Positions 1-32,000 of a DNA stretch of 32,000 nt are shown piece after piece. The stretch covers positions 283,640 to 315,639 of the forward strand of contig NZ_JAOVZF010000154.1 in assembly GCF_026337845.1 (NCBI RefSeq), given 5' to 3'. The DNA is from Paraliomyxa miuraensis (GTDB lineage Bacteria > Myxococcota_A > Polyangia > Nannocystales > Nannocystaceae). The position numbers were made by a program, and so were the translations under genes. The notes under the pieces are model-generated. The model made no database searches. It was not told where the DNA came from and saw only the letters and a program-made list of their open reading frames with translations. How positions within the stretch are numbered: position 1 is the first letter of the stretch; every line of letters starts with the position of its first letter.

Positions 1-2
1 TG

Positions 3-380
3 ATCGTGCGGGACCAGGGCGAGGACGAGCCCGACCGGCTCTATCCGCTCAAGGGCCGGGGACTGGCGCTGCTGGGATTGGGCCAGCGAGGGCCGGCTGC
101 CGTGGCGCTGCGGCGAGCCTGGCAGCTCAGCTCGCCGAGCGTGCCCACCGAGCGCGGCGAGATCGCCGTGGGGCTCGCGCTCGCGCTCGAAGGTGACGAC
201 GAGACCGAGGCTCGGGCGCTGGCCAGGGAAGCGCGACGGCTGCTGTCCGACGAAGCGGGTGTGCAGAGGATGAAGGGGCTGCGACGAGCGCTGGGTGCGA
301 TCGCCGAGCCCTTCGACGAGATCCAGGGAACGAACGGTCCCGCGAGGGACGACGAGGAGCGAGACGATGGAGGATCGTAG
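3..380 (+). CDS. C-terminal fragment of a hypothetical protein (5' end outside window)
   Basis: The frame is open to the left window edge, with stop TAG at 378-380. GC3 is high. The sequence is Ala/Leu/Arg/Glu-rich and looks helical, with no recognisable catalytic motif. It overlaps the next gene's ATG by 14 nt. Confidence 0.4.
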   Translation: MVRDQGEDEPDRLYPLKGRGLALLGLGQRGPAAVALRRAWQLSSPSVPTERGEIAVGLALALEGDDETEARALAREARRLLSDEAGVQRMKGLRRALGAIAEPFDEIQGTNGPARDDEERDDGGS

Positions 381-1728
381 CATCGAGAGCGCGGGAACGA
401 AGCGACATGCCGCGTGGACCCTGGGATTGATGTGGGTGCTGGTGCTCGGAGCGTCGTGTGACGACGAATCCAAGGGCGATGCGGAGGCCGCCCCCTGTGA
501 CGCGCTCGAGTCCTGCAAGGGGATCGAGGGGCACTGCTTCGTGCTCGAGCCCGGCGGGGGGACGGAGCTCGATGCGGCGCAGCGCGGGTTCAGGGGTGCG
601 ACGGGCAAGGTCGTGGGCGATCTGAGGATTCGGCAGCCCGACGGCACCAACCCGTTCCCCTACTTCGAGGGCCCGGAAGGCGTCGGGTTCGATCTCGATG
701 CCAGCAAGACGACCGGGGTGTTCGAGTACGACGAGACCACGACGGGCGAGCTCCAGATCAAGGCATGCGTTGGTCTCGCCTCGACGACGAAGTGGGGCTG
801 GTGCTCGCTCGACGACGAGGGCAACCTCGTCGAGAAGTCCCATGACTCCGACGACTGTCGCGACAGCGAGAAGGTCACCAGCACCCTGAGCTTCCCTGCG
901 CTCGACGACGACGGGACGACCTATCGCCTGCGCATCTGGGGGGTCGGCAACGCAAACGGGAACGGCATCGCGATCGCGGGCGATCCGAAGATCAGGGCCA
1001 AGGGGGCCAGTCCCAACCCCACGCCCTCGTTTCCCCCGCCGATCCCCGTGTGCCCGGAGGAGTACGACTACTACGAGGGCTGCCTGGCGGGGCAGTATGA
1101 AGAGTCCAGGTGTCCGGTCGACGTGCAGGACTCGAAGATCGACTACCAGGTGGAGCGAGTGCCTCCCAAGCCCAACGTGAGTTCGCCGTTCTGGGTGTAC
1201 TACGACGCAGGACACGAGGCAGAGGACGATGGCAGCGAGAGCGTCACGGCCGCCGAGGACCTCCGCTCCCGAACGGCCCAGTCTCCCTCCGTCTTCGGCG
1301 ATCCGCTCCAGCTCAATCCCCTCACCGCCAAGTTCGTCCTGTCCGACTCGGATGCCGGTGGGCGGGACACGGCATTCATCTACGTGAGCACCCTTGCCAA
1401 CTACGACAATCGCATCACCGCGGTCCATCTCCTGCCCTCGGGGACCACCTGGAAGAGCGTCACGTACCGGAACACCAGCGATCCCGACGACTACACGAAC
1501 CTCTACGATTCCATGGCGAGATTCCTCAATTGCCTCAGCGGCGTGTCGCCCCTGGCCGCCCCACACGTGCAGGTCGCAGCCACCGACCGAGACGGCCAGC
1601 CCGCGACGGTCTCCGCATGGTTTCCCTACCCTCCCAGCCTCGACGACTCGAACTATCACACGTGCGCAACCCAGTCGAAGACGAGCGATGGCTTCGATGT
1701 GTTCTGCAGTGGCGGAAGCTGCTCATGA
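367..1728 (+). CDS. Secreted lipoprotein, unknown function
   Basis: ATG at 367. The N-terminus MEDRSIESAGTKRHAAWTLGLMWVLVLGAS|C has a signal peptide and a lipobox-like Cys. The mature part has normal protein-like composition (D/E/T/Y/W, scattered Cys) and high GC3. No family recognised. Alternative start at ATG 430. Confidence 0.7.
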   Translation: MEDRSIESAGTKRHAAWTLGLMWVLVLGASCDDESKGDAEAAPCDALESCKGIEGHCFVLEPGGGTELDAAQRGFRGATGKVVGDLRIRQPDGTNPFPYFEGPEGVGFDLDASKTTGVFEYDETTTGELQIKACVGLASTTKWGWCSLDDEGNLVEKSHDSDDCRDSEKVTSTLSFPALDDDGTTYRLRIWGVGNANGNGIAIAGDPKIRAKGASPNPTPSFPPPIPVCPEEYDYYEGCLAGQYEESRCPVDVQDSKIDYQVERVPPKPNVSSPFWVYYDAGHEAEDDGSESVTAAEDLRSRTAQSPSVFGDPLQLNPLTAKFVLSDSDAGGRDTAFIYVSTLANYDNRITAVHLLPSGTTWKSVTYRNTSDPDDYTNLYDSMARFLNCLSGVSPLAAPHVQVAATDRDGQPATVSAWFPYPPSLDDSNYHTCATQSKTSDGFDVFCSGGSCS

Positions 1729-1819
1729 GCATGGTCGGCGTCCCTCGGTGCCACGCGACGTCGCAGGCGCGACGGAACGTGGCGTGGGGCCACCTCGTGG
1801 CACGCGCGTCGTCATGCGC

Positions 1820-3409
1820 TCAGTCGTCGAGCGCCCCCGCCTCGATCCATACCCGCAGCTGCGCCACCAGCTCGTCGTCGAGCAGCTTGGGCGCGTTCTT
1901 GGGCATGTGCGAGACCACCACGCCGCTCGCCACGGTGGGCTCGCAGTCGGCCAGGAGATGGTAGAGCCAGCTGTTGTCCGGGTTGCCGGGATCCACCAGC
2001 GGCATGCCGGCCGGGGTCACCAGCGCGTGACCCAGCAGCTCCGCGTGTAGATCGGCCGCCGTCAGATCGAGCCCCGCCGCGCCGAGCGGACCGGGGCACG
2101 ACGAGAAGCTGCAGCCCGGCGCGAAGATCGTCTCCCTCAGGCTGCCGAGCGTGGCCGGGGCATCCGGCTCCGCGCTCGGATCGGCATCGTGGCACGGCGG
2201 GATCGGAGGCAGGCCCTGATCGGCGGGATCGATCGGCGGAAGGTAGAGCGGCGCGAGGATCTCCGGCTCCGTGGGCATCCCCTGCTCCGGGGCCTTGGGC
2301 AGCGCCAGGCCGATGCAAACCCCCTCGTACATGTGGATGCCGTCCACCACGTCGACGAGGTGGTTGCCCAGGTCGACCGAGGCTCCGATCACGTAGTCGG
2401 TCTCCACCAGCGCCAGCATCACGCACATCTCGCCGTCGCCGTTGCCCCACTCCACCGCGTTGGAGGTCCAGTTGTCGTAGCCGCAGGTCATCCGCAGACC
2501 CGTGGCGCCCGGCAGATCGAGCGGCGGATCGAACGTCATGCCGCTGGCGTCGGCGTCGAAGCCCTCGATCGAGAAGATCGACTGCCCGTCGAGCTCGCCG
2601 CCCACCACGGTCACGTCGAAGTGGTTCCCCAGGTAGTGATAGTGCGGCAGGATGTAGTGCACCCGCAGCCACAGCGGATCACCCGCCGACGTGATCGCAT
2701 ACGGAGTCGCCAGATTGCAGTCGGCGGTCACGCGCGACTCGGTCATCGGCGGCAGGTGCAGATCGTGGTACTGCATCGACACCGGGCTCACCACCGCGGT
2801 CACGTCGGCCGGGTGCAGCGGCTCGAGGCTGATCCACAGCCCAGACTCCTGCGCCCGCGGCGAGGCATTGAGCGTGTGCAGGCCCGCGACGATCTTGGCG
2901 CGCTCGGGGAGCTTGAGCACCGCCCCCGGCGCCAGTCGCTGCTCCTCCACGTAGCTCTGGGTGGACTGGGCGAACAGCACGGTGCCCTTGGTGGCCGCGT
3001 CGAGCTCGTTGAAGCCGCGCTCGTCGCAGGGCCAGTAGCCATCGGGGCCCGGGTACACGTCCTCGGGTACGACGAACCAGTTGCTGTGATGAAAGCCGCC
3101 CTCGTTGCTCGCCAGCACCGCCTGCGCGTACACGGGCCGCGCGTTGCCGACCGTCCACGACACGCAGCGGGAGGCATCGTCGTCCCAGGCCGGCATCGCG
3201 AGCGGGCCGAAGGCGTGGGTGATCCAGAAGCGCTCGTCGTCGGGCTCGTCGGGAGGAAGGTCGCCCGTGGAGGGCCCGGCGGTGTCGTCGACCACCTGCC
3301 CCGTGGAGGTGGTGCCGTCCGCCTCGCCCGTGCTGGTGCCGTCGGCGGACGACGCGGGGGCGGGCGCTCGCTGGCAGCTCAGCAGCACGGCGGCCGCACC
3401 GATCATCAT
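1820..3409 (-). CDS. Lipoprotein with PHM/DBH-like copper type II monooxygenase fold and a C-terminal PSCyt1-like domain
   Basis: ATG-ATG at 3409/3406, preceded by GAGGG. Signal MMIGAAAVLLS|C with a lipobox. Motifs are GGFHHSNWF, AGLHTLN, PHYHYLGNHF and GDGEMCVML, which reproduce the PHM pattern HH...H / HxH...M. The C-terminal ~100 aa (CSFSSCPG...NSWLYHLL...HMPK...WIEAGALDD) resembles the planctomycete-cytochrome-like domain. Alternative starts at GTG 3430 and ATG 3523. Confidence 0.8.
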   Translation of the reverse strand: MMIGAAAVLLSCQRAPAPASSADGTSTGEADGTTSTGQVVDDTAGPSTGDLPPDEPDDERFWITHAFGPLAMPAWDDDASRCVSWTVGNARPVYAQAVLASNEGGFHHSNWFVVPEDVYPGPDGYWPCDERGFNELDAATKGTVLFAQSTQSYVEEQRLAPGAVLKLPERAKIVAGLHTLNASPRAQESGLWISLEPLHPADVTAVVSPVSMQYHDLHLPPMTESRVTADCNLATPYAITSAGDPLWLRVHYILPHYHYLGNHFDVTVVGGELDGQSIFSIEGFDADASGMTFDPPLDLPGATGLRMTCGYDNWTSNAVEWGNGDGEMCVMLALVETDYVIGASVDLGNHLVDVVDGIHMYEGVCIGLALPKAPEQGMPTEPEILAPLYLPPIDPADQGLPPIPPCHDADPSAEPDAPATLGSLRETIFAPGCSFSSCPGPLGAAGLDLTAADLHAELLGHALVTPAGMPLVDPGNPDNSWLYHLLADCEPTVASGVVVSHMPKNAPKLLDDELVAQLRVWIEAGALDD

Positions 3410-3729
3410 TCCAGCCCTCGATCCATGCACGATCACGGCATCCACCTCCAATGCCCCCGGCGTCGATCCGTGCGACGACCGCGGTGGTCCTTCGATGATA
3501 GCGTTCTCGAGATCACGCTCCATCGCTCGGGCGCGAACCGGCGCGAGAACGACGTCTTGGTCGCCACGATGGAGATGCGTGGCCCGACCCGCGGCAGCGT
3601 CGGGGCCGCCACCCACGGGGTGCCACGACCAAGCTCGGCCCACCTTCCACCCGTACACGGAAAGTCGAGCACGAGGTGGGACATCATGTAGACTTCTTCG
3701 GTGCGCTCTAACGCTTGGCGTGCGGCCGC

Positions 3730-4323
3730 TCATTCGTCGGTGGCAGGACCGGTGTTGGGCGGGACGGGAGTGTCGGACCTGCACTCGCCGGCCACTGTCA
3801 CGAGGCGCCTGAACCAGGCATCGAGTTCTACCCGCCACGGATCGGGGTCCGCGTACCGCACGGTGCCGGCATTGGTCGCGTAGCCGACGGTGTAGTCGTA
3901 GCCCGACAGGTCGCCGTCCGGGCGGGTAATCGGCGGCGGCGGCGATTCCAGCGTGGCATCCTGCGCCAGCCGTCGCAGCCAGGGGTCGACGTCCTCGGGC
4001 GCGAGCACGGCGGTACAGGTCTGCACGGTGTCTTGCGCACCGTCCGACCAAGTGTGCTCCCTGGTCAACGTGCGATCGGCGTGAATCTCGACGCTCCAGA
4101 ATTCCCCCTCGTCGGCGGCGGGGTTGCTGACGTCGAGCAGGATCTGCGGATACGGTTGCGATGGGCCTGGCTCGGGTGGCTGCGAGTCGGAGCTGGGCGC
4201 TTGCCCGCCCGCCGCCGGGGCCCGAGCCGGCGACTTGGGGGTGGCACAGGACGTGATGACCACGGCCGAGACGAGCAATCGCGCCGAGACCCGGGAGTCA
4301 CGCAGGTAGAGAGCACCGAACAT
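3730..4323 (-). CDS. Lipoprotein, unknown function
   Basis: ATG at 4323 (GTG at 4329 also possible). Signal MFGALYLRDSRVSARLLVSAVVITS|C. A Pro/Ser-rich linker is followed by a globular-looking W/Y/D-rich domain. The overlapping plus-strand ORF 3715..5595 is Arg/Pro-rich shadow. Confidence 0.65.
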   Translation of the reverse strand: MFGALYLRDSRVSARLLVSAVVITSCATPKSPARAPAAGGQAPSSDSQPPEPGPSQPYPQILLDVSNPAADEGEFWSVEIHADRTLTREHTWSDGAQDTVQTCTAVLAPEDVDPWLRRLAQDATLESPPPPITRPDGDLSGYDYTVGYATNAGTVRYADPDPWRVELDAWFRRLVTVAGECRSDTPVPPNTGPATDE

Positions 4324-4389
4324 TGCCACATGCTATCGCAGCCCGACGCGGAGAGCTGCGAATGCCCGAGCGTGAGGCCGCGCTCGCGG

Positions 4390-5064
4390 CTACCCGTCCT
4401 CGCTCGCCGAGCGCTCGCCCAGCTTCTCGCGCAGCGCCATCGCCCACCGATCCAGATCTCCCGCCGTCGACTCGCGCAGCGCCTGCGGCACCGCCTCGGC
4501 GTGCTCGATCTGCTCCCGCACCAGCCGACGCGCGCGGTGCAGCCGGCTCTTGACCGTACCCGGGGGGATCCCCACCACCACCGCGATGTCCTCCACCCGC
4601 ATCTCTTCCCAATAGTGCAGCTCCACCGCGATCTGCAGATCCACCGGAATGTGCCGCAGTGCGTGCAGCACCAGCCGCTGCTCGTCCTTGCCCGCCACCT
4701 CCAGCGAGGGCGAGCCCAGCACGTCGGCCACCGAGGTCTCGAGCTCCACCACCGGCTTGTCCTTGCGCGCGTGCTTGCGCAGGTGCATCAGCAGCTGCGT
4801 CCGCGCGATCGCCAGCAGGTAGGTCTTGAAGCTCGCCTCCCCACGAAAGCGGTGCACCCCGTCGGCGCACGCGAGCATCGTCTGCTGCACGAGATCCTCC
4901 ACCCCGTGACCGACCTTGGAGCGGAAGAACCGAAACAGCGTGCGAAAGTGCCGACGCAGCAGCCGCGATCCCGCGTCGTTGTCCCCCGCCCGCCAGGCCT
5001 GCAGCAGCTGCACGTCGTCTTGCACGCGATCGCCACGGTACCAACGCCCGGGCCCATCGGCCAT
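4390..5064 (-). CDS. RNA polymerase sigma-70 family ECF sigma factor
   Basis: Region 2: DLVQQTMLACADGVHRFRGEASFKTYLLAIARTQLL. Region 4: VELHYWEEMRVEDIAVVVGIPPGTVKSRLHRARRLV. ATG at 5064 lies inside a 13-bp repeat. There is a ~35 aa C-terminal tail after region 4. Confidence 0.9.
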   Translation of the reverse strand: MADGPGRWYRGDRVQDDVQLLQAWRAGDNDAGSRLLRRHFRTLFRFFRSKVGHGVEDLVQQTMLACADGVHRFRGEASFKTYLLAIARTQLLMHLRKHARKDKPVVELETSVADVLGSPSLEVAGKDEQRLVLHALRHIPVDLQIAVELHYWEEMRVEDIAVVVGIPPGTVKSRLHRARRLVREQIEHAEAVPQALRESTAGDLDRWAMALREKLGERSASEDG

Positions 5065-5106
5065 CACCACCGCCCATCACCACCGCCCATCACCACCGCC
5101 CATCAC
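5062..5106. repeat. 13-bp direct tandem repeat catcaccaccgcc x3 plus a 6-nt partial copy
   Basis: Exact copies at 5062-5074, 5075-5087 and 5088-5100, and a partial copy at 5101-5106. The repeat contains the kinase stop codon (TGA, 5092..5090) and the sigma ATG (5064..5062). Confidence 0.95.
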
Positions 5107-8100
5107 GGCGCTTGGGCCCGTCCTCCAGGCAGAACAGGTGGCGATCGTGCCCGGCCACGAACACCTCCGCGCGCCCGTCCCCGTCCACGTCGGCCACCAC
5201 CGGCGAGGCCTCGACCTCCTCGCGACCGGTCTGGAACCGCCACCGCAGCGCGCCATCTCGCGCGTCCACCACGTGCAGCGATCCGTCCTCGAAGCCCGCC
5301 ACCACCTCGGCCGCCCCGTCGCCGTCGAGATCCGCCACCACCGGCGAGCCGGCCGCCGCAGGCTGCAGCCCGTCGACGTCGCGAAAGCCATACTCCCAGC
5401 GCACCCCACCGTCGCCGGACAGGCCCACGATCCCCCGCGAGGCGCTCGACAGCAGCACCTCGGGCCGGCCATCGCCGTCCACGTCGAGCACCTCCGGTCG
5501 CGCACGCCGGGTCGCCACCCCGGGCCAGCGCGCGTGCTCCCGACCGTCGCGTCCCCGCAGCACCACCAGCGGGTCGTCGTCCATGTGCGGCGTGACGAGG
5601 AGCTCCGGCGCCCCGTCGCCATCGAGATCGGCCACCGTCGGCTGGAAGTTGAGCCGCCCACCGGTCTGCGTGGCCCAGCGCTCCTGACCCGTCGACGACA
5701 GGCAGATCACGCGACCATCGAGCGAGGCCACCACCACCTCGGCCTCCCCGTCGCCGTCCACGTCGCCCACCCAGGGCGCTCCAAAGGCCCCCAGCGGGCC
5801 GAGTGCGGCCGACCAGCGCAGCGCGAGCGACTCGCCGTCGAGCACGTGCACCTGCCCTGGATCCTCCCAGGTCGCCACCACCACCTCGGGTCGTCCGTCG
5901 CCGTCCACGTCGCCCACGGTGGGGCTGGCGTAGGCCTCGCCGGACTCGAACCGCCCCACGAGCGCGGCATCGGAGCCGCGAAAGCGACGGACGCCGCCCG
6001 AGCCCATCGCCAGCAGATCGAAGCCGCGGCCCCGGGGCAGCAGCGCCGGCGGGCGGATCACGATCGGCGTGTCCCCCGGCGCGCTCGAGGCCCGAAGCTC
6101 CCCCGTGCGCGCATCGACCAGCTCGAGCCGATTGGCATCATCGAGCGGGCCGAACAGCGCCAGCTCGAGGGCTCCATCGCCGTCGAGGTCGGCCACCACC
6201 GGCGTGGCCCGGATCGCATCGAGCGGGCGTCGGTCCCAGCGCACCTTGGGCCCCACCACCACGGCGGGACCGCGCGCTTCCATCAACAGATCCACGAACC
6301 CATCGCGGTTGGCGTCACGACTGGCTTCGATCGCGCTGACCGGAATCCGCAGCGGCACCGCCCCCAGCGGGCGGGCGTCCAGGTCGAACGCGCGCAGCAC
6401 TCCATCGCGGGTGCCGAGCACGAGATCGTCGCGCCCGTCGCCGTCCCAGTCGGCCACCACCACCGGTGAGCTGCCGCCAGCCTCGAGCTCGCCACGCGCA
6501 TGCACGGCACCAGAGGCCGCATCGAGCAGCTCGAGCGCGTGCACGCCGTCCATCGCCGAGACCGTGGCCACCAGCGGCCGCGGTCGCGCGCGCAGCAACC
6601 ATGCCGCCGCGCCACCGGGGCCTCCGGTGCCGTACGGTCGGGTCCAGCGGACCTCGCCACCGCGACCGGACAACAGCCCCATCGTCCCGGACCCATCCCC
6701 GCCGCGCCTCCCCGTCAGCAGCACATCGTCGGCACCATCGCCATCCACGTCGACCAGCGCCTCGGACGACACCACGGCCAGCCCATCGAGCGGATGCCGC
6801 CAGCGCTCGCGACCGTCGACCCCGCCCAGCGCCACCAACGACCACCGGCCGGCATCCTCCGCACCGGCCTCGCCCTCGCTCACCGGCACCAGCAGATCCT
6901 GGCCGGGAACCTCGTCGATGCGAGCCGTGCCCACCCAGCCGTGGGCCTGCTCCTGGGCCCGCGAGAGCGCCTTCACCCGCTCGGGGTCGGGCTGCAGCGG
7001 CCCCTCGTCGCCAGCGACCACCGGCAGCGGCGTCGACCAGCGCAGCGTTCCTTCGGCCGACAGCCCATGCACTCCGTGCAAGCCCACCACACCGAGCGCC
7101 GGCGCGGACCCGTCGGCGGACCCTTCCAGCGTCACCACCGTGAGCGGCTGATCATCGGCCATCGCCCACGACCAGCGCTGCGAGCCCTCGCGACCATGCA
7201 GCGCCACCACCTCGCCAGGTCGCAGCCCCGCCACCACCACCGTTGCCTCGCCGCCCTCCGCCGCCGGCAGACACACCACCTCGCCCAGCCCCAGCCCCAA
7301 CCCCGGCTCCGTCCGGCCCGCCCACGACTCATCGATCGCCACCCGCGGCTCGGGACGGCGCGAGCGCGAGGCACCATCGAAGATCCGAAGTCCCGCCGAC
7401 GCCTCGTCCTGGTGCAGCGCAATCACGTCGCGCACCCCGTCGCCATCCACGTCGCACAGCCGATAGCGAGCGCTCGGCGACAGCGCCACCCGCCACAGCT
7501 CGCGATCGTTCCAGGGGTCGTAGGCGGTCAGCAGCAAGAAGCGCCGCTGCACCAGATCGTCGAGGCCGTCACCGTTGGCATCGCCCAGCCACCGCGCCTC
7601 GAGCCCCGCCCCCGACGCCGGCCGCGACCACCAAAGCGCCTTGCGCAGCGACACGAACCCGCGGCGGGTCTCCCCCGCCCGCACCGTCCACTGCAGGCGC
7701 TCGTCCACGTAGCCCTCGTGCCGCAGCAGCAGCTCGTGCACGCCCGTGTCGACGGCCAGCCCCTGCAGGCGCGAGCCATAGTCGACCCCGTCCACCAGCA
7801 CGTGCCCCCCCGAGGGCTCGAGCTCGAGCTCGAACGTGCCCTGCTCGTGGCGCAGCTCCACCGCGAACTCGTGCACGCCTCCCCGCTGCACGTCGACCAC
7901 CGCCTCGGTCGGCTCGTGGTCGGGCGCCGTCACCCGCACGCGGTGCAGACCCACCGCCACCTCGCCCCGTCCGTTCGTCAGCACCTGGTCGTCCACGGTC
8001 ACCGAGGCACCGGGCACCGGCTGGCCGCCCGACACCGCGCTCACCATCACCTGGCCGGGACGCGTGGCCACGTAGGCCGCATAGGCCAGCGCCGCCACGC

Positions 8101-9268
8101 CCACCGGCACCGCGGCCCGCGTCACGAAGCGACGCACGCGACGCGCCGGATCGGCTCGCAGCGCCCGCAGCAGCTCGTGCATGCTCCCGTGACGCTGCGC
8201 GGGATCGGTCTGCAGCCCCCGCAGCACCACCCGCTGCACCCAGGCCGGCACGCGCGTATCATCGGGAACCGGCCGCGGTCGACCGGCGCTCTTGGAGACG
8301 AGCAGCTCGTCCACATCGCGCCCCTCGAACGCATGCCGCCCGTAGAGCGCCCGGTAGAGCGACGCACAGAACGCGAACTGATCCGCCTTTCGATCGGCCG
8401 CCTCACCACGGTGCTGCTCGGGCGCCATGTAGGCGGGCGTGCCGAGCAGCATGCCGGTTCGCGTGAGGCGATCGAGCGCCTCGGAGACCTCGAACGAGCC
8501 GTTCCCCGTGGACGTCGGCGAGCCCGGCTCCCACGAGCCCGGCTCGAACGAGCCCTCGCTCGCCCCGTAGGTCAGCGCCAGCCCGAAGTCCACCACCTTC
8601 ACCGAGCCGTCGTCGCCCACGAGCACGTTGCTCGGCTTGAAGTCGCGGTGCACCACGCCCGCCGCGTGCGCGGCCGCGAGCCCCTCGCCGGCCGCGAGGA
8701 ACCGCTCCACGATCTCGCGCCAGCCGGGGCGCTCGCGCTCGAGCCAGGCGCCGAGGTCGTGGCCCTCGACCAGCTCCATCACGATGAACACGCCCGCGCC
8801 CGTCCCCTGGGCGCCGCCTGGCTCGAGCCCCTCGCACGCCCCCGGCTCGAGCGATCCAGCCGAGTACGTACCCACGTCGTACACCGCGATCACGTTGGGG
8901 TGCGACAGGCGGGCGATCGACTGCGCCTCGCGAACGAAGCGCGCCCTGGCCCGGGCCACCGCGTCGGCCTCGCGCCACCCCGACCGGAGCACCTTGATCG
9001 CCACGCGGCGGGCGAGCTCGGGATCATAGCCGTCGTAGACCACCCCCGCCCCGCCCGACCCCAGCGGCCGCAGCAGCAGGTAGCGCGACAGTCGAACCGG
9101 GTCCCGCACCCGCGAGAACAGCCGCGCCTCGATCTGGGCCAGCGCCTGCCGCTCCTCGAGAACGTCCCACTCGTCCGCCCCGTCGAGGGCCCCATCGATG
9201 GCATGTCCGAGGCTGTCGACCGTCTGCACGGTCGCCTCGGGATCCGGCGTGGGTCGATCCACCGGCAC
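5090..9268 (-). CDS. Transmembrane Hanks-type Ser/Thr protein kinase with PEGA-like and FG-GAP/VCBS beta-propeller ectodomain
   Basis: Kinase motifs: GSGGAGVVY, VAIKVL, HPNVIAVYD, VHRDFKPSNVLV, VVDFGLA, GTPAYMAPEQ. TM segment AAVPVGVAALAYAAYVA. Two PEGA-like segments follow. There are at least 12 D-x-D-G-D-G repeats, enough for two propellers. The start is uncertain. GTG 9268 has GGTGGG 9 nt upstream. ATG 9313 would share a CATG with the divergent gene. Confidence 0.9.
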   Translation of the reverse strand: MPVDRPTPDPEATVQTVDSLGHAIDGALDGADEWDVLEERQALAQIEARLFSRVRDPVRLSRYLLLRPLGSGGAGVVYDGYDPELARRVAIKVLRSGWREADAVARARARFVREAQSIARLSHPNVIAVYDVGTYSAGSLEPGACEGLEPGGAQGTGAGVFIVMELVEGHDLGAWLERERPGWREIVERFLAAGEGLAAAHAAGVVHRDFKPSNVLVGDDGSVKVVDFGLALTYGASEGSFEPGSWEPGSPTSTGNGSFEVSEALDRLTRTGMLLGTPAYMAPEQHRGEAADRKADQFAFCASLYRALYGRHAFEGRDVDELLVSKSAGRPRPVPDDTRVPAWVQRVVLRGLQTDPAQRHGSMHELLRALRADPARRVRRFVTRAAVPVGVAALAYAAYVATRPGQVMVSAVSGGQPVPGASVTVDDQVLTNGRGEVAVGLHRVRVTAPDHEPTEAVVDVQRGGVHEFAVELRHEQGTFELELEPSGGHVLVDGVDYGSRLQGLAVDTGVHELLLRHEGYVDERLQWTVRAGETRRGFVSLRKALWWSRPASGAGLEARWLGDANGDGLDDLVQRRFLLLTAYDPWNDRELWRVALSPSARYRLCDVDGDGVRDVIALHQDEASAGLRIFDGASRSRRPEPRVAIDESWAGRTEPGLGLGLGEVVCLPAAEGGEATVVVAGLRPGEVVALHGREGSQRWSWAMADDQPLTVVTLEGSADGSAPALGVVGLHGVHGLSAEGTLRWSTPLPVVAGDEGPLQPDPERVKALSRAQEQAHGWVGTARIDEVPGQDLLVPVSEGEAGAEDAGRWSLVALGGVDGRERWRHPLDGLAVVSSEALVDVDGDGADDVLLTGRRGGDGSGTMGLLSGRGGEVRWTRPYGTGGPGGAAAWLLRARPRPLVATVSAMDGVHALELLDAASGAVHARGELEAGGSSPVVVADWDGDGRDDLVLGTRDGVLRAFDLDARPLGAVPLRIPVSAIEASRDANRDGFVDLLMEARGPAVVVGPKVRWDRRPLDAIRATPVVADLDGDGALELALFGPLDDANRLELVDARTGELRASSAPGDTPIVIRPPALLPRGRGFDLLAMGSGGVRRFRGSDAALVGRFESGEAYASPTVGDVDGDGRPEVVVATWEDPGQVHVLDGESLALRWSAALGPLGAFGAPWVGDVDGDGEAEVVVASLDGRVICLSSTGQERWATQTGGRLNFQPTVADLDGDGAPELLVTPHMDDDPLVVLRGRDGREHARWPGVATRRARPEVLDVDGDGRPEVLLSSASRGIVGLSGDGGVRWEYGFRDVDGLQPAAAGSPVVADLDGDGAAEVVAGFEDGSLHVVDARDGALRWRFQTGREEVEASPVVADVDGDGRAEVFVAGHDRHLFCLEDGPKRRDGRW

Positions 9269-9311
9269 GGCGTCGCGCCCACCGTTGTACCACGCGGCTA
9301 TGCTCCACCGC

Positions 9312-10421
9312 ATGACCACCAAGATCGACGCGCTCGTGGTGGGCGCCGGGGTCATCGGCCTGGCCATCGCGCGGGCGCTCGCCCTCGCCGGCCGCGAGGT
9401 CGTGGTGATCGAGCGCGAGGGCGCCCCGGGCCAGCACACCTCCTCGCGCAACAGCGAGGTGCTCCACGCCGGGCTCTACTACCCCCCCGGCAGCCTCAAG
9501 GCGCGCCTGTGCGTGGAGGGCCGCCGCGCGCTGGTGCGCTACTGCGAGGCGCGGGGCGTGGCGCATCGCGTGCTCGGCAAGCTGGTCGTGGCCACCACCG
9601 AGGCCGAGCGACCCGCCCTGCGTCGGCTCCATGCCCAGGCCCAGCACAACGGCGTGGTCGACCTTCGCCCGCTGTCCGGCCCCGACGTCCGCGCGCTCGA
9701 GCCCGCGGTGCGGGCGGTCGAGGGCCTGTGGTCTCCGTCCACCGGCATCGTCGACGCGCACGCGCTCATGCGCGCGCTGTGGGCCGATGCCGAGCAGGCC
9801 GGAGCCATGCTCGCGCTGCACACCACGCTCGTGCGGGCTCGCGTGGAAGACGACGGCCTGCGCGTGTGGGCCGGTGACACAGAGCTGAAGTGCCAGCGCT
9901 TGATCAACGCCGCCGGCCTGCTCGCGCCGAAGGTCGCCCGCACCATCGAGGGCTCGCCCCTCGAGCGCGTGCCCCGGTCGTACCTGCTCAAGGGCAGCTA
10001 CTTCGCGCTGACCGGCCCCGCCCCGTTCTCCCACCTGGTCTATCCCATGCCCGACGCCACCACGCTCGGGATCCACGTCACCCTCGATCTTGCGGGTCGC
10101 GTGCGCCTGGGTCCCGATCGACAGTGGGTCGATCGCATCGACTACACCGTCGATCCCGAGCGCGCGCCGGCCTTTGCCCGTGCCGTGTCGCGCTACTACC
10201 CCGCGCTCGACCCCGCCGCCCTGCAGCCCGACACGGCCGGGATCCGCCCCAAGCTCCACGGCCCGCCGGGTCCACCCCCCGGCACCACGCCCGACTTCGT
10301 CATCGAAGGCCCCGCCGAGCATGGCGTGCCCGGCCTGTGCCATCTCTACGGCATCGAGAGCCCGGGTCTCACCGCCTGCCTCGCGATCGCCGACGAGGTC
10401 CTGCGACGCCTCGGCGCCTGA
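9312..10421 (+). CDS. FAD-dependent oxidoreductase, L-2-hydroxyglutarate oxidase/dehydrogenase (LhgO)-like
   Basis: N-terminal dinucleotide fold DALVVGAGVIGLAIARAL..VVVIE. The segment HTSSRNSEVLHAGLYYPPGSLKARLCVEG..LVVATTEAE closely parallels E. coli LhgO as I recall it. The C-terminus has YGIESPGLTA. Alternative ATG at 9300. Confidence 0.85.
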   Translation: MTTKIDALVVGAGVIGLAIARALALAGREVVVIEREGAPGQHTSSRNSEVLHAGLYYPPGSLKARLCVEGRRALVRYCEARGVAHRVLGKLVVATTEAERPALRRLHAQAQHNGVVDLRPLSGPDVRALEPAVRAVEGLWSPSTGIVDAHALMRALWADAEQAGAMLALHTTLVRARVEDDGLRVWAGDTELKCQRLINAAGLLAPKVARTIEGSPLERVPRSYLLKGSYFALTGPAPFSHLVYPMPDATTLGIHVTLDLAGRVRLGPDRQWVDRIDYTVDPERAPAFARAVSRYYPALDPAALQPDTAGIRPKLHGPPGPPPGTTPDFVIEGPAEHGVPGLCHLYGIESPGLTACLAIADEVLRRLGA

Positions 10422-10547
10422 GCGCGAGCACCCGATCGGCTCGCTCACGCGCCCGTCTCCACGCTCGCCATCCAGCGCACGAGCCCGGCCGAAACCGCGC
10501 AGTCGAGCCTCGAACCGCGAGAATGCGCTAGGATCCCCTCGCCTCGG

Positions 10548-11282
10548 ATGTCGGACCAACCGCGAAACCACTGGGGAGTGCTGCTTGCCGTCGTTGCGGC
10601 AGCCGACGGCGTGCTGGGCTACCTCGCGGCGACCACCCAGGACACCAACCTCCAGGCCATCCTGGCGATCGGGGCCATCGCCATGCTGCTGGTGTGCCTG
10701 TGGGTCGTGGTCAAGCTCGGCCAGCCCCGGCGCACCAGTGACGACCCCTCCCCGATGCCCGGGCCCGTCGACCCCGGCCCGTCGCTCGAGATCAAGTACG
10801 ACCTCTACATCAGCACCCCCATGGATGGGCTCGCCCAGCCGGCCTACGATCAGCACCGCGAGCAGATCCGCAGCCTCATCGAGATGCTGGAGGCCGGCCG
10901 GATCACGCGCATCGCCTGTCGCATCAAGGAAGTCGCTCACGGGGCGACCCAACCCACCGACGTCGCGCTCGAACGCAACCTCCGCAGCATCCGCCAGAGC
11001 CGGGTCCTGGTGCTGGTCATGCCCAACCGCCGCAGCAGCAGCGCCCTGGTCGAGGTGGGTGCCGCGCTCGCGATGGGCAAGGTGGTGTTCGCGTTCGTCG
11101 CCAGCCGGCTCGACAACCTGCCGTTCCTCATCCGCAGCAGCCACCACCAGCCCAACGGCGCAGCCGGGCCCATCAACCTCAAGACCTATACCTACGGGTC
11201 GATGGACGACATCTCGCGCCACATCCTCGACAACCGGCACCTGATCTTCGGTCAGCCCACGCTCCCACCGTCGGCCGGGTAG
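10548..11282 (+). CDS. Two-TM membrane protein with cytoplasmic TIR / nucleoside 2-deoxyribosyltransferase-like (Rossmannoid) domain
   Basis: Two hydrophobic helices at aa ~9-29 and 37-56. These are followed by YDLYISTPM (first strand), helices, then SRVLVLVMPNRRSSSALVEVGAALAMGKVVFAF. The last segment matches the NDT/TIR-type strand - Ser/Asp loop - conserved Glu - GK pattern, with Glu169 at nt 11052-11054. Stop TAG at 11280-11282 lies 2 nt before the next ATG. Confidence 0.7.
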   Translation: MSDQPRNHWGVLLAVVAAADGVLGYLAATTQDTNLQAILAIGAIAMLLVCLWVVVKLGQPRRTSDDPSPMPGPVDPGPSLEIKYDLYISTPMDGLAQPAYDQHREQIRSLIEMLEAGRITRIACRIKEVAHGATQPTDVALERNLRSIRQSRVLVLVMPNRRSSSALVEVGAALAMGKVVFAFVASRLDNLPFLIRSSHHQPNGAAGPINLKTYTYGSMDDISRHILDNRHLIFGQPTLPPSAG

Positions 11283-11284
11283 GC

Positions 11285-13873
11285 ATGGGGCTCGAGCACG
11301 GCCGCACGTATCGGGCGCGGGTCACCATGCTCAGCATCGAGGCCCGCGACCGCGAGCTTCCGTTCGTGCTTCGCCGCGGCGACTCCCTGGGCGAGGGGGC
11401 GCAGGCATGGGTCTACAAGATCTACCAGGTCGACGACGATCCCAGCCGCGACTCCGAGGACGATCCGACCTCCGACGAGCAGCCACCCGGACAGTCGGGC
11501 TCCAACGACCGACGGTCGAGCTTCGGCCCGCCCGCCCAGGCCGGTCCCGACTCGTCCGCCGCCCCCACCCTGCGCTGGTTCGCGCTCAAGCTGTTCAAGA
11601 CCGACGACGAAGGGGCCAAGCGCGAGAGCCACATCATCCGCTCGCTCGGGGACGACGACGGCGTGATCCGCTTTCACGCCGAGATCGAGCTGTGGCTGCC
11701 CGCCATCGGCACGCGGGTGGGCCTGGTCACCAACTACGTCGCGGGCGAGAAGCTCTCGGACGTGCTCGACCAGCGGCGGCTGCGGCCGAGCGAGGCCGAG
11801 GCGCTGGGCCTGCGCTTGCTCGAGACCCTCGAGGCGATCCATGGACGCGGGGTCCTCCACACCGACATCAAGCCGGCCAACATCATCATCCCGCAGGAGG
11901 GCAACGCGCTGCTGTTCGATCGCGCCGTGCTGCTCGACTTCGGCCACGCCCACCGCGACGACCAGCCCTACGAGCACGCGCGCGGGACCCCCTTCTACAA
12001 GCCACGCGCCCCGCAGACCAGCACCACCCACGACTGGCGCAAGCGCGACGTGTTCGCGGTGGGCGTCATCCTCTATCGGTGCCTGGTCGGCGGCTACCCC
12101 TGGGGCACCATGGAGATCCAGGCCGAGGGGGCCGACCTCGCGCGCGTGATCGAGGCCGAGATGGCCAGCCGCCCCATGCGGAGCGTTCGGCCCCAGGACT
12201 GGCCGTGGTGGTGGTCGAGCCGGCGCCTGGCCCACAGCACGCTCGCACGGCTGCTCGGAGGCGGTCACTGGGCGCGGATTCCCTCGGTCGACACCGCCAA
12301 GCGGCTCGTGCGGCTCGGCCTGGGCCCCATTGCCACCGTGGTCAAGCTGCTCGGCGTCGTCCTGATCGCAGCCGTGCTCGTCTCGCTGCTGCTGTGGGGG
12401 TGGAACGCGGTGGGGCCGTGCCCCGAGGGTCGAGCGCGCTGCGACGGCACGTGCATGCCCATCGGCGAGCCATGTCGCGAGGACCAGGATCTGGTCTGCA
12501 CCGCGCAGGGCTGCCAGTGCCCCCCGGGCCTCGCGGGCGTGGCACCGGGCGTGTGCGCCGACACCCAGAGCAGCGCCGAGCACTGCGGAGGCCCGTACCT
12601 GCCGTGCGCCGAGCCCCGCACGTGCCACCAGGGCCAGTGCCGCTGCGACGACGATCAGATCTACTGCGAGGACGAGTGCAAGAGCAACAACGATCGCTTC
12701 TTCCTGCGGCCCGAGCACTGCGGTGCATGCGACGAGCGCTGCACCGCGGACGAGATCTGCCACCACGGCCAGTGCCGTGATGCCTGCGAGGCTCGGGGGC
12801 TCGCGCGGTGCGACGGGGACTGCAAGGCGCTGGCCTCCGACGGCGACCACTGTGGCGAGTGCGGCAACGACTGCAAGAATGGCCGCGCCTGCGTGGCCGG
12901 CACGTGCACCTGCGCGGCTGGCCTCGTGGAAGCCAGCGACGGCTGCGTCGACCCCCGCTCGAACCCGCTCGCATGCGGCGACCCACCCGTGCCCTGCAAG
13001 GACGGGCAGCTCTGCGACGACGGAACGTGTCGAACCACGTGTGGGGGCAGCGAGCTCGAGTGCGCGGGAACCTGCATCGACCCCAAGACCGACGATCGCT
13101 TCTGTGGTGCGAAGGATTGCCGCGACCCCAAGCGATCGGGGGTCGCATGTGGCCCGGGACAGTCGTGCCGCAAGGGCAAGTGCGTGCTCTCGTGCCCCGC
13201 CTCGCAGATCGACTGCAACGGCCGCTGCATCGATCCCGGCACCGACCACCAATTCTGCGGCGCGGCCCCGGGCTGCACCCACGGGCGCGCCTGCGGCTCC
13301 ACCGAGCAGTGCGTCGGTGGTACGTGCACCACCACGTGCGCCCCCGACGAGCTCGTCTGCGGGGGCCACTGCGTGGACCCCCGTCACCACCCCACCTGGT
13401 GCGGCGTCACGGGCCGCTGCGAGGAAGCCACTGCATGCGGGGCCGACGAGCTGTGCGACCAGGGTCGCTGCCGGCCCCGCTGCCCCGCCGGGACGCTCCG
13501 CTGCGACGCCACGTGCGTCGACCCTCGCTCCGACGAGCACTGCGGTCGCCAGGCGTGCCCCTCCGGCTCCGCCCCACCGGTGTGCCGCGGCGGATCGCAC
13601 TGCGTCGAGGGCGAGTGCGTCTACGCGTGTCCCCCGGGGCGGCTGCTGTGCAACGACCGCTGCATCGATCCCGACTCCGACCCCGAGCACTGCGGAGCCG
13701 AGGAGCGCTGCACGACCGAGGGCGAGCGCGGCCGGGCCTGCACCGCAGACCAGCGCTGCGAGCACGGCGAGTGCAAGGACGTCCCGGGCCTGACTCCGCC
13801 GCCAACGACCACCGGAGGCACCACCGGGGGCACCACCAGCGACGCCACCACCAGCGGCGAGCCCCAGCCCTGA
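11285..13873 (+). CDS. Transmembrane non-RD Ser/Thr kinase with about nine cysteine-rich extracellular repeats
   Basis: Kinase motifs: LGEGAQAWVY (G-loop), WFALKLF (Lys), KRESHII (Glu), LHTDIKPANIII (HTD instead of HRD), LLDFGHA, DVFAVGVILYRCLVGGYPW. TM segment VVKLLGVVLIAAVLVSLLLWGW. This is followed by modules such as RCIDPGTDHQFCG...C..G.C and a Thr/Gly-rich tail. Alternative start at ATG 11327. Confidence 0.85.
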   Translation: MGLEHGRTYRARVTMLSIEARDRELPFVLRRGDSLGEGAQAWVYKIYQVDDDPSRDSEDDPTSDEQPPGQSGSNDRRSSFGPPAQAGPDSSAAPTLRWFALKLFKTDDEGAKRESHIIRSLGDDDGVIRFHAEIELWLPAIGTRVGLVTNYVAGEKLSDVLDQRRLRPSEAEALGLRLLETLEAIHGRGVLHTDIKPANIIIPQEGNALLFDRAVLLDFGHAHRDDQPYEHARGTPFYKPRAPQTSTTHDWRKRDVFAVGVILYRCLVGGYPWGTMEIQAEGADLARVIEAEMASRPMRSVRPQDWPWWWSSRRLAHSTLARLLGGGHWARIPSVDTAKRLVRLGLGPIATVVKLLGVVLIAAVLVSLLLWGWNAVGPCPEGRARCDGTCMPIGEPCREDQDLVCTAQGCQCPPGLAGVAPGVCADTQSSAEHCGGPYLPCAEPRTCHQGQCRCDDDQIYCEDECKSNNDRFFLRPEHCGACDERCTADEICHHGQCRDACEARGLARCDGDCKALASDGDHCGECGNDCKNGRACVAGTCTCAAGLVEASDGCVDPRSNPLACGDPPVPCKDGQLCDDGTCRTTCGGSELECAGTCIDPKTDDRFCGAKDCRDPKRSGVACGPGQSCRKGKCVLSCPASQIDCNGRCIDPGTDHQFCGAAPGCTHGRACGSTEQCVGGTCTTTCAPDELVCGGHCVDPRHHPTWCGVTGRCEEATACGADELCDQGRCRPRCPAGTLRCDATCVDPRSDEHCGRQACPSGSAPPVCRGGSHCVEGECVYACPPGRLLCNDRCIDPDSDPEHCGAEERCTTEGERGRACTADQRCEHGECKDVPGLTPPPTTTGGTTGGTTSDATTSGEPQP

Positions 13874-13927
13874 CGACCGCCCCGGCGTTTCCCAATCGCC
13901 GGCCCCTGTGACAATAGTGGCGGCGCC

Positions 13928-14413
13928 ATGCCGCTCTACCCCCTGGCCATCGGGCTGACCATCCTCGCCAACGTCGGCTACCACCTGTGCCAGAAGGCGA
14001 TCCGCCCCGACGTCAGCCCGGCCGCCTCGCTCGTGGTCACCTACGCGGTGGCGCTGGTGCTGTCGCTGTTGCTGTGGCCGTGGCTCGGCGGCGGCGAGGG
14101 CATGACCGTCGCGCTCCGCCGCCTCGGCCCCGCCACCTATGCCCTCGGCGCCGCGGTGGTGCTCATCGAGCTGGGCTTCTTGCTCGCCTACCGTGCCGGC
14201 TGGACCCTCGGCGTGGCCGCGCTCTACTGCAGCGCCGCGGTGGCGCTGGTGCTGGTGCCGGTCGGCATGCTCGCGTTCGGCGAGACCCTCGATCTGCGCA
14301 AGGGCGCGGGCCTGCTGCTCGCGCTCGCCGGCCTGCTGCTGCTCACCGAGCCCCGCGCCTCCGCGGGCGAGCCCACGGAGGCGCGAGCCGGGGAGCGCAA
14401 CCCCGGCCCGTGA
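13928..14413 (+). CDS. Small EamA/DMT-like integral membrane protein
   Basis: 161 aa with 4-5 hydrophobic helices (LAIGLTILANVGYHL, ASLVVTYAVALVLSLLLW, ALGAAVVLIELGFLLAY, ALVLVPVGMLAFGE, GLLLALAGLLLL), resembling half of an EamA transporter. The exact family is not certain. Confidence 0.65.
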   Translation: MPLYPLAIGLTILANVGYHLCQKAIRPDVSPAASLVVTYAVALVLSLLLWPWLGGGEGMTVALRRLGPATYALGAAVVLIELGFLLAYRAGWTLGVAALYCSAAVALVLVPVGMLAFGETLDLRKGAGLLLALAGLLLLTEPRASAGEPTEARAGERNPGP

Positions 14414-14425
14414 TCGGCTCGGGGC

Positions 14426-16291
14426 TCACCCCGCGATGTCGCCCGGATCGAGCGTCCACGCCCCGCGCATGTTCTGGTTGTTGGTCTCCTGCCCCGGCAG
14501 CCAGAACGCCGGGTGGCTCGGGTCCGTGCCCGGCTGCGGTGGATCGTCGATCGCCGTGACCCACAGCTGCTTGTTGCGCGTCACCGGATCGGTGTTGGTG
14601 AGGATGTTGCCGTAGGTGCGCTCCGACACGAACACCAGCCAGAAGTAGCCGCCGCGCGACTCGGGCATGAACGTGGGCTCGTAGCACGCCGAGCTCTGAT
14701 CGCCCGACAGATAGCCCACGCCGCAGCCGCGATCGAGCATGACCTGCTGCGACCCGTCGAGGTTGGAGAGCCCCAGCTCGCCGAGAGCCCCCCGCGTGCG
14801 CGCCTGCGTCGCCAGCCCATACGCGAGCCACTCCGAGTCCGGGCTCCACGTCGGGAACGTCACCGCCGTGCGCGATGCGGTGGGCGCCACCAGCAGGTGA
14901 TCGTTGGCGAACCCCGGCGTCACCAGGTCCACGTCGCTCACCCACACGCTCGAGTGGTTGAAGTCGAGCCAGTTGCCATCGGTGCGCACCGTGTACGCCA
15001 GCTTGGTGCCGTCGGGCGACCACGCCGGGAACGCCGGGAACCCGCCGCCCGCCGGCGGGGGCAGGCTCGCCAGCACCGTCAGGCTGTCGAACGTGCTCAG
15101 GTTCGCCACCCCGCTGGTCTGCCCCCACACCACGTAGTCCCCCTCGGGCGAGATCGCCTGGAAGCCCGAGGTCGTGTCCGTCGCGAACAACGACGCCCCA
15201 TCGGAGGTCTCGAACGTGCCCCAGGGGCTGTAGCCGCCGTGGAACGAGGCCACCAGCGTCGTCCCGTCCGCCGACACGCTGTGGCACGCCACGCACGTCA
15301 CCCCCGGGGGCTTCTGCAGGAACGGCTCGGGGGCAGGATCGCCCAGCTTGAGCCGCACCACGTTGCCGTTGTTGACCTCCCAGTAGTAGATGATGCCGAT
15401 GAGATCGGCGTCGGCGATGTGCCAGCTCGACGTGACGGGCTGGTACACGGTCGCGCCGTCGTAGCGCTGCAGCGCCACCGAGATGTCATCGGCCACCACG
15501 GAGTGCGTGAGCTTCGACCAGATGTCGGTGGGCACGGTGGGGAACGCGTAGCGCCCCGGATCCACCCCGGTCATCCATGCCTCGTACTCGAACGTCGGCG
15601 ATTCCAGGTGCAGGTAGAACGTGTCGGTCGCCGTGCCGCCGTTCCACATCACCACCGGCCCGGTCAGGTCGCGCGGGAACACGGTGTCGGTGTACGGATA
15701 GAGCAGCGTCAGCGACGGATCGGCCGGCCCCGCGCCGGGGAACAGGTTCTGCGTGCCATCGTCGACGCCGCCGTCGTCGTGGTAGTGGAGCTTGACCGTG
15801 GCCAGCGTCTGGGCATCACCCGACGCCGACGTGAAGTCCACCGTCACGATCCCACCCGCGAGCCCCGACGCCGCCAGCTCGCCGGTCGACGTGTCCACGC
15901 TGGCCACGTCGAGGCGATCGACCTCCCACGTGCCCTCCACCGGCACCTGCGCGCCCGCGGCCGTGATGCCCACCGCCTGCAGCTGGATCGGAGCCGGCAG
16001 CACCCCATCGACGACCTCGAGGAACGGCGACGCGGGGAGGATCTGCACCTCCACGATCTCGACGTCGGTCTCGGTGTCGGCGCTGGTCTCGTCCGCCACC
16101 TCGGTCGCGCTCGACGTGCTGCCCGTCGCGGGCGCATCCGTGGTGGCGGAGTCGAGCCCCGTCAGCCCCGGGCCGTCGTCCTCGCGCGTCTCTCCATCAC
16201 CCCCTCCGGTGCACGCCACCGCCATCGCGACGACGAGCGACAACGACACCTGCCTGCACGCATCGATCATCTGCAACACCCTCACGCTCAT
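14426..16291 (-). CDS. Lipoprotein with Big-like N-terminal domain, CxxCH motif and PD40/TolB-like beta-propeller repeats
   Basis: ATG at 16291. Signal MSVRVLQMIDACRQVSLSLVVAMAVA|C. A single haem-type motif GVTCVACHSV. PD40-like AWSPDGTKLAY and TWSPDSEWLAY. Conserved-looking tail HPAFWLPGQE. Alternative ATG at 16270. Confidence 0.8.
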   Translation of the reverse strand: MSVRVLQMIDACRQVSLSLVVAMAVACTGGGDGETREDDGPGLTGLDSATTDAPATGSTSSATEVADETSADTETDVEIVEVQILPASPFLEVVDGVLPAPIQLQAVGITAAGAQVPVEGTWEVDRLDVASVDTSTGELAASGLAGGIVTVDFTSASGDAQTLATVKLHYHDDGGVDDGTQNLFPGAGPADPSLTLLYPYTDTVFPRDLTGPVVMWNGGTATDTFYLHLESPTFEYEAWMTGVDPGRYAFPTVPTDIWSKLTHSVVADDISVALQRYDGATVYQPVTSSWHIADADLIGIIYYWEVNNGNVVRLKLGDPAPEPFLQKPPGVTCVACHSVSADGTTLVASFHGGYSPWGTFETSDGASLFATDTTSGFQAISPEGDYVVWGQTSGVANLSTFDSLTVLASLPPPAGGGFPAFPAWSPDGTKLAYTVRTDGNWLDFNHSSVWVSDVDLVTPGFANDHLLVAPTASRTAVTFPTWSPDSEWLAYGLATQARTRGALGELGLSNLDGSQQVMLDRGCGVGYLSGDQSSACYEPTFMPESRGGYFWLVFVSERTYGNILTNTDPVTRNKQLWVTAIDDPPQPGTDPSHPAFWLPGQETNNQNMRGAWTLDPGDIAG

Positions 16292-16620
16292 CACCGGCCT
16301 TCGACACCGCACCCATGGTGCCCTTCCGATGTCGATCGATGACACACGAACCAAACACCCAGATTTGGCAGCGCGTCGCGGGTCCTCCCCCATCGACTGG
16401 TTCATCGTCGAGGGTTCTCGGCACCGGCGTTCCCCTGGCTGACCGTTGCCCGTCGAGGGATTCCCCTCGGATGGATCCCCGTCGACGGCGAAACCCCGCG
16501 TGCGCAGAACGGGCCCTCGGCCCCGAGCGATCGTAACGCCGTTCGCGACCTCGTCCCCCGCGCACCCACGGGTCCCCTTGTCCCGCGCGCGGATGCGTGC
16601 GCTACCCTCCGCCCCCGCCC

Positions 16621-17847
16621 ATGGCCGACCAGCTCTCGAACGACCTCGCGTCGCTTCGCATCGCCCGCGACGACGGCCCGCCGAGCTCCGGCTGGCTGCG
16701 GCGGCTGGTGTTGCTGGCTGTGCTCGGGATCGCGGGTGCGGCCGCCTGGATCTACGGCAAGCCGCTGGTCGAGGCCAAGGTGCTGCGGCCGGAGGTCGAC
16801 GTCACGCAGATCGTCGTCGTCACCCCCGCCGAGGCCCAGGCCAAGCTCACCTCCACCGGCTACGTCGTGCCCCAGCGGCTCTCCCGGGTGGGCGCTCGCG
16901 TGCCCGGGCGCATCAAGGAGATGCACGTGCGCGAGGGTCAGGTGGTCGCCGCCGGCGACGTGCTCGCGCAGCTCGAGGCCGCCGACCAGCGAGCGCTGCT
17001 CAACACCGCCCGGGCCCGCCTGCTCGCCGCCAAGGCGCAGGTGCAGACCGCCAAGGCCGAGCTCGCCGACGCCCAGCAACAGGCCAAGCGCGAGCGCGCC
17101 CTGGTGCAGCGCGGCGTGGGTCAGCTCGCCGCCGCCGAGGATCTCGAGTTCCGTGCGCTCGCCGTGCAAAAGCAGGTGGCCGCCGCCGAGGCCAACGTCA
17201 AGGCCGTCAAGGCCGAGGTCGACGCCATCGAGGTCAACCTCGCCGACTACACCATCACCGCGCCCATGGATGGCACCGTGGTCGCCAAGCCCGCCCAGGT
17301 CGGCGAGCTGGTCGGCGTGCAAGCGTCCGCGCTGGTCGAGCTCGCCGACTTCGGCTCGTTGATGGTCGAGACCGACGTGCCCGAGGGGCGGCTGCACCTG
17401 GTGCAGCTCGAGGATCCCTGCCAGATCGTGCTCGACGCCTACCCCACCCGCACCTATCGGGGTCGCGTGGAGCAGATCACCCCCAAGGTCAATCGCGCCA
17501 AGGCCACCGTCACCGTCAAGGTTCGCTTCGACGGCGATGCACAGGGCGTGCTGCCCGACATGGCCGCGCGCGTGAGCTTCTTGACCGGCGAGCCCGACCC
17601 CGCGCTCGCCGACGCCGCCCCCAAGGTCATCGTGCCCGCCGCCGCGATCGACGAGCGCAACGGCAGCACCGTGGTGTTCGTGCTCGACGACGACACCGTC
17701 CGCATGCAGACCGTCGAGCTCGGGGAGACCGTGGGCTCGGGATTCGAGCTGCTCGCGGGACCGCAGCCGGGGGCCACCGTGGTGCGCGAGCCGCCCAGCT
17801 CGCTCGAAGACGGCCAGAAGGTCGAACGAAAGGACCAAGCTTCATGA
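16621..17847 (+). CDS. Efflux periplasmic adaptor (HlyD/MacA-type membrane fusion protein)
   Basis: N-terminal TM segment LRRLVLLAVLGIAGAAAWI. Lipoyl-like GRIKEMHVREGQVVAAGDVLAQLE. A long coiled-coil hairpin, then ITAPMDGTVVAKPAQVGELV. Stop TGA overlaps the next ATG (ATGA at 17844-17847). Confidence 0.9.
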   Translation: MADQLSNDLASLRIARDDGPPSSGWLRRLVLLAVLGIAGAAAWIYGKPLVEAKVLRPEVDVTQIVVVTPAEAQAKLTSTGYVVPQRLSRVGARVPGRIKEMHVREGQVVAAGDVLAQLEAADQRALLNTARARLLAAKAQVQTAKAELADAQQQAKRERALVQRGVGQLAAAEDLEFRALAVQKQVAAAEANVKAVKAEVDAIEVNLADYTITAPMDGTVVAKPAQVGELVGVQASALVELADFGSLMVETDVPEGRLHLVQLEDPCQIVLDAYPTRTYRGRVEQITPKVNRAKATVTVKVRFDGDAQGVLPDMAARVSFLTGEPDPALADAAPKVIVPAAAIDERNGSTVVFVLDDDTVRMQTVELGETVGSGFELLAGPQPGATVVREPPSSLEDGQKVERKDQAS

Positions 17848-18569
17848 GCGCCGAAGCGACCAAGGCCGACGACGGCCACACCAAGCCCAGGGCCGACAAG
17901 CCCACCATCATCCGCTGCCAGGATCTCGGCCGCACGTTCTGGCGCGGCAAGGAGCGCCTCGACGTGCTCGAAGAGCTCGACCTCGAGATCCCCGAGGGCT
18001 CGTTCGAGGCGCTGATGGGCCCGTCCGGCTCCGGCAAGACCACGCTGCTGAACATCATCGCCGGCCTCGATCGACCGACTCGAGGCCGCATCGAGGTGGC
18101 CGGCAAGAGCCTCGGCGACCTGAGCGAGGCGGCGCTGGCCAAGTGGCGCTCGCAGACCATCGGGTTCGTGTTCCAGCACTTCAACCTGATCCCCGTGCTC
18201 ACCGCCGTCGAGAACGTGGAGCTGCCGCTCTTGCTCACCAAGGTGCCCGCCTCCGAGCGCAAGAAGCGGGCGCAGACCGCCCTGCGCGTGGTGGGCCTCG
18301 AGGACCGCATGGACCACCGCCCGCAGCAGCTCTCGGGCGGTCAGGAGCAGCGCGTGGGCATTGCCCGCGCGATCGTCCACGATCCCAAGATCATCGTGGC
18401 CGACGAGCCCACCGGCGAGCTCGATCGCCAGAGCGCCGACGACGTGCTCACCCTGCTCGAGCGGCTCAACCGCGAATTCGACAAGACCATCCTCATGGTC
18501 ACCCACGATCCCGCCGCCGCCGAGCGTGCCTCCGTGCTGCGCAAGCTCGACAAGGGGAGGCTGTCGTGA
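17844..18569 (+). CDS. ABC transporter ATP-binding protein (MacB/LolD-type)
   Basis: Walker A GPSGSGKTT, Q-loop, signature LSGGQEQR, Walker B IIVADEPTGELD, H-loop VTHD. GTGA overlap with the next gene at 18566-18569. Confidence 0.95.
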   Translation: MSAEATKADDGHTKPRADKPTIIRCQDLGRTFWRGKERLDVLEELDLEIPEGSFEALMGPSGSGKTTLLNIIAGLDRPTRGRIEVAGKSLGDLSEAALAKWRSQTIGFVFQHFNLIPVLTAVENVELPLLLTKVPASERKKRAQTALRVVGLEDRMDHRPQQLSGGQEQRVGIARAIVHDPKIIVADEPTGELDRQSADDVLTLLERLNREFDKTILMVTHDPAAAERASVLRKLDKGRLS

Positions 18570-19750
18570 CGCTCGTCGGCCTGTCGGTCAAGAACATCCG
18601 CCGCAACCGCCTGCGAGCCGTGCTCACCGTGCTCGGCGTCGCGATCGCCCTGCTCGCGTTCGTGTTCATCCGCACCACCCTCGACGCATGGTCCACCGGG
18701 GCCGAGCACGCCGCCCAGGACCGCCTGGGCACGATGCACAAGGTCTCGTTCACCATGGACCTGCCGCGCACCTACTTCGAGGAGCTCGACGGCACGCGCG
18801 GCACCGTGCCCGGGGTCAAGGCCGCCACCTACCAGAACTGGTTCGGGGGCAAGCACCCCGTGCGCGAGCAGGAGTTCTTCGCCACCATCGCCGTCCACTC
18901 CGACACGTTCTTCGACGTGTACTCCGACATGGCGGTCCCCCCCGATCAGCTCGCCGCCTGGAAGGAGGATCGCCAGGGCGCGATCGTCGGCGAGGCGCTC
19001 GCCAAGCAGTTCGGCTGGAGCGTCGGCGACGATGTCACGCTGCTGGGCACGATCTACCCCGGCGACTGGAAGTTCACGATCCGCGGGATCTACAGCGCCA
19101 CCCGGCGCGCCGTGGACCGCACCCAGTTCGTGTTCCACTGGACCTACCTCAACGAGTCCATCAAGGACACCATGCCCGAGCAGACCGAGCGGGTCGGCTG
19201 GATCAGCACCGTGATCGAGCCCGGCGCTCGCGGGGCCGACGTGGCCCAGGCCATCGACGCCAAGTTCGAGGAGCACGACGTCCAGACCCGCACCATGAGC
19301 GAGCGCGCGCTCAGCATGGAGTTCATGGGCTCGTTCGGCGCCATCCTCACCGCGCTCGACGTGGTCTCCGGCGTGATCCTCGTGATCATGATGCTGATCC
19401 TGGGCAACACCATCGCCATGAGCGTGCGCGAGCGGACCAACGAGCACGGCGTGCTGCTGGCGCTGGGCTTCCGCCCCAAGCACATCGCGCTGTTCGTGAT
19501 GGGCGAGGGCCTGGCGATCGGCCTGCTCGGCGGGCTCGCGGGCCTGTGCCTCTCCTACCCCTTCATCAACGGCATGGGCCGGTGGATCGAGGACAACATG
19601 GGCGCGTGGTTTCCGTACTTCCAGATCCCCATCGACGTGGCGATCACCGCCCTGCTGCTCGCGATGCTGCTCGCGGGGCTCGCCGCGGTGATTCCCGCCT
19701 ACCGGGCCTCGCGGCTCGACGTGATCGACGCCCTGCGTCGCATCGGCTGA
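18566..19750 (+). CDS. ABC transporter permease, FtsX/MacB-type (permease 1)
   Basis: GTG start. N-terminal TM segment RLRAVLTVLGVAIALLAFVFI. A large periplasmic domain, then three C-terminal TMs with RERTNEHGVLLALGFRPKHI, the typical FtsX-family motif. Confidence 0.9.
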   Translation: MTLVGLSVKNIRRNRLRAVLTVLGVAIALLAFVFIRTTLDAWSTGAEHAAQDRLGTMHKVSFTMDLPRTYFEELDGTRGTVPGVKAATYQNWFGGKHPVREQEFFATIAVHSDTFFDVYSDMAVPPDQLAAWKEDRQGAIVGEALAKQFGWSVGDDVTLLGTIYPGDWKFTIRGIYSATRRAVDRTQFVFHWTYLNESIKDTMPEQTERVGWISTVIEPGARGADVAQAIDAKFEEHDVQTRTMSERALSMEFMGSFGAILTALDVVSGVILVIMMLILGNTIAMSVRERTNEHGVLLALGFRPKHIALFVMGEGLAIGLLGGLAGLCLSYPFINGMGRWIEDNMGAWFPYFQIPIDVAITALLLAMLLAGLAAVIPAYRASRLDVIDALRRIG

Positions 19751-19782
19751 CGCCCGTCGGCGCCGCCCCGGAAACGCTCGCC

Positions 19783-20949
19783 ATGATCCCGATCCGCTAC
19801 AACCTCCGCAACCTCGCCGTTCGTCGCGCCACCACCCTGGCCACCGCGCTCGGCGTGGGCCTGGTCGTGTTCGTGCTCGCCGCCGCGCTCATGCTCACCG
19901 AGGGACTTCGGCGCACGCTGTCGCGCTCGGGGCAGCCCGACAACGCCGTCGTCATGCGCAAGGGCTCCGACAACGAGCTGTCGAGCTCGATCGCCAACAC
20001 CCAGGTCGGCCAGATCGCCTCCGCCCCCGGCGTGAAGAAGGACGCCGACGGCCGCCCGCTCGCCGTCGGCGACGTGGTGGCCGTGATCTTCGCCGATCTC
20101 GCCAACGGCAAGGGCAAGTCCAACATCGTGATCCGCGGCGTCACCCCCGAGGGCATCGCCTTTCGGCCCGAGGTGAAGGTCGTCGAGGGCACCCTGCCCC
20201 GCCCGGGCACCGAGGAGGTCATGGTGGGCCGCAAGATCGCGCGGCGCTTCGAGGGGTTGGATCTCGGCGGCGAGCTCGAGCTCCGCAAGAACCGCTCGGC
20301 CAAGGTCGTCGGTGTGTTCGAAGCCGGCGGCTCGTCCTACGAGTCCGAGGTCTGGGGCGATCTCGACTACGTGGCCGGGGCCTTCGGCCGCGAGGGCATG
20401 GTCTCGATGGTCCGCGTGCGGCTCGAGTCGCCCGCGCTCTTCGATGGGTTCGCGGCCGCGGTCGAGCAGGACAAGCGCCTCGGGTTCGACGCCATGCCCG
20501 AGCTCGAGTTCTACGAGAAGGCCTCGGAGCAGACCGCCGTGTTCATCACCGCGATGGGGGTGATCATCGCCGTGTTCTTCTCCATCGGCGCCATGATCGG
20601 CGCCATGATCACGATGTACGGCGCGGTGGCCAACCGCAGGAGCGAGATCGGCGTGCTGCGGGCGCTGGGGTTCTCGCGCACCACCATCCTCGTGTCGTTC
20701 CTGTTCGAGTCCGTGCTCCTGTCGCTGCTCGGTGGCCTGCTCGGCATCGCCGCCGCCAGCACGCTCGGCATGGTCAAGTTCTCCATGATGAACTTCCAGA
20801 CCTTCTCCGAGATCGTGTTCGCGTTCGAGCCCACCTCGGAGATCCTGATCTCCGCGCTGGTGTTCGGCGGCGTGATGGGGGTGATCGGCGGGTTCCTGCC
20901 CGCGATCCGGGCCGCGCGCACGGCCCCGATCGAGGCGATGCGCGGGTAG
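19783..20949 (+). CDS. ABC transporter permease, FtsX/MacB-type (permease 2)
   Basis: N-terminal TM segment TLATALGVGLVVFVLAAALML. A periplasmic domain, then NRRSEIGVLRALGFSRTTIL and three TMs. It is clearly diverged from permease 1. Confidence 0.9.
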   Translation: MIPIRYNLRNLAVRRATTLATALGVGLVVFVLAAALMLTEGLRRTLSRSGQPDNAVVMRKGSDNELSSSIANTQVGQIASAPGVKKDADGRPLAVGDVVAVIFADLANGKGKSNIVIRGVTPEGIAFRPEVKVVEGTLPRPGTEEVMVGRKIARRFEGLDLGGELELRKNRSAKVVGVFEAGGSSYESEVWGDLDYVAGAFGREGMVSMVRVRLESPALFDGFAAAVEQDKRLGFDAMPELEFYEKASEQTAVFITAMGVIIAVFFSIGAMIGAMITMYGAVANRRSEIGVLRALGFSRTTILVSFLFESVLLSLLGGLLGIAAASTLGMVKFSMMNFQTFSEIVFAFEPTSEILISALVFGGVMGVIGGFLPAIRAARTAPIEAMRG

Positions 20950-20972
20950 AGCCTGCGGAATCCCACTCGGCG

Positions 20973-22073
20973 TCACTCGCACCCCGCCCCCGCGATCTTC
21001 ACCGAAACCTCCGCCGGCTCCCCCTCCGGCCGCGTCAACCGCAGCGCATACCTCCCCTTCCTCAAGAACACCACCGGTGTCGGGATCTCGAGCCCCATCG
21101 CCACCTCGGCCACGATCTTGTCGCACCCCATCGTGCACTCCTCGATCGTCATCTCCGACCCCACCGCCCCATCACTGAGCAGCGAGAAGAACCGATACTC
21201 ACCATCCTCGGGCACTTCCACCGCGATCGTCTTCCACATCTCCCCATCCCGCGGCCCAACCGTGCCTGGCTCGTCGCACGCGATCCTCTCCGTGATCCAT
21301 ACCTTCTCGCCCCCGTCGCACCGAGATCGCAACGCCGTCGGCTCCTCGCACCCATGGAGCGGATACCGATACCGCCACTGCGCGCACTCCCGCACCGTCT
21401 CATACTCCTCCACGATCTCCTCCCACCCCACGCCGGTCTCGTCCTCGATCACCTCGATGATCCGCTCCACCCTCGAGTCCCAGTCGGTCTCCCGCAGCAA
21501 TGCATGCGTGACCTCCGGCCCATAGCGTTCCTGCAGATGCGCCACGAAGTGCCCCGCCCGGGGGTACCACCGTGTAGACAGCCTGGTCGCATCGCTGGCC
21601 GACTCGATGCCCTCCATCAGGTCTCCGTTCGACATCACCCGCATGGGGAGGCGGGCATCGTCACCAAACACTTCCGCCGTCCCTTCCTCGAAGAACAGCT
21701 GCGAGAACCCAGCAAATCCGCGCACCCCATGGATCATCTCGTGCTCCTGCGGAGCCACCTCCGCGTACACGGCATCGCGGAAGGAACAGCCCAGGGCCCC
21801 CCGCGGGCATGGCGAGCCGTCCTCCTCCAACCCATGCACGTAGACCAGCGGCCGATCGACCTCTACCCCCATCGCGTCGGCGGCGAGCGCAACGTACCGA
21901 TCCATGTACGGCAGCGTCCCCTCGCACAGCTCGTACGCACCTGGTTGCGGCGCGTAGTCGAGCTGCGCGCCGCTCCAGGTGATGGGTGGGATCTCGCGGC
22001 CTGGATCGTCGGCCTCACAGCCCAAGGCTGCCAGCAGGACGATCACGCCCCACGTGATGCTCGATGACCGCAT
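20973..22073 (-). CDS. Lipoprotein with HExxH motif (putative zinc metallopeptidase-like)
   Basis: Signal MRSSSITWGVIVLLAALG|C. Contains VAPQEHEMIHGVRG (HExxH). Multiple Cys in the C-terminal half. Lies 19 nt downstream of the preceding co-directional lipoprotein gene. Confidence 0.7.
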   Translation of the reverse strand: MRSSSITWGVIVLLAALGCEADDPGREIPPITWSGAQLDYAPQPGAYELCEGTLPYMDRYVALAADAMGVEVDRPLVYVHGLEEDGSPCPRGALGCSFRDAVYAEVAPQEHEMIHGVRGFAGFSQLFFEEGTAEVFGDDARLPMRVMSNGDLMEGIESASDATRLSTRWYPRAGHFVAHLQERYGPEVTHALLRETDWDSRVERIIEVIEDETGVGWEEIVEEYETVRECAQWRYRYPLHGCEEPTALRSRCDGGEKVWITERIACDEPGTVGPRDGEMWKTIAVEVPEDGEYRFFSLLSDGAVGSEMTIEECTMGCDKIVAEVAMGLEIPTPVVFLRKGRYALRLTRPEGEPAEVSVKIAGAGCE

Positions 22074-22092
22074 CGACCCGCCCGTTCACCGC

Positions 22093-23436
22093 TCATCCTT
22101 CGCCACCACCCGACCATTGCCACTGCGCCGGCGCCACCACGAGCGTCCAGTGCCCCAAGCCGTCCTCGTGGCCGATGGTGAGCGCCGAGCTGGCCCAACC
22201 TTCTGGGGTCTTCGTCACCACCAGCGCCGTCTCGTTGGTGGCGTTCACGACGCCCGGGATCCCGCCGCTCTCGGCGCTCACCGCAAACCACGCCGCCCCC
22301 GGCGGAATCTCGAGCGTCATGCCCTCCTCGTCGAGCACGGCCGGCGTGCTGTCCCACAGGCGTACCGCGAAGCCATCGACGGTGATCGTGAAGTCCTTGG
22401 TACCGACCTCGGCCGCTCCCGCCGCGTGGAGTTCGAGGTTCTCGAGTGACGCTCCCAACACCGGATCCACCAGGACGGTCAGGGTCGAGCATGCGCCGGG
22501 TTGGCATCCGCTGGCCTCCGAGCCGAGCTCACCGAACCCTTGCACGATGGAGCCATCGAGCGACGGCCCCACCAGCTCCCCACTCCCCGCCACCAGCCTC
22601 GAGGTCACCGAGCCGGGGTCGGGGTCGATCTCCAGGAAGAGCACACCATCGTTGTCGTCCGCCGAGGAACACTCATCGAGCACCCCCTCCAGCGGATGGA
22701 CCCCGGCCCAGTTGGCGTCCACGACGGCGATCTGCACGTCGGTCACGAGACCCGGTGGATCGAAGGACCACGACCCGGACTCGAGTAGCGACGCATAGTC
22801 GATGCCATTGTCATCTGGATCGCAGCTCGGTGGGATCGACCCCACGCCCGTGAGGTCGACGAACGCCTCGATGCAATCTCGCTGATGGTCACGGACGTAG
22901 TCCGCGATCTTGTTCACCGCAGCCCTCTTGGCCGCATCGGCGATCGATGGTCCTCCGAATGCATCGTCGGCGAAGTCGCGCAGGTTGGGCGCCATCGACT
23001 TGCAGCCCTGCTCGGCCAGGTCGACGATGCAGAAGCGTTCGTGGGGTTGCTCGCAGTTGGGAGCCGACTCGTCGTACTCCGGACAGCACGCCATCACATG
23101 CGGGCTCTCGTAGCTGTCTCCCGTCACCCCCGGACCGAATTCGAGCACGAGGGCATCGGAGACGGGAGATCCGTCGAAGGGACCATCGACCATGACCTCG
23201 ATCGCGATGTCACCCTCGCACTGGTACTTGTACGCGAAGCGATCGGGCCTCGAGTCCGTGAGACAGCTTCTCGAGAGCACCGGCCCATCCCCTCCGCCGG
23301 CGTCGTCGCCATCGGTCTCGCCCGGGTCGACCGGCATATCCGGATCCTCTCCACCTCCGCATCCGACCGTGCTCATGCCGGCCAGCAGGGCCGCAATGCT
23401 CATCATGTTCTGGGTTCGCAACTTCCACGCGTGCAT
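22093..23436 (-). CDS. Lipoprotein, unknown function (Cys-containing, acidic)
   Basis: ATG at 23436 gives MHAWKLRTQNMMSIAALLAGMSTVG|C, a signal peptide with lipobox. Acidic linker followed by a protein-like domain. Alternative ATG at 23406. Confidence 0.7.
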   Translation of the reverse strand: MHAWKLRTQNMMSIAALLAGMSTVGCGGGEDPDMPVDPGETDGDDAGGGDGPVLSRSCLTDSRPDRFAYKYQCEGDIAIEVMVDGPFDGSPVSDALVLEFGPGVTGDSYESPHVMACCPEYDESAPNCEQPHERFCIVDLAEQGCKSMAPNLRDFADDAFGGPSIADAAKRAAVNKIADYVRDHQRDCIEAFVDLTGVGSIPPSCDPDDNGIDYASLLESGSWSFDPPGLVTDVQIAVVDANWAGVHPLEGVLDECSSADDNDGVLFLEIDPDPGSVTSRLVAGSGELVGPSLDGSIVQGFGELGSEASGCQPGACSTLTVLVDPVLGASLENLELHAAGAAEVGTKDFTITVDGFAVRLWDSTPAVLDEEGMTLEIPPGAAWFAVSAESGGIPGVVNATNETALVVTKTPEGWASSALTIGHEDGLGHWTLVVAPAQWQWSGGGEG

Positions 23437-24055
23437 GAAGACGAACGTGCCGTTCGCATGCAACCCGGCAACTCACCATCCTCCGCCTGGCTGCGTAACG
23501 ATGTCCTCGAGACTCCAACTTCGAACCCGATCGAGCACTGGCCCAAGGGCTGCTCTTCGCGCCGCCATCGCCCACGTTTCGAGCGTGCGGCTCCAATTCC
23601 TGCGCCCCGCAACGAACGAGCCGTCCAGAATTCGACCCACGGGAGCCCCCGACCCCGCTACCATCCTCCCGCAATCACCACGACCGTCCCGAGCATCCAC
23701 GATGGGCAAGGCCACCACCTTCTCCTCCACCCGCACCACCATGCGTCACCACGACGTCGTCGTCGTTGGAATCCCACAGCGCGCACTGGCAAGTCCTCGA
23801 TGACCTGCTTGCAGTAGTGACGCGCCATGAGCTGGTCGTCGGGATCATCCACCATCGGATGGAAAGCCCACGAGGTAGATGTCGAGCTTGGCAGACGGGC
23901 CTGCTTACTGCAGGACCCTCGCACCGGTCTCGAGCACCTTGGTCCTCGTGGTCTCCGGCGCCCATGATGTCGAGGCTCCGGCACGAGCCAACGCCGCCCT
24001 GCCTTGGCGCGGTCGACAACGACACGTCGATCGTCGATGATGGACCGTGAGACCG

Positions 24056-24979
24056 ATGGTGAGCCCGCAACGATTTCCGTTCCTCCTCGCCGGGAGCGTG
24101 GCACTGGCCTTCGTCCTCACGCTGCTCAGCGGCTGCGACGGTCGACCACTGGTCGACACCGACCCCAGCGATGGAGGCACGGCGGAGGCCACCGCGAGCG
24201 AGACCATGGCGAGCGAGGGCACGACGGTAGCGACCTCGACGATGGCGACCTCGGCCTCCGATGAGACCGCCGGCGACGAAACCGCAACGACCACCGAGAC
24301 CGGCGAGGCCACGGATTGTCACACCCCGCGGCCGATCCCTCCGTCCCCGTTCGACTGCCGCGGCGTCGACGGGGTGCTCACCCACCACGTTGGCATCGAG
24401 GAGGGGGGCCACGATCCCTCGATCCTCTCCGGCATCCGGCGGGTAGAGGGCTCGGTGTTCCTCCACACGGCCGACATCACCAATCTGGACTTCATGGGGT
24501 GCCTGCAAGAGGTCACGGGCGGAATCACCATTTTCGACAACGACCAGCTCACCAATGTCGACGGGCTGTGGAACATCCGCGAGATCGGCACCGACTTCGT
24601 GTTCGCGAACAACGACGCATTGGTGATCTTCGACGGGCTGCCCAACCTCGAGACCTTCGCCCGTGGCTTGTTCATCCATGACAACGGATCCCTGGAGGAG
24701 CTCAATGGGTTCCAGAGCTTGATGGGTCTCGAGGGGATCATGTTCATTATCAAGGATGGGCAAGGCTGGGAGGAAGGGTTCGTCTCAATTCACAGCAACC
24801 CCGTGCTCCGACACATCGATGGCCTGGGTGGGCTCACCGTGGTCAACGGGACCTTCACCGTCACGGACAACCCGATGCTGTGCTGCAGCAGCGTCGCGTG
24901 CGTGGGCGAGAACCTGCTGCTGCCCATCGCGCCCGAGCCGACATGGATGCAATGCTCGGGCAACGACCATGGCTGCTGA
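24056..24979 (+). CDS. Lipoprotein with receptor L-domain-like (right-handed beta-helix / LRR-like) repeats
   Basis: Signal MVSPQRFPFLLAGSVALAFVLTLLSG|C. Thr/Ala/Glu-rich linker. Repeats CLQEVTGGITIFDNDQLTNVDGLWNIREIG..FANNDALVIFDGLPNLE..IHDNGSLEELNGF, ending in TVTDNPMLCC. This resembles the EGFR/insulin-receptor L-domain pattern (L..V.G.l.I..N..L ... NNPxLC). Confidence 0.7.
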   Translation: MVSPQRFPFLLAGSVALAFVLTLLSGCDGRPLVDTDPSDGGTAEATASETMASEGTTVATSTMATSASDETAGDETATTTETGEATDCHTPRPIPPSPFDCRGVDGVLTHHVGIEEGGHDPSILSGIRRVEGSVFLHTADITNLDFMGCLQEVTGGITIFDNDQLTNVDGLWNIREIGTDFVFANNDALVIFDGLPNLETFARGLFIHDNGSLEELNGFQSLMGLEGIMFIIKDGQGWEEGFVSIHSNPVLRHIDGLGGLTVVNGTFTVTDNPMLCCSSVACVGENLLLPIAPEPTWMQCSGNDHGC

Positions 24980-25246
24980 GTCGTGAGCATCCGACGCAGT
25001 GGCAGTCCGTCCCCGTCGCGCTGACCTCGAAGGATGGACCTGCGTGCCCATCTGGCATGTGCTCGGGGCCCAGCCTCGCTCGCCGTGCGGCTGGCACCGC
25101 GCCGCGCGCCGCCATGACAACTCCGAGCCACGAGCTCGATGGCTCCGCGACGGCCGAGAGTCACCGCGCGCATGCGACAACTCCCCGTTGCATCCGTCTC
25201 TCCACCGTACCCTTCGCCCACGGGCGAAATGGAAAGAGACTAGACC

Positions 25247-25912
25247 ATGAAGATCCTGAATGCGCTCGTCGCCTTGGCCTTGCCCCTCACCCTCCTGCTC
25301 GCCGCCTGCGACGGCCCCGGCGACGACGAGACCAGCGCCGGAAGTGCCGAGGGCACGGCGACCGACGGTGAGGTCACGGGCGGGTCCACCGAAGGAGGAA
25401 CGGCCGACGGCTCCGGTGACGGCCCCACCAGCTGTGAGGGTCCCAACCCCAGCGGTTGCATCGAGACCGGCTGCGGCGAGGGCGAGGTCTGCTCCACCGA
25501 GACCGAGGAGTGCATCTCCAGCGCCTGCTCCTGCGACGAGGCCTCCGGCCAGTGGCAGTGCACCCCCGATTGCAGCGGGGGCGTGTGCGTTCCCCAGTTG
25601 GAGTGCGAGGGGCCCAACCCCGCCGGCTGCATCGAGACCGGCTGCGACGAGGGTGAGGTCTGCTCCACCGAGACCGAGGAGTGCATCTCGTCGTCCTGCA
25701 CGTGCGACGAGGCCACCGGTCAGTGGGTGTGCACCGACGATTGCGGAGGCGGGTCGTGCATCCCCGAGGGGATGGGGGCTTGCCCCGGGGTCAACCCGGC
25801 CGACGAGTGCCCCGAGGATCCCGAGGCCTGCGTCCCCTCGGGCTGCGTCTGCGACCCGGTGGCCGAGGCGTGGAGCTGCACTCCCGATTGCAACGGTGGC
25901 ACGCGCTGCTGA
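25247..25912 (+). CDS. Lipoprotein with three tandem cysteine-rich modules
   Basis: ATG preceded by GGAAAGAG. Signal MKILNALVALALPLTLLLAA|C. Two near-identical 57-aa modules (CEGPNP.GCIETGC.EGEVCSTETEECISS.C.CDEA.GQW.C..DC.GG.C) and one diverged third module. Confidence 0.85.
   Translation: MKILNALVALALPLTLLLAACDGPGDDETSAGSAEGTATDGEVTGGSTEGGTADGSGDGPTSCEGPNPSGCIETGCGEGEVCSTETEECISSACSCDEASGQWQCTPDCSGGVCVPQLECEGPNPAGCIETGCDEGEVCSTETEECISSSCTCDEATGQWVCTDDCGGGSCIPEGMGACPGVNPADECPEDPEACVPSGCVCDPVAEAWSCTPDCNGGTRC
25433..25774 (+). repeat. Tandem duplication, 2 x 171 bp, inside the Cys-repeat lipoprotein gene
   Basis: Copy 1 is 25433-25603 and copy 2 is 25604-25774. They have long identical runs, for example ggctgcatcgagaccggctgcg and gaggtctgctccaccgagaccgaggagtgcatctc. 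A diverged third module lies at ~25781-25909. Confidence 0.9.
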
Positions 25913-26646
25913 GCGCGACGGGAACGAGGGAGCCGAGCGACGACCCGCTCAGCCCGTCGAGCCAGAAGCACGAGCGAGTCGAGCCCACCACCGCTCGACT
26001 CGTTCGAGAACATCGACGTCCTCGAGAACGTGGTCGACCCGGATCTCGACCCGCGACGAGGCGAGCGCGTGGGCACCGTCGTGCGCCTGCATACGCATCG
26101 CATCACGCTGGCGTGGAGCACCGGGCACACGACGACGGTGCGACGGCGATGGTTGAGAGCATCTCGGAGGCCACCCACCACGACCAGGAACCCACCCAAA
26201 CGTCGCGCCCGCCGAGTCGGTCGCGCCATTCCCATCGCATCCCACCCCATCGTGCCACCGATCCTCACATCTTGGAGCCGACAGCATGCCAACGAAGAAG
26301 CCTCCCAAGCGGAGACCATGGATGGCACCCCTCGCGAGGGTCGGTCGGCTGTAGCCCGATCGATCCGACGCACGATCACGCATGCCCAAAGTACCTCCTC
26401 ACCGTCCAACGTCGGGATGGCCGCCACTCACCGTGCTGGGCCCACTGGCGCCTACGAGAGCGGGTGGGATAAGCAGCACGGCACCGGGGCTGGCCAGCGC
26501 CCGCCTCGGCACCACGGTGCAGTACCGGCCGCTGAGCTTGGAATGCCGAGGTGCACCTCGAATTCAGCGCCAATGCTCCCTACCTACTGCTCAAATTATC
26601 GGTCTGGGTTCCTAGCCCTAGCCTCGGAGAACCATAAATGGGCGAT

Positions 26647-26967
26647 TCATTGCCATCTTGGGTCGCCCGGCTTTCCATCGCCGTTTGCGTCTTTTGCGCA
26701 CCCGCCATGGTTACAACTGAGGCTGCACTCCCATGAGTCGCAGAGACCGTTTCCGCTACAGTGATTACAGCATGGGCTGTAATTTCCGGGACATCCGATT
26801 ATCGCATGGGCTTCCGCCAATCCAAACTCCAAATCCACACAACTCAACCCTTCGACTTGCTCAACCGGCGCCATCGAGTGTTGAACCGCCGTCGTATCGA
26901 TCTGAACAAAGCTGACCAAACCGTATGCACCGATGGACAACACACTCGCCAAAAGAATCCTCTTCAT
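26647..26967 (-). CDS. Small exported cysteine-rich peptide (106 aa), unknown family
   Basis: Strong SD: AGAGGAGA is followed by aatgggtg and then ATG (26967). N-terminus MKRILLASVLSIGAYGLVSFV is signal or anchor-like. The C-terminal part has 8 Cys within 32 aa (CPGNYSPCCNHCSGNGLCDSWECSLSCNHGGC). Codons frequently end in A/T, unlike all neighbouring genes. Confidence 0.6.
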   Translation of the reverse strand: MKRILLASVLSIGAYGLVSFVQIDTTAVQHSMAPVEQVEGLSCVDLEFGLAEAHAIIGCPGNYSPCCNHCSGNGLCDSWECSLSCNHGGCAKDANGDGKPGDPRWQ

Positions 26968-27181
26968 CACCCATTCTCCTCTGTTGACCCAACCCCGGCC
27001 CGAACCGGGCTTTTACAGTCTTGTAACGACTGAATCCACTCCGGCGAGTTCCTTTCGCCTTTCGCCGTGCGCCTTTCGTGCACCGCTCGTAGCACGAGTC
27101 TCCTGCTTCCGAACCGGAAACACCCGCCGCGAACATTCCTGCTACCAGGAAACATGCCGCATGGATCCACAACGAGCCCTG

Positions 27182-27212
27182 ACTATACCGCACCCGTATG
27201 TGGCGGTGTCAA
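27182..27212 (-). promoter_or_regulatory. Candidate sigma70-type promoter for the small Cys-rich peptide gene
   Basis: The minus strand reads TTGACA (27212..27207), a 19-nt spacer, then TATAGT (27187..27182), within the most AT-rich part of the window. The spacer is longer than optimal. This would give a ~200-nt leader. Confidence 0.35.
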
Positions 27213-27218
27213 TTATTG

Positions 27219-27488
27219 TCATAGAAATGTAAAATGATACTGGTTTGTTCGGCGGGATGTGGAGGTGACCCACACGCCACCCCTGGGCTCGCCCTCGACG
27301 CTGCCGACGCTGCTCGGGTGAACACCTCTCGCCGCCACGACGTTCGGGTGCCTCAGCCGTGCCATTTGCCCTCGCCTCGCGAACGAGCCGGGCCGGGCCA
27401 TCGTCGTGGAGGCGGTTCGAACCGACTTGAGCGCGACCTCGCGCTGCAACTCTCGTACGGCGAGTACGGCGAGTACGACGAGCAGCAC
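27219..27488 (-). pseudogene. Probable remnant of a Ser/Thr kinase N-lobe
   Basis: The minus-strand frame reads REVALKSVRTASTTMARPGSFARRGQMARLRHPNVVAARGV. This has the VAxK ... F.R(E)...ARL.HPN.V spacing of Hanks kinase subdomains II-IV. The alpha-C Glu is replaced (RR). The G-loop position is occupied by a 9-bp repeat (VLAVLAV). The frame ends at the low-GC islet, and no HRD or DFG motif follows. Confidence 0.35.
27455..27481. repeat. 9-bp tandem repeat gtacggcga x3 (third copy gtacgacga)
   Basis: Copies at 27455-27463, 27464-27472 and 27473-27481, read directly from the sequence. Confidence 0.9.
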
Positions 27489-27559
27489 TACTCGGCGCCG
27501 CTTGCTGCTTGCCAGGGCCCATGCAACCCTGCTGCGGGCGATCGACGGGGATCTCGGTG

Positions 27560-27874
27560 ATGGCCTACCAGGATCTCGGCAACTACTACATCAAGACGTG
27601 GGCGATGCACGTGGCGTGGGACTGCTGGGTGGTGGCACGCATACTAGCGCCCGGACACACCTACGTGCAGACCTACGAGGCCAACGAGCAGCGCCCGCGG
27701 GACATGCGTCCACAGTTCGGCGGCTCTCGGTGTGCAATCGGCCTCGGAGTCGACGCGAAAGCCGTCGTGGCACTCTACAACGGAAGACTTGCGCACCATG
27801 CGCCGAGCGCCGAGCGCCGAGCGCCGAGCGCCGAGCGGATTGTGCGCACCAGGATGCCCCGCCACCCGCGCTAG
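27560..27874 (+). CDS. Hypothetical ORF, possibly a gene remnant
   Basis: ATG at 27560 after GGGGA. The first ~50 codons have host-like high GC3 and a protein-like composition (MAYQDLGNYYIKTWAMHVAWDCWVVARILAPGHTYVQTYEANEQ). The 3' part runs through the heptanucleotide repeat (APSAERRAPSAER). No family recognised. Confidence 0.3.
   Translation: MAYQDLGNYYIKTWAMHVAWDCWVVARILAPGHTYVQTYEANEQRPRDMRPQFGGSRCAIGLGVDAKAVVALYNGRLAHHAPSAERRAPSAERIVRTRMPRHPR
27802..27836. repeat. Heptanucleotide microsatellite gccgagc x5
   Basis: Five perfect copies at 27802-08, 09-15, 16-22, 23-29 and 30-36. The unit length is not a multiple of 3. Confidence 0.95.
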
Positions 27875-27900
27875 CGCCCTCCCCTGCGGAACCTGTACGA

Positions 27901-27937
27901 AGGGGCCTGCTCTCGAACCCCTCGAAAACAGGCCCCT
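27901..27937 (-). terminator. GC-rich hairpin immediately downstream of tRNA-Ala (possible terminator, no U-tract)
   Basis: aggggcctg (27901-27909) and caggcccct (27929-27937) are perfect reverse complements. That is a 9-bp stem with a 19-nt loop, starting 7 nt after the tRNA 3' end on the minus strand. Confidence 0.4.
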
Positions 27938-27943
27938 ATCGGG

Positions 27944-28016
27944 TGGAGGATAGCGGGATCGAACCGCTGACATTCGGCTTGCAAAGCCGACGCTCTCCCA
28001 GCTGAGCTAATCCCCC
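27944..28016 (-). tRNA. tRNA-Ala (anticodon UGC)
   Basis: The minus strand folds as GGGGGAT TA GCTC AGCTGGGA GAGC G TCGGC TTTGCAA GCCGA ATGTC AGCGG TTCGATC CCGCT ATCCTCC A. The cloverleaf is complete (73 nt), the anticodon is TGC, and the G3:U70 alanine identity pair is present. CCA is not encoded. Confidence 0.95.
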
Positions 28017-28309
28017 GAAGGACTGGCACCACTCCAAGTCCGCAGGACGGACCATGAGGAGGAAGCCGGGCGGGAGGAGTAGCAGGGCCAACGAGGCTAA
28101 TCAAGGGCCACGAGACCGGCGCGGGTTGGAGGGGCTGGAAGCGCGGTTTGAGGGCAGTCTGGGCGCTTGGTCTGGGCGCTCGGCTCGCTTCGAGCGACGA
28201 CCACCGGCGCCGCAACTGCGATGACTTCGCCGTTACCTCCCGGACGCGGCCCATTTGCCCGACCGGCGGCATCGGTGGAGCCTCATGCTGCCAAGGAGTA
28301 GGTATCGGC

Positions 28310-29995
28310 ATGGACGAACGAGCACCCCCGCTCCTCACTCGTGCGGCTAAGGCGACGACCTGGATCGTCGCCCTGAGCGCGTGTGCGCTCGAGGATGCCG
28401 CCTCGGTCGGGGAGCCGCTCGGGCTGGAGTCGTCGCAATCGGATCCGACCCAACCCCAAGCCCATGCTGACTCCGCAGTGCATCCCGACGTCAGCGATGG
28501 CGACGTCGTCCAGGCGAGTTCTCATGCAGCGTCGAGTGCCAGCTTGCAGGCCGACTTCGACGGCGATGGCTACGCCGACCTCGCGATCAGTGCGGACGAT
28601 GAGCTCCTCGGCGGTGTCGTCCATGTGCTCTACGGCTCGAGTGGCGGCGCGACGGCGACCGGCGACCAGCTCTGGCACCAGGACAGCCCGGGCGTGTTGG
28701 GGGCGGCCGAACCGGGTGATGCCTTTGGATCGGTGCTGGCCGCCGGTGACTTCGACGACGACGGCTACGCCGACCTCGCGATCGGTGCACCGCTCGAAGA
28801 CGTCGGTGCACAGAGCAACGCCGGTAGTGTCAACGTCCTGTATGGCTCGGCGAGTGGCTTGAGTGCGTCCGGCAACCAGCTCTGGAACCAGGACAGCACC
28901 GGCATCCAAGGGGTTGCCGAGGCCAACGATCGCTTCGGAGTGAGGCTGGCCAGCGGCGACTTCGATGGTGACGGTCATGACGATCTTGCGATCGGCGTGG
29001 CCTACGAACATCTGAGCGCAGGTGGCGACGAGGGGATCGTGCAGGTCATCTACGGCTCGGCGAGTGGCCTGAGCGCAGCCGGCAACCAGGTCTGGGATCA
29101 GGACACGGCCGGCATCCTCGGAGTCGCGGAGGCCGGCGACCAGTTCGGCAGCGCGCTCGCGGCCGGTGACTTCGATGGAGACGGGCGCGACGACCTGGCG
29201 ATCGGCGTGTACGGTGAGGATCTGGCCGCCGACCTCGTCGATGCGGGGCAGGTCCACGTGCTCTACGGCTCGGGGGGCGGGCTGTCTGCGAGCGGCAACC
29301 AGACCTGGCATCAAGACAGCCCTGGTGTCCCCGGCGTTGCCGAGCCCAACGACGACTTCGGTCGTTCGCTGGCGGTCGGCGACTTCGACGGCGACGGATT
29401 CGATGATCTCGCGATAGGTGCTCCCCATGAGGATCTGGGCCTTGCGACCGGTGCAGGTGCCCTCAACGTCATCCATGGCTCGTCCAGCGGGCTCGGCTCG
29501 GCGGGCGCCCAGGCCTGGCACCAGAACAGCCCGGGGATCCAGGGCGTGGCCGAGTCGTCGGACCGCTTCGCGTGGGCGCTGGCCGCCGGTGACTTCGACG
29601 CCGACGGGTACGACGACCTGGCCGTGGGCGTGCCCGGCGAAGGGCTTCCCGGTGCTCCGATCGGGGCCGGTATGCTGCACGTGCTCCCGGGCTCCGCCGG
29701 TGGCATCTCGGCGAGCGGCGACCAGCTCTGGCATCAAGACAGCGCCGGCGTCGATGGTGCGGCGGAGAACAATGACGGCTTCGGCTGGGCGCTCTCGGTC
29801 GGCGACTTCGACGGTGACGGTCGCGACGACTTGGCGATCGGCGTGCCGTTCGAGGACGTGGGCTCGCTGGTCGATGCCGGCGCAGTCAACATCCTCTACG
29901 CGACCGGGACCGCCAATCAACTGTGGCACCAAGACAGCCCCGGGGTTCTCGGGGTGGCCGACGACGACGAGTTGTTTGGTAGGGAACTGCGCTGA
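28310..29995 (+). CDS. Lipoprotein, seven-blade FG-GAP (integrin-alpha-like) beta-propeller
   Basis: AAGGAG lies 11 nt upstream of ATG 28310. Signal MDERAPPLLTRAAKATTWIVALSA|C. Seven ~68-aa repeats of the form LWHQDSPGV.GVAE..D.FG.ALA.GDFDGDG.DDLAIG.P.ED......G.V.VLYGS..GLS..G.Q. Confidence 0.9.
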   Translation: MDERAPPLLTRAAKATTWIVALSACALEDAASVGEPLGLESSQSDPTQPQAHADSAVHPDVSDGDVVQASSHAASSASLQADFDGDGYADLAISADDELLGGVVHVLYGSSGGATATGDQLWHQDSPGVLGAAEPGDAFGSVLAAGDFDDDGYADLAIGAPLEDVGAQSNAGSVNVLYGSASGLSASGNQLWNQDSTGIQGVAEANDRFGVRLASGDFDGDGHDDLAIGVAYEHLSAGGDEGIVQVIYGSASGLSAAGNQVWDQDTAGILGVAEAGDQFGSALAAGDFDGDGRDDLAIGVYGEDLAADLVDAGQVHVLYGSGGGLSASGNQTWHQDSPGVPGVAEPNDDFGRSLAVGDFDGDGFDDLAIGAPHEDLGLATGAGALNVIHGSSSGLGSAGAQAWHQNSPGIQGVAESSDRFAWALAAGDFDADGYDDLAVGVPGEGLPGAPIGAGMLHVLPGSAGGISASGDQLWHQDSAGVDGAAENNDGFGWALSVGDFDGDGRDDLAIGVPFEDVGSLVDAGAVNILYATGTANQLWHQDSPGVLGVADDDELFGRELR

Positions 29996-30012
29996 GCAAG
30001 AGACCCCGCGGA

Positions 30013-31641
30013 TCACATACGCTCGTCCATCCGCTCCAGGACGAATCGGGCGAACCGAGGGATGAACCAGCGCACCCGGTCTTCGTCCGCCATCCGGTAG
30101 CGTTGCAGGTCTGCCCAGTGCACGCATGCCGTGGGGGTGCCGTCGCAGTCGGGGCACCCGCTGGAGGTCACGCGAGCGGCACAGCGCCAGATCGCGGGAG
30201 GGATGCTCCCGACCTTGGCCAGCGACTGCTCGGCAAGGCCGCCCAGGTAGGCACCCAGGGCCGCTCGCACCGTCGGTCGGTTGCGCTCCACCGCGCCCGT
30301 GTCCACCAGGTGAAACCACTCGCGGAACATCGCGGTCAGGCCGGACGCCTCCACGCTGCGCAGGTGTGGATCCATCGCCGCCTGAACCTCCTCCCACTCG
30401 AGGATGTTGGCGTGGTGGTTGGGGCCCGTCCACGTGGGAATTCCCCACACCAGCGGCTCGCAGACGTTGTGCCCCATGGCCGCGCACAGTGTCCCTCCCA
30501 CGAATGCGCCCTGCCCCACTCCGTAGATCGCTCGGAGCATGCCGGTGCACGGCACGATGACCGCGCTCGGGTTCTCGCCCTGGCGCAGCGCGGAGAGCAG
30601 CCTCACCTCACCGAGCCCCCCGGCCGCGCGGAGGACCTCATCCCTGAGCACCGTCCCCTGCCCACCTCGTCGCTCCCAGTGCCGCGGAGCCAGCACCAGC
30701 GTGGCATCGTCTCGATCGCCGCGCGCCTCCCCAAACGCATCCGCCAGCAGCTGGTCTTCGCCCGGGTGCGTGGAGCCAGCCGTGAACAGGAGCCGACGCC
30801 GTCCCAGCTCTTGCAGCCACCGCAAGCGCTGGCCCCACGTCTCGATCTCCTCCAACCGCCCGAGCCCCGGCTGACGGCGTGGCCTCGGCTGCACATCGGC
30901 CTCCCGAAACCACCTGAACGGATCGGCATGGCCGCGGTCCTCGATCATCAGGTGCAGCACGACCAGATCGGCCGACTTGTCCAGCCACTCGGTGGCCACC
31001 TCTTGCGGGCTCGGCTGCTTGCGATGCACCCTGGCACCGGACTGCGCGACGCCGGTCCACATCTCGCGCTCGTCGAGGAGCTCCCGAGGAACGATCCCCG
31101 AGGGGTATGCGGCCGGAGTCGCGATGATGTCCAGTCGCCGCAGATGAAGCCGTGCGGCGCGACGTCGTTGATCGGCCAGTCGCTTGGCCATGCCCGCCGT
31201 GCGCGGCCCCAGTTCCTGGGCCAGCACGAACACCTCGAACGTGGCCTCGGCGACCTGCAGATCGTACTCGACCTGGCAAAGGAGCGCCGAGTCGATCCGC
31301 GACTCCTCCGACTCGGACTCGGAGGGCACCGCACGCAGCCGCGCGTGGGCCGTGGACAGACGCTCGCACCGCTGCTCCAGCCCCCGGGTCATCGCCAGCA
31401 GCGTCTCGAGCTGGTTCGCACTCTGGCTGGCGGCCAACGAGCCCCATTGCCGCGCGCGCAGCCCGTTCAGCCGCGGAAGCAGGATCTTCAGCGGGCCCGT
31501 CAGCTCGGGCAGGGCGTCATCTCCCGGGCTCGCGGGCAGCGGGACCCCGGCCCGGGACGCCTGCTGCCGATCGGCCAGGCGCCGCAACCAGCGCTCGAGC
31601 TGCTGCACGTCTCGATCGAGCGTGGCAGATCCCGTGCTCAT
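30013..31641 (-). CDS. Divergent GT30 (WaaA/KdtA Kdo-transferase-like) protein with N-terminal coiled-coil extension
   Basis: The C-terminal half matches WaaA motifs as I recall them: LLFTAGSTHPGED (vs IATSTHEGEE), LVLAPRHWERR (vs LVPRHPERF) and GMLRAIYGVGQGAFVGGTLCAAMGHNVCEPLVWGIPTWTGPNHHAN (vs MGEL..LY..ADLAFVGGSL...GGHNPLEAAA..IPVLMGPHTFNF). The N-terminal ~190 aa is helical and Arg/Leu/Gln-rich. ATG 31641 overlaps the upstream stop (ATGA). Confidence 0.75.
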   Translation of the reverse strand: MSTGSATLDRDVQQLERWLRRLADRQQASRAGVPLPASPGDDALPELTGPLKILLPRLNGLRARQWGSLAASQSANQLETLLAMTRGLEQRCERLSTAHARLRAVPSESESEESRIDSALLCQVEYDLQVAEATFEVFVLAQELGPRTAGMAKRLADQRRRAARLHLRRLDIIATPAAYPSGIVPRELLDEREMWTGVAQSGARVHRKQPSPQEVATEWLDKSADLVVLHLMIEDRGHADPFRWFREADVQPRPRRQPGLGRLEEIETWGQRLRWLQELGRRRLLFTAGSTHPGEDQLLADAFGEARGDRDDATLVLAPRHWERRGGQGTVLRDEVLRAAGGLGEVRLLSALRQGENPSAVIVPCTGMLRAIYGVGQGAFVGGTLCAAMGHNVCEPLVWGIPTWTGPNHHANILEWEEVQAAMDPHLRSVEASGLTAMFREWFHLVDTGAVERNRPTVRAALGAYLGGLAEQSLAKVGSIPPAIWRCAARVTSSGCPDCDGTPTACVHWADLQRYRMADEDRVRWFIPRFARFVLERMDERM

Positions 31642-32000
31642 GGGCCGCCGCCCGCATCCAGCGGGTCCTCGTACTGCTTGGCGATCAACGCCTCGGTGAG
31701 CTCGAGCCGCTCCAGGATGTCGACGATGGTCCGCGACGAGTCCGCACGAAAGTACGGATTCGCGTCGTCCCGAACCTGCACCGCTGCCAGCGCTGCGAGC
31801 CCCTTGCGCATGGCCTCGAGCGATGTCTCCACATGGATCGTGTGCGCCGCGTGCTGGCGGTTCTTTTGTCGCAGCCCCACGTTGAGCGCGGGAATCCTCA
31901 GCGACGGTGCCTCGATGATTCCGCATGAAGAATTGCCCACGAGCCCCGCCGAGGCCCGCAGCAGCGCGAGGAACTCGAACCGCGGGAGGGAGGGCACCAC
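31638..32000 (-). CDS. UDP-N-acetylglucosamine 2-epimerase (hydrolysing, NeuC-like), C-terminal part; 5' end outside window
   Basis: The motif LVGNSSCGIIEAPSLRIPALNVGLRQKNRQ matches the GNSSSGIIE.PS...P..NIG.RQ.GR signature of NeuC/LegG-type epimerases. The ORF is open to the right window edge. Confidence 0.7.
   Translation of the reverse strand: MVPSLPRFEFLALLRASAGLVGNSSCGIIEAPSLRIPALNVGLRQKNRQHAAHTIHVETSLEAMRKGLAALAAVQVRDDANPYFRADSSRTIVDILERLELTEALIAKQYEDPLDAGGGP

Follow-up and report, generated by a model that had tools for sequence, protein, structure and literature searches.

A gene pair of Paraliomyxa miuraensis encoding a predicted membrane-anchored nucleotide N-glycosidase and a receptor-type kinase

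Two adjacent genes in a 32,000-nucleotide stretch of the Paraliomyxa miuraensis genome (hereafter the window) encode a membrane protein with an NDT-like cytoplasmic domain, ORF A, and a Ser/Thr kinase, ORF B (Table 1). We tentatively favour, with slightly less than even confidence, the reading that they form a two-gene membrane module, in which a kinase is coupled to an N-glycosidase that is anchored in the membrane and cleaves nucleotides, perhaps those of the pyridine type. Comparison of sequences and of a structure model showed the ORF A domain to have the predicted fold of the NDT/DNPH1/MilB N-glycosidases, with an invariant Glu at the nucleophile position and a conserved Ser-Ser loop where those enzymes have their phosphate loop. 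The pairing with a kinase is a rare local variant of Paraliomyxa and its close relatives, three lineages in all.

Table 1. Coordinates of the features of the gene pair and of its downstream neighbour in the window
Feature	Position	Strand	Basis
ORF A, 244-aa membrane-anchored NDT/MilB-like predicted N-glycosidase	10548..11282	+	ORF, GC3, PF05014, AF2, Foldseek
TM hairpin of ORF A, two helices, D20 mid-membrane acidic	10569..10721	+	hydropathy, AF2
Pro/Asp-rich linker of ORF A, hairpin to catalytic domain, aa 59-82, low-confidence	10722..10793	+	
Rossmannoid NDT/DNPH1/MilB-like cytoplasmic domain of ORF A, aa 83-234	10794..11249	+	
First-strand motif Y87-I-S-T-P91-M92 of ORF A, counterpart of MilB F17-L-G-G-P21-F22	10806..10823	+	
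Asn144 codon of ORF A, at general-acid Asp position (MilB D78 / DNPH1 D80)	10977..10979	+	
Ser163-Ser164-Ser165 loop and Glu169 of ORF A, counterpart of MilB S97-P-G99 phosphate loop and E103 nucleophile	11034..11054	+	
ORF A/ORF B junction TAG-GC-ATG, 2-nt gap	11280..11287	+	
ORF B, 862-aa bitopic non-RD Hanks-type Ser/Thr kinase with Cys-rich ectodomain	11285..13873	+	
Kinase domain of ORF B, ~aa 30-300	11372..12184	+	Pfam, PDB matches, three-orthologue alignment
Acidic low-complexity insert of ORF B, hypervariable, aa 50-97, Gly loop to beta3	11432..11575	+	
Juxtamembrane Trp-rich motif (Q/R)DWPWWWSSR of ORF B, aa 304-313	12194..12223	+	
Single TM helix of ORF B, ~aa 347-376	12323..12412	+	hydropathy
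Extracytoplasmic Cys-rich region of ORF B, ~six MXAN_6577/Stig1-like repeats, Thr/Gly-rich tail	12413..13870	+	
161-aa multi-TM protein, syntenic downstream neighbour of ORF B	13928..14413	+	

Membrane hairpin and NDT-like domain of ORF A

ORF A matched the P. miuraensis hypothetical protein P0001 at 100%, and the GC3 of ORF A and ORF B (0.92 and 0.91) is of the coding type for a genome with 70% GC. The two N-terminal TM helices announced in a preliminary description of this DNA were found both by hydropathy (residues 9-30 and 32-60) and in the AlphaFold2 (AF2) model (helices 8-29 and 33-58, mean pLDDT 84). Position 20 lies within the first helix; of the 55 family members, 33 have E there, 8 have Q and 3 have D. 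At least two TM segments precede the NDT-like domain in 88 of the 145 top family matches. The linker that follows has a pLDDT below 50 over residues 62-76 and is variable in the family alignment.

For the cytoplasmic domain, the preliminary description had proposed a TIR/NDT-like fold, of which the NDT part stood. ORF A matched Pfam PF05014 at E=5e-6 and 27.1 bits, narrowly missing the gathering cutoff of 28.8, and the family profile matched BcmB (4e-7) and MilB (9e-7) among PDB sequences. The best Foldseek matches of the model were an NDT (8pqr, E=4e-5), DNPH1, BcmB and MilB, with a target TM-score of ~0.8 for BcmB. The TIR part did not stand: no TIR or SLATT profile matched the protein even at E<=10, and ThsB came at rank 36 of the Foldseek list (E=6e-3), among the weaker matches. 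In the AF2 model, YDLYIS (84-89), VLVLVM (151-158) and VVFAF (179-185) form strands, and SALVEVGAALA (165-175) forms a helix.

The CMP (hmCMP) N-glycosidases MilB, BcmB and BlsM, and DNPH1 (Rcl), are alike in fold to ORF A (Foldseek E=1e-4 to 5e-4); MilB and BcmB were the best sequence-profile matches of the family, with the nucleophile Glu aligned. Glu169 (codon GAG, 11052-54), previously pointed out as a possible catalytic Glu, indeed aligned with MilB E103, and the Ala of the MilB E103A chain (4ohb) fell in the column of the family's invariant Glu. This residue is kept in all 55 diverse relatives, whose mean identity is 28%, and with it G171, A173 and the Ser-Ser loop (S/T164 in 54/55, S165 in 49/55). 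In MilB, S97 and G99 belong to the 5'-phosphate loop, E103 is the nucleophile (PMC4081090), and F17/Y24 make the switch between ribose and deoxyribose (PMC4081090, PMC10603095). The Ser-containing loop of ORF A precedes the Glu by 4-6 residues, and at this place the 5'-phosphate is bound by S97/G99 in MilB and by S98 in DNPH1. Two further elements are common to ORF A and the MilB-type enzymes, an N-terminal (F/Y)-x-x-x-P-x motif and a C-terminal '(D/N)-x-(P/A)-(F/Y)-L-(L/I/V)' element (LPFLIR in ORF A, NYAYLIRG in BcmB). The first-strand motif aligned to 'VFLAAPF' of BcmB, and its family columns are nearly uniform (position 87, F 53 and Y 2; P91 53/55; M92 54/55).

However, identity to the MilB-type enzymes is only 17-21%, and these are soluble dimers of 120-190 aa involved in antibiotic biosynthesis or nucleotide-pool sanitation, whereas ORF A carries a two-helix hairpin. 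Met92 of ORF A stands in place of the base-stacking Phe22 of MilB, and MilB Arg23 has no equivalent (ORF A has Asp93, and most family members have Ala). Where MilB and DNPH1 have their general-acid Asp, ORF A has Asn144, an assignment made on the HMMER alignment to MilB, inspected column by column. Across the 55 members this column holds D 34, N 18, A 2 and V 1; as the 17 other members with Asn are mostly outside the kinase-linked clade, the Asn is not a clade-specific inactivation. In that clade, the base-recognition loop holding MilB E62 or DNPH1 H56 is 8 residues shorter, so that catalysis or substrate may differ from the model enzymes.

The class I/II NDTs (PF05014; Lactobacillus, Chroococcidiopsis) supplied the best structural and the best Pfam match, and their catalytic Glu has the same position; but ORF A scored under the Pfam cutoff and is membrane-anchored. 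True NDTs have, six residues before the Glu, an Asp that binds the sugar hydroxyl of nucleosides. Unlike these, ORF A has a Ser there, as in the nucleotide-specific enzymes.

The kinase and the gene junction

ORF B matched Pfam Pkinase with 76.4 bits (cutoff 31.7) over residues 103-281, and PDB kinases at E=2e-12. Its motifs are the Gly loop G36-E-G-A-Q-A-W-V, K102, E114, H192-T-D194, K196, N199 and D218-F-G, and the H192-T-D194 catalytic loop makes it non-RD. Both this assignment and the Cys-rich ectodomain had been read correctly before: a Cys map counted 74 Cys in 490 aa, in a 'C[IV]DP' repeat register, and the region scored 224 bits (cutoff 100) against NF041328, the MXAN_6577-like Cys-rich family, with six Stig1 matches. 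Beyond its orthologues, ORF B is closest in the protein database to ordinary kinases of myxobacteria (~31-39% identity). A second large kinase gene lies 1 kb upstream within the window.

Among the three orthologues, residues D305 through R313 of the Trp-rich motif are identical, while the acidic insert differs in length and sequence (SDERP repeats in lineage L001; in the window, an imperfect 24-nt tandem repeat at 11431-11476). The TM helix is the sole confidently modelled segment in the structure model of ORF B, and the orthologue of L024 stops directly past it. Thus the kinase domain, the Trp-rich motif and the TM helix are conserved, the insert and the ectodomain being variable or absent, and the ectodomain is dispensable. 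The three-orthologue alignment also showed that in the L023/L024 kinase the beta3 Lys is replaced by a Glu, which argues against phosphotransfer as a conserved essential activity. The "extracellular-sensing" character attributed to the kinase is therefore not a conserved one.

The 2-nt spacing between the genes was as first described, with the ORF A stop TAG at 11280-82 and the ORF B ATG at 11285. The same order recurs in two further lineages, each with a 1-nt gap: L001 (TGA-C-TTG; 62% identity to the window protein for the NDT-like protein, 54% for the kinase) and L023/L024 (TGA-A-TTG; 77% and 58%). Such repetition of order and tight gap indicates that the adjacency is not due to chance, and the pairing put forward in the preliminary description is real, syntenic and recurrent, although not family-wide. 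The genes upstream of the pair differ between lineages. No purine-rich Shine-Dalgarno sequence was visible in the orthologues' junctions. Together with the 1-2 nt junctions and the TTG starts of two orthologues, this suggests termination-reinitiation, by which the two proteins would be made in near-equimolar amounts and meet in the membrane.

The wider family and the proposed activity

At E<=1e-3 the ORF A family comprises 478 representatives, of which 89 remain at E<=1e-10. It is widespread and uncharacterised, with a predicted N-terminal two-helix hairpin and a cytoplasmic NDT-superfamily domain. No kinase link was found in the wider family outside the small clade. Instead, CinA/PncC lies directly downstream in 6 of the 19 informative non-kinase loci, and these six are independent, scattered over the family tree and from different phyla (for example L002, Streptomyces, 65% GC, and L020, 38% GC). 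CinA/PncC is an NMN deamidase, an enzyme of NAD recycling and salvage. In the clade studied here, the kinase fills the tightly coupled downstream slot held elsewhere by CinA. This link speaks for the family, and not for the kinase-linked clade, where CinA is lost from the slot. Other members are fused to TIR_2 or to DUF676/PGAP1-type lipase domains, or adjoin STAND NTPases, a PIN toxin or a reverse transcriptase, the last of which (L025) scored 177 bits with a generic model and only 31.5 bits with the retron model RT_IX. Tandem duplications are also present.

Working at the inner membrane face, ORF A would cleave a 5'-phosphorylated nucleotide at its N-glycosidic bond. As substrate class, we would guess first at a pyridine nucleotide of NMN/NAD type, for three reasons: the family can do without the general-acid Asp (the position holds D or N, and N in ORF A) and nicotinamide, as a leaving group, requires no protonation; the recurrent partner carries an NMN deamidase domain; and TIR fusions occur among the members. 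The NDT-like effector of Retron-Eco1 hydrolyses NAD(P)+ and provides a precedent for an NDT-fold NADase in conflict systems (PMC12673091). We hypothesize that the kinase gates ORF A, through phosphorylation or direct binding; that ORF A might be its substrate is pure conjecture, and binding alone may suffice, since one kinase orthologue is without the beta3 Lys. The output might be the depletion of nucleotides or NAD, as by a conflict effector, or else a signal molecule or a regulated form of salvage. Given the great number of kinases encoded by myxobacteria, the kinase could also be a lineage-specific regulatory attachment of modest significance.

Alternative explanations

The pair could be a conflict or abortive-infection effector, an unlikely reading in our estimate, in which the kinase senses phage, a competitor toxin, non-kin contact or another envelope cue, and switches on a toxic destruction of NAD+ or nucleotides, possibly with a membrane-disrupting hairpin, leading to dormancy or death. 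The joining of a TM module to a nucleotide-processing domain is a recurrent theme in nucleotide-centred conflict systems. The TIR and lipase fusions, the STAND, PIN and reverse transcriptase neighbours, the tandem duplications and the polar or acidic residue conserved in TM1 are in keeping with such a role, as are the fast evolution of the kinase (58% identity, versus 91.5% for a neighbouring gene), its hypervariable inserts and its variable ectodomain. Moreover, NDT-like N-glycosidases of type II retrons are proven defence effectors and NAD(P)+ hydrolases (PMC12673091, PMC7736814). In these retrons (Retron-Eco1/Ec86, Sen2) the NDT-superfamily effector domain is regulated and restrained by a partner; in contrast, the partner of ORF A is a kinase, and PADLOC, retron effector models included, gave no match to ORF A. 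In the family, PADLOC found weak ThsB matches in only 2 of 55 members. TIR NADases (ThsB, TIR_2) are distant relatives in fold, likewise Rossmannoid and with a catalytic Glu, and genuine TIR_2 domains are fused to some members, but NDT-type matches to ORF A were consistently stronger.

Homologues were not found in phage, plasmid or viral-contig collections. The window neighbours (FAD oxidoreductase, membrane protein, PD40 protein, HlyD/MacB) do not make a defence island, and there is no evident immunity or antitoxin gene. One orthologue has no ectodomain, and the commonest family partner is a salvage enzyme. ORF B scored 75 bits with PD-T4-6 and 69 bits with mad6, through the generic catalytic core only; it missed the NCBIfam equivalog thresholds for MAD6 (53 vs 460) and PglW (44 vs 990), and the other genes of the PD-T4-6, MADS and BREX systems are absent here. 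Similarly, the cyclase or signal-generating partner gene of 2TM/SLATT-type effector systems is absent beside ORF A. The role in defence, kin discrimination or cell death first suggested thus gained no direct evidence.

ORF A might instead be a housekeeping enzyme, a membrane-associated NMN/NMP nucleosidase working in salvage alongside PncC and placed here under Ser/Thr-kinase regulation, as is much of myxobacterial metabolism. The downstream CinA/PncC genes agree with this, together with an adenosine deaminase gene upstream in L016, a NUDIX gene close by in L030, and the metabolic N-glycosidases being the nearest characterised relatives. We nevertheless regard it as doubtful: the distribution is apparently patchy (only 3 matches in 185,579 species genomes, with a narrow search pattern), the TIR or lipase fusions and STAND neighbours are atypical of salvage genes, and the conserved hairpin with its intramembrane acidic residue is left unexplained.

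It is improbable that the NDT-like domain is non-catalytic, a nucleotide-binding sensor or scaffold that would regulate or localise a kinase or pseudokinase and not be acted on by it. The loss of the general-acid Asp and the shortened substrate-gating loop would fit, and with one orthologue lacking the beta3 Lys, what is conserved may be the formation of a complex and not an enzymatic cascade. Related Rossmannoid SLOG domains are reported to be ligand sensors in ThsA (PMC11204291). However, the Glu nucleophile, G171, A173 and the Ser-Ser loop are kept at low family identity, and Asn144 is found mostly outside the kinase-linked clade.

Fortuitous adjacency of unrelated membrane proteins on one transcript, to which dense kinase genes (another one nearby upstream) and a wider family without kinase might point, is very improbable, given that three lineages share the order and the 1-2 nt junctions although their proteins are only 54-77% identical and at least their upstream flanks differ. 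In addition, two kinase orthologues have TTG starts and no visible Shine-Dalgarno, so that their translation plausibly depends on gene A.

The 161-aa multi-TM protein encoded downstream had no Pfam or PADLOC match, and may or may not be a third component of the module; its L024 orthologue is 91.5% identical and lies 12 nt past the kinase stop.

Fold, family and active site of ORF A

At the positions of interest, coding-type GC3 is shown by two reading frames only, ORF A and ORF B (the genome has roughly 70% GC). A protein of Paraliomyxa miuraensis (Myxococcota), the source of the window, matches ORF A at 100% identity and is annotated as hypothetical. ORF A is separated from ORF B by a gap of 2 nt (junction TAG-GC-ATG), and its Glu169 codon is GAG, at nt 11052-54. 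The preliminary description had read the gap and Glu169 correctly from the sequence, together with the transmembrane (TM) helices, the strands, the kinase and its Cys-rich ectodomain. A scan for promoter and terminator consensus sequences over positions 10300-14600 was uninformative.

Coordinates of the features in the window and at related loci
Feature	Position	Strand	Remarks
ECF sigma factor gene	4390-5070	-	Same strand as large kinase
Ser/Thr kinase, ~1370 aa, with PEGA, FG-GAP and PQQ-like beta-propeller regions	within 4390-9202	-	Directly upstream of ECF sigma factor
FAD-dependent oxidoreductase gene	9198-10421		Divergent from large kinase
ORF A	10548-11282	+	244 aa; GC3 0.92
ORF B	11285-13873	+	862 aa; GC3 0.91
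Hypervariable acidic low-complexity insert of ORF B kinase	11432-11575	+	Between Gly loop and beta3
tRNA-Ala(TGC)	27942-28016	-	End of low-GC stretch
Kinase orthologue, third paired lineage	L024:257-1399; L023:384-1001		Ectodomain absent; beta3 Lys replaced by Glu
CinA-linked locus	P0006 contig	same strand	CinA directly downstream
CinA-linked locus	L008:1028-2253 (L008/9)	same strand	CinA directly downstream
CinA-linked locus	L018:3-972	same strand	CinA directly downstream
CinA-linked locus, Streptomyces sp. NBC_00133	L002:5959-7110	same strand	CinA directly downstream
CinA-linked locus, 38% GC	L020:362-1665	same strand	CinA directly downstream
CinA-linked locus	L030:3059-4309	same strand	CinA directly downstream

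Hydropathy and an AlphaFold2 model agree that a pair of hydrophobic helices lies at the N-terminus of ORF A. The model was built from an alignment of 55 family members and has a mean pLDDT of 84.2. It predicts helices at residues 8-29 and 33-58, joined by a disordered linker (62-76) to a domain of alternating strands and helices at 84-234, in which the strands named in the preliminary description are found again. When this model was used as a Foldseek query, all 14 matches at E<=1e-3 were nucleoside 2-deoxyribosyltransferases (NDT), DNPH1, BcmB or MilB, and their target TM-scores were 0.59-0.79. As modelled, the domain has a Rossmannoid alpha/beta fold that can be superposed on NDT, DNPH1 or MilB.

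Pfam profiles point the same way, below their thresholds: ORF A matches PF05014 (Nuc_deoxyrib_tr) at E=5e-6 with 27.1 bits, under the gathering cutoff of 28.8, and PF15891 (Nuc_deoxyri_tr2) with 20.8 bits for a threshold of 30. PF05014 is matched at E<0.01 by 30 of the 55 aligned members, at best with E=1e-6. Against all PDB sequences, the family profile retrieved the CMP N-glycosidases BcmB (4e-7) and MilB (9e-7). The family is a divergent NDT branch that curated models miss.

ORF A had been proposed to carry a TIR/NDT-like domain with a catalytic Glu. The NDT-like fold and the Glu were borne out, the latter being invariant in the family, whereas the TIR part of the proposal was not: no TIR family matched at E<=10 in Pfam, PADLOC gave no match, and the first TIR structure found by Foldseek, EcThsB, came only at rank 36 (E=6e-3). 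TIR was rejected on these grounds as the primary class of ORF A. Among the 55 members, weak TIR matches were limited to one with TIR_2 and two with ThsB, and PADLOC recognised nothing in them beyond these two ThsB matches. Likewise, neither SLATT nor any other curated 2TM effector profile matched ORF A in Pfam at E<=10, and PADLOC gave no such match.

HMMER was run exhaustively against 1.84 billion cluster representatives (50% clustering) and returned 478 relatives at E<=1e-3, 89 of them at E<=1e-10. The majority have 230-270 aa, with alignments that cover the soluble domain as well as the TM region. Of the 145 top matches carrying the Glu motif, 88 have two or more TM segments ahead of the domain, and genomes with family members range from 37 to 70% GC. 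ORF A is best placed in a branch of the NDT superfamily that is divergent, anchored in the membrane and marked by a conserved 2TM hairpin.

Mean column identity in the 55-member alignment is 28%. Four positions are invariant (E169, G171, A173 and P192), and six others are at least 90% conserved (F87, P91, M92, S151, P159 and L191, position 87 being Y in ORF A). The active site was mapped with the help of published residue roles in MilB and DNPH1 (PMC4081090, PMC10603095). In the HMMER alignment, the E169 column holds Glu in wild-type MilB and BcmB, and Ala in chain 4ohb, the MilB E103A mutant. Because the mutated residue occupies the invariant column, E169 is the counterpart of the MilB nucleophile, and the catalytic Glu (MilB E103, DNPH1 E104) is kept in 55 of 55 members. 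The NDT-type fold and the nucleophile Glu of ORF A are thus both established.

The rest of the pocket is less uniform. Y87 corresponds to MilB F17 and DNPH1 Y24, the ribose versus deoxyribose switch, and is F in 53 of 55 members; M92, the counterpart of the base-stacking MilB F22, is M in 54 of 55. The general acid, MilB D78 or DNPH1 D80 (for DNPH1, see PMC10603095), is replaced by N144 in ORF A, so that the Asp is absent; across the family this position is D in 34 members, N in 18, A in 2 and V in 1. A Ser/Gly loop before the Glu (MilB S97/G99, DNPH1 S98) binds the 5'-phosphate (PMC4081090, PMC10603095) and marks the nucleotide-specific subgroup. S163-S164-S165 align with MilB S97-P98-G99 of this loop, S/T164 being found in 54 of 55 members, S165 in 49 and Ser at position 163 in only 2, and the match is a correspondence of sequence only. 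A 5'-phosphorylated substrate is likely on this reading. The loop carrying MilB E62 or DNPH1 H56 lacks 8 residues in the window clade. The base specificity of MilB or DNPH1 cannot be transferred to ORF A.

The kinase and its pairing with ORF A

ORF B is an ordinary Hanks-type non-RD Ser/Thr kinase. With 76.4 bits it exceeds the Pfam Pkinase (PF00069) cutoff of 31.7, PDB kinases match down to E=2e-12, and the expected motifs are present: G36xGxxxxV, K102, E114, H192-T-D194, K196, N199 and D218-F-G220. As the Pfam alignment starts only at aa 103 (profile position 31), K102 is a presumed beta3 Lys, in the motif WFALKLF. Because the structure model of ORF B, from a two-sequence alignment, reached only pLDDT 34, this assignment and the active-state geometry are both read from sequence. 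A single TM helix (about aa 347-376) leads to an ectodomain of 490 residues with 74 Cys, in which the MXAN_6577-like Cys-rich model NF041328 matches six stretches (224.2 bits, cutoff 100) and Stig1 repeats also match.

The preliminary description had named synteny in related genomes as a check on the gene pair, and the pair is indeed syntenic there. Its reading of an NDT-like protein with a catalytic Glu in a conserved pair thereby holds against all three of the refuting conditions that it set for computation, namely a profile or structure match, the conservation of E169 and synteny. The sole close ORF A homologue in the word-indexed database, P0002 (60% identity, from a 4.2-kb JGI metagenome contig, L001), is followed after 1 nt by a kinase 54% identical to ORF B, with the same acidic insert, the TM helix and the beginning of the Cys-rich region. 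Upstream of P0002 lies an amidohydrolase on the opposite strand, unlike in the window. The third paired lineage consists of two Logan assemblies, L023 and L024, with the same gene order and again a 1-nt gap. In the L001 orthologue the acidic insert consists of SDERP repeats, and in the window it includes an imperfect 24-nt tandem repeat. All three orthologues are non-RD, with the catalytic loops HTD, HAD and HGD, and the HxD, K196, N199 and DFG residues, as well as a juxtamembrane DWPWWWSSR motif, are invariant in ORF B and in the L001 and L024 kinases.

The orthologous junctions are TGA-C-TTG (L001) and TGA-A-TTG (L023/L024), and no purine-rich stretch was seen upstream of the orthologous kinase starts at the junctions inspected. 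This form, with TTG starts and no such stretch, would fit termination-reinitiation rather than independent initiation.

In L024 the kinase stops a few residues past the TM helix and the whole Cys-rich ectodomain is missing; in addition, the presumed beta3 catalytic Lys is Glu in both L023 and L024, two independent assemblies. From its sequence, the kinase of this lineage may be a pseudokinase. Identity between L024 and the window is 91.5% for the next gene, 77% for the NDT-like C-terminus and 58% for the kinase, which makes the kinase the fastest-evolving member of the three-gene syntenic block. The ectodomain, and possibly phosphotransfer chemistry, thus lie outside the conserved core of the partnership, and the idea of an extracellular-sensing kinase finds no support, given the L024 orthologue without an ectodomain. 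The pairing is real and narrow, a rare lineage-specific variant seen in three related lineages.

The idea that D20 of ORF A forms an intramembrane salt bridge with the Lys or Arg where the kinase TM helix begins was rejected, since the basic residue lies at the cytoplasmic interface and since the acidic TM1 residue is also conserved in kinase-less family members.

The third gene of the block encodes a 161-aa multi-TM protein (13928-14413, + strand), directly after the kinase in synteny and much more conserved than the pair; it has no Pfam or PADLOC match.

Partners and contexts of the family

Contexts of the family were sampled by genome, metagenome and exact-protein look-ups, and flanks were annotated with tblastn and Pfam/PADLOC. 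A back-translated pattern from 12 sequences was narrow, its 3 genome and 13 metagenome loci giving no basis for genome frequencies. The word-indexed homologue search gave 4 matches for the family alignment and 6 for the kinase, which limits the context sampling. Outside the three kinase-linked lineages, downstream sequence was readable at 19 loci.

At 6 of these 19 loci, a stand-alone CinA/PncC-domain gene (PF02464, NMN deamidase) lies directly downstream on the same strand, with gaps of -14 to +27 nt at the three loci with called gene coordinates. CinA is the commonest partner of the family. The six loci are independent and span 38% to 70% GC. CinA-linked members are scattered over a poorly resolved NJ tree, in which the nearest neighbour of the kinase clade, P0006, is itself CinA-linked. 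No kinase adjoining or fused to a family member was found outside the small clade among the loci and proteins sampled, and a scan of the window found neither a CinA gene nor a second NDT-like copy.

Tandem duplicates of the family gene occur at four loci (L004, L006, L015 and L022), and one protein, P0003 (L025:1180-5739), contains two complete 2TM-NDT units. The NDT-like domain is also found without the 2TM hairpin, fused to TIR_2 (P0065, P0107), to a DUF676/PGAP1-type alpha/beta hydrolase (P0075, P0152 and L015:1222-2319) or to a Trans_reg_C winged-helix domain (P0143). Other neighbours of the family are adenosine deaminase, NUDIX, NB-ARC/NACHT STAND NTPases, a PIN protein and a reverse transcriptase (RT).

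The RT is a 306-aa protein that follows P0003, together with a SAM methyltransferase and a radical-SAM protein. A retron reading of this locus was rejected: the RT scores 177 bits with a generic RT model and only 31.5 bits with the retron model RT_IX. No retron ncRNA was found near it with Rfam.

Proposed mechanism and possible roles

ORF A is anchored in the membrane with a MilB-type active-site Glu facing the cytoplasm, ORF B is bitopic with a cytoplasmic catalytic domain, and the two genes are tightly coupled and conserved. On this basis, we propose that ORF A would cleave the N-glycosidic bond of a nucleotide, probably a pyridine nucleotide. A nicotinamide leaving group requires no protonation, and Asn is tolerated at the general-acid position, which would suit such a substrate. 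The recurrent partner CinA acts on NMN, and TIR NADase-type domains occur as fusions in part of the family, both of which argue for the same choice. It has, besides, a precedent in Retron-Eco1, where an NDT-fold effector hydrolyses NAD(P)+ (PMC12673091). In the Paraliomyxa clade, the kinase may stand in the place of CinA and control ORF A by phosphorylation or by stoichiometric membrane binding.

As to role, the data cannot decide between regulated salvage, a signalling enzyme and a conflict effector. Salvage is suggested by the CinA, adenosine deaminase and NUDIX neighbours, which look metabolic. The domain fusions and some neighbours of the family look conflict-like. The neighbourhood in the window shows nothing remarkable (FAD oxidoreductase, PD40 protein, HlyD/MacB, and the large FG-GAP kinase with its ECF sigma factor), and the defence role put forward in the preliminary description gains no support from it, from PADLOC, which gave no match, or from tblastn searches of phage and plasmid collections and a scan of viral contigs, which found no homologue of the family. 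As for the most far-reaching proposal, we think it rather unlikely that a surface-exposed, fast-evolving Cys-rich receptor kinase directly gates a membrane-anchored, NAD+/NMN-cleaving 2TM-NDT enzyme, with the family forming a new pyridine-nucleotide-targeting effector class of which CinA is the ancestral partner, and possibly serving phage defence, kin discrimination or developmental lysis in a social myxobacterium.

Known systems differ from the pair. MilB/DNPH1-type N-glycosidases come closest: ORF A would work alike, but misses the Pfam threshold and the general-acid Asp, and adds a 2TM hairpin. Compared with the defence kinases PD-T4-6, Mad6 and PglW, ORF B matches in the generic core only, and its NCBIfam equivalog scores are 53 versus 460 for MAD6 and 44 versus 990 for PglW. 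Pfam scans of the neighbouring window ORFs found no RT, methyltransferase, ThsA or other defence-system partner gene. The pair thus differs from PD-T4-6, MADS, BREX, retron type II and Thoeris in lacking a full-length equivalog match and the partner genes. ORF A was also rejected as a retron type II effector, since a winged-helix domain and a retron-type RT are both lacking.

No account of the receptor-kinase/nucleotide-cleaving-enzyme architecture was found in PADLOC, NCBIfam or the searchable literature. The same literature, whose coverage is incomplete so that key comparative-genomics papers may be missed, yielded no description of the 2TM-NDT family, its CinA link or the kinase pairing, and nothing relevant that would connect CinA and NDT-like proteins with membrane anchoring or defence. 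The pair offers a clean and testable case in which a bacterial receptor-type Ser/Thr kinase may be coupled directly to a nucleotide-cleaving enzyme. The larger point is probably the family itself, sizeable and unannotated, of membrane-anchored, predicted MilB/DNPH1-like N-glycosidases associated with CinA. Together, the CinA partners and the TIR or lipase-like fusions point towards a pyridine-nucleotide turnover enzyme that has gone unrecognised. It might act as a conflict module centred on NAD/NMN, or supply the gene for a nucleotide nucleosidase activity. The importance of the finding is tempered by a mechanism and a biological role that we infer, and by a kinase link drawn from three related lineages.

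Further along the window, GC falls to 0.61-0.65 over positions 23000-28016, compared with about 0.70 elsewhere. Nearly all ORFs of this stretch are without a Pfam match, apart from one weak match to a Receptor L domain, and the stretch may be an integrated element.

What the first reader, a model, noticed from the sequence alone, without database searches (positions are those of the whole stretch)
26570..27255. Low-GC islet encoding a small exported peptide with 8 Cys in 32 residues, next to a tRNA gene
About 0.7 kb drops to roughly 40-58% G+C (hand counts) in a genome where neighbouring genes are above 70%.

The islet carries one well-formed minus-strand gene (26967-26647). It has one of the best Shine-Dalgarno sequences in the window (AGAGGAGA, 8 nt spacing). 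Its N-terminus is hydrophobic and signal-like. Its C-terminal region is CPGNYSPCCNHCSGNGLCDSWECSLSCNHGGC followed by a charged tail. Its codons frequently end in A/T, unlike every other gene here.

The islet sits inside a ~2 kb gene-poor stretch (25913-27943) that ends at a tRNA-Ala, and it abuts a truncated kinase remnant. This suggests foreign DNA inserted at, or decayed from, a tRNA-associated island.

The peptide could be a disulfide-rich bacteriocin, toxin or signalling peptide. No RiPP-modifying enzymes are nearby.
Basis: partly seen in the sequence, partly recalled or inferred. Interest (0 to 1): 0.65.

Follow-up and report, generated by a model that had tools for sequence, protein, structure and literature searches.

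The report
Orphan secreted cysteine-rich peptide gene
A 0.7-kb patch of unusually AT-rich DNA in the marine myxobacterium "Paraliomyxa miuraensis" carries one small gene, with no detectable relative anywhere, for an exported 8-cysteine peptide whose first half looks like a defensin-type antimicrobial peptide, although family membership and function are unproven.

Summary
Positions 26570-27255 are 53.9% G+C against 69.5% for the window. The lowest 686-nt stretch of the whole window is 26561-27246.

The minus-strand ORF 26647-26967 (106 aa) is very likely a real gene:
- It has a Shine-Dalgarno site (AGAGGAGA, 7 nt from the ATG).
- It has a signal-peptide-like N-terminus, followed by an acidic pro-region.
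- It has 8 Cys in 32 residues.
- None of 3000 dinucleotide shuffles of the islet gave this combination.

[quoted passage not shown] The only lead is weak. The motif GCPGNYSPCCNHC...GLC matches the N-loop and helix signature of invertebrate-type cis-defensins, which are known in myxobacteria with the same signal-propeptide-mature layout. The defining C-x-C motif is missing (C-x3-C instead), and the similarity is not statistically secure.

The tRNA-island idea is not supported: there is no att repeat and no integrase, and native-composition DNA lies between the islet and the tRNA. The "kinase remnant" was not found.

Best reading: a compositionally foreign cassette encoding a secreted, disulfide-rich, probably antagonistic peptide.

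The parts
26550..27250 (.). Low-G+C islet (about 54% G+C in a 69.5% background) with sharp edges and no terminal repeats
   Evidence: composition, window minimum 26561-27246; no terminal direct or inverted repeats
26647..26967 (-). CDS of the 106-aa pre-pro-peptide (ATG 26967-26965, stop TGA 26649-26647)
   Evidence: ORF; atypical codon usage; the feature combination is absent from 3000 shuffles; called as a gene on the Logan contig
26975..26982 (-). Shine-Dalgarno sequence AGAGGAGA, 7 nt upstream of the ATG
   Evidence: read directly from the sequence
26905..26967 (-). Signal-peptide-like N-terminus, residues 1-21 (MKRILLASVLSIGAYGLVSFV). Net charge +2; mean Kyte-Doolittle hydropathy 2.15 for residues 4-21. 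The cleavage site is inferred, not predicted with SignalP.
   Evidence: BLASTP aligns it colinearly with the Spumosin-1 signal peptide, both followed by QID.
26797..26904 (-). Acidic pro-region, residues 22-57 (net charge -6, one Cys at residue 43)
   Evidence: Acidic and hydrophobic N-terminal tails are described for bacterial defensin classes II-IV.
26698..26796 (-). Cys-rich domain, residues 58-90: GCPGNYSPCCNHCSGNGLCDSWECSLSCNHGGC. Framework C-x6-CC-x2-C-x5-C-x4-C-x3-C-x4-C.
   Evidence: Cys positions; weak match of its first 17-19 residues to defensins
26650..26697 (-). C-terminal tail AKDANGDGKPGDPRWQ. It contains a D-x-N-x-D-G motif, possibly a Ca-binding loop (inference only).
   Evidence: read from the sequence. 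This stretch and GLCDSWE caused the spurious HMMER hits to TSP3-like repeat proteins.
27182..27212 (-). Promoter-like site TTGACA, 19 nt, TATAGT in the most AT-rich block. It implies a leader of about 200 nt. A second consensus match lies at 27263-27234.
   Evidence: read from the sequence; scan; 27200-27249 is 34% G+C. Consensus matches only; function is inferred.
26968..27178 (-). Putative 5' leader. It holds (CGAAAGG)-type heptamer repeats at 27051-27078 and a hairpin just upstream of the SD.
   Evidence: fold z = -2.1; period-7 repeat; no Rfam match
27942..28016 (-). tRNA-Ala(TGC), 690 nt from the islet. Context only, not shown to be linked.
   Evidence: no att-like repeat

Best explanation
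The islet is a self-contained cassette of about 0.7 kb of compositionally foreign DNA in the genome of 'Paraliomyxa miuraensis' SMH-27-4. It consists of an AT-rich promoter region, a leader of about 200 nt, and one gene for a 106-aa pre-pro-peptide.

Proposed mechanism:
- The N-terminal signal peptide takes the precursor through the Sec pathway.
- The acidic pro-region (residues 22-57) is removed or acts as an intramolecular chaperone.
- The C-terminal 8-Cys domain (residues 58-90) forms four disulfides outside the cytoplasm.
- The stable mini-protein acts extracellularly against competitors or prey.

I think it is most likely an atypical, possibly defensin-derived, antimicrobial peptide. The N-loop/helix signature GCPxxxxxC(C)xHC...GxC is kept, but the beta-strand C-x-C motif is replaced by C-x3-C.

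Shown: the composition break, the intact ORF with SD, the signal-like and Cys-rich features beyond chance, the orphan status and the source organism.
Inferred: expression, secretion, processing, disulfide pattern, relation to defensins and antagonistic function.
For: Gene reality:
- SD plus signal-like N-terminus plus at least 8 Cys in 32 aa occurred in 0 of 3000 dinucleotide shuffles of the islet.
- The ORF is called as a gene on the independent Logan contig.
- The islet junctions are identical in two assemblies.

Foreignness:
- 53.9% against 69.5% G+C, 4.6 sd below the mean and the lowest in the window.
- GC3 58% against 79-93%; CAI-like 0.33 against 0.62-0.79.

Defensin lead:
- The only PDB sequence with E<=10 to the Cys domain is the oyster defensin 2b68, sharing GCPGN...C.NHC...G.C.
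- hhalign against a 16-sequence profile of invertebrate, fungal, actinobacterial and myxobacterial defensins aligns IGCPGNYSPCCNHCSGN, 53% identity, probability 38.8%.
- The HMMER score is reached by 1 of 10000 (no null2) to 88 of 10000 (default) composition-preserving shuffles.
- The spacing C-x6-C-x3-C and the G-x-C are those of Cg-Def.
- Bacterial cis-defensins are concentrated in myxobacteria. The myxobacterial AITD-like ones have a signal peptide, propeptide, mature peptide precursor (PMC8819291). Several have extra Cys, including CC doublets at the same place: Boletus-2 GCPRQGGECCRAYC and Deltaproteisin DCCDAYC (PMC11561630 Table S5).
- The whole precursor aligns colinearly with the Spumosin-1 precursor (BLASTP E=0.001 for the single comparison).
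- The pro-region is acidic (-6), as described for classes II-IV.
- Atypical defensin-like peptides with altered cystine frameworks but true homology are documented in fungi (PMC5234102).
Against: - There is no expression or peptide evidence. No sequencing run could be listed.
- In the protein collection the exact 106-aa sequence was recorded only on the Logan contig. The neighbouring ORF was recorded on the 398,768-nt contig, so the public assembly may not annotate this gene.
- The defining C5-x1-C6 motif of the CS-alpha-beta framework is absent, and only the N-terminal 17-19 residues align.
- The PDB hit has E=7, and Pfam Defensin_2 is not matched.
- A plainly spurious 7-residue match (GLxDxWE of TSP3-like repeats) gives equally small shuffle p-values. 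The shuffle statistics therefore do not prove homology after a post-hoc choice of family.
- AlphaFold single-sequence models are unreliable (pLDDT 54 and 57; no helix in the Cys domain) and Foldseek found nothing.
- The Cys domain is anionic (-2), whereas most active defensins are cationic.
- No dedicated immunity or export genes lie next to it.
Confidence: 0.45

Rival explanations
1. The ORF is intact but biologically inert. It would be a recently acquired or de novo orphan, or a decaying gene, that is not expressed or has no function. The islet is then just a leftover of foreign or decayed DNA in a gene-poor stretch.
For: - No homologue anywhere.
- In the collection it is recorded only on the Logan contig, not on the large contig.
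- The flanks look like decayed or orphan DNA with no family matches.
- ORFs of at least 100 aa arise in 45% of shuffles.
- Three other ORFs of 90-110 aa overlap the same region.
Against: - The conjunction of a strong SD, a signal-like N-terminus, an acidic pro-region and 8 clustered Cys was never seen in 3000 shuffles.
- The reading frame is unbroken.
- A consensus-like -35/-10 pair sits upstream.
Confidence: 0.2
2. It is a secreted or periplasmic metal-binding or redox peptide rather than an antimicrobial. The Cys/His motifs (CCNHC, SCNHGGC) would bind Cu, Zn or a similar metal. The D-x-N-x-D-G tail would bind Ca. The 19-nt promoter spacer could reflect control by a MerR-type regulator.
For: - Two C-N-H motifs and 2 His lie among the 8 Cys, and the domain is anionic.
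- The tail DANGDG fits the DxDxDG-type Ca-loop pattern (my knowledge of that motif, not tested).
- The TTGACA, 19 nt, TATAGT spacing is the kind used by MerR-family promoters (read; the MerR link is from general knowledge).
Against: - No metal-resistance, MerR or copper-homeostasis gene occurs in the window.
- An even number of Cys in an exported protein more often means disulfides.
- No family match supports it.
Confidence: 0.1
3. It is a precursor of a ribosomally synthesised, post-translationally modified peptide (for example a bufferin-, ranthipeptide- or lanthipeptide-like product) whose modifying enzymes are encoded elsewhere.
For: - A Cys-rich core follows a long leader-like region.
- The genome has several RiPP clusters (PMC9960870).
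Against: - No radical-SAM, DUF692/MNIO, YcaO, LanB/C/M or peptidase-transporter gene occurs in the 32 kb.
- Most RiPP precursors lack Sec signal peptides.
- The gene is monocistronic on its own islet.
Confidence: 0.05
4. It is a disulfide-rich secreted peptide with a non-antimicrobial role, unrelated to defensins. Examples are a protease inhibitor, a toxin against eukaryotic grazers, or a signalling or developmental peptide.
For: - The Cys framework C-x6-CC-x2-C-x5-C-x4-C-x3-C-x4-C matches no family tested.
- Its C-terminal half (CDSWECSLSCNHGGC) weakly echoes the end of each repeat of the neighbouring Cys-rich lipoprotein (W-x-C-x3-C-xGGxC; BLASTP E=0.09-1.6).
Against: Nothing positive points to any of these functions. 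The only external similarity found is to defensins.
Confidence: 0.15

Closest known systems
Bacterial cis-defensins of myxobacteria, class IV / AITD-like (Spumosin-1 WP_153823935.1, Boletus-2 WP_095978346.1, Fuscin-2 WP_095987040.1; PMC11561630, PMC8819291)
   Same: - The host is a myxobacterium.
- The precursor is a signal peptide, then a long acidic pro-region or N-terminal tail, then a C-terminal Cys-rich domain.
- The mature domain starts with GCP.
- The C-x(5-6)-C-x3-C spacing has His before the third Cys, followed by G-x-C.
- There is an extra Cys adjacent to the helix Cys, as in Boletus-2 and Deltaproteisin.
- The precursor aligns colinearly with Spumosin-1.
   Different: - There is no C-x-C in the last strand (C-x3-C instead).
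- The segment between helix and G-x-C is shorter (5 residues, against 8-10 in the aligned defensins).
- The domain carries an extra C-terminal Cys and a 16-residue tail, and is anionic.
- The similarity is statistically insecure (hhalign 38.8%, PDB E about 7).
- The gene sits on a 54% G+C islet.
Ancient invertebrate-type defensins of molluscs, arthropods and fungi (Cg-Def 2b68, MGD-1 1fjn, micasin 2lr5, eurocin 2lt8, plectasin 1zfu)
   Same: - Nine of 13 residues are identical to Cg-Def over GCPGNxxxCxNHC.
- Both have 8 Cys, as do Cg-Def and MGD-1 (four disulfides).
   Different: - The C-terminal half does not align, so the CS-alpha-beta framework is incomplete.
- No Pfam Defensin_2 hit.
- It is bacterial, has no intron, and has a different pro-region.
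Atypical fungal defensin-like peptides of Zymoseptoria with altered cystine frameworks (PMC5234102)
   Same: They are a precedent for true defensin homologues that have lost the canonical Cys2-x3-Cys3 / Cys5-x1-Cys6 pairing and probably changed fold.
   Different: In those, homology was shown by gene structure and precursor conservation within a large family. Here there is a single sequence with no relatives.
tRNA-linked genomic islands / integrative elements
   Same: The composition is atypical, and the islet lies on the 3' side of a tRNA gene.
   Different: - It is only 0.7 kb.
- There is no integrase, and no att repeat of the tRNA end.
- It is separated from the tRNA by 690 nt of native-composition DNA.

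Membership tests
cis-defensins (CS-alpha-beta; AITD-like / bacterial class IV) | Cystine framework C1...C2-x3-C3...G-x-C4...C5-x1-C6 (as defined in PMC5234102) | tested here: not met
   C59-x6-C66-x3-C70 and G74-L-C76 are present. No C-x-C exists anywhere: the last Cys are C81-x3-C85-x4-C90 (definition).
cis-defensins (CS-alpha-beta; AITD-like / bacterial class IV) | Significant sequence or profile similarity to family members | tested here: inconclusive
   - phmmer against PDB: only hit 2b68, E=7.2-7.6.
- Pfam Defensin_2: no hit at E<=10, although genuine Cg-Def itself reaches only 19 bits.
- hhalign probability 38.8% over 17 columns.
- Shuffle tests 1-213 of 10000, depending on the null.
- A spurious motif gives similar p-values.
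cis-defensins (CS-alpha-beta; AITD-like / bacterial class IV) | Precursor of signal peptide, propeptide (acidic N-terminal tail), mature peptide, as in myxobacterial members | tested here: met
   - N-terminus MKR plus an 18-residue hydrophobic stretch; pro-region net charge -6; Cys domain at the C-terminus.
- Colinear BLASTP alignment with the Spumosin-1 precursor, E=0.001.
- Layout described.
- SignalP was not available.
cis-defensins (CS-alpha-beta; AITD-like / bacterial class IV) | CS-alpha-beta fold (helix pinned to a beta-sheet by two disulfides) | tested here: inconclusive
   AlphaFold2 single-sequence models have pLDDT 53.7 and 56.9, with no helix in the Cys domain. Foldseek against PDB gave 0 matches. 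The models are too poor to decide.
cis-defensins (CS-alpha-beta; AITD-like / bacterial class IV) | Antimicrobial activity (for AITDs, typically lipid II binding) | not testable with these tools
   Needs synthesis or expression, then assays.
tRNA-associated genomic island / integrative element | Direct repeat of the tRNA 3' end (att) bounding the element | tested here: not met
   The 22-mer of the tRNA 3' end occurs once in 32 kb, even with 3 mismatches allowed. No repeat family involves 27942-28016.
tRNA-associated genomic island / integrative element | Integrase or other mobility gene next to the tRNA | tested here: not met
   No integrase, transposase or phage family was found among the window ORFs or in the flanks, even at E<=10.
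tRNA-associated genomic island / integrative element | Atypical composition contiguous with the tRNA | tested here: not met
   The low G+C is confined to 26550-27250. Positions 27250-27940 are 63-70% G+C, with native-type GC3 (about 0.8-0.9) in ORF 27509-27874.
RiPP precursor | Modifying enzyme(s) encoded next to the precursor | tested here: not met
   Pfam and NCBIfam annotation of the ORFs of at least 200 aa judged to be genes (plus the flanking small ORFs) shows kinases, an ECF sigma factor, a DAO oxidoreductase, a MacAB-type ABC exporter and FG-GAP proteins. No RiPP maturase was found.
TSP type-3-like / DxDxDG calcium-binding repeat proteins | Homology to the repeat unit | tested here: not met
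   - The hits P0002 and P0007 are long repeat proteins without Cys.
- Each unit matches only GLxDxWE or DxDGDG (at most 9.8 bits).
- The summed E-value comes from 16 repeats.

The most novel reading that the evidence does not exclude
The peptide is a genuine but fold-shifted cis-defensin (C-x3-C replacing C-x-C, plus a fourth disulfide involving the CC doublet). It would have been acquired horizontally by a marine/halophilic myxobacterium from a lower-G+C donor. That would be a direct, compositionally still visible case of defensin gene flow into (or between) the bacterial lineages proposed as the cradle of eukaryotic defensins.
Probability: 0.15. Interest if true: 0.7.

Novelty: new variant of a known kind. 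Interest (0 to 1): 0.45.

Why it matters
Myxobacteria are the main bacterial reservoir of cis-defensins. They are central to the debate on whether eukaryotic defensins have a prokaryotic origin or moved by horizontal transfer (PMC11561630, PMC8819291).

A secreted 8-Cys peptide that keeps the defensin N-loop/helix signature but has a different C-terminal cystine framework, and that sits on an obviously foreign 0.7-kb cassette, would be relevant in two ways:
- If it is confirmed as a relative, it would be a bacterial example of framework or fold change in this superfamily, and a visible transfer event.
- If it is unrelated, it is a new disulfide-rich scaffold from a producer of bioactive compounds. 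At 33-49 residues it is small enough for chemical synthesis and activity screening.

It also shows that small orphan genes on low-G+C islets may be missing from annotation of G+C-rich genomes.

Tried and rejected
Searches for relatives (none found):
- Word-indexed search of 5.8 billion proteins: only self.
- Full HMMER search against 1.84 billion representatives: seven proteins at E<=0.001, one being the query itself. The other six are long repeat proteins without Cys-rich homology (two TSP3-like D/G/N repeat proteins and other repeat-rich surface proteins), and I rejected them as spurious.
- tblastn-confirmed scans of metagenome and viral contigs.
- A degenerate motif scan for GCPGNxxxCCNHC in metagenomes: 0 matches.
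- Plasmid and phage DNA and protein searches.
- Pfam, NCBIfam, PHROGs and PADLOC gave no family. The PADLOC REase_II match at E=0.007 was ignored as noise.

RNA and structure:
- Rfam at E<=1 finds only the tRNA.
- Two AlphaFold2 single-sequence runs were both low-confidence, and Foldseek against PDB was empty.

Synteny (failed):
- My one genome-collection scan went on the repetitive FG-GAP neighbour. It returned only distant paralogues (at most 61% identity over the best segment), none with a tRNA-Ala(TGC) context.
- A search with the MacB-like permease returned nothing.
- Exact look-ups of three neighbouring proteins found no record.
- The organism is the only sequenced member of its genus.

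Expression: no sequencing runs could be listed.

Islet structure and flanks:
- No terminal repeats or target-site duplication at the islet edges.
- No att copy of the tRNA.
- The 'kinase remnant' was not found in any flanking frame.

Origin by duplication of the neighbouring Cys-rich lipoprotein or of the Stig1-like kinase domain: only motif-level echoes, not significant.
Full report
**Observation.** The stretch 26570-27255 is 53.9% G+C in a window of 69.5%. For windows of the same length the mean is 69.5% and the sd 3.5%. The lowest window in all 32 kb is 26561-27246, and the next lowest is 61.5%. The edges are abrupt, near 26550 and 27250. AGAGGAGA lies 7 nt upstream of the ATG. GC3 is 58% against 79-93% for neighbouring genes, and a CAI-like index against local genes is 0.33 against 0.62-0.79. 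Cys residues are at 43, 59, 66, 67, 70, 76, 81, 85 and 90. tRNA-Ala(TGC) lies at 27942-28016 on the minus strand.

**Is it a gene?**
- ORF length is not evidence: 45% of dinucleotide-preserving shuffles of the islet contain an ORF of at least 100 aa, and three other ORFs of 90-110 aa overlap the region.
- High Cys density also appears in junk frames of this G+C-rich DNA.
- The conjunction is what counts. A signal-like N-terminus with an SD occurs in 0.27% of shuffles, at least 8 Cys in 32 residues in 1 of 3000, and all together in 0 of 3000.
- The N-terminus (MKR plus 18 hydrophobic residues, mean hydropathy 2.15) is followed by an acidic segment (residues 22-57, net -6), then the 33-residue Cys domain (net -2) and a 16-residue tail.
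- The most AT-rich block (27200-27249, 34% G+C) holds consensus-like promoter elements on the gene's strand: TTGACA, 19 nt, TATAGT at 27212-27182, and a second match at 27263-27234. These imply a leader of about 200 nt that folds slightly better than shuffles (z = -2.1). It matches no Rfam family.
- I conclude the gene is very probably real. Expression is not shown.

**Source.**
- The only other record of the protein is a 1710-nt Logan contig from run SRR21887204. Its reverse complement is an exact match to window 26120-27829.
- That run is the genome project of 'Paraliomyxa miuraensis' SMH-27-4: Nannocystaceae, near-seashore soil, 11.85 Mb, 69.7% G+C, N50 398,768 bp (PMC9960870).
- The neighbouring ORF's database entry sits on a contig of exactly 398,768 nt.
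- Two assemblers therefore agree on both islet junctions.
- The strain is the only sequenced member of its genus, which limits comparative tests.

**Homology.** No true relative was found in any of these:
- 5.8 billion clustered proteins.
- A filter-free HMMER scan of 1.84 billion representatives.
- Metagenome, viral, plasmid or phage DNA.
- Pfam, NCBIfam, PHROGs or PADLOC.

The HMMER hits with E down to 4.5e-12 are long Cys-free repeat proteins. Sixteen TSP3-like units each match only GLxDxWE or DxDGDG. They are artefacts of repetition.

**The defensin lead.**
- For: among 177,635 PDB sequences the only one with E<=10 is the oyster defensin Cg-Def (2b68). It aligns GCPGNYSPCCNHC...GLC with GCPGNQLKCNNHC...GYC (E about 7).
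- For: the literature shows that cis-defensins occur in bacteria mainly in myxobacteria. Myxobacterial AITD-like peptides have a signal peptide, propeptide, mature peptide precursor with acidic N-terminal tails. Some carry extra Cys, including a CC doublet at the equivalent place (PMC11561630 with Table S5; PMC8819291).
- For: against a 16-sequence profile taken from PDB alignments and those papers, hhalign aligns 17 columns (53% identity, probability 38.8%).
- For: HMMER scores exceed all but 1 of 10000 (no composition correction) to 88-213 of 10000 (default) shuffles.
- For: the full precursor aligns colinearly with the Spumosin-1 precursor (E=0.001 for one comparison).
- Against: the C-terminal half does not align.
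- Against: the defining C5-x1-C6 motif (PMC5234102) is absent, replaced by C81-x3-C85. Pfam Defensin_2 is not hit.
- Against: structure prediction is uninformative.
- Against: a control with the plainly spurious TSP3 motif gives equally small shuffle p-values. These statistics therefore cannot carry a homology claim after post-hoc choice of the family.

I rate the relation to defensins at roughly 0.3. Atypical defensin-like peptides with altered frameworks are a documented precedent.

**Other echoes.** The C-terminal half (CDSWECSLSCNHGGC) resembles the end of each of the three repeats of the neighbouring Cys-rich lipoprotein (QWQCTPDCSGGVC and variants). BLASTP E is 0.09-1.6 and the two genes differ by about 20 points in G+C, so a recent duplication is unlikely.

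**Context.**
- The islet is not bounded by repeats.
- No copy of the tRNA 3' end exists in the window, and no integrase or other mobility gene was found.
- Between islet and tRNA lies native-composition DNA. ORF 27509-27874 (+) has GC3 of about 0.8-0.9 over 27510-27700. It is recorded as a 117-aa protein and is itself an orphan.
- Upstream of that ORF is a coding-like stretch in another frame (27256-27500), which suggests a disrupted gene. Its 3' end carries a perfect (GCGCCGA)5.4 repeat.
- The left flank, 25913-26550, has only faint coding signals and no family match.
- No kinase remnant was found.
- The nearest export machinery is a MacAB/DevCBA-type tripartite ABC system at 16597-20949, four genes away.

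**Mechanism (inferred).** The steps are Sec export, removal or chaperone role of the acidic pro-region, four disulfides in the oxidising compartment, and release as a stable mini-protein that acts on competitors or prey. If the domain is defensin-derived, the likely pairing is C59-C76, C66-C81, C70-C85 and C67-C90. The retained G-C-P N-terminus and the His before the third Cys would then correspond to the lipid II-binding face of plectasin-type defensins (my knowledge of that literature, not tested here). The rivals are an inert orphan ORF, a Cys/His metal-binding peptide, a RiPP precursor and another disulfide-rich effector. They are listed with their tests.

**Verdict.** This is a real compositional islet and a very probable orphan gene for a secreted 8-Cys peptide. 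The tRNA-island interpretation is unsupported, and defensin membership is not established because a defining feature is not met. It is a new variant within the known kind 'small secreted disulfide-rich peptides of myxobacteria'. Interest is moderate.

Noticed in passing
window 27509-27874 (+), with 27256-27500 upstream: An orphan ORF (121 aa from the TTG start; recorded as 117 aa on a 398,768-nt contig) with native G+C-rich third codon positions (about 0.8-0.9 over 27510-27700) and no homologue in 5.8 billion proteins. A coding-like stretch in a different frame precedes it and runs right up to the islet edge. This suggests a frameshifted or truncated gene that the islet may have interrupted.
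   Followed up: partly
window 27800-27837: A perfect heptanucleotide tandem repeat (GCGCCGA) x5.4 inside the 3' end of that ORF, encoding APSAERRAPSAER. The Logan contig breaks exactly here. It is a possible slippage-prone tract.
   Followed up: no
window 25247-25912 (+): A lipoprotein-like 221-aa protein made of three Cys-rich repeats of about 57 aa (171-nt DNA repeat, 82-87% identical). It has no Pfam or NCBIfam match. The repeat ends (W-x-C-x3-C-xGGxC) weakly echo the C-terminal half of the peptide.
   Followed up: partly
window 27051-27078 (minus strand: CGAAAGG repeats): Four imperfect copies of a heptamer (CCTTTCG on the plus strand) inside the putative 5' leader of the peptide gene. This could be a protein- or RNA-binding site.
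   Followed up: no
window 16597-20949 (+): A tripartite MacAB/DevCBA-type exporter: an HlyD-family adaptor, an ABC ATPase (LolD/MacB/DevA-like, 1.5e-69) and a MacB_PCD+FtsX permease. It lies 5.7 kb from the peptide gene. The word-indexed protein search with the permease oddly returned no hit at E<=1e-30.
   Followed up: partly
window 4390-9451 (-) and 11285-13873 (+): An ECF sigma factor lies next to a 1453-aa Ser/Thr kinase with PEGA and FG-GAP beta-propeller domains. A second kinase (862 aa) carries a Stig1-like Cys-rich domain. This is typical myxobacterial signalling architecture.
   Followed up: no
window 24375-25060: The second-lowest G+C stretch of the window (61.5%; 200-nt windows down to 55% at 24600-24799). 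It overlaps the 3' part of ORF 24047-24979, which has a Receptor L-domain match.
   Followed up: no
window 30013-31926 (-): A 637-aa protein whose residues about 370-515 match only the C-terminal part of Kdo transferase (WaaA) models, far below their cut-offs. It may be a divergent glycosyltransferase.
   Followed up: no
window 26763-26778 and 26797-26812: A 16-nt direct repeat (88% identical, 34 nt apart, out of frame) inside the peptide gene. It covers the codons for SPCCNH and EAHAII. It is probably chance.
   Followed up: no
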